The notes beneath the pieces were generated by a model. That model saw nothing but the letters and a program-made list of their open reading frames with translations. It did not search any database and had not been told where the DNA came from. A stretch of DNA of 43,498 bases from Patescibacteria group bacterium. Its GTDB lineage: Bacteria > Patescibacteriota > Microgenomatia > UBA1406 > HO2-37-13b. The translations under genes and the position numbers were made by a program. The DNA is taken from contig DATDVH010000021.1 of assembly GCA_035290045.1 (NCBI GenBank), forward strand, positions 1 through 43,498, in the 5' to 3' direction. Each line of letters opens with the position of its first letter. Positions within the stretch are counted from its first letter, which is position 1. Of the stretch, positions 1 through 43,498 are shown piece after piece.

Positions 1-129
1 AAATTGATAAAACGTATTAAGACAGAGATGAAAAAAAAAGCACAAAATCTACATTTTGAAGCAGCGATCGCACTCAGGGAAAATATTAAAAATATCGAAA
101 AAACGCTTGAAACTATATGGATAAAATAA
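1..129 (+). CDS. uvrB: Excinuclease ABC subunit B, C-terminal fragment (5' end outside window)
   Basis: Frame 1 reads [42 protein letters not shown], a UVR-domain-like tail (FE.AA.lR..i). The TAA stop is at 127-129 and overlaps the uvrA ATG at 117. Confidence 0.6.
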
Positions 130-3008
130 TAATTAAAGGAGCTCGTGAGCATAACCTAAAAAATATTACTGTAGAAATTCCTAAGAATAAATTTGTCGTA
201 TTTACCGGGGTCTCTGGATCTGGAAAGTCTTCGCTTGCTTTTGATACTATTTATGCTGAAGGACAGCGCCGATATGTTGAATCACTCAGTTCATATGCCC
301 GTCAATTTTTGGGCATTATGAGCAAACCAGATGTAGATTTTATTGAGGGATTATCTCCTGCGATCTCAATTGATCAAAAATCTATCACTCATAATCCCCG
401 ATCAACAGTTGGGACAGTGACTGAGATATATGATTATCTACGACTGTTATATGCTCGTATAGGACACCCGCATTGTCCTTTGTGCGGAAGAGAAATATCT
501 CAATTATCGCCTGATGAAATCGTGAAAAAAATGCTTGATGCAATACGTCAAGAACTCAGTACTGATAAAATCAAGCCACATATATTTTCTATAATAGCCC
601 AAATCGTAAAGGAAAGAAAAGGAGAATTTAGTGGGCTTTTATCCAACCTTCGCGCAAAAGGATTTACAAGCGTCATTATTGACAATCATCGTTATGAGCT
701 TGAAAATGAGATACTGCTTATTAAGACAAACAAACATTCTATTGACGCACTCATAGATACTTTTTCACTCAATCATAAGAATCTAAAAGATAAGATTTTT
801 TTATCCAATTTCAACTCACGTCTTTTTAATGCTGTGGAAAATGCTCTCAATCTTTCAGGCGGTAAAGCTACGCTGAAATATGCAGATACCTCAATTTTAT
901 TTTCTGAGCAGTTTTCATGCCCTCATTGCAATCTTTCACTTCCTGAGATTGAACCACGTATATTTTCATTTAATTCACCACTTGGCGCATGCGGTACTTG
1001 TAAAGGTCTTGGATTCATCTTCGCTATAAACCCAGACAAGGTTATAAATCCTACTCTTTCTATAAATGAAGGAGCGCTTGTTCCATTTGGTATGGTTTTT
1101 TACAACTCAACATGGTATTCACGATTACTCAGTCGTTTTCTTGAAGATGTAGGCATAGACCAAAATAAACCACTTTTGCATGTAAAAGAAAATAAGCTTC
1201 ATATGTTATTGTATGGCAATAGTAAAACCTATAAGGTAAGAGGGAAAAATCGTTTTGGAAAAGATACAGTCATTTTTGAACAATTTGACGGCATTATTCA
1301 TGAAATGGATAAAAGATACACAGAAAGTACATCAGATTTTACACGATATGAAATAGAAAAATACATGGAGGAAAAAGTATGTACTCACTGTCGGGGAAAA
1401 CGTCTTAAAAAGGAGGTACTAGGTGTTGTTATTCAGAATAAAAATATTTATGATACGGGAGAGCTTTCAATACATGACTGTCTTTCATTTATACAAACAG
1501 TGTTGACGCAACTGACTGTATATGAAACTGAGATAGCATTGCCTATAATAACTGAAATTAAAAATAGATTGTTTTTTCTTAAAAATGTTGGGCTTTCATA
1601 TCTGACGCTCAATCGCGCTTCTAGAACGCTTTCTGGAGGTGAATCCCAGCGAATCCGACTTGCGTCTCAGATCGGATCAGGACTGACTGGTGTGATATAC
1701 GTGCTTGATGAACCTTCTATCGGGCTTCATCCGAGAGATGTGTCAGCTCTTGTTGATAATCTGAAAAAACTTCGCAATCTTGGAAATTCAATCATAGTGG
1801 TAGAGCATGATCAAGAAACTATTGAGAGTTCAGATCATATTGTTGATTTTGGTTTATATGCAGGGAAGGAAGGCGGCAGCATCATATTTAATGGTTCACT
1901 CAAGGATCTGAAAAAATGCGACCGTTCTCTCACCAATCAGTATATGCTTAAAAGAAGTAAAATCACTCCTTTCTTATCACATAATAAAACAATGGGGAAT
2001 AAAAAGAGTATTCTTTCAATCAATGGCTGTACACGATATAATCTGAAAAATATTTCAGCTTTTTTTCCTCTTGGTGATCTTACTTGTGTGACGGGAGTAT
2101 CTGGATCGGGTAAATCTACATTAGTTGTTGAGACAGTGTATCCAGCTCTTCGTTCTTATTTAGGTATGACTCACTTTGATAAAAAGATCGGATATACGTC
2201 TTTGGAAGGATATCAGTACCTTGATTCAGTCTATTTAGTTGATCAGTCTTCTATCGGACGAACTCCACGATCCAACCCAGCAACATATATTGGTATTTTT
2301 GATCTTGTGAGAGATGTTTTTGCTTTGACTGCAGATGCACGAATGCGAGGATACAAAAAGGGAAGATTTTCATTCAATGTAAAAGGAGGACGGTGCGAGA
2401 AGTGCGCAGGAGCTGGTACTATCAAAATAGAAATGCATTTTCTTCCTGATGTCTATGTGACATGCGACGTCTGTCAAGGTAAGCGCTATAATTCAGAGAC
2501 ACTTGAGGTACACTATAAGGGAAAACGAATTGACCAAATTTTGAAATGTACCGTAAATGAAGCGTTAGACTTTTTTAAGGGACATCCTCACATCTATAAA
2601 AAATTGCACACTTTACAAGAAGTAGGACTCGGATATCTTGAGTTAGGACAACCTGCTCCTACACTTTCAGGTGGTGAAGCACAGAGAATAAAACTTGCTT
2701 ATGAATTATCAAAAAAAGATTCTGGACGAACACTGTACATTCTTGATGAGCCAACCACAGGACTTCATCCGTATGATATAGAAAAATTGATGCAAACTTT
2801 GTATAAATTAATAGCACGAGGAAATACAATCATTATCATAGAACATAATCTTGAAGTCATTAAAAATTGTGGTTACATCGTTGACTTGGGACCTGATGGA
2901 GGAGACGGCGGAGGACAGATTATATATCAAGGAGCAATTGAAGGAATATGTGATGTTTCTCGTTCATATACAGGAATGTATTTGAAAAAGTATGCACCAC
3001 TCACCTAA
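117..3008 (+). CDS. uvrA: Excinuclease ABC subunit A
   Basis: 963 aa. Two Walker A sites ([18 protein letters not shown]), two ABC signatures ([16 protein letters not shown]), Zn-finger CxxC pairs, canonical N-terminus [17 protein letters not shown]. Confidence 0.95.
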
Positions 3009-4836
3009 ACTATTTTTAGTAGTATTAGCACATATCGCGCTTTTCCTTATTTTTATCCCCGCACATATTTCTGCTGACGAGGATATACAATTTAAGACTA
3101 CCTATGAAGCTCATTATACTCCTCGTTTGAATGGCGATTCTGATGTTAGTTTGTCAATAAGTATTGTGAATATGCGCTCAGATATATATATAAAAGAATT
3201 TTCTATTTTATTTCCTACACAATTTTCAATGAGTAATCTTTTAGTAAAAGATGACTATGAGACTATTACCCCAGTTATTGATCGTGGGGGAGAATTTACC
3301 AAAATAAGCATTCCTTTTTCTCACCCGCCAATTGGCAAAAATGCGGTAGGACATATATATATGAATTTTGAACAAAAGAACCTTTTCAAGACACACGGTG
3401 CTCTATGGGAGATAATCATTCCTACTATTCACAATAAACCAAACACCGTGTTCAATATCTCAATTACCCTTCCCGAAAAATCAAACCGCATACTTTCAAT
3501 CGCCAAACCCAGTCCATCCTCTATTGCAGGGAATACTATTTTTTGGAAAAACATCACAACACGTACTGTCTATGCTGTATTTGGAGATGCACAATATTAT
3601 ACGTTGAATCTGACCTACACTCTTAAAAACGACGGTTTGCGTCCCGTATACTATGATATAGCGCTTCCCCCCCCAACTGCTTATCAGGACATAGTTATCA
3701 ATTCTCTTACTCCTCAACCTGAAAAAGTATATTTTGATGAGGATTACAATGTATTGGCACGATACACCTTATTTGCTCAGGAGGAAAAAAAAATTAACTT
3801 TAAGGGAGGAGCGACGTTATTTGTTCGTCCGCAGTCTGAAATAAATGTACTAAATGCGCAGAATATTGCTCATCAAAATAATTACTTACTTGAGACCACA
3901 GGATATTGGGACGCTGGTTTAGCAGGTAAAAATAATGAGATTGAGGAAAATAATTCCATAGAGTCTATATATAGGTATGTAACCTCACATCTTACCTATG
4001 ATTATTCGCGAATAAATACGAGTAAACGGAGGCTCGGCGCTACCAAAGTACTTGCCGACCCAAAGAGCGCAGTTTGTACAGAATTTACTGATTTATTCAT
4101 TGCTCTTTCTCGTAAAAAAGGTTTTCTAACCCGTGAAATTGAGGGATATGGGTTTTCACAGGATAAGAATCTTCGCCCTCTTTCATCAATGACCGATATA
4201 TTACATACATGGCCAGAATATTATGATGAAAAAAATAAACAATGGATACCAATTGACCCAACGTGGGAAAATACCTCGGGAATAGATTATTTTTCATCCT
4301 TTGATCTTAATCATATCGTATTTGCCATACATGGCAAAGATCAATCGTATCCGTTTCCTGCAGGTCTGTATAAGGTAGACGACACTGCAAAAGATATTGA
4401 AATAACTCCATCAGATAAGCCTTTTGAAAAAAAAATAGCTGTACAACTCAATGAAAATATACAACGTAAAATCACCGATACTACTCAATATAGAGGAACA
4501 GTGAAAATAAAAAATATAGGCACGACCTTCTTAATAAATTCTGTATTTGAATTAAAAAGCTCTACTTTAGCAATTGATACGCCAAAAATCACGTTTGATT
4601 TATTTGCCCCATATCAAACAAAAGAAGTATCTTTTACCTATAGCGCTCCCTCAGTATCTCAAAAAACAAATGTAAATCTATCACTTCTTTTCAATACATA
4701 TCCCATACGAAATATTTCCCTCTCCGTAACTTCATTGTATGCAGATATTATTTTAAAGGCTATCGGAATTGCTATAGCGATTATCACTCTTTTATTAGTA
4801 TATCTATTATTTCGCACGCGGCAAAAAAAAGTATGA
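2992..4836 (+). CDS. Membrane-anchored transglutaminase-like (cysteine protease fold) protein
   Basis: 614 aa with an N-terminal signal/TM segment and a C-terminal TM. Transglutaminase-core triad context: AVCTEFTDLFIALSRKKG (Cys), HTWPEYY (His), IDPTW (Asp). Start overlaps the uvrA stop and stop overlaps the uvrC start. Confidence 0.7.
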   Translation: MHHSPKLFLVVLAHIALFLIFIPAHISADEDIQFKTTYEAHYTPRLNGDSDVSLSISIVNMRSDIYIKEFSILFPTQFSMSNLLVKDDYETITPVIDRGGEFTKISIPFSHPPIGKNAVGHIYMNFEQKNLFKTHGALWEIIIPTIHNKPNTVFNISITLPEKSNRILSIAKPSPSSIAGNTIFWKNITTRTVYAVFGDAQYYTLNLTYTLKNDGLRPVYYDIALPPPTAYQDIVINSLTPQPEKVYFDEDYNVLARYTLFAQEEKKINFKGGATLFVRPQSEINVLNAQNIAHQNNYLLETTGYWDAGLAGKNNEIEENNSIESIYRYVTSHLTYDYSRINTSKRRLGATKVLADPKSAVCTEFTDLFIALSRKKGFLTREIEGYGFSQDKNLRPLSSMTDILHTWPEYYDEKNKQWIPIDPTWENTSGIDYFSSFDLNHIVFAIHGKDQSYPFPAGLYKVDDTAKDIEITPSDKPFEKKIAVQLNENIQRKITDTTQYRGTVKIKNIGTTFLINSVFELKSSTLAIDTPKITFDLFAPYQTKEVSFTYSAPSVSQKTNVNLSLLFNTYPIRNISLSVTSLYADIILKAIGIAIAIITLLLVYLLFRTRQKKV

Positions 4837-6155
4837 AAACTCTATTTTTCAAAAAAGACGCTCTTACTGCAATTCCTTCCGAAACAGGAGTGTATTTTTT
4901 TCTCAAGAAAGACATTCCTCTTTATATCGGAAAAGCACTCAACCTGAGAGCTCGTATTGCCTCGCATGTGCGAAGCAGCGAACTTGACCAAAAAGAAAAA
5001 CAAATAATCAGTCAAACAGATAGAATAAAAATCATCACGATTTCCTCGGAATTTAATGCGCTCATGTATGAGGCTGAACTGATCAAACAGTATAAGCCAA
5101 AATATAACATCATCTTAAAGGACGGAAAAACATCTTTATATATCAAAATTACAGAGAGCAAAACCTATCCTAAAATTTTTCCAGTCAGATATGAAAATGA
5201 AAGAGGCTCTCAGTATTTTGGACCGTTTCAGTCGCATCAGATAGTAATGAAAGTCCTCAGGGAAATCAGACACATCGTCCCATTTTGTTCACAAAAAAAG
5301 ATGACAAAACGCGGCTGTTTTTACTCAAAAATCGGTTTATGCAATCCATGTCCCAATACTATTTCTCACATACAAGATAAAGAGGTGAAAAAAAAGGCTG
5401 CCAAGGAGTACAAAAAACAAATACGAATAATTCGTCTGATTTTGCAGGGAAAATCTGATATTGTCCTCCGATCACTGACACGACGAATGGCAGAAAAAAG
5501 TAGAGTCAATAATTATGAAGACGCATTGAGCATACGAGATACAATCACTTTTTTTAGGAAACTGATTGCTGAAAGATCCTTTCACGAAAATGTCGAAAAG
5601 TATACGGTTGGTTTCCCTATTGAACAGTTAATATGTGAATTTAATACATTTATGAAAAATTATTTTGGGCAATCACACGAACGCGATACATATACCACTG
5701 AATGTTATGATATATCGCATTTGTTTGGAAGTCATGCGACCGCATCCATGGTTGTTTTTCATGACGGACAACCATATAAAAAAAAATATAGACGATTTCG
5801 TATACAGACAGTACGCCATATCTCAGATGTTGACATGATAAAGGAAGTGATAGACAGAAGATTAAAAAGAAAAGAGTGGAAACTTCCAGATATTATTGTT
5901 GTTGATGGAGGGAAACCTCAACTTATTGCGGTTACGCAGACACTAACCTTTCATCAATTATCTATCCCTTGTATAGGATTTGCCAAAAGCCCCGATCGAA
6001 TCATTGTCTCAAACCCTCCACAAACCATCTATTTATCCGAAAATTCAGCACTTCTTTTGCTTTTTAAGTATATAAGAGATGAATCTCATCGTTTTGCAAA
6101 AAAGTATCATACGTTATTAAGAAACAAAAACTTTTTTACTACAAATAAGGTATAA
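4833..6155 (+). CDS. uvrC: Excinuclease ABC subunit C, short form without C-terminal (HhH)2
   Basis: 440 aa. GIY-YIG N-terminus (GVYFFLKKDIPLYIGKALNLRARIASH), a UVR-like helix pair (NNYEDALSIRDTI) and an Endo-V/RNase H-like domain (ECYDISHLFG...VVDGGKPQL). The ORF ends before any HhH region. Confidence 0.85.
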   Translation: MKTLFFKKDALTAIPSETGVYFFLKKDIPLYIGKALNLRARIASHVRSSELDQKEKQIISQTDRIKIITISSEFNALMYEAELIKQYKPKYNIILKDGKTSLYIKITESKTYPKIFPVRYENERGSQYFGPFQSHQIVMKVLREIRHIVPFCSQKKMTKRGCFYSKIGLCNPCPNTISHIQDKEVKKKAAKEYKKQIRIIRLILQGKSDIVLRSLTRRMAEKSRVNNYEDALSIRDTITFFRKLIAERSFHENVEKYTVGFPIEQLICEFNTFMKNYFGQSHERDTYTTECYDISHLFGSHATASMVVFHDGQPYKKKYRRFRIQTVRHISDVDMIKEVIDRRLKRKEWKLPDIIVVDGGKPQLIAVTQTLTFHQLSIPCIGFAKSPDRIIVSNPPQTIYLSENSALLLLFKYIRDESHRFAKKYHTLLRNKNFFTTNKV

Positions 6156-6165
6156 TATTCCATCT

Positions 6166-6564
6166 ATGAAAAGAATTATAAGAGGAATAATTTTTTCAGC
6201 GCTTAGTTTGTATCTGACTTCATTAGTTATACGGGGGTTTAGCATTCGGTATGACCTAAAACCATTTCTTCTCGCAACTCTTATATTAGCGGTCGTCTAT
6301 TACCTTATAGTTCCTCTTTCCAAGCTTATATTGCTTCCCCTCAATATTCTGACTCTTGGACTTGTTTCAGTTGTTGTATATATTTTTTTATTTAATTATG
6401 TTATTCACTATTTTGGATTCATATCAATCCATTCATGGACTTTTGAGGGGTTTACATTCTCAGGTCTTGTGATTCCAAAAATACAGTTAAATTATCTTTC
6501 TACTCTTATTTCCTCAGCATTGCTTTATTCCACCATTATAAATGTGTTTGAATTAGTCATATGA
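6166..6564 (+). CDS. Small 4-TM membrane protein, phage-holin-family-4/DUF360-like
   Basis: 132 aa and very hydrophobic. LPLNILTLGLVSVVVY resembles the LPltilTlGlf motif of Phage_holin_4_2. Confidence 0.5.
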   Translation: MKRIIRGIIFSALSLYLTSLVIRGFSIRYDLKPFLLATLILAVVYYLIVPLSKLILLPLNILTLGLVSVVVYIFLFNYVIHYFGFISIHSWTFEGFTFSGLVIPKIQLNYLSTLISSALLYSTIINVFELVI

Positions 6565-6776
6565 AAAACATTCTGCTTATCGCAAGTAGTATTATCAGTA
6601 TTTTTATTGTCATTCTTATTCTTATACAAGGACGAGGTGCAGGACTTGGAAGTGCGTGGGGAGGAGGTGGCGAACTTTTTTCCACACGGAGAGGCATTGA
6701 GAAATGGACGCTCCGTTTTACAGTCGTACTCATTATATGCTTCTTTATCGTATCAGTCGTTAAACTTTTATTATGA
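6561..6776 (+). CDS. secG: Preprotein translocase subunit SecG
   Basis: 71 aa, two TM segments, Gly-rich loop LIQGRGAGLGSAWGGGG..F typical of SecG. Confidence 0.75.
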   Translation: MKNILLIASSIISIFIVILILIQGRGAGLGSAWGGGGELFSTRRGIEKWTLRFTVVLIICFFIVSVVKLLL

Positions 6777-8128
6777 TTGCCCCGTATAAAAAAGTACGGT
6801 ATTATTATTGGCTGTTCGACAGTTTTTTTAAGAAAAACATAAAAAGCTTGATTATTAGTTTTGTTCTCGGCTTTTTTCTACTGCTATTTTCTATCACTTT
6901 TTTCCCGTATATAGTCACTCTTTTTAATCGCAAAACAGAGCAAATAGGCATCGTTGGAAAATATACTTTATCCAATCTTCCTGACGATATTAAGGGAGAT
7001 TTGTCAAACCCGCTCCTTATAGTTAACCCAAAGGGTGAGATTATTCCCATTTTAATCAAGTCATATGAGTTGCTTGATCAGAATAAAACGTACCGTTTCT
7101 TTCTTAAATCAAATCTAAAGTGGTCCAATGGAGACATATTTGTTGCGCAGGATATGCACTATACATTTAAAGGTGTTGAGCAAAAAGTCATTGATGACAC
7201 CACTATTGAATTTAGACTGAGTCAACCACTCTCTACATTTCCCGCATATCTGACAAAACCTTTGTTTAAAAATAAGACAGATGGTGTTGCAGGATTGTAC
7301 GAATTAAGTAACTATTACGAAAAAAATGGTTCGTTACAAAAAATTTCATTTAGTCCAAATAAAAAAAAAATTCCCTTTAGAGTGTATAAATTTTACGACA
7401 CTGATAGCAAACTCATTAACGCATATAAAAAGGGAGAAATCACTCATGTGGTAAATACCAAAAAAAATATAGCAGATATTTTCTCTACATGGAAAAATAC
7501 TAAAATTACTCGCTCAGTCAGTTATAATCAGATGTTGACGCTTTTTTTCAATACAAACAGTAAATTATTTGCAGAAAAAGAGGCTCGTGAAGCCTTCGCA
7601 TACGCACTTCCTGACGTTGAAGAATATGGAATTTCAGCAATTGGGCCTATTTCTCCACTTTCATGGGCATACAATACACACTTGAAAAAGAATGTACTTG
7701 ATCTTGACAAAGCATCTTCCTTATTAAACAAGATCATAGAAGGTCAGAAAAAGCCTCAGATAAACTTCTACACCTTTTATGAATATCTCACCATTGCAGA
7801 GGAAATTAAAAAAAATAGCGAGAAAATAGGATTATTTGTAAATCTTAAAGTCATATCATATCTTCCTACAGACTTTGATATTCTACTAACGGTATGGAAT
7901 CCGCCGCCTGATCCAGATCAATACTATTTTTGGCATTCAACGCAAGATCAAGGAAATATTACGCATTACAAGAATGTGAAAATAGATAAATTACTTGAAG
8001 ACGGACGAAAAATAATGAATATAAATGAGAGAAAAAATATATATGAGGATTTCCAAAGGATACTTATAGACGATCATCCTGCTCTTTTCATATATTATCC
8101 ATATACCTATACCATTGAGAAAAAGTGA
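6773..8128 (+). CDS. Extracellular solute-binding protein, family 5 (peptide/nickel ABC type)-like, N-terminally anchored
   Basis: 451 aa with an N-terminal TM. SBP_bac_5-like segments (WSNGD.F.A.D..YTF; FYT..EY..IAEEIKKN.EKIG; DILL..WNPPPDPDQYYFWHS). Confidence 0.6.
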   Translation: MIAPYKKVRYYYWLFDSFFKKNIKSLIISFVLGFFLLLFSITFFPYIVTLFNRKTEQIGIVGKYTLSNLPDDIKGDLSNPLLIVNPKGEIIPILIKSYELLDQNKTYRFFLKSNLKWSNGDIFVAQDMHYTFKGVEQKVIDDTTIEFRLSQPLSTFPAYLTKPLFKNKTDGVAGLYELSNYYEKNGSLQKISFSPNKKKIPFRVYKFYDTDSKLINAYKKGEITHVVNTKKNIADIFSTWKNTKITRSVSYNQMLTLFFNTNSKLFAEKEAREAFAYALPDVEEYGISAIGPISPLSWAYNTHLKKNVLDLDKASSLLNKIIEGQKKPQINFYTFYEYLTIAEEIKKNSEKIGLFVNLKVISYLPTDFDILLTVWNPPPDPDQYYFWHSTQDQGNITHYKNVKIDKLLEDGRKIMNINERKNIYEDFQRILIDDHPALFIYYPYTYTIEKK

Positions 8129-8244
8129 TATAATTACAATATTAAAAATAAAATATAAAAAATAAAAAAATATCAAGACATAGTAGGTTATAGTGACAAA
8201 AGTGGAATTTTTTTATCTTTGATTTTTTATATTTAATTTTTTGA

Positions 8245-8328
8245 GCCGCGGTGGTGGAATGGCAGACACGCAGGACTTAAAATCCTGTGATTTCAAAAAT
8301 CGTGAGGGTTCGACTCCCTCCCGCGGCA
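8245..8328 (+). tRNA. tRNA-Leu(UAA), class II with long variable arm
   Basis: Hand-folded cloverleaf. Acceptor gccgcgg/ccgcggc, anticodon stem cagga/tcctg, loop cTTAAaa, variable hairpin gatt/aatc, T arm gaggg-ttcgact-ccctc. No encoded CCA. Confidence 0.9.
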
Positions 8329-8357
8329 CCGCTTCCCTTACTCCCGCATCAGTAATT

Positions 8358-8366
8358 TGATATAAT
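8358..8366 (+). promoter_or_regulatory. Extended -10 element (TGaTATAAT) upstream of the tRNA-Thr cluster
   Basis: tttGATATAAT lies about 55 nt upstream of the tRNA 5' end. The weak -35 is TTACTC, 17 nt upstream. Confidence 0.4.
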
Positions 8367-8420
8367 GTCTTATATAAAGAGTATTTATATTTTATTTTTT
8401 ATATTTAATTTTTCATTTTA

Positions 8421-8664
8421 GCCGAGGTAGCTCAGTGGCAGAGCAACTGTTTTGTCCCAGAAGCAGTTAGCTAAATTTGATAAAATTTAGCGTAACGCTT
8501 CGGGATCCCGTACATTTACGCTTTTGCCTGCTTAGCTCAGCGGTAGAGCAGCTGTTTTGTAAACAGCAGGTCGTCAGTTCGAGCCTGACAGCAGGCTCAA
8601 AAAGCAAAAGCTAAATAGTACTGGGATAAACAGTAGGTCGGGGGTTCAATTCCTCTCCTCGGCT
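8421..8664 (+). tRNA. tRNA-Thr(UGU)-like gene split in the anticodon loop by a ~172-nt structured insert (8455-8626)
   Basis: The 5' half gccgagg-ta-gctc-agtggca-gagc-a-actgt-tttg and the 3' half taa-acagt-aggtc-ggggg-ttcaatt-cctct-cctcggc-t join into a canonical 72-nt cloverleaf with loop tTTGTaa. The insert ends pair (tcccag/ctggga). Confidence 0.6.
8526..8597 (+). tRNA. tRNA-Thr(UGU), intact, lying inside the insert of the outer tRNA
   Basis: gcctgct-ta-gctc-agcggta-gagc-a-gctgt-tTTGTaa-acagc-aggtc-gtcag-ttcgagc-ctgac-agcaggc-t. This is a perfect 72-nt cloverleaf. Confidence 0.9.
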
Positions 8665-8746
8665 CAAAACAGTCATGAGTTTTGAGTCATCTAACTTATT
8701 GTTTATTACGTTTCAAGATTAATGACTAAAGTCTAACGATTAATTT

Positions 8747-8819
8747 GCGCTTGTAGCTCAACGGATAGAGCAATTCCCTTCTAAGGAATAGGTTGAGCGT
8801 TCGATTCGCTCCAAGCGCA
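8747..8819 (+). tRNA. tRNA-Arg(UCU)
   Basis: gcgcttg/caagcgc acceptor, anticodon stem attcc/ggaat, loop cTTCTaa, T arm gagcg-ttcgatt-cgctc. Confidence 0.9.
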
Positions 8820-8931
8820 CAAAAATACCGTAGGTCTATTTCACCTCGTAGGTGAAATAAATATAACCTCGGGAAAATGTGCACATAACATTTTACCCAT
8901 GAGGTGGGATATGTGAAGTATTATCTCAATT

Positions 8932-9762
8932 ATGGCAATGACATTTGTGCTCGCGTTTCGGGAGTATTTGGAGGCGTTTTTGATCATCGGAGTATTTTTT
9001 GGACTATCGCTAAAACTCAATTTAAGAAGAGAAAAAGAAATACTGTTAGCATCAGCCATCGGTATTTTTTTATCATTTCTTCTCCCTCTTCTTACTTTTT
9101 ATCTTGGAGATCATGCTCGCATACTCCTCACTGAAAAGCGTGCAGAGCTTCTTGAAGGGTACCTCATGATATTTTCCGGCTGTTTTATTGCTTATATAGT
9201 GTTCTCCTTACACAGATTTTTTGTCCAAAAAAGAGCTTTTCAGGTGATTAAAGCACATCAAAAACTGACAAAAAACATATTTGATTTTTCCTTATTTGCT
9301 AGCATCGTCTTTTTTGTAGCGCGTGAGGGATTTGAAATTGCGCTTTTTACCGCAACAACTTCGCTGTTTTCTACATTTATCTCTAATTTGATTGGGCTCA
9401 CTCTTGGTTTTTTTACTGCCGCAATAATTGGAGTACTCACTTCACTTGCTTTTATCGCTTTTCCCTTGGGTAAAATTTATAAATTGACTGAATATTTCAT
9501 TTTAATACTTGGGGCATCTCTTGTAAAAAATGGACTATCAGAACTTACTGAAGTATATATGGATATTCACATATCACGTATTTTCCCTTTTCCCCTCCAT
9601 TTCCTGCCTCAAAAATCAACAATTGCAGGCCATCTGATTGCAACTCTTTTTGGTCTTGAGAAGAATTTTGGACTCCTTGACGGAAGCATTATGATAGGGT
9701 ACATTTTTCTAGTATATTATTTTTTAATTCGACGCAGAAGAAGTGCGCCAATATTTAATTAA
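8932..9762 (+). CDS. FTR1/EfeU-family high-affinity iron permease
   Basis: 276 aa, polytopic. Two REXXE motifs (AFREYLEAF and VAREGFEIALF), which are diagnostic of FTR1-type permeases. Confidence 0.75.
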   Translation: MAMTFVLAFREYLEAFLIIGVFFGLSLKLNLRREKEILLASAIGIFLSFLLPLLTFYLGDHARILLTEKRAELLEGYLMIFSGCFIAYIVFSLHRFFVQKRAFQVIKAHQKLTKNIFDFSLFASIVFFVAREGFEIALFTATTSLFSTFISNLIGLTLGFFTAAIIGVLTSLAFIAFPLGKIYKLTEYFILILGASLVKNGLSELTEVYMDIHISRIFPFPLHFLPQKSTIAGHLIATLFGLEKNFGLLDGSIMIGYIFLVYYFLIRRRRSAPIFN

Positions 9763-10210
9763 TTGTAATGAAAGTGATATTTGTTCCTTTTTTAAGATTG
9801 ATTTTTTTTACTTCACCAGATTTCAGTTCAATGATTTTATTTGCTCTTTCTTTTGAAGTAAAACTATTCGGATACGAACGCGGCGACAGGTTTTCAATAA
9901 AATCAACTATTTGATTTTCATTTATAAAAATAAAATCAAGGGGAAATTGCATATCCTTCATCCAAAAATGATAAAAATCTGGTTTTTCAAAGATAAAAAG
10001 CATTCCTTCATTACTTTTTAAGGAAGGAATACCCGATAATCCTTTATTCCTTTTTTCTTCTGTATCAGCAATAAAAAGAGTATATATCTTATTGCCGATA
10101 ACCGAATTTACTTTTTTATATTCCATCAAATGCTTTTGTTGTGGAAAGAATAAAAAAAGAATATAAAAAAATATCGTGGTAAAAAAAAGTATATATATTT
10201 TCTTGCTCAT
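9755..10210 (-). CDS. DUF192 (COG1430) family protein. Start moved to the second Met
   Basis: GLSG...NEGMLFIF....HFWMKDMQFPLDFIFIN is typical of DUF192. The first ATG of the ORF track (10234) lies inside the 23S 3' terminal/processing helix, so M9 (MSKKIYILFF, a signal-anchor) is the more plausible start. Confidence 0.7.
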   Translation of the reverse strand: MSKKIYILFFTTIFFYILFLFFPQQKHLMEYKKVNSVIGNKIYTLFIADTEEKRNKGLSGIPSLKSNEGMLFIFEKPDFYHFWMKDMQFPLDFIFINENQIVDFIENLSPRSYPNSFTSKERANKIIELKSGEVKKINLKKGTNITFITIN

Positions 10211-10223
10211 GAAAAGTTCTGAT

Positions 10224-13288
<3,065 letters not shown>

Positions 13289-13364
13289 ATCAAAACTTAA
13301 TCCGTTATACACGGATTTTACTATGCTTACTCCTACCTTTGAAAAACCAAATTGTCAAAGTGCG

Positions 13365-13438
13365 TGGACTTGAGGAGAGTTGAACTCCTAACCTCCCGGA
13401 TGCAAACCGGGTGCTCTGGCCAGTTGAGCTACAAGCCC
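13365..13438 (-). tRNA. tRNA-Ala(UGC)
   Basis: The reverse complement folds as gggcttg-ta-gctc-aactggcca-gagc-a-cccgg-tTTGCat-ccggg-aggtt-aggag-ttcaact-ctcct-caagtcc-a. The G3:U70 identity pair is present. Confidence 0.9.
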
Positions 13439-13549
13439 TTATATAAATTAAAAATTTAATGTCAAAAGTTAAAAATTACTATTAAAATTGACAAATCGTG
13501 AAGGCTGTTAGGAGAAGAAACAGTGGTCTGCTCCAATAGTGCCTCGGTT

Positions 13550-13578
13550 ATAATAACAAATATATTTTCAAAAATCAA
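13550..13578 (-). promoter_or_regulatory. Sigma70-type promoter for the tRNA-Ala/23S transcript (TTGATT-17-TGtTATTAT)
   Basis: On the minus strand: TTGATT (13578-13573), a 17-nt spacer ending in TGT, then TATTAT (13555-13550). A GC-rich leader (13500-13547) follows. Confidence 0.5.
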
Positions 13579-13601
13579 GCAGTTTTTTAATCATAATTCA
13601 T

Positions 13602-14036
13602 TTAAACTATAGATTTTGAAACTCCCGATCTACGGCGGCGTTTTATGACTTTTATATCAATCACCGATCGCCTAAGAGACATCATCGCCTCATGACGTTC
13701 CTCTTTGGTTTTACTTTCCTTGATAAGTTTTTCAGCGCTTTCTTGGGCTTTTTTCACTGCTATCTCGTCAATCTCGTCCTGATGGTACGCGCGAGAGACA
13801 AGAACAGTAGTCTTTTTTCCGTCAGTCTCAAGATACCCGCCGCCGATTGAGAAAAAAATTTCGTCATTTTCCTTTTTGACTTTAATCGCGCCCTCTCTCA
13901 AAAGTGAAAAAAGCGGTACGTGTTTGTGCAATATTGTTATTTCTCCAGACGCAGATGGGGCAGTAACTGTTGATACCTCATCCTCATACACGACTTTTTT
14001 TGGAGTAATAATACGAAGTCTAAAGGTATGGGACAT
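13602..14036 (-). CDS. atpC: F1 ATP synthase epsilon subunit
   Basis: 144 aa. The N-terminal beta-sandwich pattern (RLRIITPKKVVYEDEVSTVTAPSASGEITILHKHVPL) and its position after atpD support the call. Confidence 0.9.
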   Translation of the reverse strand: MSHTFRLRIITPKKVVYEDEVSTVTAPSASGEITILHKHVPLFSLLREGAIKVKKENDEIFFSIGGGYLETDGKKTTVLVSRAYHQDEIDEIAVKKAQESAEKLIKESKTKEERHEAMMSLRRSVIDIKVIKRRRRSGVSKSIV

Positions 14037-14084
14037 ATTGTTTTTAGTTTTATATATTTTATATTTTATTTTTAAAATTTTATA

Positions 14085-16351
<2,267 letters not shown>

Positions 16352-17851
16352 ATGTTTTCAAAAAATCTTTAACTAATGCGTGCAATTTTTCCTCATGCTG
16401 TGGGTTAAGAAGTTTCAGATCATTGATCTCATGGATTATATTTGATGCTTTCAGTGTACAATATGAGATGAATCGTTCTTCAAAATGCGTAATCTGAATA
16501 GTAGGTATAGTATCAAGATATCCTTGAGTACCAACCCATAAAATAAGTACTTGCTGGGCTAAAGTAAGAGGCTCATTTTTTTTCTGTTTGAGGAGTTCGG
16601 TCATACGAGCTCCTCTGTCTAATAATTTCCTAGTTGCACTGTCAAGTTCTGATTCAAACTGTGAAAAAGCCGCAATCTCTCTATATTGAGCAAGATCAAA
16701 CTTAAGTCCTCCCGCTACGTGTTTCATTGCCTTTGTCTGAGCGGCTGATCCAACGCGGCTGACGGAAATCCCGACATTGATAGCAGGACGCACACCTGAA
16801 TTAAAAAGATCTGCTTCAAGAAAAATCTGCCCATCAGTGATTGAGATAACGTTTGTAGGGATATACGACGATACATCTCCCTCTTGTGTCTCAATGATAG
16901 GAAGCGCAGTAAGGGATCCTCCACCCATCTGCTTATCAAGGCGACACGCCCTCTCAAGAAGTCGCGAATGCAGATAAAATATATCTCCCGGATATGCTTC
17001 ACGACCTGATGGACGACGCAATATAAGGGATATCTGTCTATATGCCCAGGCGTGTTTAGTCAGATCGTCGTAAATAACAAGTACATCTTTGCCCTTATCC
17101 ATAAAATACTCACCCAGAGTGCATGCGACATACGGCGCTATATATTGAAGCGATGCTGAATCAGACGACGTCGCCGCGATGATCGTCGTATATTCCATAG
17201 CCCCTTTTTTCTTGAGAAGATCATAGACTGCAGCGACTTTTGATGACCTTTGGCCGATGACTGCATAGACACAGACGATATTTTGATCTTTTTGATTCAA
17301 AATCGTATCAATAGCTATAGTGGATTTTCCTACTCCTCTATCACCGATGATAAGTTCCCGTTGACCTCTTCCTATGGGAATGAGCCCATCAATCGCCTTA
17401 ATGCCAGTTTGCAATGGGGTATTCACTGATTGACGATAAATGACACCAGGCGCAATACGTTCGACTGGATAGGTTTTATCTGAGTTAATACTACCCTGTC
17501 CATCTATGGGACGAGCAAAACCATCAAGTACTCTCCCCATACATGCAGAACCGACAGGAACAGACAGAATAGCGCCAGTGCCTTTTGCTCTATCTCCTTC
17601 TCGTATCGTCGTATAATCACCAAATACTATCGCGCCTACTTCATCCTCCCTAAGATCAACAACCATTCCCTTTACTTGATTAGGAAATGTGATCACCTCA
17701 CCATATGCGACATCTGAAAAGCCAGATAATATCACCACTCCATCTAATATTTGATCCACGGTACCTACATTTTCCTCTTTCAGGTCAATTTTACTGCCTA
17801 TTAGTTGATTTTCAATCTCTTTTATAAAAGAATCAGTTATTTTCATAATTT

Positions 17852-18136
17852 TTATATACTACTAACCTGAGCAGTTACTGTATCAAGACGGCCTGCAAGC
17901 GATACATCTAATATTTTTGATCCCCAGCTAACAATAAACCCTGCAATGATAGATTTATCTTCTCTTTTTTCAATTTCACATCCCCGAAGAAAAGGAAGAA
18001 TCTCTATAATATCATTGACTTCCTTATCTGTGAAGGCATACGAAGTGATTAATACAGCACTTTTTTTTTCTTCCTTTTTGAGTTCAAGTATGACCTGTTG
18101 TTTGATTTTCGCCCTCAAACTCTGACTAATTTTCAT
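17852..18136 (-). CDS. atpH: ATP synthase delta (OSCP) subunit, C-terminal-domain-only short form
   Basis: 94 aa. The end, IIAGFIVSWGSKILDVSLAGRLDTV, matches the OSCP C-terminal motif (liGG..i.vgd.viDgSv.grL). It sits between atpF and atpA. There is no equivalent of the ~100-aa N-terminal domain. Confidence 0.65.
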   Translation of the reverse strand: MKISQSLRAKIKQQVILELKKEEKKSAVLITSYAFTDKEVNDIIEILPFLRGCEIEKREDKSIIAGFIVSWGSKILDVSLAGRLDTVTAQVSSI

Positions 18137-18641
18137 ACGATGCAGTAAGAGGTGTTTTTTCTAATGTATCAATGAGCTTTTGAGTGATCTGCCTCTTTAT
18201 ATTCTCATCAATCAAATCGCGCAAAACTGATTTTATCATCAGAGAACTTGTTTTAATCACATCCTTTTTTAACCCATTGTAAAGAGTTAATTTTTCATCT
18301 TTCATCTGTTGTTTTGTCTGATTTCGTATATGTTCTGCATCATTTTGAGCTTTGAGAATAATATCTTTTTTTATTTGATCAGCCTCTTGTCTAATAGTTT
18401 TTATAATGAGACGTGATTGTTCTTGAGCCTCACTAATAATTATCTGCTTTTGAGCAAGCGCCTCTTCCTCTTTATTTCGCAAGTCAGCGATGATACGCTC
18501 CTTATCCTGTTCATTTTTTTTCTGTTCCTTGATAAAATGAGTGAGCGGTCGTGCAAGAAACTTTTTAAAAATAAAAAAGAACACAATAAAATTTATCAGC
18601 TGAGCGATAAGTAATCTGTAATCTATTCCTAATGCTTCCAT
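18126..18641 (-). CDS. atpF: Fo ATP synthase b subunit
   Basis: 171 aa with a single N-terminal TM (LIAQLINFIVFFFIF) followed by a long charged coiled coil. Its operon position fits. Confidence 0.8.
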   Translation of the reverse strand: MEALGIDYRLLIAQLINFIVFFFIFKKFLARPLTHFIKEQKKNEQDKERIIADLRNKEEEALAQKQIIISEAQEQSRLIIKTIRQEADQIKKDIILKAQNDAEHIRNQTKQQMKDEKLTLYNGLKKDVIKTSSLMIKSVLRDLIDENIKRQITQKLIDTLEKTPLTASYEN

Positions 18642-18650
18642 TATATTTTT

Positions 18651-19593
<943 letters not shown>

Positions 19594-19641
19594 GGGAAAT
19601 TAAAAATAAAAAATTAAAAGTCAAAAGTTAAAAACAATAAA

Positions 19642-19917
19642 TTAAAAATTGCCTTTGGTTGTTTTGAACAGGTTATAAAATGTACCTATTGTTCCTATTA
19701 TAATAAAAATTATAATAAATAGTGGTTTTGTTTTGAAAAAGTTGTCTATCAATAAGCCTAAAAAGACTCCTAATAATAAAGGAGCACCCACATAATACCC
19801 AATTCCTGCGTATTTTGCAAGAAGAAAATTATTATATATGGGTTTCTTCACTTTTTCTTTCTTATTTCTTTTTCTTATCTCATATCCTTTCCCAATTATA
19901 TAGTTGTTTACAGACAT
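19642..19917 (-). CDS. AtpZ/AtpI-like small membrane protein at the head of the atp operon
   Basis: 91 aa. Two TM segments follow a basic N-terminus (GIGYYVGAPLLLGVFLGLLID...). It lies directly upstream of atpB. Confidence 0.55.
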   Translation of the reverse strand: MSVNNYIIGKGYEIRKRNKKEKVKKPIYNNFLLAKYAGIGYYVGAPLLLGVFLGLLIDNFFKTKPLFIIIFIIIGTIGTFYNLFKTTKGNF

Positions 19918-19978
19918 AGTATTTTATGTAACGCACCACCTATTGACTTGGAATAATTGCTTATGCTATACTTTACAT

Positions 19979-20029
19979 ATTCACAAGAAAAAGCACTTCC
20001 TTGGGTTCCGTCCCTTGGTGATGCTTTTT
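19979..20029 (+). ncRNA. Candidate small RNA A (promoter TTGACT-18-TGcTATACT at 19943-19972, then hairpin plus U-run)
   Basis: -35 TTGACT at 19943-19948, extended -10 TGcTATACT at 19964-19972, and a stem aaaaagca/tgcttttt (19988-19995 / 20022-20029) enclosing GGGTTCCGTCCC. A paralogous layout occurs at 42636-42719. Confidence 0.3.
19988..20029. terminator. Symmetric A5-stem-T5 hairpin, potential bidirectional terminator (res1 end / sRNA A end)
   Basis: aaaaagca-N26-tgcttttt lies 30 nt downstream of the res1 stop. U-runs are available on both strands. Confidence 0.5.
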
Positions 20030-20058
20030 CATAGGTTAGTTATGCTTCATAAAATTCC

Positions 20059-22284
20059 TTATTTAAAAACTAAATCATACCAATTATCAAATGAATTATT
20101 TTTATATTCTTTCTTTGTTTTATTAAAATAAATCCATCTTCCACGATAGTTTCTGTCAGTATTCATGACTAATCCTCCTAAAAGATTTTTACCTGTTTTG
20201 TTATTTTCAAGAATGTATTTATATAATCCGTCTGCTTTTGACGCAAAATCGTTTAAGTATGATCCATGCGGATCAAACAATCCAATTCTTCCATTTTTAA
20301 GTTTCACTATAAAATCAACATAAAAAGGTTTTGTTTCTCCATGATGATAGGGAATGGCAAAAAATGTTGCGTCTCGATCTCCATTTTTAAACCACCATTC
20401 AACTGATTCTGACTTCTCCAAATAGGAAATAAAAGCGGTCTCATGTTTATTGTTCTGATTACTAAAAAAAGGAGACATAATTGACTTCTGAACATTTACT
20501 TTCTTATAGTTATTGTCATACACTAAGATATCTGGAATATTCCAATTTTCTTTTATCATTATTTCAGTCTCACGTTTTACGACATCGGATTTATATTCTT
20601 CTTTTGCCCTATTTAAGACTTCTTTGATATGTTCTGAATTTCCTTCTGATAATACTATCTGAATAATGTCATTCTCGCTTTCACACCACTCATAACCAAA
20701 ACTGTTATAGAAAAACGTATAGATTGATTCTTTTGCTCTTCCGACTGATCTATCTTCAGGATAAAACGGGGTTAAATTATTCCTCACAAAAAAGTCAAAA
20801 GATCTCTGCAAATCAAAATTGCTAAATTTTATTTCTCTATCGCCTACAATTGATACTCCAATTAAGGCATCTATGTCGTGAGATTTATAGTCAGAAATAA
20901 TACTGCTATTAATTTTCTTATCACTTCTGTCTATCAGATTCTTCAAGTCATACCGTTTCGCTTGATTCAAAAATATATCGGTAAATAACGGAGAAAGTCT
21001 TGTTTTTTCACGATGTCTTTTTGGATAGTAGGAACGTAAATTAATAGGCATATAATTAGCACGAATCTTGCTGGGATACATGCTGATATAATTTTTTGCC
21101 ATATCCTCTTTAATATTTATGTTATCTATATTTGTGTACACATAACCATAGTTAAGTATTTCATTTTCATAATATCCTTTTTCAGGTTCAGGCATTCTCA
21201 TAATTCGTCCAACTGTCTGTATTGAAAAAATAGCAGAATGCCACTCTCTAAACAAAACTAAAATTTGCGCTCTTGGACAATCCCACCCTAAAGCAATCGC
21301 TTGCTTGAAAATCAGCACTTCAACATCGCTATCGTGTCTCTCAATATCGTCTTTATTTATATGCTCGCCAGATAACCAAATAGCCAATTTGTTATTTCCC
21401 TTTTGAGTTGTGATCGCATATTTATGTTTCAAAATACTTTCTATTCGGTCTCTTATCCTATCCTCTACACTTGTTTTTCTATCAGGTAATTGAATTAAAA
21501 TCAAAGGATTTATCTCAATTTTTCCTTTTTTATAACTATCAACTAATTCTTGTCGTTTTTGTATCGCCACGTCTATAACTAATTCTTCGGTTCCTCCGCT
21601 CAATTTTTGTGTCCGGATTTTCCCGTGTTTTATAAAGTTTTCAAAATCATCATTGAGGATAACTGCTTTCTTAATCATTCCTTCTTTTTTAACATCTTCT
21701 AACTGGACAGATACTTTCTCATCTTCATCGTTAATTGTTGCAGGAGTAGCAGTCACTTCAATGGTGATTTTTGGTCCAATCATTTGAATGAGATCGTGCG
21801 ATATTTCACTGCTGGCATGATGATGCGCTTCATCAATGATCAAAACTATCTTTCGCCCTTCTTCTTTTGTTCGTTCTAATACCTTTGATAGATTAAATTC
21901 TTGCTCGTTATCGCGTATATAAATGTTATCCGTTTTATTAATGCTTTCCCAATTGAAAAATAAAATCTCATTTTCACTTATTTTCCTATCTTCCAAATCT
22001 TCAAAATAACAACATTTGCACGCTTGACTTATCTCAAAATAATTTTCTAATTTTTTATAACTTTGTTCATGTAGTTTCCTTGGAGCTGTCCAGATAAAAC
22101 AAAGAGGTTGCTTAACGTCTTCGCCATCAATCAATTGTTTCAAAAACTCCGCCATCATTATGGTTTTACCCGATCCCGTCGGTGCTTTAAAAACCATTTT
22201 TTTATCACCCGAATAACCCAGGAGCTTCTTTGTTTTTTCTAACAAACTATCTATCGCTTTTTCCTGATAAATTTTCAGTTGCAT
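20059..22284 (-). CDS. res: Type III restriction enzyme Res subunit (SF2 helicase plus C-terminal PD-(D/E)xK-like domain with a non-canonical motif)
   Basis: 741 aa. Motif I is KAPTGSGKT and motif II is IIDEAHH. The C-terminus FAIPYHHGETKPFYVDFIVKLKNGRIGLFDPHG aligns with the PDF...ExKG nuclease motif, but with VD and DPH. Confidence 0.85.
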   Translation of the reverse strand: MQLKIYQEKAIDSLLEKTKKLLGYSGDKKMVFKAPTGSGKTIMMAEFLKQLIDGEDVKQPLCFIWTAPRKLHEQSYKKLENYFEISQACKCCYFEDLEDRKISENEILFFNWESINKTDNIYIRDNEQEFNLSKVLERTKEEGRKIVLIIDEAHHHASSEISHDLIQMIGPKITIEVTATPATINDEDEKVSVQLEDVKKEGMIKKAVILNDDFENFIKHGKIRTQKLSGGTEELVIDVAIQKRQELVDSYKKGKIEINPLILIQLPDRKTSVEDRIRDRIESILKHKYAITTQKGNNKLAIWLSGEHINKDDIERHDSDVEVLIFKQAIALGWDCPRAQILVLFREWHSAIFSIQTVGRIMRMPEPEKGYYENEILNYGYVYTNIDNINIKEDMAKNYISMYPSKIRANYMPINLRSYYPKRHREKTRLSPLFTDIFLNQAKRYDLKNLIDRSDKKINSSIISDYKSHDIDALIGVSIVGDREIKFSNFDLQRSFDFFVRNNLTPFYPEDRSVGRAKESIYTFFYNSFGYEWCESENDIIQIVLSEGNSEHIKEVLNRAKEEYKSDVVKRETEIMIKENWNIPDILVYDNNYKKVNVQKSIMSPFFSNQNNKHETAFISYLEKSESVEWWFKNGDRDATFFAIPYHHGETKPFYVDFIVKLKNGRIGLFDPHGSYLNDFASKADGLYKYILENNKTGKNLLGGLVMNTDRNYRGRWIYFNKTKKEYKNNSFDNWYDLVFK

Positions 22285-22288
22285 ACAG

Positions 22289-23008
22289 CTATTTATTTTG
22301 CTGAACTTCTTTATATTTATTTTTTGCTATACTAACGATGTCTTTAAGTTGAGTTATAGAATCGTACATAAACTCTGGTTCTACTATAAAATATTTTACT
22401 TTATCTACCTTTACCGACAGCTTTTTCTTTAAGAAGTTCAAAGCCTTGTCTTTTTTTTTAGTTATAGGACAGACAATGTCTGCTTTATCATTAGTAATAA
22501 GTATTGTAAACCTACCATTTTCTTTTAAGCTATTGCGTAATTGCCTTCCTATGATAAGTAAGTCACTGTATCTTTCCAAAATAGCTAAAATATCTTCCTC
22601 GTAATCATATGATTTTTTTCCTTTATTTACTAAACTTTCGATAAAATTACAAAAATTTATAGACGCGTTTGGAATCCCATTACGGACTTTTGAAAAACCT
22701 AATGGATTTTTTAGTAAAAAAATTAACAGAAAAATTTTATCGAACACTTGACGTAAAATAAACACGTAACACTTGAAGTATAAATTCAACTTAACATCAG
22801 TATATATGTCTGACAACTTTTCCATATAAAAAGATGGAATTGGTAAATTTAGTTCTTGAAATTCTTGTTTTCTACCGTTAATTTTTTTTTCTAATCTATA
22901 AGAAAACAGCATGCTTAATTCCTTAAGTTCTTCAAAAAATATATCAAGAACGAGAAAACATTCATTAATATTATTTTGTATTTGTGGTAAATGTATTTTT
23001 ATCTCCAT
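22289..23008 (-). CDS. Hypothetical protein X, wedged between mod and res of cassette 1
   Basis: 239-aa ORF with 4-nt gaps to both neighbours on the same strand. I recognise no family motif, only a partial RQLRNSLKEN segment without His. Confidence 0.75.
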   Translation of the reverse strand: MEIKIHLPQIQNNINECFLVLDIFFEELKELSMLFSYRLEKKINGRKQEFQELNLPIPSFYMEKLSDIYTDVKLNLYFKCYVFILRQVFDKIFLLIFLLKNPLGFSKVRNGIPNASINFCNFIESLVNKGKKSYDYEEDILAILERYSDLLIIGRQLRNSLKENGRFTILITNDKADIVCPITKKKDKALNFLKKKLSVKVDKVKYFIVEPEFMYDSITQLKDIVSIAKNKYKEVQQNK

Positions 23009-23012
23009 ACTT

Positions 23013-24683
23013 TCATTTAAAAATCCTCCTATATACCCTTAAAATAGCTTCGGGAATAGGGGATAATTTAATTTTGTGTTTAACATCTTCAAATTCTTCA
23101 TCAAAAGTTTCATCGCCCAATGAAAAAATATATATATTGATTTTTCCTGTTATATCTTTGATTACTTTTTTAAAGTTCTGTATTGCCTTCGTATGCCAAA
23201 TGATACCGGTATGATGAGAGGCGTTTTTGAAGAGCTTAAAATCTTTTTTATCACATACTGGCTCAAATGTGCCTTCCTTTATGCAAAGCATCTCCGTTGC
23301 TTCTGTAGTAAGTTTGATTTTATTTTCATCTGTCGGTTCCTTATAATTCACAAAGTCTGTTTTGAAATATTTTATATTACCGCCTAATCCAGCTACTTGT
23401 TTTCCTTTCACATTTTTGTATCCTTCTATGACTTTTTTAATTCTTGGATAGCAAATATCTTCAGCGATTTTATATCCATTCCCATTATTATTTTCGTTAT
23501 TGGTACATAAAATAAATTTTCGGTTGCCATTATCTTCTTTATTAAGTTCAAGCACTGCATGTCCTGTTGTTCCTGATCCAGCCATAAAATCAAGGATTAT
23601 TGAGTTTTCTTTTGAGGATAGTTGTACTAAATGTTTAATTAAGGAAATTGGTTTTGGGTAATCAAAAATTCTATTATCAAATAAAGCATCAAGTTTTTTT
23701 TGTGCATCTCGTGTAGTTTCAACATTATCAATAATGTTTGTTGGTATCTGTTCATCTATATCATCTGGGAATATTTTTATACGAGGAACCGATTGATATT
23801 TTGGAGGAATTCCAAAAAATATTTTTTTTTGATTTATTAACTCTGTCATTTCTTCTTTTGATCGTTGCCATTGTCTTTTCCAAGTAATTCCTGACGGCGA
23901 TTTAATCTCAAAATAATTGAGATGATGTTTGTTCGACCTTTCTTCTGAAAATGAAATGCTTCCAGAAAACCAACTCCCGCGAGTATCATTATCTGGATTT
24001 TGGAATTCATAATTAACATAATTTAATATTGACCAAGAAGATAGATTATTTTTATTTTTTGCATAGCATAAAATATATTGTTGAAGTGTACGACTCCACC
24101 TATCTTTTTTTCCTTTGCCATGTAACCACATAAAGTTTTGGACAAAATTTTCTTCACCAAACAATCCTTTATTTTTATCGTCCATCAACAGCTTTAATTG
24201 CGCCATTTCGTTGTCATCAATTGAGATAAAAATTACTCCTGTATCTTTTAACAAGTTTTTGGCAAGTTTTAGTCTTTTTTCCATGAATGAAAGCCACTTT
24301 GAATGACGATAGCCATCTTCTTTATCAACAAATCTGTCGTTGAAAATAAAATCTTTGTTGCCTGTGTTATACGGAGGATCAATGTAGATGACATCAACTT
24401 TTTTCGCATGAGTATAATTTAAAACTGAAAGTGCGTGATAATTATCTCCTTCAATCAGTAAATTCATTGGTTTATTTTTATCAGTGATTATTTCTTTATT
24501 TTTTACCTCCTTTAATACCGGTAGTTTTTTCTTGCACATGTCAATCACTTCTTCTGGTTTTTCTTCCCATACAAGACCATATTTTTTCTTTTTTTTTAAT
24601 TCTTTCTTCAACCGACTAACTTCTATTTTTAAGATTTCAATTTCTGAATTATTGTCTGTATATTTCATACTTTTAGTTAACAT
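23013..24683 (-). CDS. mod: Type III R-M Mod subunit (beta-class N6A/N4C DNA methyltransferase)
   Basis: 556 aa. Motif IV (VIYIDPPYNTG) precedes motif I (ILDFMAGSGTTGHAV), which is beta-class order. There is an N-terminal coiled coil, and res is adjacent. Confidence 0.9.
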   Translation of the reverse strand: MLTKSMKYTDNNSEIEILKIEVSRLKKELKKKKKYGLVWEEKPEEVIDMCKKKLPVLKEVKNKEIITDKNKPMNLLIEGDNYHALSVLNYTHAKKVDVIYIDPPYNTGNKDFIFNDRFVDKEDGYRHSKWLSFMEKRLKLAKNLLKDTGVIFISIDDNEMAQLKLLMDDKNKGLFGEENFVQNFMWLHGKGKKDRWSRTLQQYILCYAKNKNNLSSWSILNYVNYEFQNPDNDTRGSWFSGSISFSEERSNKHHLNYFEIKSPSGITWKRQWQRSKEEMTELINQKKIFFGIPPKYQSVPRIKIFPDDIDEQIPTNIIDNVETTRDAQKKLDALFDNRIFDYPKPISLIKHLVQLSSKENSIILDFMAGSGTTGHAVLELNKEDNGNRKFILCTNNENNNGNGYKIAEDICYPRIKKVIEGYKNVKGKQVAGLGGNIKYFKTDFVNYKEPTDENKIKLTTEATEMLCIKEGTFEPVCDKKDFKLFKNASHHTGIIWHTKAIQNFKKVIKDITGKINIYIFSLGDETFDEEFEDVKHKIKLSPIPEAILRVYRRIFK

Positions 24684-24698
24684 AGTTCATGACAACTT

Positions 24699-24723
24699 GC
24701 AATGTGCAAAAAATGCACATTGC
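24699..24723. promoter_or_regulatory. Perfect 10-bp inverted repeat GCAATGTGCA-N5-TGCACATTGC, 16 nt upstream of the mod1 start
   Basis: Read directly from the sequence. It lies between the 85-aa HTH ORF and mod1 and is not followed by a U-run on the coding strand. Confidence 0.35.
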
Positions 24724-24763
24724 TTTTATTGTCTACTTCCTGATTTTAAAAAACCTTGTAAAA

Positions 24764-25021
24764 TTATTTTTTTATTTCCTCATCTGATTCAATATGTTCC
24801 AAAATGGAACTAACTGATTTTTTAGCTAATTCTCCTGTTTTAAAGATGTTGTGTAAATGTTTGGTAACCGCGGGTCTTTGTATATTAAAAAGAGTTGCTA
24901 TTTGACTTTGAGTTAACCACACAGTTTCTTTCTCCATTCGTACATCCAATTTAACCTCGTTTTTAGAAGTTTGATAAATAAATATTTCCCCTCTATTTTG
25001 TTTCCTTATTATTTTTTTCAT
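24764..25021 (-). CDS. RhuM-family N-terminal (DNA-binding) domain-only protein
   Basis: 85 aa. EIFIYQTSKNEVKLDVRMEKETVWLTQSQIATLFNIQRPAVTKHLHNIFKTGEL matches the conserved RhuM/virulence-protein N-terminus. Full-length members are much longer. Confidence 0.6.
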   Translation of the reverse strand: MKKIIRKQNRGEIFIYQTSKNEVKLDVRMEKETVWLTQSQIATLFNIQRPAVTKHLHNIFKTGELAKKSVSSILEHIESDEEIKK

Positions 25022-25090
25022 AAGTCTAAAAATTATTTCAATCGAACTTGTTCTAAAATGGAATAGTATAATGATAGCTCATATTTCTTT

Positions 25091-28000
25091 TTATGCAATC
25101 GTTTGGCTTAAATCAACTGCATTCTCAACGAGAAAATGAAGACGGTCATCTTTGGTATCTATCTTTCCTTTTGCAAGTATCACGGTATTTTGAGTCCAGA
25201 TAGTTTTAGTCGCGGCATACGTACGAGGAAATACAATGGCTTCAATTGAACCTGTTTCATCAAAAAGTGTCACAAAAGCCATCTCTTTATTTTCTTTTTT
25301 TGTCACTATTTTTTTCATTCTACTTAATGTACCTGCGATAATATGCGTTTCCTCTGCGTCCTCTGCGGTAATTTCACCGATTTTTTTAGTTACCTTTTTT
25401 TCAATAATTCCTTTGAATTGTGCGAGAGGATTTTTGGTGATAAAAAAGCCTATTACTTCCTTTTCCATGGATAAAAGCTCTGATTCAGATAATTCATCAA
25501 CTACCGGAATGATGTCAGCACTATTTTTTTCAGAGGAAAGCGATGAAAAAAGTTGAAATTGGCCTTGCGTTTTTTCATTTTTCATACGAAGGGTTTTTTC
25601 AAGCGCGGAAGGGTAATACATCAATAATCCTGCTCTATTCCCAAATGCATCAAATGCTCCTGCTTTTATCAAACTTTCAATAGTCTTTTTATTAGCTTTT
25701 CGGACGTCAACGCGATATAAGAAATCTTTCAATCCGACAAAAAAGCCCTTGGCACGTGCATGAAGAATAGAATCAATAGCAGACTGCCCAACATGTTTGA
25801 TCGCGGACAATCCAAAACGGATTGCTTCTTTTTCAATCTTAAAATCATAATCTGATGTATTTATGTCAGGTGGAAGCACCTTGATATCCATGCTCCGACA
25901 TTCCTCAATTGACTGAATCATTTTTATCTCTCTCTGCGATCCTGCTACCCCCTGCAATTCTGCAGATAAAAGAGCAGTCATATACTCCACAGGGTAATTT
26001 GCTTTCATATACGCAGTCCAATAGGCGATCAACGCATATGAGGCAGAGTGAGGTTTGTTGAATCCATATCCAGCGAATTTCTCAATAAAACCAAAAATCT
26101 GATCAGCCAATTTCCTCGTATAATTATTTGCCAGACACCCCGCTATAAACTTTTTATACTCCTTCTTCATCAGCGCCTTTTTCTTTTTTCCCATTGCCAT
26201 ACGCAAAATATCTGCTTCAGTCATAGAATATCCTGCTATTTTATTGGCAATCTCCATGACTTGTTCTTGATAGACAAGCACTCCGTATGTTTCTTCCAAA
26301 ATCGCTTTGAGATCGGCGTGAAGATATTTGATTTTACGAGGATTTTTCTTACCCTCAAGAAAAAGCGGAATGATATCCATAGGTCCTGGGCGATATAACG
26401 CCACCATAGCTGATATATCGGTGATTTTACTCGGTTGAAGCTCTTTTGCTAATCTTCGCATTCCTTGAGATTCAAGTTGAAATACCCCCACGGTATGCCC
26501 TTTTCCAATCAGTTCAAATGTCTTGGTATCGTCAATTGCGATATTGTGTATATCAATGGTATTTCCTGTTGATTGCTGTACATATTTAATTGCATTCTCT
26601 AAAATAGTAAGATTGCGAAGACCCAAAAAATCAACCTTCAAAAGTCCTACTGCTTTATTATCAGATACGGCATTGAGATCAATACAGTACATATCATATT
26701 GAGTAATGATGCGATCACCTTTTACTTCTTTTTGAAGCGGTACATAGGTAGTCAATTCGCAATCGGCTATTACGACCCCTGCGGCATGAACAGACGAATG
26801 TCGTGCCAATCCTTCAACTTTACGAGCAATATCAATAGCTTTTTTTACCTCCTCTTCGTTGTCATAGATATATTTCAGTGCAGGATTTTCCTCAAGCGCC
26901 TTTTCAATAGTCATAGCAAAACCTTGTTTTCCCTGTGGTATCATTTTGGCAATACGATCTCCAAATGCATATGACATTCCTAGCGCCCGAGATACATCTC
27001 TGATGGCAAGCCGTGCCTCCATACGTCCAAAAGTGATGATCTGCGCCACCTTTTCTTTTCCGTATTTTTGCGTAACATACGCAATTACTTCGTCTCGTCT
27101 GGTATCTGCAAAATCAATATCAATATCCGGAGGAGTTGGTCTATCGGGATTTAAGAAACGTTCAAAGGGCAAATTATACTCAATCGGATCAATATCAGTA
27201 ATTCGCAGTATATATGCGACTAACGAACCAGCGACCGATCCTCTCCCAGGACCGACTGCAATATGTTTGCTTTTTGCCCAATTGACAAAATCTGATACAA
27301 TCAAAAAGTACGTCGCATACCCTTTTTGAGATATAATCGTTAATTCATATTCTATTCGTTTCATGATCTCCTCAGAAGGATGGGTAAAACGATTATTGAT
27401 TGCATTATGAACTAAAGTGTGCAAATACTGTTCGGAAGTTTCCTTTGTTTTTATAGGAAACTCAGGTAAAATCCATGTCCCATACGGTATCTCTACGTTA
27501 CAAAGAGATACAATTCTTTCGGTGTTTTCAATCGCTTCTGGTAAATCGCTAAAAAGACCCCTCATCTCTGCTTCTGATTTGAAATAAAAATCTGGCGTAT
27601 CTATCATAGAGAGAGACCTATTTTCCTCCACAATAGTGCGACCTGTCTGTATACAGAGAAGAATTTCTTGAGCATAGGCATCATATTCTGATATATAATG
27701 CACATCAACAGTAGCTACAAGAGGTACTGCATATGTACGAGCAAGCGCAATCAAACCCTTATTGACCATATCATCTTTTTCACTTTTCCTGTGCCTTTGT
27801 AATTCAATATAAAAATCATCTTTATAAAGAGAAAGATATTTTTTTAGAATTGATTCAGCAGAGCTTGTCTGACCTTCAGCTATAAGTGAAGGAATCTCTC
27901 CGTTCAGACAGCCAGAAAGTGCAATAATCCCTTCACGATATCGCGAAAGTGTCTCAAAATCTACACGCGGTTTATAATAGTACCCTTCCAAATGCGCTAC

Positions 28001-28318
28001 CGTTACTATTTTCATCAAATTCATGTATCCTTGATAATTTTTTGCCAAAAGTACTAAATGATATTGGTCGCGATCTATGCCCGGCTGTCTGTCGTGCCGT
28101 GAATTTTTTGCCTTATACAGCTCAACTCCTAGTATGGGTTTTATTCCTTTTTCTTGCGCTTTGATATAAAAATCAAAAATACCATACATAGCGCCATGAT
28201 CAGTCAAAGCAACTGACTTCATACCGTGAGAAAGCGTAGAATCAACTAATTGATTTATTTTAATCAGTCCATCAAGAAGTGAATATTCTGAATGTACGTG
28301 CAAATGAGTAAAAGACAT
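25091..28318 (-). CDS. dnaE: DNA polymerase III alpha subunit
   Basis: 1075 aa. PHP N-terminus (FTHLHVHSEYSLLDG), the palm motif PDIDIDF, GLLKVDFLGLRNLT, YGFNKPHSASYA, and a C-terminal OB fold. Confidence 0.97.
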   Translation of the reverse strand: MSFTHLHVHSEYSLLDGLIKINQLVDSTLSHGMKSVALTDHGAMYGIFDFYIKAQEKGIKPILGVELYKAKNSRHDRQPGIDRDQYHLVLLAKNYQGYMNLMKIVTVAHLEGYYYKPRVDFETLSRYREGIIALSGCLNGEIPSLIAEGQTSSAESILKKYLSLYKDDFYIELQRHRKSEKDDMVNKGLIALARTYAVPLVATVDVHYISEYDAYAQEILLCIQTGRTIVEENRSLSMIDTPDFYFKSEAEMRGLFSDLPEAIENTERIVSLCNVEIPYGTWILPEFPIKTKETSEQYLHTLVHNAINNRFTHPSEEIMKRIEYELTIISQKGYATYFLIVSDFVNWAKSKHIAVGPGRGSVAGSLVAYILRITDIDPIEYNLPFERFLNPDRPTPPDIDIDFADTRRDEVIAYVTQKYGKEKVAQIITFGRMEARLAIRDVSRALGMSYAFGDRIAKMIPQGKQGFAMTIEKALEENPALKYIYDNEEEVKKAIDIARKVEGLARHSSVHAAGVVIADCELTTYVPLQKEVKGDRIITQYDMYCIDLNAVSDNKAVGLLKVDFLGLRNLTILENAIKYVQQSTGNTIDIHNIAIDDTKTFELIGKGHTVGVFQLESQGMRRLAKELQPSKITDISAMVALYRPGPMDIIPLFLEGKKNPRKIKYLHADLKAILEETYGVLVYQEQVMEIANKIAGYSMTEADILRMAMGKKKKALMKKEYKKFIAGCLANNYTRKLADQIFGFIEKFAGYGFNKPHSASYALIAYWTAYMKANYPVEYMTALLSAELQGVAGSQREIKMIQSIEECRSMDIKVLPPDINTSDYDFKIEKEAIRFGLSAIKHVGQSAIDSILHARAKGFFVGLKDFLYRVDVRKANKKTIESLIKAGAFDAFGNRAGLLMYYPSALEKTLRMKNEKTQGQFQLFSSLSSEKNSADIIPVVDELSESELLSMEKEVIGFFITKNPLAQFKGIIEKKVTKKIGEITAEDAEETHIIAGTLSRMKKIVTKKENKEMAFVTLFDETGSIEAIVFPRTYAATKTIWTQNTVILAKGKIDTKDDRLHFLVENAVDLSQTIA

Positions 28319-28403
28319 TGGTTAAAGTAAAATATAAAAAATAAAATATAAAAAAGAAAAAATACTATACAAAATGAAAAGTTAAAAGCTAAAAATTAGC
28401 TTA

Positions 28404-29759
28404 CTATAAAATGTGTATTGCTTCTTCAAGTTTCTTCCTCACTTCTTGCGGGTTGGCTTTTCCCTTCAGTTCTTTCATGACCTGACCAACAAGAAACATG
28501 ATTGAGCTCTGCTTACCTTTTTTATAATCTGCACTAGCTTGAGGATTCAGTTTTATTACGTGAGAAATTGTTGATAAAAAAACTTCTTCATTTATCTTTT
28601 GCGGAGTAAGAATCTTCAGTGATTTCTCAGCAAATTCTTTAATTGGAATATCCGTTGATATTTTCTTATTCACCATAAAATTGGCAATTTCTTTATAAAT
28701 AACTTTCTCATTTTGTTTTTTCAAATAAGTAATAACTTCTTCAAAATACTGTGCTTTTAACGCACTGTGTGTTATGATTTCTGCCACATCATGTCGCAAC
28801 CCATACTCGCTCATATACCGCTCTAATTTCTGATGCGGAAGTTCAGGAAGAACTATTTTGGAAAGCATACCTTCATCAAAATACATCGGCGGAATATCAG
28901 GTTCGGGAAAATAACGATAATCGTGCGCTTCTTCTTTTGTGCGTTGCGTATATGTTTCTTTTTTTCCCTCGTCAAATCCCCTTGTTTCCTGCTCTGGCAT
29001 TTCTCCTTTTTCCAACATCTCACTCTGTCTTTTTATCTCATAATCTATCGCTTGTTTTACAAAACGAAATGAATTGATATTTTTCACTTCCACTTTATAC
29101 GACGGCAAGTAATTTTTCATTTTTAATCCCTCGGATTTGCTCGGGACAAGCTTTTCATTTTTAACTTCTAATGATATATTCGGCTCCATCCGCATACTCC
29201 CCTTTTCCATGTCGCAATCTGAGACGTCTAAATAGCGAATAAGTGTGTGCAACTCTTCAAGAAAATATTTGACATCATCTGCATTGTCAAAATCAGGTTC
29301 AGTCACAATCTCAACAAGAGGGACACCCGAGCGATTGAAATCAATCAGTGTCTCAGTCTCTTTATGAATGAGTTTTCCCGTGTCTTCCTCAATATGCACT
29401 CTTCGTATTCTAAATCTTTTTTCTTCAATTTTTAATTTGAGCCAGCCTCTGCTGGCTATTGGTTGATCATACTGACTGATCTGATAACCTTTTGGCAGAT
29501 CGGGATAAAAGTAATGTTTACGGTCAAATTTGGACACAGTATTCAGCTGACAGTTTAATGCTTTTCCAATACGTTGCGTCCATTCTATTGCTTTTTTATT
29601 GGGTACTGGCAATGCCCCGGGAAGTCCTAAACATACAGGGCACGTCTGTGTGTTTGGCGGTTTGCCAAAATAATTTGCAGGGCATTGACAAAACATCTTT
29701 GCCTTTGTTTTTAATTCAACATGTATCTCAAGACCGATGACAGGCTGATATTTATTCAT
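28404..29759 (-). CDS. gatB: Asp/Glu-tRNA amidotransferase subunit B
   Basis: VIGLEIHVELKTKAKMFC, CPVCLGLPGALP, HIEEDTGK, RYFPEPDIPP. Confidence 0.95.
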   Translation of the reverse strand: MNKYQPVIGLEIHVELKTKAKMFCQCPANYFGKPPNTQTCPVCLGLPGALPVPNKKAIEWTQRIGKALNCQLNTVSKFDRKHYFYPDLPKGYQISQYDQPIASRGWLKLKIEEKRFRIRRVHIEEDTGKLIHKETETLIDFNRSGVPLVEIVTEPDFDNADDVKYFLEELHTLIRYLDVSDCDMEKGSMRMEPNISLEVKNEKLVPSKSEGLKMKNYLPSYKVEVKNINSFRFVKQAIDYEIKRQSEMLEKGEMPEQETRGFDEGKKETYTQRTKEEAHDYRYFPEPDIPPMYFDEGMLSKIVLPELPHQKLERYMSEYGLRHDVAEIITHSALKAQYFEEVITYLKKQNEKVIYKEIANFMVNKKISTDIPIKEFAEKSLKILTPQKINEEVFLSTISHVIKLNPQASADYKKGKQSSIMFLVGQVMKELKGKANPQEVRKKLEEAIHIL

Positions 29760-31215
29760 AGGGACGAAAGGCTTTTGGTATCACCATATATAATTCAATG
29801 GAAAGTTGTTTTAATTCTGCTAAAGAATAGGTAGATGTAATCTTTTTATATATTTCTTCATTATCCTTTTGTAAATCACTTAAAAAACTTTCTCCGTTCT
29901 TATTTATTTTTTTTACTTCTTCAAGAAAATACTTGCCGTCTGCGGCTCCAAAAATGATCGCTCCTTTCAATGTGCGAGAAAGTAACATTTCCGCGATCAT
30001 TCTTCTTATAGCATATCGTGATCGCTCATCATACAGTTGTTTTTCTAACGAAGACAGAATTTTTTCTCTCTCAATAACTTTTTGCGCTGTTGCTTTGATA
30101 TCACCCGGCAAATTTTCCCTTTTTACATCATAATAAAGTGCACATGCTTTTCTATAAGCAGAGTCAGCTTTGTCCCTCAAATAAATAGAACTATTATGAT
30201 CTTCTGAAATGTTACGTTTGTACTTATCAATACCAATTATATTTACATCAGAATAGTCTGCATATATTCTAAATACTGATTGATCTGCTAATTTATTCTG
30301 CATTTCTCTCACTCTTCTTTTTAGTAATTCGCTTGGTCTTCCAGAGTCAATCATGCCTTGCATTTTTTTCAATTCTTTTATTTTCAGCTCTTTATATTGC
30401 TGTATATTTATAGGTTTTCCTTCTCCATCTACAGGATCGTCTTCATATCCTATGATAGCAAAGTTTTGGACATAAAGTGCTTTATACATTTTATATATCT
30501 CATCGTGCCCTTTTAATGTAGAACTATATCTATTATTGTCTCTTGAATCCCACTCATGCCTGTCTCCAAAATGAATGATTGATAGATGTGTTGACGCATT
30601 ACTCTTCTCCTTTACCTCACTTGCAACCACTAACCCATGCTCCCTCAACGGTAATAACCATGAAGGAATATTTCCAATCTCCTGTAGAGAGGATTCAGCG
30701 TCTAAATCCCAATCAGAATCTGTACGTAAATCATCTATTTTTGTTTCTAAGTAATCAATTTCTTCACGAAATTTTAGCTTTTGTTGGGAAGAAAAAAAAG
30801 AATAGAGACTCACGGCAAATTCTACGTTGAACTCTGCAAGTTCTAAAACAAGATTATCGGTTTTCTGATTACCTTTCGTATCAATCTCGCCAATGCGGTT
30901 ATGACAATATCTAAAAAACTCTTCACATTTTTGATCGGTTATACCCTCTATACTATCTTGAGCAAACACATCTTTTTTGTTTGATATAAAATTGCTCAAT
31001 TTTTCTAGTGCGACTGTCGTTATAACACTAGTTACCCCTTTTGCAGTGAGCTCTAAAAATTTTCTTCTCCCGTATCCTTTTATAGGATTAGTATCAAAAG
31101 ATTGTTTCTTTTTTTCTTGAGACGTATCTTCAGTGGGTTTATTCAACGGTAATATTTTTTTAAAAAAATCACGTCTTGGCAAAGTTGTTTGTTCAAGATT
31201 TGATCCTTCAGACAT
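29752..31215 (-). CDS. Hypothetical 487-aa protein inserted between gatA and gatB
   Basis: The start overlaps the gatA stop (31208-31215) and the stop overlaps the gatB start (29752-29759). Two RR-x-F motifs occur near the N-terminus (PRRDFFKKILP; GRRKFLELTAKGVTSVITTVAL). No family was recognised with confidence. Confidence 0.8.
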   Translation of the reverse strand: MSEGSNLEQTTLPRRDFFKKILPLNKPTEDTSQEKKKQSFDTNPIKGYGRRKFLELTAKGVTSVITTVALEKLSNFISNKKDVFAQDSIEGITDQKCEEFFRYCHNRIGEIDTKGNQKTDNLVLELAEFNVEFAVSLYSFFSSQQKLKFREEIDYLETKIDDLRTDSDWDLDAESSLQEIGNIPSWLLPLREHGLVVASEVKEKSNASTHLSIIHFGDRHEWDSRDNNRYSSTLKGHDEIYKMYKALYVQNFAIIGYEDDPVDGEGKPINIQQYKELKIKELKKMQGMIDSGRPSELLKRRVREMQNKLADQSVFRIYADYSDVNIIGIDKYKRNISEDHNSSIYLRDKADSAYRKACALYYDVKRENLPGDIKATAQKVIEREKILSSLEKQLYDERSRYAIRRMIAEMLLSRTLKGAIIFGAADGKYFLEEVKKINKNGESFLSDLQKDNEEIYKKITSTYSLAELKQLSIELYMVIPKAFRPYE

Positions 31216-32599
31216 ATTTTTTTAATCCTTCTTTAATAACTCCAAAAAAATCAGTCTCTTTTTCAAATTGATGCGCAAGATTAAGAATTGATTTTTCATC
31301 AAAATGTCGTCCGACAATCTGCATACCAATAGGCAAGTTTTTACTGTCCAAACCAATAGGAATACTTATCGCTGGAAGACCAGCAATCGCCGCAGGTTCA
31401 TTCAACACATCCATCATCTCGCCAAAAAAAGGATATTTTTCCCATTCACCGATTTTAAGCGCTGTTTTTGGCGTTGTCGGAGCGATAATCATATCAACCT
31501 CTTTGAATACTTTTATGAAATCTTGTCTAATCATCTCGCGCACTATCAAAGCTTTTTTATAATATGCTTCATAATAACCATGAGACAATGTATATGTACC
31601 AAACATAATACGTCTTTTTGCTTCGCCTCCAAAAAACTCACGTGAATTCCCATATCGTATACCATCATATCGGGATAAATTAGAAGATACCTCGGAGCGT
31701 TGAAGTATAGTATATACAGAGATAGAGTATTTTGGGTGTATAAGTTTAATTTTTTTGAATGTATGACCCTTTTTTTTCAAAAGGTCTATGCATTCATACA
31801 CTTTCCTTGTAATCTCACTATCTACGCCATCAAAATACTCATCTGCAAAACCAATCGTATATTTTTCCTTTGATTCCAAAAAAAGTGAATAGTGATCTAC
31901 TTTATTATCTGCAGATGTCGCATCATATGGATCACGACCAGCAAGCACTTCAAGTATGAGAGCAGAATCGTTCACTGTCAAAGTCATACTACCTGGACAA
32001 TCTAATGACGAACCCATGGCAATCACACCATATCTAGACACCCTTCCGTATGTCGGCTTGAGACCCACTATCCCACACCATGCGGCTGGTTGTCTGATTG
32101 ACCCAGCAGTCTCCGAACCAATTGCAAGAGGAGATAAATAAGTAGAAACCGAAGCGGCTGAACCTCCTGATGAACCTCCTGGGACACAAGTGAGATCGTG
32201 CGGATTTTTGGTCGCACCATAATCTGACGTCTCAGTTGACGATCCATGCGCCCACGCATCCATATTTGTTTTCCCAAGAATTGTTGCACCAGCTTGTTTT
32301 AATAAAGCGATCACAGTGGCATCATACGGTGGAATAAATCCATCAAGCACTTTTGATGACGCTGTTGTCCGTATGCCTTTGGTGCAAAAGTTATCTTTGA
32401 TCGCAAGAGGTATCCCATAAAGAGGTTTTTGAAGCATACTGTCTTCACTGAGAGAATCAAAAATGGTAATGTAGGCATTCAATGTCGGATTATATTTCCT
32501 TATACGCGCACTAAAATATGCATGCAGTTCACGATGTGAAAGTGTTTTTTTTTTGAGTAACTCAATGAGTTCTACAGCTGATTTTCCTAAAAGGTTCAT
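31208..32599 (-). CDS. gatA: Glu-tRNA(Gln) amidotransferase subunit A
   Basis: Amidase signature GGSSGGSAASV, plus KDNFCTKGIRTTASS. Confidence 0.95.
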   Translation of the reverse strand: MNLLGKSAVELIELLKKKTLSHRELHAYFSARIRKYNPTLNAYITIFDSLSEDSMLQKPLYGIPLAIKDNFCTKGIRTTASSKVLDGFIPPYDATVIALLKQAGATILGKTNMDAWAHGSSTETSDYGATKNPHDLTCVPGGSSGGSAASVSTYLSPLAIGSETAGSIRQPAAWCGIVGLKPTYGRVSRYGVIAMGSSLDCPGSMTLTVNDSALILEVLAGRDPYDATSADNKVDHYSLFLESKEKYTIGFADEYFDGVDSEITRKVYECIDLLKKKGHTFKKIKLIHPKYSISVYTILQRSEVSSNLSRYDGIRYGNSREFFGGEAKRRIMFGTYTLSHGYYEAYYKKALIVREMIRQDFIKVFKEVDMIIAPTTPKTALKIGEWEKYPFFGEMMDVLNEPAAIAGLPAISIPIGLDSKNLPIGMQIVGRHFDEKSILNLAHQFEKETDFFGVIKEGLKKYV

Positions 32600-32892
32600 A
32601 AAATTTTATCAACAAGAAAATAGTTATCTTTTTTATTTTGAGTGTTTGATAATGCTTGATCTTGTGTTAATACGCGTTTATCAGAGAAAATATCTTCAAA
32701 AAATACATTTTCTTCGCGGATTTCAGAATGACCATCATTTTTTCCATCTACAATCTCATTCAGATTATTAACATATTCAAGCGTCTCACTCAATTGTTTT
32801 TTATATTTTTCAAGCTCCTCGTCATTCAATTGTAATTGTGCGAGGTGTGAAAGATGTACTACCTCTTTTTTAGTTAAGTCTTTTTTACTCAT
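32596..32892 (-). CDS. gatC: Asp/Glu-tRNA amidotransferase subunit C
   Basis: 98 aa. VVHLSHLAQLQLNDEELEKYKKQLSETLEYV is typical of GatC, and its stop overlaps the gatA start. Confidence 0.85.
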   Translation of the reverse strand: MSKKDLTKKEVVHLSHLAQLQLNDEELEKYKKQLSETLEYVNNLNEIVDGKNDGHSEIREENVFFEDIFSDKRVLTQDQALSNTQNKKDNYFLVDKIL

Positions 32893-32901
32893 AAGAAATC
32901 C

Positions 32902-33807
32902 TTATATACTTCTTAATATCTTAATTCGCTCCTCAACTGGCGGATGAGTACTGAATAAAGTCGCAATCCATGAAAACTTATTCTTTTTCTTATGATACGG
33001 ATTTGAAATAAAAAGATGCGCAGTAGCATTTGACGCAGTATGAAGGATGCGTGGATCAGACGATATTTTTTCAAGCGCCCTAGCAAGAGCTTCAGGATTA
33101 CGGGTCAAAAGTGCTGATGACGCATCGGCCAAGAACTCCCTTCTTCTTGAGACCGCAAGTTGGATAAGAGTTGCGATAATCGGCATCAGAATAAGGAAAA
33201 CTATAAAAAGTACGAATGATACAACATTACCTCCTCTGCCATTATCATTATTACTACGACGTAATCCTCCCCACCACATCATACGCATGATCCAATCTGA
33301 CACAAATACTAAGGTACCCACCAATATCGTCACAATACTCATTACCAATATATCATAATTTTTTACGTGCGATAATTCATGTCCAATCACTCCTTCAAGC
33401 TCTGACCTTTCGAGACGAGAAAGAATACCAGTCGTCGCCACAATAACTGCATGGTGGGGATTTCTCCCGGTTGCGAACGCATTCAAAGCAGAATCCCGTA
33501 TGACATAAAGCTTTGGCATAGGAAGACCAGCGGCAATAGAGAGGTTTTCTGTCACCGTATAAAAATCAAAATATTCTTCTTTTGAAGCTCGTTTGGCGCC
33601 TGTCATGAGTAAGACGATCTTATCTGAGTAAAAATAGCTTCCTATGCCTGATGCAAACGATAGAACCATCCCAATAAGAAAATAGCTTGTAGAATCACCG
33701 ACGTACGTACCAACAAGGTAGAAAAAAAATGAAATGAGCGCGATAAAAAGCGCAATAATCATAGAGGTACGCCATTTGTTTGCACTGATTTGGTTGTATA
33801 TGGTCAT
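32902..33807 (-). CDS. htpX: M48-family zinc metalloprotease HtpX
   Basis: HELSH zinc motif (GHELSHVKNYD), four TM segments, and the C-terminal tail STHPPVEERI. Confidence 0.9.
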   Translation of the reverse strand: MTIYNQISANKWRTSMIIALFIALISFFFYLVGTYVGDSTSYFLIGMVLSFASGIGSYFYSDKIVLLMTGAKRASKEEYFDFYTVTENLSIAAGLPMPKLYVIRDSALNAFATGRNPHHAVIVATTGILSRLERSELEGVIGHELSHVKNYDILVMSIVTILVGTLVFVSDWIMRMMWWGGLRRSNNDNGRGGNVVSFVLFIVFLILMPIIATLIQLAVSRRREFLADASSALLTRNPEALARALEKISSDPRILHTASNATAHLFISNPYHKKKNKFSWIATLFSTHPPVEERIKILRSI

Positions 33808-33813
33808 AAGAAA

Positions 33814-34368
33814 TTAATCAAATTTTACATCAACTTTCTTGCGTTCTTCTTCACTCGCTTCAAAAAAAACTTCTTCAGAAAAATTAAATATGTTTGCGAG
33901 AATATGATTTGGGAACACTTTTATTTTTGTATTATATTCTAATACATTGCTATTGTAAAATTGACGTGAAAAGGCAATCTTGTCTTCAGTATCTTCAAGC
34001 TGTCTTTGAAGTTGTGAAAAATTTTCGCTTGCCTTCAATTGGGGATAGCTTTCAGCTACTGCAAATAATGATTTAAGCGCTCCTGATAACATATTATTTG
34101 CCTCTGCCTTATCTATTGGTGACTGAGCTGATAAAAGACTCGCTCGCGCTTTGGTAACATTTTCAAGTACTCCTTTTTCATGAGATGCATACCCTTTCAC
34201 TGTCTCAATCAAATTTGGAATAAGATCTGTTCTTCTCTTAAGTTGTACATCAATACCAGACAATGCTTCTTTGATACGCGCCTTAATTGTTACCAATCCA
34301 TTATAAGTCGCCCATACGTAAAGAGCACTGATCACTATAACTCCTATTAAAATTACTCCTGTATTCAT
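33814..34368 (-). CDS. lemA: LemA family protein
   Basis: An N-terminal TM followed by YNGLV....[33 protein letters not shown], and paired with htpX as usual. Confidence 0.9.
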
Positions 34369-34422
34369 TAATGTTCACCCCGCTTTCTTTTTTTGATACT
34401 TGTAACTTTTAATTATTGACTT

Positions 34423-36270
34423 TTAATTTTTAACTTCCTCGATCCACTTCTTTACATCATTATACTGGAAAGTATTTATAATATCGTTCTTTTTTGCAAA
34501 GCCTCGGCGTGCGACTGATACACCCCATTTCATCCCATTCATCTGATCTGTTGCATGTGCATCGGTATTGATGACTAATTTTACACCTTTTTCAACAGCG
34601 CGTCTGACTAACAAATCAGGTAAATCAAGTCGGTGAGGCGACGCGTTAATTTCAATTGCTATATTTTTCTTTTGGCAATTATCAAAAATTATGTCCCAAT
34701 CCGCATCAATTTCTTCTCGCTTTTCTAACAGCCGAGTTGTTGGGTGCGCAAGTATTTTGACTTTTGGATATGTTATCGCATTAAGGATCCGAGTAGTCAT
34801 ATCATCATATGGCATGTCAAATCTGCTATGAATTGAAACGATCAACATATCAACATAGTCTAAAGCCGCATCAGGAAATGCAATACTTCCGTCAGGACGA
34901 ATATCTACTTCAAGACTGATGAAAAAATGTACACGTTCAATTTTATTACTCATATTTTTTTGAACAATGTACTCTTTTCTTCTTTTTAGAATAGCAACAA
35001 CTTCCAATTCTGAATGACGAGATATACTTGGATTATGATCTGCAAACGCCACATATTCATACTGAAGCGTGCTTGCCTTTTTCAAAATTTCCTCGTATGT
35101 GTTTTCCCCGAGATCATGCGATGGTTCAAGATCATACGACGAATGAATATGAAAATCACCCCTAATATCATACAATGTTACTAGCTTTGGCAACATTTTT
35201 TTTCCAGCCAACTCAATCTCATTTGTACCTTCGCGCAACTCAGGAGGAATATACTCTAATCCTAAAAAGGTATACAAATCTTCCTCATTACGAAACCGAA
35301 ACGTTTTTAGCTTCTTCCTATTTTTGACTTTTGACTTTGGACTTTTAATTTCTTTTATTCCATACTCTGACAACGAATATCCCAATCCTAAAGCATGTTC
35401 GCGCAATTTAATATTATGCTCTTTGCTTCCAGTAAAATACTGAAGCATGGTGCCAAAAGTTTTCATGTCTGCGATACGAAGGTCTATTTGTTCTCCAGAT
35501 GAAATAATGACAGATGCTTTTTTTTCGCCCGCGCCAATCACCGATACAACTTGAGGATATTGTATAAAATAATCAATAATAGTTTGAGAGCTGTTTTTGA
35601 CTTTTGACTTTTGACTTTTGACTTGTACTAGTATATCGATATCCCCAATACTACTTACTTTTCTTCTCAATGATCCTAATACGTCAACACGCTTCACTAA
35701 TTGGTGTTTATTCAAATAATCACGTACATCCTCTGCTTTCTGAATGACTGATGAAAGCAACATGCGGGGGTTTTTCTTCACATTTTTTTTGTAACGAATA
35801 ATCGCTTTATACATATCACTTTGTGATTTCTCACCAAAAGATTCAAGACCAGCTACTTTATTTTGTTCACATGCTCGCTGAAGCTCATCCACAGCAGACT
35901 GAGAATCCTCAAGTTGTAATGCCTTTGTCAATGCATAAGCTTTTTTAGGACCAATACCTGCAATACTCATCAAAGCAAACACTGATTGTGGGACAGAAGA
36001 AATGACCTTTGCACAATACGATGCCTCTCCTTTCTTAAAATAATCTTCAATATGAGACAGTATAGACTGACCAATACCATGGGTTGTATATAACGCATCC
36101 TTTTTCCAAAGGTTATATAACTCACTACTCATATGCTCAATAGTGTGGATAGTCCGTTCATATGCGATGATCTTAAAACGATTCTCACCTTTGAGTATAT
36201 ACGCCACAACTACTGAACGAAGCAATTGAACAAGTTCCTTATTCGTTACATTCATACATTGATTATACAA
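34423..36270 (-). CDS. polX: PolX-family DNA polymerase with C-terminal PHP phosphoesterase domain
   Basis: Pol-beta-like HhH and nucleotidyltransferase region (GSLRRKVSSIGDIDILV), and a PHP domain (GDFHIHSSYD...FADHNP...NTDAH). There are two K/S-rich inserts encoded by heptamer repeats. The start may be the internal Met at MNVTNKEL. Confidence 0.85.
   Translation of the reverse strand: MYNQCMNVTNKELVQLLRSVVVAYILKGENRFKIIAYERTIHTIEHMSSELYNLWKKDALYTTHGIGQSILSHIEDYFKKGEASYCAKVISSVPQSVFALMSIAGIGPKKAYALTKALQLEDSQSAVDELQRACEQNKVAGLESFGEKSQSDMYKAIIRYKKNVKKNPRMLLSSVIQKAEDVRDYLNKHQLVKRVDVLGSLRRKVSSIGDIDILVQVKSQKSKVKNSSQTIIDYFIQYPQVVSVIGAGEKKASVIISSGEQIDLRIADMKTFGTMLQYFTGSKEHNIKLREHALGLGYSLSEYGIKEIKSPKSKVKNRKKLKTFRFRNEEDLYTFLGLEYIPPELREGTNEIELAGKKMLPKLVTLYDIRGDFHIHSSYDLEPSHDLGENTYEEILKKASTLQYEYVAFADHNPSISRHSELEVVAILKRRKEYIVQKNMSNKIERVHFFISLEVDIRPDGSIAFPDAALDYVDMLIVSIHSRFDMPYDDMTTRILNAITYPKVKILAHPTTRLLEKREEIDADWDIIFDNCQKKNIAIEINASPHRLDLPDLLVRRAVEKGVKLVINTDAHATDQMNGMKWGVSVARRGFAKKNDIINTFQYNDVKKWIEEVKN
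35322..35349 (-). repeat. Degenerate heptanucleotide tandem repeat inside polX (plus strand ttttgac ttttgac tttggac ttttaat)
   Basis: Read directly. On the coding strand it encodes KEIKSPKSKVKN. Confidence 0.8.
35595..35622 (-). repeat. Perfect (GTCAAAA)x4 heptanucleotide tandem repeat inside polX
   Basis: Plus strand ttttgac x4, read directly. It encodes VKSQKSKVK. Confidence 0.9.
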
Positions 36271-36295
36271 AAATGATATTTTGAACAGTAAGTAT

Positions 36296-36323
36296 TTGCA
36301 ATTTGTAAAAAATATGCTATAGT
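36296..36323 (+). promoter_or_regulatory. Promoter for tRNA-Asp (TTGCAA-16-TGcTATAGT)
   Basis: -35 TTGCAA at 36296-36301 and extended -10 TGcTATAGT at 36315-36323. The tRNA starts about 10 nt downstream. Confidence 0.5.
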
Positions 36324-36332
36324 AAAAAAACT

Positions 36333-36406
36333 GGGGTCATAGCTCAATTGGTTAGAGCGCTTCCCTGTCACGGAAGAGGTTGCGGGTTCGAGTCCCGTTG
36401 ATCCCG
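36333..36406 (+). tRNA. tRNA-Asp(GUC)
   Basis: ggggtca/tgatccc acceptor, anticodon stem cttcc/ggaag, loop cTGTCac, T arm gcggg-ttcgagt-cccgt. Confidence 0.9.
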
Positions 36407-36433
36407 CCGCTTAAAAAAAGGAGGTGATAGATT

Positions 36434-37030
36434 ATGGCAAAAACACAAACTGGAATCATTCAATATAAAGACCTTGTCATGCAAAAAATCAAATCGCATT
36501 ATCAATCTATAATCCTTGGCATTTTAGTTTTACTTGTTGCAGTGTCAGTCATCGCACGGCTTTCAACTTCACAAAAAAATAATACGGATCAATCTAAAAA
36601 AGATACACAAAATACTGTTGAAGAATCAGCGACATCCGAAGGAATTAAATCAAATAGTAAAGAATATACTGTCAAAAAGGGAGAAAATCTCTGGATGATA
36701 GCTCAAAAAAACTATGGATCAGGATATAACGCAGTAGATATAGCGAAGGTAAATAAACTAAAAAATCCCAATATCATTGAGATTGGTATGAAACTTATTC
36801 TTCCTGAGGTAAAAGCAAATACACCAACAACAGGCATCATCGCTGAAGCACAAACAGGAAAAGTAACCATCAGTGAAAAAGAATATAAAATAAAAGTTGG
36901 AGATACACTATGGAACATCGCCGTTCGAGCATACGGAGATGGATATCAGTGGATGAAGATCGCACAGGCAAACAAACTCACCAATCCTGATGTCATTCAC
37001 AAAGATAACATACTTTCTTTACCGCGTTGA
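36434..37030 (+). CDS. Membrane-anchored protein with two LysM peptidoglycan-binding repeats
   Basis: An N-terminal TM, then the LysM repeats YTVKKGENLWMIAQKNYGSG...IEIGMKLILP and YKIKVGDTLWNIAVRAYGDG...IHKDNILSLP. Confidence 0.85.
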   Translation: MAKTQTGIIQYKDLVMQKIKSHYQSIILGILVLLVAVSVIARLSTSQKNNTDQSKKDTQNTVEESATSEGIKSNSKEYTVKKGENLWMIAQKNYGSGYNAVDIAKVNKLKNPNIIEIGMKLILPEVKANTPTTGIIAEAQTGKVTISEKEYKIKVGDTLWNIAVRAYGDGYQWMKIAQANKLTNPDVIHKDNILSLPR

Positions 37031-37052
37031 GATTGAACGTCAGTATTACAGA

Positions 37053-37124
37053 GCGATGGTAGTTCAACGGCAGAACGTCTCCTTCCCAAGGAGAAGGTTG
37101 AGGGTTCAATTCCCTTCCATCGCT
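37053..37124 (+). tRNA. tRNA-Gly(CCC)
   Basis: gcgatgg/ccatcgc acceptor, anticodon stem tctcc/ggaga, loop tTCCCaa, T arm gaggg-ttcaatt-ccctt. Confidence 0.9.
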
Positions 37125-37177
37125 CAAGAATTTATTTTTTCTTAAGCTATCAAATCATAAAGCCCATGTATAAATTA

Positions 37178-39880
37178 TCATACATTATTGGCAAACAAAC
37201 TCTCTAACTCCGCAAAATTCCTTAACTTATTTTTCTCAAATTCTTCCTGTTTTATATAGAGCATTTTATATGAAATGCTTTTTTGCGCTTTGTTTATATC
37301 ATCACTCCACTGCTTTAATCTTTCAATTTTCAAAACATCGTTAATATCTTCTCGTCCTTTTGTTTCAATAATAAATATTTCCTTTTCAGAAACCTTCACG
37401 ATAAAATCAGGATAAAAATTGGATAGTATTCCTTCTGCATTTTTATAATCAATCTTAAAATTCACTGCAAGGTAATTTTTTGCAAATGAAATAATATCGT
37501 CGCACCGTTCCAAAAAAGTAGCAAAATCAAGTTCAAAATGATTATCACCTACTATCTTATTGAATATACTTTTTTTAGGATGAGCTATATATGGCTTATC
37601 TCTCAACACAATTGGACGTGTATCGCTGATTTTAAGATAGTTTATGATCTGCGCTTCTCCCCTATCACGTATAGTGAGATCATTTATCGCAGTCTTAAAG
37701 GTCTCCATGATTATACGCACCACTTCAAACTCAGAAAGATTTCGTAAAATGTTCGCATCTTCCAGATCAACAGATTTTTCAAAAGGATATTCCTTGATAA
37801 ACTCCTTCACCTTTCCATATAAAATATCATATCCGCCAACGAGACGAAGCTCATTTTTTATCGTTTGTGCAAAATAACCAATCGCCGAATGATAATTGCT
37901 GGAAGGTGAAGTATCCAAAACTGTTGCATGATGAATGGTTTTATCAGAACCTGCTTTATTTACAACATACTGAAAGATAATTTCACGTTTTTCTCTTTCT
38001 GAAAATTGTTGTATTGGCATTTTCTTTGTTTCAAATTGAGAAGGGCGCAGTTCTGAAAGATTTTTATATTCTCTATATACACGCGGCGATAGTATGGGAA
38101 GTTCAATATCAAGTTGTTCTATATCTTTTTTTTTATTTTCAAAATCAACCTCAACCACTAAAGGAGCTATTGGTTTGTATCCTTCGCCCATTTTTCTTCG
38201 CTCAAGTGCTACTCCCTCACTTTTTACAGATTCTACAAAATTCATAAACGCATCAGTGCCGACGACGCTGACATATTCTTCTATATCCTTTCCAAAATAC
38301 ATGCGCCGAAGTCCTCTCCCTAAGGTTTGTTCTGGCAAAATATTACTCTGTGCAGAGTAGGGACGAAGTCCCACAATCGTTGTCACATTTTTCACATCCC
38401 ACCCCTCCTTCAACATCAGCACAGATACAATAGCTTTATAGCGGCTATCCCATGAGTCAATACGATGCGCTTCTTTTCGTAATTTTTCAAGTTCCTCCTT
38501 TTTCTTTCCTGTTGATGCCTCATATATATCTCCATTATTTTTTGTGTGAATAATAAGCACAGCATTTTTCAACTTTGGATACCTGCTTTCAAGATAACTC
38601 GCCACATCATCGCAGTTTTTGGTGTCATCAGTCATCACAAAAAGAATTGCTTTATTCGTATGTTTATGCTCCTCATATACTTTCTCCCATTCTAAATAAC
38701 CAAGATTGATAAAGTCTCCATATCGCTCGGTAAATTTACTGCTCTTTTTCTCCTCAAGTCTGGCGTGGCTGGCAGAATCGGGAATAACCGGGTGTTTGAC
38801 TACATTCTGATAAATTGCCTCAACAAGAGGATAGTCTGCGACAGTCTGCACAAAAATAGAGCCGTCGTTATGTTTGGGCGTTGCTGTTACATCAATCTGA
38901 AGCGCAAGTTCTGATCCTTTTTGTTTGAGATTATTATGAATATCCTGTATAGACTGAAACCATGCAAGCCGTTCGTCGTGGATATGATGCGCTTCGTCAT
39001 TCAACACTACAAGTTCGTCAATATCGCGCACAATATCGCTTACCTGTATCTTTGATTCATGTGTCTTGCCTGTTGGTTTTTTTCCTAAAAAATAATCTGT
39101 AGTATTTTCATCGCTAAGATTTGGTTCTGTTTCTCGCCCACTATATACTCTATGAATATTCGTAAGGAAAATATTACCAGTTTTGCGAAACGATCCTACA
39201 TCATCTTGCAGGTGAACAGTGAGTTGAAAATCATCTTTCCAATTTTTACCTTCATAACCATTATCCGGAAGCACCGGATCTTGATAAAAGATTTTTAAGC
39301 CGTCAAAATCCGCACGAATGCGGTCAAGTACAATAATATTGGGAGTGATAATGAGAAAGTTGCGCGCCAATGTTGAATTACTCTCATAAAGTTTGTGAAA
39401 ATAGCACCATGCAAGGATGAGGCTTAATACTTTTGTCTTGCCGCTTCCCGTCGCCATCTTTATCACAAATCGCCGCCAATCCTCTGGGAACATGCCGGCA
39501 GAAACTGCGCTTGAACTATCAAATCGCATTAGATCGTACTTATCTTTCACGCCAACCACTTCGTACAGATAAATAACCGTTTCAACAGATTCCCTCTGAC
39601 CAAAATAATATTGAAATTGTGCGGTTGCTCCATCAGCTTTTGAAAGTAAATGTTCGTGATTGAACCACCAGTCAAGAAGCGCTTTACTCGTATCTGTGGC
39701 GCCTTCATATTTTTTATTCCTCCATTCTTGCACTCTTTTTCTCAAAATCGCAACAAGCGGAGGAAGAAGCTTTTCATATCCTTGACTACGCAATTCCTCA
39801 TCAGCCGGAAACCAGCGATATTCTGGATCAGCTATCTCGTATGGTGATTTTGGAAATTTAGGATGTAATGCCATAGACAA
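37178..39880 (-). CDS. res: Type III(-like) restriction enzyme Res subunit (SF2 helicase plus canonical PD-ExK nuclease)
   Basis: 900 aa. Motif I is MATGSGKTK and motif II is LNDEAHH. The C-terminus is NFYPDFIVKVSEKEIFIIETKGRED. Confidence 0.85.
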   Translation of the reverse strand: MSMALHPKFPKSPYEIADPEYRWFPADEELRSQGYEKLLPPLVAILRKRVQEWRNKKYEGATDTSKALLDWWFNHEHLLSKADGATAQFQYYFGQRESVETVIYLYEVVGVKDKYDLMRFDSSSAVSAGMFPEDWRRFVIKMATGSGKTKVLSLILAWCYFHKLYESNSTLARNFLIITPNIIVLDRIRADFDGLKIFYQDPVLPDNGYEGKNWKDDFQLTVHLQDDVGSFRKTGNIFLTNIHRVYSGRETEPNLSDENTTDYFLGKKPTGKTHESKIQVSDIVRDIDELVVLNDEAHHIHDERLAWFQSIQDIHNNLKQKGSELALQIDVTATPKHNDGSIFVQTVADYPLVEAIYQNVVKHPVIPDSASHARLEEKKSSKFTERYGDFINLGYLEWEKVYEEHKHTNKAILFVMTDDTKNCDDVASYLESRYPKLKNAVLIIHTKNNGDIYEASTGKKKEELEKLRKEAHRIDSWDSRYKAIVSVLMLKEGWDVKNVTTIVGLRPYSAQSNILPEQTLGRGLRRMYFGKDIEEYVSVVGTDAFMNFVESVKSEGVALERRKMGEGYKPIAPLVVEVDFENKKKDIEQLDIELPILSPRVYREYKNLSELRPSQFETKKMPIQQFSEREKREIIFQYVVNKAGSDKTIHHATVLDTSPSSNYHSAIGYFAQTIKNELRLVGGYDILYGKVKEFIKEYPFEKSVDLEDANILRNLSEFEVVRIIMETFKTAINDLTIRDRGEAQIINYLKISDTRPIVLRDKPYIAHPKKSIFNKIVGDNHFELDFATFLERCDDIISFAKNYLAVNFKIDYKNAEGILSNFYPDFIVKVSEKEIFIIETKGREDINDVLKIERLKQWSDDINKAQKSISYKMLYIKQEEFEKNKLRNFAELESLFANNV

Positions 39881-39961
39881 TTAAATTATTTCATGTCATT
39901 TTCTGATTGATTTTTCAAAATCAAATGTATACAATATCTATTGATCGAAAGATCAATAACT

Positions 39962-40432
39962 CTAGAGCTTGGGGACTCTTTCATCGTAATCCCTTTTGCT
40001 AATGCGCAAAATACTGCATAATATCAGTTTGAAATCATCAAATAACTTTTTAACCTCAATTATCAACTTATCCATTTGTTTGTCTGCTACTGAATCGACC
40101 ATATTGTGAACAATTTTTATTCTGTAATGGTTAATTTTCTTCAAAATTTCTATGAGTTCTTCTTTATAGTTAAAATTTACTCTTTTAAGAGTACTAATTT
40201 TTCCACCTAATGGCTGTTTAATAAATTTGTTTTCATCTATACTTAATGGAATTAGTTTTACTATAGATACTAAAAAATATTCCACAAGATTAAAATAAAG
40301 CAAAGATGAGGCTGTCCTGTTAGGTAAATTATTCCTTCCATACATTAAATCCGATAGGTGCATTATTCGTATAGCAGTATGATTTTTAAAAATATCTTTA
40401 TCTGATATTTCTTTATATTTTGTGATATTCAT
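39962..40432 (-). CDS. Small alpha-helical protein with an Rx4H motif (HEPN/DUF4145-like candidate), wedged between mod and res of cassette 2
   Basis: 156 aa. Its ATG overlaps the mod2 stop by 4 nt. It carries ...[22 protein letters not shown] (R104-x4-H109), placed near the C-terminal third as in HEPN domains. The confidence value refers to the ORF; the functional call rates about 0.35. Confidence 0.75.
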
Positions 40433-42513
40433 ATATTCACCTCAATAACTTTCATCGTATCATTCCCAAAAATATCAACCACTTTCACTGCTATTTTGCG
40501 CCTGCCTTTTTCACATTCATGAAAAATGCTTTTCAGTTCAAGACTGCGGTTTTTCTTGGTACGGAAAGATTGCCACTCATTTTCAAAAATATAGTCCCCA
40601 GTCCACATCTCTTTATACTTTCCATCGCCTTTTGGCACTTTGATGATCTCTTTTTTGCTCTCAAAGTCAAAATCCACTGCCCAATAATCTATCCAATCAG
40701 TCCATTTTTTAGTAAGCACTTCGCGGGAGACAATGCCGTTTTTATCTTTGATGACTTTTACGATTTGTCCGTTATCCACAGTTACTTTTGCGTAGCCGTT
40801 TTTTATCTCTGTAACTATATTGTCAATTTTATCTTGACTATAGTGGACTGAAAAATCAGTCAGTTCAATCGCTACCGATTTATTCGTGATATATGGCTTG
40901 ACTTCAATATACGCCACATCATGAAATACCACTTGGTTTTTCTCTATTGCGCGCTTATCAAAGACATCTTTCGGAATGTATTTGAGCAGAATATCAACAC
41001 CTTTTTCCTTGGCGCTGTCAAGAATATGAGGAAAAAGTCCCATCTCAAATTCAAACGCAAGTATATCAACCTTTGTGAAATGTTTTTCTCTACATTCACT
41101 TATCACTTCTTCTATGAAAAGTCGGGATGCGGGCAAGTTAATTGGTCCAACAATAACCACTCGCGAAGACTTTTTGCCATGCACCGTCTGAAAGCCAACT
41201 ATTTTTTCCGCTTGATACGCTTTGAGAATAAGCTCCACAAAATCGTTATTTTTCTGTGCTATTTGTTTTTCTTTTTCTTCATCTTGAAGCTCTTGATTTA
41301 CTCCGATATAATGCTCTACTTCGTATTTGCCAAGATTGAGTATCTCAAACGCGCGATAATCACTGCTTTCTTTCTTCATCTTTCTTTGGACTTCAATCAT
41401 GCGTTTCCGTATCGTATGAATAGCAAACTTGCCAAGGTCCGACCCGATCCATTTCCGACCAAGTTTCTCTGCGACTGCCAAAGTAGTGCCTGAGCCGCAG
41501 AAAAAATCAGCGACAATATCATTTTCATTTGATGATGCTTGAATAATCCGTTCAAGAAGCGCTTCTGGTTTTTGCGTTGGATAGCCAACTACTTCATTTC
41601 GTTGCCTGTCTGCTGTGTAAACGTCACTCCACCAATCCTCCAGTCTCTTTCCTTGTTCTTCTAGTTGGGCAACTCTTTCAGCCGAATCCTCCGATTCTTT
41701 ACCGAGAAACGCACCTCTGTTGTGTATACCTGATTTATGTTCAACTCTTGGGGTGTTAAAAATATTTGTCTCTCCTTTTGAGTAAAAGAATATCGAATCA
41801 TGTTTGCGAGTGAATGCACTGTTGTTCTTTCCCGGTCCGCTATAACACCACGCAATTTCATTTCTGAAATTATCTTTCCCAAAAACTTCACTCAAAACCA
41901 AACGCATATAACTATTTACCCGATAATCACAATGTACATAAATACTGCCATCGTCGGCGAGTAGATCACGCATCAGAGATAACCTTTCATAGATCATCGC
42001 GATAAAACTATCCGCGCCCTTGCCCCAGGTATCGCGATATGCCAACTCTTCCAAAACTGTTGGTTCTTTGGTGAAGGTCTCATCGCCGATTACAATATCC
42101 ATAGAAAAATCAGCTCCCACATCAAATGGAGGGTCTATGTAAATCAGCTTTATACCGCCCATTTTTTCTATCTCTTCACGAAGCGGTCCATTTTTCAGAC
42201 TTGAAAGGATCAGTTTGTTATCGCCCCAGATCAGTTTATTCGTCCAACCCTTCAACTGCCGGCCGCGCGTATCATAACTAAAAAGACCAAGTTGCGCATG
42301 TGAGTCTTCAACCTTTTCTGCTCGCGGTTCGTCAATATGCTCAATGGTCTGAAAGGGAAGCACGACCTTCGTCACTTCATGTGTCTTACCGTTCCATACA
42401 AGCTCCACTTCCTTCTTATCTTCAAAAAGAAGAAAACGATATTTGTCTGGTATCTCTTTCTCTGCATCAATTAGTTTTATAACATCTCGTTTTTCATTGT
42501 CAGAAAGTTTCAT
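40429..42513 (-). CDS. mod: Type III(-like) R-M Mod subunit (beta-class DNA methyltransferase)
   Basis: 694 aa. Motif IV ([11 protein letters not shown]) precedes motif I ([26 protein letters not shown]). Confidence 0.9.
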
Positions 42514-42543
42514 ACCGACCTTATTTTACCAAAAATGAACGAA

Positions 42544-42572
42544 ATAATAAAACCATGTATAAATCTTGTCAA
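42544..42572 (-). promoter_or_regulatory. Near-consensus sigma70 promoter of mod2 (TTGACA-17-TATTAT)
   Basis: On the minus strand: TTGACA (42572-42567), a 17-nt spacer, then TATTAT (42549-42544). An AGG Shine-Dalgarno-like triplet lies 7 nt before the ATG. Confidence 0.55.
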
Positions 42573-42580
42573 GTAGATAA

Positions 42581-42599
42581 ATCTGTTGATGCAACAGAT
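42581..42599. promoter_or_regulatory. Palindrome ATCTGTTG-atg-CAACAGAT immediately upstream of the mod2 -35
   Basis: Read directly: 8-bp arms, 3-nt spacer, 8 nt from the -35 hexamer. Confidence 0.35.
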
Positions 42600-42650
42600 T
42601 ATTCCTTGTAGTTAAAATACTAACTGTTAGTATTGTGTTATAATGATTTC

Positions 42651-42719
42651 ACAAGTAAATCCTCAACCGTGGGGTTCCGGATGGTTCCTCGTAAACAGCG
42701 GTTGAGGTTTTGTTTTTTT
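42651..42719 (+). ncRNA. Candidate small RNA B (extended -10 TGtTATAAT at 42636-42644; 9-bp stem plus U-run terminator)
   Basis: Stem cctcaaccg (42661-42669) / cggttgagg (42699-42707), followed by ttttgttttttt. The loop region contains GGGGTTCCGG. It shares ttCACAAG(a/t)AAA and GGGTTCCG with module A. Confidence 0.3.
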
Positions 42720-43389
42720 AGGAAAATAGAGGATTTTCTTCAATAACTCTTTTTTTTATGAGATTATAATAACTTTTATCATTGTACTCATATTTGCGAA
42801 AAATTGACCAACTCACAAAATCAACTACTTGTAGTGATTGCTCTTCAGTTGGATATTTAATAGCAATTTTAATCAAAGATCTATGGTTTGTTTTTACTTG
42901 TTCTTCTAAATAATGAGTAAAATTTTTATTTAAAAACTTGTTTGTTTCAAGCCTTGCCGCCACAAGTATAATGGGGATTGACGTATTCAAAATCTTCCTT
43001 GTCATAATCCTATCAAGTAAAATATTGGTAACGTAATTGTAAAGAATATGCTTTTCATCTTGAAGACGAGTATATACTTTTGATTTGTTAAGAAAGATCG
43101 TCATGATGTTGCAATTGCTTCTTGCCAATAGCTTTAATAACCTTTTACGCGTATATGGTTTTTCTTTATAACAATGAAGTACGCCACCACTCAATTTTTT
43201 TATTTTTTTTATTAGCGATTGATGAACTTTTTTGACAATCTTCTCCAACGGTTTCTTATCTATTGCAAAAATTAAAGTAATGATAAAGTACCTAGAACTC
43301 TTTTTCTTTTTGTTAAATCCAAGATCGACTGACTCATCTAAAAAAATATATTGTGACATATCTGGATGTACCAGAAATCTCAAAAACAA
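42718..43389 (-). CDS. DUF3800 family protein
   Basis: The N-terminal YIFLDES.D and the C-terminal LQVVDFVSWSIF are the two DUF3800 signature blocks. The likely true start is M11 (MSQYIFLDES, about 43359). Confidence 0.7.
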   Translation of the reverse strand: MFLRFLVHPDMSQYIFLDESVDLGFNKKKKSSRYFIITLIFAIDKKPLEKIVKKVHQSLIKKIKKLSGGVLHCYKEKPYTRKRLLKLLARSNCNIMTIFLNKSKVYTRLQDEKHILYNYVTNILLDRIMTRKILNTSIPIILVAARLETNKFLNKNFTHYLEEQVKTNHRSLIKIAIKYPTEEQSLQVVDFVSWSIFRKYEYNDKSYYNLIKKRVIEENPLFS

Positions 43390-43406
43390 GTATGGATGTA
43401 GACAAT

Positions 43407-43498
43407 TCGCGCCTTATTGCCACTCTACAAAGTCGCACCCGACTGCCATACGGGAATTGCGATCCCACTTGTTCGTAGAACACTTCTTAAGTTTTTTG
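43407..43498 (-). rRNA. rrf: Probable 5S rRNA, 3' ~90 nt (5' part outside window), with an extra 15-nt hairpin
   Basis: GC-rich patch. The minus strand reads ...CUUAAGAAGUG...(GGGAUCGCAAUUCCC)GUAUGGCAGUCGGGUGCGAC...UAGAGUGGCAA.... Compare the bacterial 5S blocks CNCAGAAGUGAAAC, GAUGGUAGUCGGGG (loop E/helix IV) and GAGAGUAGG. With the 15-nt hairpin removed, the spacing equals that of B. subtilis 5S as I recall it. Confidence 0.4.

Follow-up and report, generated by a model that had tools for sequence, protein, structure and literature searches.

Organisation of the locus

The window, by which we mean the whole 43,498-nt stretch of Patescibacteria DNA analysed here, contains an outer tRNA-Thr(UGU) gene divided by a 172-nt insert (8455–8626), within which a perfect second tRNA-Thr(UGU) lies at 8526–8597. 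An earlier note on this DNA had given coordinates and sequences for the two halves of the outer gene (E1 and E2), the insert and the inner tRNA, all of which were correct on re-reading. The features of the locus, with the insert and its homologues referred to as cassettes, are:

8245..8330, + strand: tRNA-Leu(UAA), upstream neighbour (ARAGORN/Rfam-type tRNA calls; context)
8358..8366, + strand: possible outer-gene promoter of the extended -10 type, TGATATAAT (read from sequence; tentative)
8421..8454, + strand: E1, the 5' part (nt 1–35) of the outer tRNA-Thr(UGU), 34 nt, ending ...CUGUUUUG (ARAGORN on E1+E2)
8455..8505, + strand: hairpin A of the cassette (UCCCAG...CGGGA), 51 nt (covariance model R1, covariation)
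8478..8486, + strand: extended -10-like motif TGATAAAAT at the apex of hairpin A, putative promoter of the inner tRNA
8506..8525, + strand: leader, the left arm of helix B (UCCCGUACAUUUACGCUUUU) (pairing with the trailer)
8526..8597, + strand: inner tRNA-Thr(UGU), presumed functional gene (ARAGORN; Rfam tRNA, 68.3 bits)
8598..8626, + strand: trailer, forming the right side of helix B (...GCAAAAGCUAAAUAGUACUGGGA) (an inexact reverse complement of the leader and inner-tRNA G1-C2 combined)
8627..8664, + strand: E2, the 3' part (nt 36–73) of the outer tRNA-Thr(UGU), 38 nt (ARAGORN on E1+E2)
8747..8820, + strand: tRNA-Arg(UCU), downstream neighbour (tRNA calls; context)

The E1–E2 junction of the outer gene reads …GCAACUGUUUUG|UAAACAGUAGGUCGGGGG… (also given as …AGCAACTGTTTTG|TAAACAGTAGGTCGGGGG…), with the insert between G35 and U36; the boundary tttg|...|taa proposed in the earlier note had the right coordinates, and its exact placement at G35|U36 was fixed by two further loci, L010 and L013, which are free of the T ambiguity. 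When E1 and E2 are joined in silico, ARAGORN calls a tRNA-Thr(UGU) with 21 stem pairs, no mismatches, two G-U pairs and normal D and T loops, in agreement with the flawless cloverleaf described previously; with the intron option -i200 the same program misses the outer gene of the window, because it expects introns at 37/38. The inner tRNA, likewise described as complete, has the attributes of a functional gene (a full cloverleaf, the conserved D- and T-loop residues and retention in relatives), and is 96% identical to the standalone tRNA-Thr(UGU) of relatives with a common Leu-Thr-Arg context, in which the three genes form a compact cluster without nesting. The nested region as a whole folds much more strongly than shuffled sequences (z = -8.1).

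The motif at the apex of hairpin A is likely to be a promoter for the inner tRNA, judging from its distribution: TGnTA[AGT]AAT occurs in 24 of 42 cassettes, always 33–43 nt upstream of the inner tRNA, against a background of 0.016 per 80 nt, and in related loci TGnTAnAAT also precedes ordinary tRNA genes by 7–12 nt. The motif at 8358–8366 lies 54 nt upstream of E1, unlike the 7–12 nt seen at ordinary tRNA genes, so its assignment to the outer gene is tentative. A sigma-70 two-hexamer scan gave no promoter on the + strand, the extended -10 motif having been analysed separately.

Hairpin A and helix B

The insert contains no ORF and consists, apart from the tRNA, of two helical elements, each of which starts with YCCC, ends with GGGR and has complementary arms of about 20 nt. 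Hairpin A (8455–8505) matches model R1 with 67.3 bits (E = 3.8e-13), and its arm duplex is predicted at -25.2 kcal/mol; across 31 homologues 91% of cells are paired, compared with 78% in shuffles, and 15 of 20 pairs show double-sided changes, values reached by 0 of 500 shuffles. Pairing of the leader plus the first nt of the inner tRNA with the trailer is estimated at -24.2 kcal/mol (z = -6.0 with shuffled trailers as control), and all of the 31 cassettes compared show leader:trailer pairing likewise. The structure is conserved via compensatory change. The four arms of the cassette are complementary to one another, and helix B looks like an inverted second copy of hairpin A, a ~20-bp imperfect inverted repeat with the tRNA gene in its loop.

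The 9-bp hairpin at 8470–8491, the tcccag/ctggga complementarity of the insert ends and the leader/trailer pairing, all pointed out in the earlier note, are present. The terminal 6-bp helix that it emphasised does exist, while the covariation backs hairpin A and helix B (8506–8525 with 8598–8626) and not the terminal helix alone. Flush YCCC...GGGR termini and covarying hairpins could be signals of RNA processing rather than of DNA mobility. A search of 775 kb with R1 returned ~55 hairpin-A sites, nearly all directly upstream of a cassette tRNA, with a single site, 8455–8505, in the 43-kb window; a search of the window for further YCCC...GGGR hairpins gave ordinary rRNA helices and random matches only.

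Recurrence and cognate nesting

The nested architecture was identified in nine species-representative Patescibacteria genomes (labelled Levybacteria, Berkelbacteria, Paceibacteria and others) and in ~62 of 117 distinct metagenome loci. The junctions, arms and order are common to more than 60 independent assemblies from varied projects and assemblers, which carry lineage-specific compensatory changes, and chance and mis-assembly are ruled out by this recurrence. The idea that two tRNA-Thr reads or contigs were merged, an outcome that the earlier note had named as fatal to its own reading, or that the halves resemble a tRNA by chance, can draw on the general risk of metagenome-assembled genomes only, and its probability is negligible. 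One genome match, L014 (Kingella), is an unrelated tandem repeat with an anticodon-arm-like motif. Synteny via the flanking FTR1 gene led to homologues of ~60% identity that are not beside the tRNA cluster, and no sibling loci were gained; a scan of viral contigs returned two ordinary tRNA-Thr genes and no cassette, and hence no sign of a phage vector. Searches of the literature turned up no account of tRNA genes being nested or disrupted in Patescibacteria.

The host is always cognate, with each of five tRNA species nested only within its own kind: Thr(UGU) within Thr(UGU); Thr(GGU) within Thr(GGU) (L038, L046, L025/L081); Thr(CGU) within Thr(CGU) (L066); Trp within Trp (L011, L015, L025); and Leu(GAG) within Leu(GAG) (L017). 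The insertion site is 35|36 in Thr and 34|35 in Trp, and hairpin arms are common to the Thr(UGU), Thr(GGU), Thr(CGU) and Trp cassettes. Cognate nests alone were returned by the self-similarity and leader:trailer screens, neither of which was designed for non-cognate hosts. The cognate rule could reflect either cargo-dependent targeting or anticodon-loop-specific insertion with loss of lethal non-cognate events; simple transposition leaves strict cognate nesting unexplained.

Decay and layering of the outer copies

Inner genes were called in 32 of 32 loci, with fully paired stems and three G-U pairs in total, and outer genes joined at 35|36 in 16 of 32, ~7 of them with 21 clean pairs, a comparison biased by the metagenome search pattern, which demanded an intact inner gene. 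The outer copy of the window is intact once joined in silico; homologous outer copies are often truncated, without an anticodon, full of extra hairpins or chimeric. The outer gene type of the window (…CCTCTCCTCGGCT) also occurs in L031/L065, where it is heavily disrupted. In eight loci (L023, L076, L105, L119, L124, L127, L128, L130), E1 ends at G24, with nt 25–35 and the first two anticodon bases gone, and in four (L015, L129, L038, L071) E2 is truncated; these outer genes are definitely dead. L025 and L046 have an identical helix B and different lesions in the outer copy, and in L022 the E1 and E2 halves are mismatched to each other. Nests of three to four layers are present in L034, L075, L076 and L130. 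Many outers, including that of the window, are flawless, and those of L008 and L075 are restorable despite several precise extra insertions; flawless multi-insert outers also look like multi-intron spliced genes. Brute-force deletion scans aimed at restoring the outer Trp gene in L011 and in L015 gave no information, since ARAGORN tolerates long variable arms.

The empty site that the earlier note proposed to look for in relatives is represented by L040, comparison of which with the filled allele in L017 places the insertion exactly at G35|T36, where nothing is duplicated or lost. Common leader/trailer arms are found within outers whose anticodon stems differ at the junction (CTG/CAG, CGG/CCG, ATG/CAT). 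The similarity of inner genes to their own outer is 0.74 and to the outers of other loci 0.735, and inner–inner similarity (0.81) exceeds outer–outer similarity (0.71); the proposal that inner genes as a rule derive by copying from the outer gene around them was rejected on average, although a few loci fit. In L036, L017 (Leu-GAG) and L025 (Trp), inner and outer genes are near-identical or share an upstream flank, which hints at in-situ duplication or gene conversion and not at import.

Comparison with known systems

Group I introns of bacteria occupy the anticodon loops of tRNA-Leu (UAA), fMet, Ile and Arg; their 5' exon ends in U (the U.G pair in P1), the intron ends in G and a conserved core comprises P3–P9. 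The cassette resembles them as an anticodon-loop insertion in a bacterial tRNA gene with a patchy spread that suggests mobility, but without its tRNA it is only ~100 nt, too little for a ribozyme, and its hosts decay, which makes splicing doubtful. An Rfam 15 cmscan of 8200–8900 at E <= 10 returned tRNA and noise only and no intron family, in line with the lack of a group I core remarked on earlier, and a group I intron was rejected on the junction fixed by L010 and L013, at which the exon ends in G35 (not U) and the intron in A (not G).

In a bulge-helix-bulge (BHB), intron nt 2–5 pair with exon-2 nt 2–5 into a 4-bp helix that has a 3-nt bulge on either side. On inspection the corresponding nucleotides, CCCA and AAAC, are unable to pair, and the two insert junctions are placed face to face at the helix base; a BHB intron, already discounted in the earlier note, was rejected. 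The host is a bacterium, for which no EndA endonuclease is known. Archaeal non-canonical, multiple and transposing tRNA introns, as well as split tRNAs, use the BHB/EndA system, and share with the cassettes small structured inserts in the D arm, anticodon loop and T arm, the use of one insert type in several tRNA genes, and layered gene architectures (PMC4090602, PMC10714607). The cassettes differ in that their junctions face each other at the helix base and not in 3-nt bulges 4 bp apart, in bringing a complete cognate tRNA gene, in the degradation of the interrupted genes and in their bacterial host.

Intervening sequences of the rRNA type have a long basal duplex that is cleaved by RNase III, the fragments being left unjoined, and in the insert the equivalent elements are a 6-bp terminal helix and ~20-bp arms. 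A tRNA cut within its anticodon could not decode. The likeness of the trailer to a 23S intervening sequence, suggested in the earlier note, is weak (19/21 in AT-rich sequence, E = 0.026, on the strand antisense to 23S), and the excision of this type that it considered, followed by religation or function as a split tRNA, found no support, with the intact outer gene of the window leaving it some room; the same holds for its suggestion of a novel processing pathway.

Phages and ICE elements with tyrosine integrases reportedly target the anticodon loop or T loop of tRNA genes, bringing along a tRNA segment as replacement, as Williams is said to have described in 2002. An archaeal example of a tRNA-targeting integrative element is available (PMC3293823). 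In common with the cassette, these elements target a tRNA gene, often at the anticodon loop, keep a functional tRNA and leave the displaced old piece behind. They are, however, kilobases long and encode an integrase, whereas the cassette is 172 nt and non-coding; their attP comprises just the 3' portion of the tRNA, and they regenerate a chimeric gene at one end and leave only a 3' fragment, whereas the cassette carries the whole gene and a likely promoter, is flanked by both old halves and has no att-type direct repeats. A tyrosine-integrase element was rejected given the lack of an ORF in the insert and of an integrase in the window, and the nesting of a complete gene in place of a duplicated 3' segment.

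Dada DNA transposons of eukaryotes insert specifically within small-RNA genes, tRNA genes among them, and frequently near the anticodon loop, with relatives specific to particular tRNA species; they encode a transposase, generate target duplications of 6–7 bp, use hosts with many gene copies and often lie in the opposite orientation (PMC8869645). By comparison, the cassette is non-coding, makes no duplication, lies in the same orientation, has presumed single-copy targets and brings a replacement gene. Miniature inverted-repeat elements (MITEs) and palindromic hairpins, such as Rickettsia RPEs and the double-hairpin elements and GC clusters of mitochondria, are short and non-coding and can occupy RNA genes. 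The cassette shares their hairpin shape, two-hairpin layout and terminal inverted repeats (YCCC...GGGR, ~20-nt arms); a target-site duplication is absent between L040 and L017, dispersed copies are nearly absent in that the R1 sites in 775 kb fall nearly all in tRNA cassettes, with the one site in the 43-kb window, and unlike MITEs the cassette carries a gene and a likely promoter. Elements derived from IS200/IS605 insert 3' of a fixed tetra- or pentanucleotide and have asymmetric ends with subterminal hairpins, TnpA acting in trans. The lack of a duplication is consistent with such elements, but the left flanks of the cassettes vary (TTTG, TTGG, TTCG, CTC, AGA) and their ends are symmetric flush inverted repeats.

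Interpretation of the insert

The 172-nt insert is probably a non-coding, hairpin-bounded tRNA-gene cassette that entered at the DNA level at 35|36, splitting a resident gene that is then left to decay. Among the possibilities raised in the earlier note, the killing of the outer gene by a tRNA-carrying insertion is favoured by the decay of the outers, some of them dead, next to perfect inners, by the multi-layer nests and by the likely promoter within the cassette. The inner gene would be the working copy, transcribed from the promoter in hairpin A and/or that of the outer gene, and its tRNA would be freed from the leader:trailer-paired precursor by ordinary RNase P and the 3'-end pathway. The split outer gene would be a relic of the previous resident, undamaged in the window and, from comparative evidence, bound for decay. 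Since the incoming tRNA gene presents the same target site, the cycle could repeat and give the serial nests seen in multi-layer loci. Comparative patterns suggest that the cassette is mobile; insertion is exact, without target duplication and confined to cognate tRNA genes, and the cassette would be moved by an enzyme that it does not encode, no transposase, integrase or homing endonuclease being known for the element or present among the Pfam hits of the window ORFs. It is rather unlikely that the cassettes form a new class of mobile element in which the tRNA cargo specifies the target, insertion occurring at the tip of the anticodon hairpin and a new allele replacing the gene. Recognition of the cognate tRNA gene would then fall to the element itself, or to an enzyme that acts in trans through the element's transcript or its folded single strand; this would account for the cognate-only nests, the shared arms, the shift from 35|36 to 34|35 and the lack of cassettes outside tRNA genes.

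Two further explanations dispense with a mobile cassette, and both are improbable. The insert could be a new bacterial RNA intron, the outer pre-tRNA being cut flush (G35|U, A|U36) at the foot of hairpin A and of helix B by some endonuclease, or by RNase P on hairpin-like substrates, and the halves religated, giving two tRNA-Thr(UGU) per transcript; small hairpins in the D and T arms of other outers would then count as additional introns handled by that system. The flawless outer gene of the window, the conserved flush termini, the covariation of hairpin A and helix B, and extra hairpins at recurrent positions (e.g. D-stem 23/24 in L008, L042, L075, L083 and L132), removal of which restores a perfect cloverleaf in L008, all agree with splicing, as does the likeness to multi-intron archaeal tRNA genes, and the still-intact outer copy of the window may be spliced. 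Half of the outers are nevertheless uncallable, many without an anticodon or 3' half beside an intact cassette, and the cassette apparently has its own promoter; there is no BHB motif or group I signature. An intron would predict viable non-cognate hosts and cargo-less introns in single-copy genes, whereas the screens, which were not built for non-cognate hosts, gave cognate nests only. RtcB, for which the earlier note had proposed a check, and EndA are absent from the Pfam hits of the window ORFs, 43 kb being a small sample of the genome.

Formation of the nest in situ, through a repair or replication error at a broken anticodon-loop hairpin (template switching or fold-back synthesis) that copies the gene into itself, creates the inverted repeats on its flanks and leaves the cassettes as repair scars, is quite improbable, although it would directly explain the cognate rule and the mutually complementary four arms are as expected from fold-back synthesis. 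Single loci also point towards it: the inner and outer tRNA-Leu(GAG) of L017 have a common acceptor sequence and 22-nt upstream flank, E1 of L036 is 1 nt from the inner gene, and E2 of L025 Trp equals the inner 3' half over 22 nt. Against this, inners are on average no nearer to their own outer than to foreign outers, common arms accompany different outer types, and hairpin A and the arms recur as homologues in distant lineages, whether the host is Thr(UGU), Thr(GGU), Thr(CGU) or Trp, which argues for shared ancestry and not for repeated new origin.

Proposed turnover of tRNA genes in Patescibacteria

Interpreted as a replacement cassette, the insert would represent a form of tRNA gene turnover without known prior description, in which a self-contained cassette overwrites a gene via its anticodon loop and nested fossils remain. 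The affected tRNA gene is essential and presumably single-copy in the small genomes of Patescibacteria, a large and poorly understood share of bacterial diversity across which the architecture is spread. Strict cognate targeting would imply either a structure- or cargo-guided insertion machinery, of biotechnological interest, or non-BHB tRNA splicing in bacteria, and one may ask why replacement should recur, pressure from tRNA-targeting toxins or phages being one conceivable driver. Standard tRNA finders skip the outer copies and layers, and annotation consequently misses the nests.

Nested relics may furthermore be read as a natural stratigraphy, by which horizontal exchanges of tRNA alleles in Patescibacteria could be dated. 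Serial replacement by such cassettes is supported by alleles that take different places in different genomes. Allele GCCCACT stands alone in L018 and forms the outer copy in L129 and L061; GCCTGGA stands alone in L040, is the outer copy of L017 and L073 and the inner copy of L129; and GCCTGCT, alone in L032, L113 and L131, is the inner copy of L017 and of the window.

Architecture of the nested locus

The window is a CPR chromosome fragment carrying uvrA, uvrC, an ATP synthase operon, dnaE, gatA/gatB and 23S rRNA, and the FTR1 protein adjoining the tRNA locus has its nearest named homologues in Candidatus Roizmanbacteria. An earlier note, made from the sequence alone, had described one tRNA-Thr(UGU) gene nested within another; this observation is confirmed, since the two outer parts (E1, nt 1-35, and E2, nt 36-73) are called by ARAGORN as tRNA-Thr(UGU) once joined (21 stem pairs, no mismatch, two G-U pairs), the inner tRNA is called by both ARAGORN and Rfam, and the whole nested region folds far more stably than its shuffles do (z = -8.1).

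Features of the nested locus
8245-8330, + strand: tRNA-Leu(UAA), upstream border
8358-8366, + strand: perfect extended -10 motif TGATATAAT, upstream of E1
8421-8454, + strand: E1, GCCGAGGTAGCTCAGTGGCAGAGCAACTGTTTTG
8455-8626, + strand: insert, 172 nt
8478-8486, + strand: extended -10 motif TGATAAAAT, at the apex of the first hairpin of the insert (hairpin A)
8526-8597, + strand: inner tRNA-Thr(UGU), ARAGORN; Rfam 68.3 bits
8627-8664, + strand: E2, TAAACAGTAGGTCGGGGGTTCAATTCCTCTCCTCGGCT
8747-8820, + strand: tRNA-Arg(UCU), downstream border

A 16-17 nt AT-rich string, TTTTATATTTAATTTTT, occurs at 8226-8241 and 8397-8413, directly 5' of tRNA-Leu(UAA) and of the outer tRNA-Thr, and could be a common promoter, a UP-like element or a duplicated flank.

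Anatomy of the insert

The junction lies between G35 and U36, as fixed by related loci free of the T ambiguity (L010, L013; L numbers denote loci retrieved from genomes and metagenome contigs). The layout is common to every cassette of the type seen in the window: hairpin A (YCCCAG ... CGGGR, about 50 nt) is directly followed by helix B, in which a leader starting UCCCG and a trailer ending CUGGGA flank the inner tRNA. Across 31 sequences, hairpin A is paired in 91% of cells, compared with 78% in shuffles and 24-53% in slid controls, with two-sided changes at 15 of 20 pairs; none of 500 shuffles matched any measure, and RNAalifold supports the hairpin as well. In helix B, the leader, together with a few nucleotides at the 5' end of the inner tRNA, pairs with the trailer in 31/31 cassettes (mean duplex energy -24.3 kcal/mol; z about -6 versus shuffled trailers). 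Between this fold and the simple terminal helix noted earlier at the insert ends, locus-specific changes, UCGC/GUGA (L009) and UCCCGCAC/GUGCGGGA (L012), favour helix B.

The arms are cross-complementary, A-left with B-right and A-right with B-left (each z about -3.8). Judging by the asymmetric bulges, helix B is probably an inverted copy of hairpin A with the tRNA in its loop. A covariance model of hairpin A gives a weak opposite-strand match to the entire B domain, with the tRNA as a loop insertion (L061, 1100-1214). In 775 kb this model picks out about 55 sites, nearly all immediately 5' of a cassette tRNA; no clear copy was seen outside cassettes there, and the exceptions are marginal (E near 0.05-0.1). 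A second arm family, CCTGCCCG...GCAGGCGGG, has the equivalent role in L010 and is reversed in nested tRNA-Trp genes.

The hairpin A apex carries TGnTA[AGT]AAT in 24/42 cassettes, always 33-43 nt 5' of the inner tRNA, compared with a background of 0.016 per 80 nt, and TATAAT or TAGAAT occupies the same position in several others. Of the ordinary tRNA genes in the fetched loci, 16/170 are preceded by this extended -10 motif at a distance of 7-12 nt, about eight times the background scaled to 60 nt. The cassette seems to carry its own putative promoter.

As the earlier note had held, the insert lacks a group I core and is not of the archaeal type: Rfam families at 8200-8900 comprise tRNA only, even at E <= 10, and the junction rules fail. 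Group I rules are broken by an exon ending in G and an intron ending in A, and a bulge-helix-bulge (BHB) is impossible because the junctions lie opposite each other at the helix base. Among the genes of the 43-kb window, a small sample of the genome, there is none for RtcB, RNase III, EndA, a transposase or an integrase.

Recurrence and the identity of the cargo

A scan of GTDB genomes, one per species, with a gapped pattern of only three correctly spaced anticodon-arm pieces returned ten loci. Nine of them show this nest, in a range of Patescibacteria that by record title include Levybacteria, Berkelbacteria, Paceibacteria and further MAGs; two nest-bearing MAGs labelled Gammaproteobacteria are suspected to be mis-binned. 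The tenth (L014, Kingella MAG, 316-620) is a chance match unrelated to tRNA nesting, a tandem array whose repeat units, roughly 57 nt long by eye, all contain AAACTGTTTTGTAAACAGGG. Searching JGI metagenomes with another pattern, fixed on the leader start TCCCG and the inner gene, gave at least 120 matches; among the matches listed were 117 distinct loci, 55 of them standalone tRNA-Thr and 62 with cassette features. The nested architecture is conserved, and no accident.

All tRNAs in the fetched loci were screened for self-similar flanks, which can find cognate nests only, and for leader:trailer pairing, which is blind to cargo identity. Thr(GGU) lies in Thr(GGU) in L038 (~1290-1620), L046 (~1270-1590), L025/L081 (L025 4300-4510) and, decayed, in L023; Thr(CGU) in a perfect outer Thr(CGU) in L066 (494-735, reverse strand); tRNA-Trp(CCA) in its like, on the + strand, in L011 (~1020-1290), L015 (~1420-1640) and L025/L081 (L025 5470-5760); and Leu(GAG) inside a degraded Leu(GAG) in L017 (~5950-6380, reverse strand). 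Neither screen of the fetched loci found a non-cognate nest. Comparison shows nesting always of one kind within its own kind. Close likeness of hairpin A between the Thr(GGU) cassette of L038 and the Thr(UGU) cassette of L045 implies that arms shift between hosts, with cargo matching host. Two explanations are left for this cognate rule: anticodon-loop-specific insertion in which non-cognate events would be lethal, presuming single-copy tRNA genes, and cargo-dependent targeting.

Nested Trp genes with the window's arm family (L025) are split at C34|C35, not 35|36, and some have the second arm family as CCCGCCTGC...GCGGGCAGG. L016 is an un-invaded counterpart of the L015 outer gene, and L008 retains a left-arm remnant only. 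In the Leu(GAG) nest of L017, the same 22 nt, AAAGTAGATTTATGAAATGTAT, lie upstream of both the inner and the outer gene, and it is the D loop that is interrupted, not the anticodon loop.

Decay and probable serial invasion of outer genes

Both junctions are present in 32 loci. The inner gene is called in every one of them (32/32), with stems always fully paired and three G-U pairs altogether, whereas the outer gene, after joining at 35|36, is called in 16/32 and is clean in only about seven, a contrast somewhat inflated by the metagenome pattern, which demanded an intact inner gene; genome-scan loci, free of that selection, follow the same trend. A few outer-call failures are contig ends, the others real lesions. 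E1 stops at G24, without nt 25-35 and hairpin A, in L023, L076, L105, L119, L124, L127, L128 and L130, so that the first two anticodon bases are lost; E2 is shortened in L015, L129, L038 and L071, and T loops are destroyed in L016, L030 and L112. Extra small GC-rich hairpins occur in the D stem (23/24), D loops, variable regions and T loops. Helix B is identical in L025 and L046 and their outer lesions differ; in L022, E1 and E2 are mismatched to each other. Judged by these lesions, many genomes carry their outer gene as a relic in decay.

The interrupting hairpins are cargo-less and at recurrent positions (for example CCTGCCCG...GCAGGCGGG, UCCCGGCGCAAGCCGGGA, motif CTTCGCATAAAGCT): D stem 23/24 in L008, L042/L094, L075, L083 and L132; D loop in L031, L119 and L127; variable/T region in L046, L075, L078 and L011. 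With its hairpins taken out, L008 yields a perfect cloverleaf.

Within the clade with the window's Leu-Thr-Arg context, alleles change roles: GCCCACT is standalone in L018 and outer in L129 and L061; GCCTGGA is standalone in L040, outer in L017 and L073, and inner in L129; GCCTGCT is standalone in L032, L113 and L131, and inner in the window and L017. The empty-site comparison of L040 with L017 gives exact insertion with no duplication and no loss, and three- and four-layer nests occur in L034, L075, L076 and L130. Outer genes that differ in their anticodon stems right up to the junction share the same leader/trailer arms, which argues against spread by homologous co-conversion and for cut-and-join at the loop. 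Inner similarity is 0.74 to the own outer gene and 0.735 to foreign outers (permutation p about 0.3); inner-inner similarity (0.81) exceeds outer-outer (0.71).

Interpretation

A small non-autonomous cassette probably inserts exactly into the cognate anticodon loop and functionally replaces the resident gene, which decays. The inserting unit would be the promoter-bearing hairpin plus the tRNA gene within an inverted-repeat stem; it would enter the cognate resident gene exactly at the anticodon loop and take over its function, whereupon the split copy would decay and collect more hairpins, and the new copy could be invaded again. Conserved architecture, exact insertion, outer decay, layering and the cognate rule are shown by comparison of predicted genes. 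The cassette promoter would presumably be used, the inner tRNA matured via RNase P and the 3'-end pathway, and the unit mobile at the DNA level.

A genuine non-BHB bacterial tRNA splicing system, with which the intact outer gene in the window and the restorable multi-insert genes are consistent, is considered unlikely. In-situ duplication by fold-back repair would suit the few loci in which inner and outer parts are identical but is contradicted by the arms' common ancestry, and is quite improbable; an assembly artefact is scarcely credible.

Full-text literature searching found no description of nested or disrupted tRNA genes in Patescibacteria/CPR, a meeting report covering only CPR rRNA introns and archaeal tRNA intron transposition. 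Each of the closest known systems has one idea in common with the cassette but fails on the defining features tested; these systems are tRNA-targeting integrative elements, group I tRNA introns, archaeal BHB introns, eukaryotic Dada transposons and MITE-like hairpins. The nested cassette is therefore rated categorically new in architecture.

Other features of the window

Measured against the Rfam model, the 23S rRNA gene (- strand) has about 110 nt inserted in its helix 25 region (12575-12705), in the form of an IVS-like (intervening sequence) AT-rich hairpin. The likeness of the cassette trailer to this IVS arm, pointed out earlier, corresponds to a weak match at 12625-12645 (19/21, E = 0.026), in antisense to the 23S rRNA (+ strand). 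The 16 nt directly 5' of E1 recur in the other arm at 12659-12674 (likewise + strand; 16/16, E = 0.007), and two tRNA-locus matches inside one 110-nt 23S stretch look like more than chance, although the sequence is very AT-rich. At 10225-13438, the 23S rRNA has only tRNA-Ala(UGC) ahead of it, and the rRNA genes appear unlinked because no 16S or 5S rRNA was detected in the 43 kb. Two separate pairs of ResIII helicase-nuclease and N6/N4 DNA methylase (20059-24683 and 37178-42513, - strand) are type III-like restriction-modification systems, and a DUF3800 protein is encoded at 42718-43389.

Follow-up and report, generated by a model that had tools for sequence, protein, structure and literature searches.

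A cargo slot between mod and res in a family of Type III-like restriction-modification operons, and the uncharacterised gene that fills it in a Patescibacteria genome

[quoted passage not shown] In the stretch of DNA analysed here (the window: 43,498 nucleotides of contig DATDVH010000021.1 from a Patescibacteria group bacterium), mod and res are separated by a 720-nt gene, X, and the two-gene adjacency is lost. The initial annotation had placed mod, X and res on one strand with 4-nt gaps, and the ORF coordinates are exactly as claimed (Table 1). The operon is intact. No terminator-like site was found on its coding strand, and promoter-like sites within it were no commoner than in shuffled sequence. 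We infer that X is co-transcribed with mod and res and probably translationally coupled to them. An AGGAGG in the codons for the C-terminal YRR of Mod lies 16-17 nt from the next ATG, too far to be claimed as a Shine-Dalgarno sequence. The inverted repeat upstream of mod may be an operator or a terminator. At 26%, the GC content of X is below that of mod and res (30-32%) and of housekeeping genes (38%). A second Type III cassette in the window had also been said to carry an unrelated extra gene at its mod/res junction, and we find this layout as described; the two cassettes are only 22-24% identical, their inserted ORFs are unrelated, and in the closest annotated relative of the second cassette mod and res overlap with no gene between them.

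Table 1. Positions of the features discussed, numbered along the window
Feature	Coordinates	Strand	Description
mod	23013..24683	(-)	Type III-class N6-adenine DNA methyltransferase, 556 aa
mod-stop to X-start spacer, aagt	23009..23012	(-)	4 nt; upstream edge of cargo slot
X	22289..23008	(-)	239-aa cargo gene; annotated as hypothetical protein HLD26597.1
RxxRNxxK codons (R155-x-x-R158-N159-x-x-K162)	22523..22546	(-)	From X family alignment; on helix 148-164
X-stop to res-start spacer, ctgt	22285..22288	(-)	4 nt; downstream edge of slot
res	20059..22284	(-)	SF2 helicase and putative nuclease, 741 aa
Res nuclease motif position (D671-P672-H673)	20266..20274	(-)	From alignment to relatives and Res2
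Perfect 10-bp inverted repeat, GCAATGTGCA-N5-TGCACATTGC	24699..24723	none	16 nt upstream of mod ATG
85-aa ORF upstream of mod	24764..25021	(-)	PADLOC candidate PDC-S05 match, RhuM-like N-terminal domain only
mod2	40429-42513		Second cassette
Orphan 156-aa ORF between mod2 and res2	39962..40432	(-)	Second, unrelated Type III cassette
res2	37178-39880		Second cassette

Mod is full length and matches N6_N4_Mtase in Pfam (7.8e-35), MTase_III in PADLOC (3.9e-95) and, among Type III Mod proteins in the PDB, 6k0w (2e-52) and the Mod of EcoP15I (4zcf, 5e-36). As expected of a Type III Mod subunit, it is an N6/N4 methyltransferase with a central variable target recognition domain (TRD; approximately residues 175-355), which is hypervariable (<25% identity among relatives) between flanks of 60-95% identity; the conserved parts are the N-terminal part and the C-terminal ~200 aa. 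Res, also full length, matches ResIII (2.4e-24), DEAD and SWI2_SNF2 in Pfam and REase_III in PADLOC (1.2e-19), and belongs to a large and widely transferred family of >7800 homologues in which GSGKT and DEAHH are invariant, as in an SF2 helicase/ATPase. The operon shares with EcoP15I and EcoP1I the order mod then res and a Res of the SF2 helicase class; the C-terminal domain of Res is a putative PD-(D/E)xK-like one. It differs from them in that its Res is shorter and too divergent to match EcoP15I Res by sequence (the Res family found no sequence match in the PDB at all), in having His at the position of the catalytic Lys, and in the third gene that parts mod from res. The D671-P-H673 of Res aligns with 'FYPDF...ETKG' of Res2, a position that reads D/E-x-K in Res2 and most relatives; most of the Res family has VD...D-T-K at the nuclease motif, and D-P-H (or D-T-H) recurs in a subclade. 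Because the motif is D-P-H and not D-x-K, R-M activity of the host is not certain. Biochemically, Type III systems are defined by ATP-dependent cleavage that needs two unmethylated sites in inverse orientation, and by a Mod that hemimethylates.

The position of X is a recurrent one. A genome survey recovered 80 loci, 66 of them assessable for an insert between mod and res; 19 of the 66 had an insert, and in 47 mod and res were adjacent. Where Res was >=60% identical to that of the window, every assessable locus (11/11) had an insert, with the cargo differing between relatives, whereas among distant Res relatives mod and res were mostly adjacent, or overlapping. Gene-call look-ups yielded 4 further distinct operons with an insert, and in public gene calls, Res proteins that share 70-72% identity with ours are encoded in the order HTH-RadC-Mod-(OLD or DUF3644)-Res. 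The slot is sharply defined: the cargo ATG falls 1-7 nt past the mod stop in ~19 of 24 related loci with cargo, and the Mod end, EAILRVYRRIFK followed by the stop, and the Res start, MQLKIYQE, are kept in ~60 related loci. Slot flanks show 70-85% DNA identity. Cargo turnover outpaces Res divergence: Res proteins 82-89% identical accompany four cargo types (OLD, DUF3644, an unannotated 390-aa protein and Ppl), and one CBASS cargo (68-75% identical) is found in Res backgrounds only 49% identical.

The slots contain 39 ORFs in 23 sequence clusters, and most identifiable cargoes are defence genes. Among the cargoes are a CBASS consisting of an SMODS cyclase and Cap15, a nuclease of the OLD type, a HEPN protein with DUF3644 (PDC-S19), Mrr_cat, Peptidase_M78/HTH (IrrE) with DUF4411, Bro-N, a Schlafen-like protein (SLFN AlbA_2), RNase H, DUF3800, Ppl, PDC-M04A and PDC-M48B. 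An IS200 transposase lies outside defence. Several ORFs lack annotation, and the surveyed loci contain at least six unannotated cargo families besides X. X has the properties of embedded cargo in that it lies between genes of a defence system, on their strand, in a position that elsewhere holds known defence and diverse cargo. For this Res family, the proposed role of the mod/res junction as a hotspot of accessory defence modules is borne out. As slots also hold IS200 and the like, embedding alone is no proof of defence.

X itself had been described as impossible to place in any family, and no match to a described family emerged in Pfam, NCBIfam, PADLOC or the PDB. Searches of Pfam (E up to 10), NCBIfam, PADLOC and PHROGs returned only chance-level matches, with a weak partial match to one unannotated PHROG (E 0.0014); the PDB gave no sequence match and only noise in a profile search, and tblastn of plasmid and phage collections plus an IMG/VR scan gave no match. 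The family is tiny and uncharacterised, with 22 clusters among 1.8 billion representative proteins; a word-index search with the family profile found only 5 proteins, and a metagenome scan with a subset of the family alignment only 2 loci. By hhalign, the X profile showed no relationship to any other slot protein, the 156-aa ORF, the 85-aa ORF or the DUF3800 protein. On sequence grounds, X is a real gene. The chance of a 239-codon ORF in 26% GC DNA is ~5e-10 (arithmetic from base composition), and dN/dS against the orthologue at the syntenic locus L001 is 0.22 for X; in the same comparison mod gives 0.17 and res 0.12. Purifying selection acts on X. Since Mod and Res end and start at their family-wide termini and X has this dN/dS, X is not a piece of mod or res; origin as a frameshift fragment, which the initial annotation had listed as a possible objection, is answered by the intact termini and by the family that X has of its own.

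An R..RN segment of X had been noted as reminiscent of HEPN/Abi motifs. The segment proved to be part of RxxRNxxK, and no other motif is invariant across the X family (R158, N159 and K162 never vary, R155 hardly does), but the HEPN hint failed for want of a conserved His or a profile or structural match. No conserved His occurs at +4 to +7 after R158, as Rx4-6H would demand; 0/23 family members match HEPN Pfam models at E up to 5; no HEPN protein is among the best 50 Foldseek matches listed, although Foldseek is weak on all-helical folds and may miss a very remote relationship; and hhalign against the DUF3644 cargo gave a probability of 0.3%. Like the HEPN RNases (Abi2/AbiD/F, DUF3644/EC042_2821), X is mostly helical, and like several HEPN families it is embedded in R-M and has R..RN conserved on a helix; unlike them, it has RNxxK, and the Arg is not followed by a conserved His after 4-6 residues. 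A Pfam scan of all 23 members found nothing consistent; two sub-threshold matches to T4 Stp 'Nuclease_act' were chance. Profile scans found no DNA-binding or HTH signature, and no ABC ATPase or HEPN signature of the kind that defines PrrC and RloC. AlphaFold predicts a helical bundle with a small 3-stranded sheet (pLDDT 91 from 23 input sequences, 37 from 3), for which Foldseek found no neighbour in the PDB and BFVD and nothing below E 0.2. The active surface would comprise the basic RxxRNxxK face of helix 148-164 together with E27, K79, Q87 and Y134, which points to nucleic acid or some other phosphate-bearing molecule as the ligand.

There is one independent instance of embedded X, the window and L001 being the same syntenic locus; apart from this syntenic orthologue, all examined contexts of X homologues are outside R-M operons. 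Some homologues have neighbours of defence type (Type II R-M, DUF3800, DUF2971 with HigB, and a trypsin-like protease) and some have housekeeping neighbours (greA/pyrG, and a glycosyltransferase-like gene recognised by reading its translation). The initial annotation had named a distribution mostly outside R-M contexts as a result that would count against its reading, and this is the distribution observed. It argues against an R-M-specific component and is compatible with mobile cargo. On balance, we favour an explanation in which X is independent, horizontally mobile cargo in a defined mod/res slot and a self-contained putative anti-phage factor. We regard the slot-cargo part as highly likely; for the defence function the scales tip only slightly in favour. 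The hosts of such cargo would be Type III-like R-M operons of one widely transferred family, with a defined slot at the mod/res junction. Homologous recombination may swap the cargo, using as flanks some ~600 nt of conserved mod 3' end and the conserved res 5' end. X itself would form a second line of defence, as an anti-phage or abortive-infection factor, and would not be part of the restriction enzyme.

Several other explanations have to be weighed against mobile defence cargo. X may be cargo with no role in defence, such as a selfish or neutral hitchhiker, an anti-defence gene or another accessory gene in a recombination-prone junction. The IS200 transposase in the slots, the housekeeping surroundings of some homologues and the lack of a PADLOC match would all fit such a gene. 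Against it stand the purifying selection on X, the predominance of defence genes among the identifiable slot cargoes, the several homologues that adjoin defence or toxin-antitoxin genes, and the lack of a match to X in the phage and plasmid collections searched; we consider this explanation unlikely.

Another explanation derives from PrrC, the classic example of an embedded gene: this anticodon nuclease is encoded within EcoprrI, a Type IC R-M locus (PMC12707154; PMC3710099). The Mod/Res complex would keep X inactive, and phage anti-restriction proteins that inhibit R-M would release a toxic effector. The genomic logic is similar, X shares the orientation of mod and res with hardly any space on either side, and its conserved basic motif would suit an effector directed at nucleic acid. 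Like PrrC/EcoprrI, RloC and other R-M-embedded HEPN proteins, X is a non-R-M gene inside an R-M operon and a plausible second line of defence, although PrrC is co-expressed with its host and X only predicted to be. PrrC, however, combines an ABC-ATPase with HEPN, resides in a Type I locus and has a demonstrated physical and functional coupling, whereas X has neither domain nor the Rx4-6H motif and its relatives mostly have no R-M partner. In addition, the same Mod/Res scaffold also hosts a self-sufficient CBASS, so the slot needs no physical coupling. A guardian role of this type is quite improbable. A broader proposal makes X the founder of a family with a new fold, whose members would be single-protein effectors or sensors of abortive infection. 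In this operon X would be wired to the Type III enzyme as a guardian, silent as long as Mod/Res is intact and triggered when phage disables restriction, and the base-precise mod/res slot of this Res clade would be a dedicated platform for exchanging defence cargo in CPR bacteria, DPANN archaea and further phyla. In our estimation this is a long shot.

A dedicated third subunit or regulator of the Type III enzyme, acting on Res expression or timing, specificity or assembly, might be suspected from the 4-nt gaps, which suggest co-translation, and from the retention of X with mod and res at L001. We find this very unlikely, as the ends and sequences of Mod and Res are unchanged whether the slot holds X, OLD or CBASS or, in distant relatives, is empty, as X has no DNA-binding or HTH signature, and as its relatives outside R-M operons point to mobile cargo and not to an R-M subunit. 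Finally, that X is an artefact, a frameshifted mod/res piece or a chance ORF, is suggested by its unusual position and is almost certainly wrong given the conserved Mod and Res ends, the 22-cluster family with a confident independent predicted fold, and the dN/dS of X.

Mobile cargo of the type we favour has precedents. Payne, Hughes, Fineran and Jackson (2024, bioRxiv 10.1101/2024.01.29.577857) described defence genes embedded in the multi-gene systems Hma, BREX, DISARM and Type I R-M, and found that embedded genes are often functional defences, a DUF3644 protein among them. The architecture had been presented as lying outside the textbook definition of Type III; the concept of embedding was already published, there and for PrrC, while Type III as a host is apparently undescribed in the literature searched. 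Our locus resembles the cases used for this guilt-by-embedding approach in that extra genes are nested between defence-system genes in the same orientation and in that the cargo is diverse, with known defence systems, occasional mobile-element genes and many families that also occur non-embedded; DUF3644 and OLD/ABC-TOPRIM cargo are among the validated or candidate families of that study (HEC-08, HEC-01/04, PDC-S19). It differs in its host, which is Type III, in having a single base-precise slot from mod stop to res start that no assessable member of one Res clade leaves empty, and in that X is absent from PADLOC.

If this explanation is correct, a Type III-like R-M family joins Hma, BREX, DISARM and Type I R-M among the hosts to which guilt-by-embedding applies. 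The confident predicted fold of X, for which no structural neighbour was found, and the mutational targets R155, R158, N159 and K162 make its function directly testable. The locus is also a natural system for asking why cargo occupies the mod/res junction; co-regulation, delayed expression of Res or exchange through the conserved flanks may be the reason. The host R-M family is common in Patescibacteria (CPR), and our survey recovered it from DPANN archaea and from several further phyla as well; these are groups with few known defence systems. Being base-precise and, in one clade, always filled, the slot would be a ready-made trap for new defence genes.

The initial annotation placed mod, X and res on one strand with 4-nt gaps, and this layout held when the coordinates were re-derived (spacers aagt and ctgt; see table). 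The best-supported reading is that X is co-expressed with the Type III-like restriction-modification (R-M) operon. No terminator-like sites were found on the coding strand within the operon, and promoter-like matches there did not exceed the shuffle level. A frameshift origin of X from mod or res, raised as a possibility initially, is excluded. In about 60 related loci Mod has the C-terminus EAILRVYRRIFK followed by the stop and Res the N-terminus MQLKIYQ(E/Q)NAID; the Mod and Res of the window share these ends exactly, and neither lacks any part. Moreover, X has its own orthologue, P0002, which is 75% identical and lies on a syntenic contig (L001), where dnaE - mod - X - res is followed by the atp genes; comparison of both X copies gives a dN/dS of 0.22 (mod, 0.17; res, 0.12), indicating purifying selection. 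By arithmetic from base composition, the chance probability of a 239-codon open frame in 26% GC DNA is about 5e-10. X is, on this sequence evidence, a real gene and no fragment of its neighbours, and it is scarcely conceivable that it is an artefact.

Features of the window and of surveyed loci (L numbers)
Feature	Position	Strand	Description
res	20059-22284	-	741 aa, ResIII/SWI2_SNF2 helicase module
Res nuclease motif	20266-20274	-	residues 671-673
X	22289-23008	-	239 aa; annotated hypothetical protein in Patescibacteria MAG
mod	23013-24683	-	556 aa, Type III-class methyltransferase
Inverted repeat	24699-24723		perfect, 10 bp, GCAATGTGCA N5 TGCACATTGC
ORF 5' of mod	24764-25021	-	85 aa
R-M island	20059-25021		GC 26-32%
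ATP synthase operon	about 13602-19917		flanks island
dnaE	25091-28318		flanks island
Second cassette	37178-42513	-	mod2 + 156-aa orphan ORF + res2
res2	37178-39880	-	
156-aa ORF	39962-40432	-	
mod2	40429-42513	-	
DUF3800 gene	42718-43389	-	directly 5' of mod2
DUF4357 + NYN genes	L006:629-4623		between RadC and mod
P0143 and protease	L013:2274-3750		distant X homologue
P0130	L017:5061-6419		X-family fusion
Decayed system	L028:3095-7352		mod deleted
Res piece	L106:2887-3030		IMG/VR viral contig

Mod matches Pfam N6_N4_Mtase (7.8e-35), PADLOC MTase_III (3.9e-95) and Type III Mod proteins in PDB, EcoP15I Mod among them. Res matches PADLOC REase_III (1.2e-19) and is too divergent to match any solved structure by sequence or family profile. 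Its nuclease motif is D-P-H, whereas most family members and Res2 have D/E-x-K; hence, it is not certain that the host enzyme is active. The His variant (D-P-H or D-T-H) recurs in a subclade whose members match Pfam PF27151 (YagJ). The inverted repeat, 16 nt 5' of the mod start codon, could act as an operator for the operon or serve the ORF upstream as a terminator. This ORF, directly 5' of mod, matches the PADLOC phage-defence candidate PDC-S05 (3e-27); it spans only a RhuM-like N-terminal domain, whereas several of the models it matches have 285-346 positions, and it may thus be either a remnant left by truncation or a small form that stands alone. The island as a whole looks horizontally acquired, given its low GC (the housekeeping genes on either side have about 38%) and its site between dnaE and the ATP synthase operon, which the L001 island shares.

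At E below 1e-10 the Res family numbers more than 7800 homologues, of which many, in distant phyla, are about 70% identical to the Res of the window. Public gene calls around three such Res show the order HTH - RadC - Mod - extra gene - Res; in two of them the extra gene encodes an OLD-family ATPase-TOPRIM nuclease, in the other a DUF3644 protein. We surveyed 80 genome loci through a Res profile, picked by similarity to the window Res, and a few metagenome contigs. An insert of one or two genes (126-910 aa) was present in 19 of the 80, mod and res were adjacent or overlapping in 47, and 14 were not assessable. Inserts occupied 11 of 11 assessable loci whose Res is at least 60% identical to that of the window, all four distinct operons from the gene-call look-ups, and 8 of 55 loci with a more distant Res. 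Of 24 cargo-bearing loci, about 19 have the cargo ATG 1-7 nt 3' of the Mod stop and about 18 have no more than 14 nt between the cargo stop and the Res ATG, with longer spacers or short overlaps in the remainder; the slot between mod stop and res start is base-precise. The suggestion that this junction is a hotspot is thus borne out for the Res family of the window, with all assessable close loci filled and many cargoes being defence genes, and X is very probably cargo in this slot. About half of the cargo-bearing loci have RadC immediately 5' of mod, an arrangement that is rare among adjacent-type loci. In L006 and the likewise DUF3644-bearing L007-L009, the DUF4357 and NYN genes between RadC and mod suggest a second cargo position 5' of mod. 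The decayed system of L028 retains RadC, an N-truncated OLD nuclease and Res. The viral contig carries only the first 48 codons of a Res of this family (75% identity), which could be a remnant or a recombination footprint.

The 39 slot ORFs form 23 sequence clusters. Recognizable cargoes are OLD nuclease; DUF3644 (PADLOC PDC-S19, 1.8e-133), a HEPN family (PMC3710099); a two-gene CBASS of SMODS cyclase and Cap15 effector; Mrr_cat; IrrE/HTH with DUF4411 (PIN); Bro-N; Schlafen AlbA_2 with HATPase_c_4; RNase H with DUF3800 and, elsewhere, DUF3800 alone; Ppl; PDC-M04A; PDC-M48B with a membrane protein; and, in one case, an IS200 transposase. At least six more families had no match. Loci whose Res are 82-89% mutually identical nevertheless hold four cargo types (OLD twice, DUF3644, an unknown 390-aa protein and Ppl), while one CBASS cargo (68-75% identical) occurs in Res backgrounds just 49% identical. 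Mod is conserved in its N-terminal part and over the last 200 aa, with a hypervariable TRD between them (about residues 175-355, <25% identity), and the 300 nt either side of the slot show 70-85% DNA identity between loci with different cargo. GC is 26% in X, 30% in mod, 32% in res and 38% in flanking housekeeping genes. The turnover, flank identity and GC are compatible with recombinational exchange, in which cargo would be swapped by homologous recombination through the conserved flanks of the slot.

The initial failure to place X in any family persisted in Pfam, NCBIfam, PADLOC and PDB, permissive thresholds included; the best database signal was a weak and partial match to an unannotated PHROG (E 0.0014). 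A word-index search of 5.8 billion proteins found only an identical fragment and the syntenic orthologue, and 22 relatives, nearly all of 217-272 aa, came from scanning 1.84 billion cluster representatives exhaustively with HMMER. R158, N159 and K162 are invariant in the family alignment, and E27, L28, K79, F83, Q87, Y134 and R155 nearly so; the segment singled out initially is the RxxRNxxK motif, which carries all three invariant residues. AlphaFold gave no usable model from three sequences. Built with the family alignment, the model (pLDDT 91, pTM 0.88) has helices at 14-52, 72-98, 119-133, 138-146 and 148-164, a small sheet (168-172, 175-181, 206-209) and a C-terminal helix (212-238). Foldseek found no neighbour in PDB or BFVD (best E 0.2, top matches generic helical bundles), and X represents an uncharacterised family with a predicted fold lacking a detectable neighbour in either. 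The basic face of R155, R158, N159 and K162 on one helix, with E27, K79, Q87 and Y134, may serve to bind nucleic acid or some other ligand that carries a phosphate. One member, P0130, is fused to an extra 215-aa N-terminal domain without a Pfam match. The earlier hint of a HEPN/Abi protein fails in four tests: no His is conserved 4-6 residues past the Arg, none of 23 family members matches a HEPN Pfam model, no HEPN structure is among the 50 top Foldseek matches listed, and hhalign gave a probability of 0.3% for a match to the DUF3644 HEPN protein that fills the slot in a sister locus.

A link of X homologues to R-M operons, sought following the initial annotation, did not emerge: apart from the syntenic L001 copy, the relatives placeable in context lie outside such operons, none between mod and res. 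P0123 (47% identical to X) sits by itself on a contig of 1 kb whose flanks are non-R-M, the short contig of P0126 likewise carries it alone, P0142 has greA/pyrG on one side and yceG on the other, and P0127 has unrelated flanking genes, the downstream one glycosyltransferase-like as read from its translation. P0124 lies 1.6 kb 5' of a Type II R-M system with an NgoMIV-like nuclease, P0125 adjoins a DUF3800 gene, and P0128 adjoins DUF2971 with a HigB/HTH pair close by. A 4-nt gap separates P0143, on a phage-like contig, from a trypsin-like serine protease 3' of it, and the two may form a module with the X fold. X was not found in plasmid, phage or IMG/VR collections. With one independent embedded instance (window and L001), X seems to have been captured once into the slot; its scattered contexts indicate a self-contained mobile gene, sometimes in defence-like neighbourhoods. 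On its embedding, the neighbourhoods of some homologues and purifying selection, we lean slightly towards an independent accessory defence or abortive-infection factor. That X is instead a non-defence hitchhiker, as the housekeeping neighbours of some homologues might imply, is unlikely. Somewhat less likely still is a guardian coupled to the enzyme, on the model of PrrC within EcoprrI, the classic embedding case; many HEPN families are known from R-M operons (PMC12707154; PMC3710099). A dedicated subunit or regulator, which the 4-nt gaps might suggest, is very doubtful, because Mod and Res form one scaffold whether the cargo is unrelated or absent, and X has relatives without R-M partners.

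The second cassette is arranged as first described. Two alphaproteobacterial plasmids encode Res proteins that match 99% of the length of its Res2 at 61-62% identity; the one with annotation, Aminobacter pANY103c, has a 1-nt overlap of mod and res and no gene between, so the 156-aa ORF is also an insertion. The sole family signal of this ORF is weak and partial (unannotated PHROG, E 4e-4), and no homologue was found among the plasmids searched. The cassettes are 22-24% identical to each other and their extra genes unrelated, as had been stated. DUF3800, encoded 5' of mod2, recurs as slot cargo (L029, L045) and as the neighbour of P0125.

Payne et al. [quoted passage not shown] Some of the PDC models match slot cargo of the Res family of the window, whose host system, in contrast, is Type III-like. 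The view that this architecture lies outside the textbook Type III definition stands in part: a limited library, which does not prove novelty, held no description of embedding at a Type III mod|res junction, but embedding is published for other systems. Embedding itself is therefore already known; what appears new is the host system, the base-precise slot, filled in every assessable member of one clade, and the candidate family X.

What the first reader, a model, noticed from the sequence alone, without database searches (positions are those of the whole stretch)
37178..42513. Type III-like R-M cassette 2 with an embedded Rx4H (HEPN-like) gene: Mod - small protein - Res
Canonical Type III loci are two genes, mod and res. 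Here a 156-aa ORF (39962-40432) sits between them, and its ATG overlaps the mod stop by 4 nt, which suggests translational coupling. The protein looks all-helical and carries ...[13 protein letters not shown] (R-x4-H), the hallmark spacing of HEPN RNase active sites and of the R-M-associated DUF4145 branch. The arrangement parallels prrC, the anticodon nuclease embedded in the EcoprrI Type I locus. PrrC is held latent by the R-M complex and is released when phage inhibits restriction. A Type III-embedded HEPN module would then be a second-line abortive-infection effector. The whole locus plus DUF3800 sits right after tRNA-Gly(CCC), a typical island position. The same three-gene layout recurs at 20.0-24.7 kb with a different middle gene, which suggests a modular slot.
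Basis: partly seen in the sequence, partly recalled or inferred. Interest (0 to 1): 0.78.

Follow-up and report, generated by a model that had tools for sequence, protein, structure and literature searches.

The report
HEPN-like cargo gene inside Type III R-M
A small gene wedged between the two genes of a DNA-restriction system encodes a previously unclassified member of a known class of RNA-cutting "back-up" defence proteins, and it is one of many interchangeable defence genes that occupy this same slot in related systems, which fits a published idea and is not a new kind of system.

Summary
Mod (40429-42513), a 156-aa ORF (39962-40432, ATGA overlap with the mod stop) and Res (37178-39880) form one minus-strand operon next to tRNA-Gly(CCC).

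The small protein belongs to a tiny unannotated family: 9 representatives among 1.84 billion proteins, with no Pfam, NCBIfam or PADLOC hit. Only six columns are invariant across 16 sequences, and they include N101, R104 and H109.

[quoted passage not shown] Their best Foldseek matches by probability are HEPN structures (HepT, 1wwp at prob 0.99, YutE). No sequence or structure search is statistically significant, and it is not DUF4145, HepT or PrrC.

The gene occurs between mod and res in 7 loci from two Type III lineages that are only 24-30 % identical, and its tree is incongruent with theirs.

In 69 orthologous loci, 19 have mod and res abutting and 48 carry other cargo there (MNT-HepT, KilA-N, ABC ATPases, Schlafen-like and others). 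None carries this family.

HEPN toxins in Type I and III R-M with "toxin displacement", and "guilt by embedding", are already published. Verdict: a new member of a known kind. The PrrC-like guard mechanism is untested.

The parts
42544..42572 (-). Promoter-like site upstream of mod (TTGACA-17 nt-TATTAT, 11 of 12 matches)
   Evidence: This is a consensus scan only: 25 sites were found against 22.6 expected by chance, but this is the best-scoring site and it sits 31 nt upstream of the mod start. No terminator-like site lies on the minus strand between mod and res.
40429..42513 (-). mod: Type III beta-class N6/N4 DNA methyltransferase, 694 aa
   Evidence: PF01555 at 1.2e-47. PADLOC MTase_III at 1.1e-118, full length. 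Motif IV DPPF at residue 127 precedes motif I FCGSG at 338. Orthologues are 58-67 % identical in L028, L029, L113 and L114.
39962..40432 (-). Middle gene: 156-aa single-domain HEPN-fold protein of a small unannotated family
   Evidence: No Pfam, NCBIfam or PADLOC family. 9 representatives in 1.84e9 proteins. AF2 pLDDT 86.5 with helices 11-32, 36-60, 67-72, 75-83, 90-113 and 117-152. Best Foldseek probabilities are to the HEPN toxin HepT. dN/dS 0.17-0.50.
40106..40132 (-). Codons for the invariant N101-x2-R104-x4-H109 signature (putative active site)
   Evidence: Invariant in 16 homologues whose pairwise identity goes down to 16 %. Located at the C-terminal end of helix 3, just before the loop to helix 4, as defined for HEPN in PMC3710099.
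40280..40282 (-). Codon for E51, a nearly invariant acidic residue in helix 2
   Evidence: E in 15 of 16 sequences, D in P0014. Helix 2 spans 36-60. It corresponds in concept to the helix-2 acidic residue of HEPN domains, but the Ex3[KR] form is absent.
39881..39961 (-). 81-nt spacer between the middle gene and res, with a perfect 9-bp hairpin (39938-39959)
   Evidence: Overall folding is not better than shuffles (z = -0.67) and the function is unknown. In L113 and L114 this spacer is absent and the middle gene overlaps res.
37178..39880 (-). res: Type III restriction subunit (SF2 helicase plus C-terminal PD-(D/E)xK nuclease), 900 aa
   Evidence: PF04851 at 4e-17 and a weak PF19778 match at residues 769-856. 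NCBIfam BPTD_3080-family restriction endonuclease at 1.4e-80, below the family cut-off. GSGKT at 145, DEAH at 295, PD..ExK at 824-841. 198 relatives at 61-70 % identity in bacteria and archaea.
42718..43389 (-). DUF3800 gene immediately upstream. It probably has its own terminator-like hairpin and is not shown to be part of the operon.
   Evidence: PF12686 at 7.5e-12. phrog_9243 at 6.5e-14. DUF3800 also occurs as slot cargo in L075. The 204-nt spacer to mod folds at z = -2.1, with no Rfam match.
37053..37125 (+). tRNA-Gly(CCC) flanking the res end
   Evidence: No att-like repeat was found.
20059..24683 (-). Cassette 1: an unrelated Type III lineage with its own middle gene (mod 23013-24683, 239-aa orphan 22289-23008, res 20059-22284)
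   Evidence: The 239-aa protein has 2 database hits and no family and is not related to the 156-aa family. The three-gene unit is conserved at the same dnaE-atp site in L110. Mod and Res are only 22-24 % identical to those of cassette 2.

Best explanation
**What it is.** The 156-aa gene encodes a minimal, single-domain protein of the HEPN fold. It belongs to a small family that has not been classified before. The signature is N-x2-R-x4-H at the end of helix 3, plus an acidic residue in helix 2.

**Where it sits.** It is one of many interchangeable defence or toxin 'cargo' genes that occupy the mod-res junction of a highly conserved, widely transferred Type III restriction-modification lineage.

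**How it is expressed.** It is probably transcribed with mod and res from the promoter-like site upstream of mod. Its translation is coupled to the end of mod through the ATGA overlap.

**How it most likely works.** It is most likely a latent, metal-independent endoribonuclease. It would add an RNA-targeting, growth-arresting second layer to the DNA-targeting first layer.

**Shown:**
- gene structure and the overlap with mod;
- purifying selection;
- conserved residues;
- fold topology;
- repeated linkage to two Type III lineages;
- the cargo-slot architecture.

**Inferred:**
- homology to HEPN;
- RNase activity;
- a defence role;
- co-transcription.

**Undetermined:** whether the R-M complex controls the protein (PrrC-like) or it acts on its own like the solo Abi-type HEPN proteins.
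For: **Fold**
[quoted passage not shown] R104 and H109 lie at the C-terminal end of helix 3 and E51 lies in helix 2. This matches the structural definition of HEPN in PMC3710099.
- In Foldseek against PDB, the highest-probability, best-TM, lowest-rmsd matches are the HEPN toxin HepT: 6m6w_D (prob 0.82, TMt 0.59, rmsd 4.3 A) and 7bxo_F.
- An independent model of the 28 %-identical P0014 (pLDDT 71.8) hits 1wwp_A (prob 0.99, TMt 0.69, rmsd 3.5 A), 1ylm_A (YutE) and 8yuf_B ('HEPN toxin'). PMC3710099 lists 1wwp and 1ylm as HEPN structures.

**Conservation**
- N101, R104 and H109 are 3 of the 6 invariant columns across 16 sequences with pairwise identity down to 16 %.
- dN/dS is 0.17-0.50.
- There is a weak PF18730 (HEPN_Cthe2314) match over residues 43-119 of P0003 at E = 0.031.

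**Linkage**
- The gene lies between mod and res in the window, L028, L029, L113 and L114 (lineage A) and in L001/L002 and L003 (lineage B, whose Mod is 30 % and Res 24 % identical)..
- Its tree is incongruent with the Mod and Res trees.

**Slot**
- 48 of 69 orthologous loci carry cargo between mod and res. The cargo includes bona fide MNT + HepT pairs, ImmA + DUF4411, AAA_15/AAA_21 ATPases, a Zeta-like kinase and Schlafen/AlbA_2 proteins.

**Literature**
- HEPN families in Type I and Type III R-M, with toxin displacement (PMC3506569; PMC3710099).
- An embedded HEPN protein (HEC-08) whose Rx4-6H histidine is required for defence (bioRxiv 10.1101/2024.01.29.577857).
Against: - No search is statistically significant. 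The best Foldseek E-values are 0.2-0.6. The BFVD viral library gives nothing. A PDB profile search gives nothing relevant. No Pfam, NCBIfam or PADLOC family passes threshold.
- hhalign of the family against real HepT proteins from the same slot gives probability 0.2 %. Both alignments are shallow.
- The residue after R is I, K, V or T, not the N, D or H typical of HEPN, and there is no Ex3[KR] motif.
- Four-helix bundles are common, and a bare Rx4H occurs by chance in 18.5 % of shuffles.
- Distant family members sit in housekeeping neighbourhoods with no R-M genes or evident antitoxin nearby: between dnaK and dnaJ, after a UbiE-type methyltransferase, and after AsnS/AspS. The protein may therefore not be a toxin, and R-M linkage is not a property of the whole family.
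- None of the 69 GTDB loci of this Type III lineage carries the gene. The R-M system clearly works without it.
- No activity of any kind has been tested.
Confidence: 0.6

Rival explanations
1. **PrrC-like R-M guard.** The HEPN protein binds the Mod2Res complex and is held inactive by it. When a phage inhibits the Type III enzyme, the protein is released as an RNase and aborts the infection.
For: - The gene is linked specifically to Type III mod-res junctions in two lineages that are only 24-30 % identical, and it moves independently of them. This suggests a functional tie to Type III systems as such.
- Its start is coupled to the mod stop in 5 of 5 lineage-A loci.
- The window cassette has no antitoxin-like partner gene.
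- PrrC/EcoprrI is a precedent, and the generalisation to R-M-linked HEPN families is published (PMC3710099; PMC12707154).
Against: - Coupling to the Mod stop is a generic property of the slot (30 of 48 loci).
- Self-contained TA pairs such as MNT-HepT and ImmA-DUF4411 occupy the same slot, so the position does not imply control by the R-M complex.
- In L001 and L002 two other genes separate the gene from mod.
- There is no ATPase or other sensor domain like the one in PrrC.
- Distant homologues exist with no R-M genes nearby.
- No interaction data exist.
Confidence: 0.2
2. **Non-catalytic accessory or regulatory subunit.** A helical RNA-, nucleotide- or protein-binding protein that tunes the expression, assembly or timing of the Type III enzyme, for example by delaying Res activity when the cassette enters a new host. 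It would not be a toxin.
For: - Some HEPN domains are non-catalytic binding domains (PMC3710099).
- The residue after R is atypical.
- Distant homologues sit in housekeeping contexts and seem to be tolerated without a partner.
- Type III systems are known to need delayed Res activity on establishment (PMC12707154).
- A hairpin-bearing 81-nt spacer precedes res.
Against: - R104, H109 and N101 are strictly invariant among only six invariant columns. That pattern is typical of a catalytic site.
- Orthologous Mod/Res pairs function as two-gene units in 19 of 69 loci, and none of the 69 carries this gene. It is not a required subunit.
- The other occupants of the slot are defence or toxin modules, not regulators.
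Confidence: 0.12
3. **Selfish hitch-hiker or addiction module.** The gene, like other slot cargo, exploits a highly mobile, strongly expressed R-M operon as a vehicle. It may stabilise the cassette by post-segregational killing and has no dedicated antiphage role.
For: - The Res lineage is 61-70 % identical across bacterial and archaeal phyla, which implies rampant transfer.
- The cargo is extremely diverse (more than 40 clusters) and includes classical TA pairs.
- The gene tree is incongruent with the carrier's.
Against: - A solo toxin with no antitoxin cannot act as an addiction module in the classical way.
- Embedded genes tested so far mostly proved to be antiphage systems (bioRxiv 10.1101/2024.01.29.577857).
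- Purifying selection on the gene is compatible with this explanation and with the others.
Confidence: 0.1
4. **Not a HEPN protein.** It is an unrelated four-helix bundle in which the conserved Asn, Arg and His serve some other function, such as ligand or metal binding or a protein interface.
For: - All sequence and structure matches are below significance.
- hhalign against HepT gives probability 0.2 %.
- Hemerythrin-like and designed helical bundles score similar E-values.
- The residue after R is atypical.
Against: - Two independent models of proteins 28 % identical to each other both rank HEPN structures top by probability, including 1wwp at 0.99.
- The motif sits exactly where HEPN places it, an insert lies between helices 2 and 3, and an acidic residue lies in helix 2.
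- The weak Pfam hit is also to a HEPN family.
Confidence: 0.2

Closest known systems
R-M-embedded HEPN proteins (Anantharaman et al. 2013, PMC3710099; Makarova et al. 2012, PMC3506569), e.g. Abi2/AbiD/AbiF, AbiU2, AbiJ, ApeA and Ymh embedded in R-M operons
   Same: - A small HEPN-fold protein with a conserved Rx4H.
- Encoded inside an R-M operon on the same strand.
- Variable occupancy of the position ('repeated toxin displacement').
- Type III systems are explicitly mentioned as hosts.
   Different: - It matches none of the Pfam models for those families.
- The residue after R is hydrophobic or basic, not N, D or H.
- An additional invariant Asn lies three residues before the R.
- The family is tiny, and every member with a source annotation comes from a CPR-type or groundwater metagenome.
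HepT/MNT (DUF86, PF01934) HEPN toxin-antitoxin, e.g. Shewanella SO_3166 (PDB 5YEP, 6M6W, 7BXO)
   Same: - It is the best structural match of the window protein.
- It is a single-domain HEPN of about 135-155 aa.
- Rx4H is at a similar relative position: HepT R97/H102 of 133 aa against R104/H109 of 156 aa.
- HepT-MNT pairs occupy the same mod-res slot in 6-7 orthologous loci.
   Different: - No PF01934 match, and hhalign probability is 0.2 %.
- No MNT antitoxin gene is adjacent.
- The RX4HXY tyrosine targeted by MntA is absent (H109-N-M).
PrrC / EcoprrI (anticodon nuclease embedded in a Type IC R-M locus) and RloC
   Same: - A HEPN-type nuclease gene nested in an R-M operon.
- The proposed logic of a second-line RNA-targeting response.
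   Different: - PrrC is a large ABC-ATPase-HEPN fusion regulated by nucleotides and by EcoprrI. Here the protein is a bare 156-aa domain in a Type III operon, not a Type I operon.
- No interaction or activation has been shown.
[quoted passage not shown]
   Same: - Same-strand genes nested between core genes of a defence system.
- Similar embedding frequency: 62.7 % of Hma systems against 48 of 69 (70 %) here.
- Similar cargo: ATPase-nuclease pairs, HEPN, PIN and RelE-type RNases.
- One embedded HEPN protein (HEC-08) has been validated.
   Different: [quoted passage not shown]
- Here the host is a two-gene Type III system with a single, precisely bounded slot, and the first cargo gene usually overlaps the mod stop codon.
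Three-gene Type III variants with an extra helicase-like ATPase (Murray et al. 2021, PMC8259958)
   Same: A Type III system with a conserved third gene of unknown role, linked by 'guilt by association'.
   Different: - That gene lies 5' of mod and encodes an SF2 ATPase conserved in more than 500 genomes.
- Here the extra gene lies between mod and res, is a small HEPN-like protein, and is a rare, exchangeable cargo.

Membership tests
HEPN superfamily (definition of PMC3710099) | Four-helix up-down bundle built from two alpha-hairpins | tested here: met
   AF2 models: helices 11-32/36-60 and 90-113/117-152. The same layout appears in the P0014 model. Definition.
HEPN superfamily (definition of PMC3710099) | [quoted passage not shown] | tested here: met
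   Short helices 67-72 and 75-83. In P0014 there is a disordered loop 63-79 plus helix 83-90.
HEPN superfamily (definition of PMC3710099) | Conserved Rx4-6H at the end of helix 3, before the loop to helix 4 | tested here: met
   R104 and H109 are invariant in 16 sequences. They lie in helix 90-113, followed by loop 114-116.
HEPN superfamily (definition of PMC3710099) | Polar residue (N, D or H) immediately after the conserved R | tested here: not met
   Position 105 is I, K, V or T across the family. An invariant N101 lies three residues upstream instead. The paper describes this feature as 'typical', not obligatory.
HEPN superfamily (definition of PMC3710099) | Conserved acidic residue in helix 2, typically as Ex3[KR] | tested here: inconclusive
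   E51 (D in P0014) is nearly invariant and lies in helix 2. There is no K or R at +4. Spatial proximity to R104/H109 could not be measured, because no coordinates were available.
HEPN superfamily (definition of PMC3710099) | Statistically supported sequence-profile or structure similarity to established HEPN domains | tested here: inconclusive
   Foldseek probabilities are high (0.77-0.99) for HepT, 1wwp and 1ylm, but E-values are 0.2-1.4. PF18730 scores E = 0.02-0.03, below its cut-off. hhalign against HepT gives 0.2 %. HHpred against Pfam and PDB was not available.
HEPN superfamily (definition of PMC3710099) | Metal-independent endoRNase activity that depends on the R and H | not testable with these tools
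   Requires biochemistry.
   No member matches even at E <= 10.
HepT/DUF86-MNT toxin-antitoxin | PF01934 match, RX4HXY motif, and an adjacent MNT nucleotidyltransferase antitoxin | tested here: not met
   No PF01934 hit. The motif reads R-IKIV-H-N-M. No MNT gene is present in the cassette. hhalign gives 0.2 %.
PrrC/RloC anticodon nucleases | N-terminal ABC/Rad50-like ATPase fused to a C-terminal HEPN domain; PrrC is embedded in a Type I hsd locus | tested here: not met
   The protein is a 156-aa single domain with no ATPase, and the host system is Type III. Latency and release by the R-M complex cannot be tested with these tools.
Type III restriction-modification system (the cassette as a whole) | Beta-class Mod (motif IV DPPY/F before motif I FxGxG), and Res with SF2 helicase motifs plus a C-terminal PD-(D/E)xK, both in one operon | tested here: met
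   PADLOC MTase_III 1.1e-118 and REase_III 1.8e-14. PF01555 and PF04851. DPPF at 127, FCGSG at 338, GSGKT at 145, DEAH at 295, PD..ExK at 824-841. Motif definitions as in PMC8259958. Enzymatic activity was not tested.
Embedded defence cargo ('guilt by embedding', bioRxiv 10.1101/2024.01.29.577857) | Gene nested between core genes of a defence system, on the same strand, in a position whose content varies among homologous systems | tested here: met
   48 of 69 orthologous loci have same-strand cargo, which falls into more than 40 clusters. Antiphage activity of this particular gene was not tested.

The most novel reading that the evidence does not exclude
The N-x2-R-x4-H protein is a stripped-down, ATPase-less guard of Type III restriction. 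It docks on Mod2Res and is unleashed as an RNase when a phage disables the enzyme. The mod-res junction of this pan-prokaryotic Type III lineage is a dedicated hotspot, driven by homologous recombination, where cargo depends functionally on the status of the flanking R-M enzyme. That would make it the first tractable Type III counterpart of PrrC/EcoprrI.
Probability: 0.15. Interest if true: 0.7.

Novelty: new member of a known kind. Interest (0 to 1): 0.4.

Why it matters
**The protein family.** If the protein is an active RNase, it adds a very small, unannotated HEPN family to the defence repertoire. The family has no Pfam, NCBIfam or PADLOC model. Its R-M-linked members come from metagenomes and uncultured MAGs, and the one with a taxon name is from a Patescibacteria (CPR) genome, a group whose immune systems are poorly charted.

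**The slot survey (the more useful by-product).** One highly conserved Type III lineage has Res 61-70 % identical across many bacterial and several archaeal phyla. It carries a sharply bounded, hypervariable cargo position between mod and res in about 70 % of loci.

**Practical use.**
- It extends 'guilt by embedding' to Type III R-M.
- It gives a clean natural experiment: the same Mod and Res, with or without dozens of different cargos. This can test whether embedded effectors are controlled by the flanking R-M enzyme or merely travel and are expressed with it.
- It offers a list of uncharacterised cargo families to screen for antiphage activity, such as the 276-aa partner of DUF488 and the 190-aa partner of the AAA_15 ATPases.

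Tried and rejected
**Searches with no significant or relevant match**
- Pfam, NCBIfam, PADLOC and PHROGs scans of the 156-aa protein and its homologues gave no significant annotated family. The only hints were PF18730 at E = 0.02-0.03 and phrog_5483 (unknown function) at E = 2-4e-4.
- A PDB sequence-profile search gave only spurious hits such as DDAH and Mediator subunit 9.
- Foldseek against the BFVD viral library gave nothing.
- A viral-contig scan found no relative.
- hhalign of the family against seven real HepT proteins from the slot gave probability 0.2 %.

**Approaches that failed or fell short**
- I tried to retrieve full HEPN sequences from PDB using a DUF86-like bait string of my own. 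It recovered only the motif region of HepT chains. This was useful only to confirm HepT's GLRNIAVHDY at residues 95-104.
- The first genome-contig scan, with the single Res protein, found nothing. The second, with a three-sequence alignment, succeeded.

**Ideas tested and rejected**
- The 239-aa middle protein of cassette 1 is not a divergent paralogue of the 156-aa family. There is no HMM hit, and it is an orphan with 2 database hits.
- The locus does not show the marks of a tRNA-integrated island. There is no att-like repeat and no integrase among the called genes and Pfam hits of the L004 locus.
- No DUF3800-associated Rfam RNA motif lies in the DUF3800-mod spacer.
- The mid-res spacer does not fold better than shuffles.

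**Set aside**
- L011, an apparently different context for the identical protein, is a truncated-mod variant or an assembly chimera.
- P0012, a 208-aa family member lacking the motif, has an unrelated C-terminal half and is probably a frameshift or chimera. It was excluded from the alignments.

Full report
**1.

The minus strand of 37178-42513 carries three genes:
- a 694-aa gene (40429-42513);
- a 156-aa gene (39962-40432);
- a 900-aa gene (37178-39880).

The first is a Type III Mod. It matches PF01555 at 1.2e-47 and PADLOC MTase_III at 1.1e-118 over its full length. DPPF at residue 127 precedes FCGSG at 338, which is the beta-class order.

The last is a Type III Res. It matches PF04851 at 4e-17 and PADLOC REase_III. 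It carries GSGKT at 145, DEAH at 295 and PD..ExK at 824-841.

The start of the middle gene overlaps the mod stop by ATGA. A near-consensus sigma-70-type site (TTGACA-17-TATTAT) lies just upstream of mod, and no terminator-like site separates the three genes on that strand.

tRNA-Gly(CCC) lies 52 nt beyond the res stop. A DUF3800 gene lies 204 nt upstream of mod. A second cassette, Mod-239 aa-Res, is at 20059-24683.

The source named for the identical database protein is a Patescibacteria (CPR) MAG.

**2. The middle protein is real, rare and has a conserved putative active site**

An exhaustive HMMER scan of 1.84 billion cluster representatives found 9 relatives. A profile search of 5.8 billion proteins found 12. 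None has a Pfam domain, and the only name any source gives is 'hypothetical protein'.

The alignment has 16 sequences with pairwise identity from 16 to 95 % (median 29 %). Only six of its 128 ungapped columns are invariant: Y46, G76, L82, N101, R104 and H109. E51 is nearly invariant.

A bare Rx4H would occur by chance in 18.5 % of shuffles of the protein. The evidence is therefore the conservation, not the motif.

dN/dS is 0.17-0.50 in all informative pairs.

**3. Fold**

AlphaFold2 on the family alignment gives a confident model with pLDDT 86.5 and pTM 0.81. Its helices span 11-32, 36-60, 67-72, 75-83, 90-113 and 117-152.

[quoted passage not shown] R104 and H109 lie at the C-terminal end of helix 3, just before the loop to helix 4, and E51 lies in helix 2. 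This is what Anantharaman et al. (PMC3710099) give as the structural definition of HEPN.

Foldseek against PDB finds nothing significant; the best E-value is 0.3. The matches with the highest probability, the best TM-score and the lowest rmsd are chains of the HEPN toxin HepT: 6m6w_D (prob 0.82, TMt 0.59, rmsd 4.3 A) and 7bxo_F.

As a replicate I modelled the most divergent subfamily member, P0014, which is 28 % identical (pLDDT 71.8). Its rank-2 and rank-3 hits are 1wwp_A (prob 0.99, TMt 0.69, rmsd 3.5 A) and 1ylm_A (YutE). PMC3710099 lists both as HEPN structures. 8yuf_B, 'HEPN toxin', is at rank 13.

Evidence on the other side:
- hhalign against seven genuine HepT proteins gives probability 0.2 %.
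- PF18730 (HEPN_Cthe2314) scores only E = 0.02-0.03.
- No member matches DUF4145.
- The residue after R is I, K, V or T, not the typical N, D or H.

My reading is that this is a HEPN-fold protein of a new, divergent family. I put that at about 0.7, and I do not consider it proven.

**4. Genomic linkage**

The subfamily that is 42 % or more identical to the window protein is found between Type III mod and res in seven distinct loci:
- the window;
- L028 and L029;
- L113;
- L114;
- L001/L002 and L003.

One further member, in L026, sits beside BstXI, DpnI and an N6_N4 methyltransferase at the end of a contig.

These loci belong to two very different Type III lineages. In lineage A, Mod is 58-67 % and Res 61-68 % identical to the window's. 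In lineage B, Mod is 30 % and Res 24 % identical.

The small gene's tree does not follow theirs. The L001 and L003 proteins (lineage B) are 51-53 % identical to the window protein, and the L028 and L029 proteins (lineage A) only 46-48 %. L114 has lineage-A Mod and Res, yet its small protein is 62 % identical to the L001 protein.

So the gene moves between Type III operons but keeps landing in the same place.

The slot can hold more genes alongside it:
- a Schlafen/AlbA_2-HATPase_c_4 protein in L028;
- a P-loop protein in L029;
- 74-aa and 116-aa proteins in L001.

The distant clade (16-31 % identity) is not linked to R-M genes:
- P0014 lies between dnaK and dnaJ.
- P0018 follows a UbiE-type methyltransferase.
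- P0013 follows AsnS/AspS.

**5. The slot**

A scan of GTDB species genomes with a Res alignment returned 198 relatives at 61-70 % identity. They come from Proteobacteria, Nitrospinae, CPR, Dependentiae and Bdellovibrionales, and from archaea (Methanobacteriota, Nanoarchaeota, Woesearchaeota, Methanoperedens).

Of the 80 loci kept, 69 show mod upstream of res on the same strand:
- 19 have the two genes abutting or overlapping.
- 2 have a gap with no ORF of 70 aa or more.
- 48 carry one to six same-strand genes between them.

The cargo falls into more than 40 sequence clusters.

Annotated representatives:
- KilA-N (12 members);
- SLFN_AlbA_2 + HATPase_c_4 (7 members, counting the L028 protein);
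- MNT (PF18765) + HepT-like (PF01934, 2e-31) pairs (6-7 loci);
- DUF488 plus an unknown 276-aa protein;
- HTH-Peptidase_M78 + DUF4411;
- several AAA_15/AAA_21 ABC-type ATPases;
- Bro-N;
- a Zeta-toxin-like kinase;
- DUF3800.

None of these loci carries the 156-aa family.

In 30 of the 48 loci, the first cargo gene overlaps the Mod stop codon. The ATGA coupling seen in the window is therefore a feature of the slot and not of this gene.

Cassette 1 of the window belongs to a third lineage, with Mod and Res 22-24 % identical to those of cassette 2. It carries its own orphan 239-aa middle gene, and the unit is conserved at the same dnaE-atp site in L110.

**6. Mechanism**

*Shown:*
- an intact Type III operon with a nested gene under purifying selection;
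- a HEPN-type fold with a conserved N-x2-R-x4-H signature plus Glu;
- repeated, mobile association with Type III mod-res junctions;
- a slot otherwise filled with toxin and defence modules.

*Inferred:* the protein is a metal-independent RNase, produced with Mod, that provides RNA-level growth arrest or abortive infection as a second layer.

The PrrC-like guard version is possible, in which the protein is held inactive by Mod2Res and released when restriction is inhibited. Four findings weaken it:
- the coupling to Mod is generic to the slot;
- autonomous TA pairs occupy the same slot;
- the protein has no sensor or ATPase domain;
- homologues exist with no R-M genes nearby.

I rate the guard version at about 0.2.

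**7. Comparison with what is known, and novelty**

Makarova et al. [quoted passage not shown]

Anantharaman et al. 2013 list at least 16 HEPN clades linked to R-M and propose the PrrC analogy for them.

Payne et al. [quoted passage not shown]

Murray et al. 2021 describe a different three-gene Type III variant, with an ATPase 5' of mod.

The concept is therefore known. Two things appear new. One is the protein family itself. The other is the quantified, sharply bounded mod-res cargo slot of a pan-prokaryotic Type III lineage, which the embedding study did not analyse.

Classification: new member of a known kind. Interest is moderate (0.4).

**8. Limits**

- No activity was tested.
- HHpred-grade profile comparison and pairwise structural superposition were not available.
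- Model coordinates could not be inspected, so the proximity of E51 to R104/H109 is unverified.
- The GTDB slot survey used my own ORF calls and simple clustering.
- Many metagenomic contigs are short.

Noticed in passing
window 37178-39880; loci L030-L109: The Res of cassette 2 belongs to a lineage that is 61-70 % identical in 198 GTDB species genomes. These span many bacterial phyla and several archaeal ones (Methanobacteriota, Nanoarchaeota, Woesearchaeota, Methanoperedens). That is unusually strong conservation combined with very wide horizontal spread.
   Followed up: partly
L030-L109, between mod and res: The mod-res junction is a cargo slot. 48 of 69 loci carry 1-6 same-strand genes in more than 40 clusters: KilA-N, Bro-N, MNT+HepT, ImmA+DUF4411, AAA_15/21 ATPases, Schlafen/AlbA_2-HATPase_c_4, DUF488 plus an unknown 276-aa protein, a Zeta-like kinase and DUF3800. 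In 30 of the 48, the first cargo gene overlaps the Mod stop. Several cargo clusters have no annotation.
   Followed up: yes
window 22289-23008 (-); L110 6170-6856: The 239-aa middle gene of cassette 1 is an orphan with 2 database hits and no family. It is kept at 74 % identity in a related organism inside the same Mod-X-Res unit, at the same dnaE-atp site. Its function is unknown and its structure was not modelled.
   Followed up: partly
window 24764-25021 (-): An 85-aa ORF with weak helix-turn-helix hits (E = 0.02-0.16) lies between dnaE and the cassette-1 mod. It is absent from the syntenic locus L110. It could be a controller-type regulator of cassette 1.
   Followed up: no
window 42718-43389 (-) and spacer 42514-42717; L075 2416-3120: A DUF3800 gene sits directly upstream of mod, and DUF3800 also appears as slot cargo in L075. 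The literature describes DUF3800 as RNase H2-like, retron-associated and accompanied by 11 different structured RNAs. No Rfam motif was found here. The spacer folds somewhat better than shuffles, z = -2.1, with a 9-bp hairpin right after the DUF3800 stop.
   Followed up: partly
L014 3742-4281; L022 773-1324; L115 8001-8441: Distant members of the family (16-31 % identity, same invariant N/R/H) lie in housekeeping neighbourhoods of contigs that look CPR-like. One is between dnaK and dnaJ, flanked by tiny membrane-protein ORFs. One overlaps the end of a UbiE-type SAM methyltransferase and is followed by a 105-aa protein that by eye resembles MazG-type pyrophosphatases. One follows AsnS/AspS and is followed by a 196-aa protein with HD-like motifs by eye. 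Neither resemblance was checked by a search.
   Followed up: partly
L011 1-3158: One contig carries the identical 156-aa gene preceded only by the C-terminal 268 codons of mod. It is 99 % identical in nucleotides to the window from mod codon ~426 onward, and upstream it has unrelated Wzy_C and polysaccharide-deacetylase genes. It is either a strain with a truncated mod or an assembly chimera.
   Followed up: partly
L028 7999-9006; L029 12536-13395: Further defence-type genes lie directly downstream of res in the relatives. L028 has a Shedu SduA_C protein at 1.2e-16. L029 has a 122-aa ORF with a weak Eco29kI-like hit, then a DUF6680 protein.
   Followed up: no
window 10225-13285 (-), 13365-13438 (-): A 23S rRNA gene (3061 nt against a 2925-position model) is followed by tRNA-Ala. 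No 16S or 5S rRNA gene is detected anywhere in the 43.5-kb window, so the rRNA genes appear unlinked.
   Followed up: no
window 39938-39959 (-): A perfect 9-bp hairpin (UUAUUGAUC-UUUC-GAUCAAUAG) starts 2 nt after the middle-gene stop, followed by a second, weaker inverted repeat before res. The spacer as a whole is not more stable than shuffles (z = -0.67). The spacer is absent in L113 and L114, where the genes overlap.
   Followed up: partly
window 39962-40432 (residues 78-133); P0003 residues 56-128: There is a weak but repeated match to phage family phrog_5483 (unknown function) at E = 4e-4 and 2e-4, covering the region with the Rx4H motif. It may indicate related proteins in phages.
   Followed up: no
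L001 2323-2547; L063 2888-3103: A 71-74-aa protein with no annotation is shared between the slot of a lineage-B locus (L001) and a lineage-A locus (L063). It is another small cargo gene that moves between Type III lineages (cluster 16).
   Followed up: no
P0012 (208 aa): This family member is identical in pattern up to about residue 95, then continues with an unrelated C-terminal half that lacks the R/H motif. It is probably a frameshifted or chimeric gene call.
   Followed up: no
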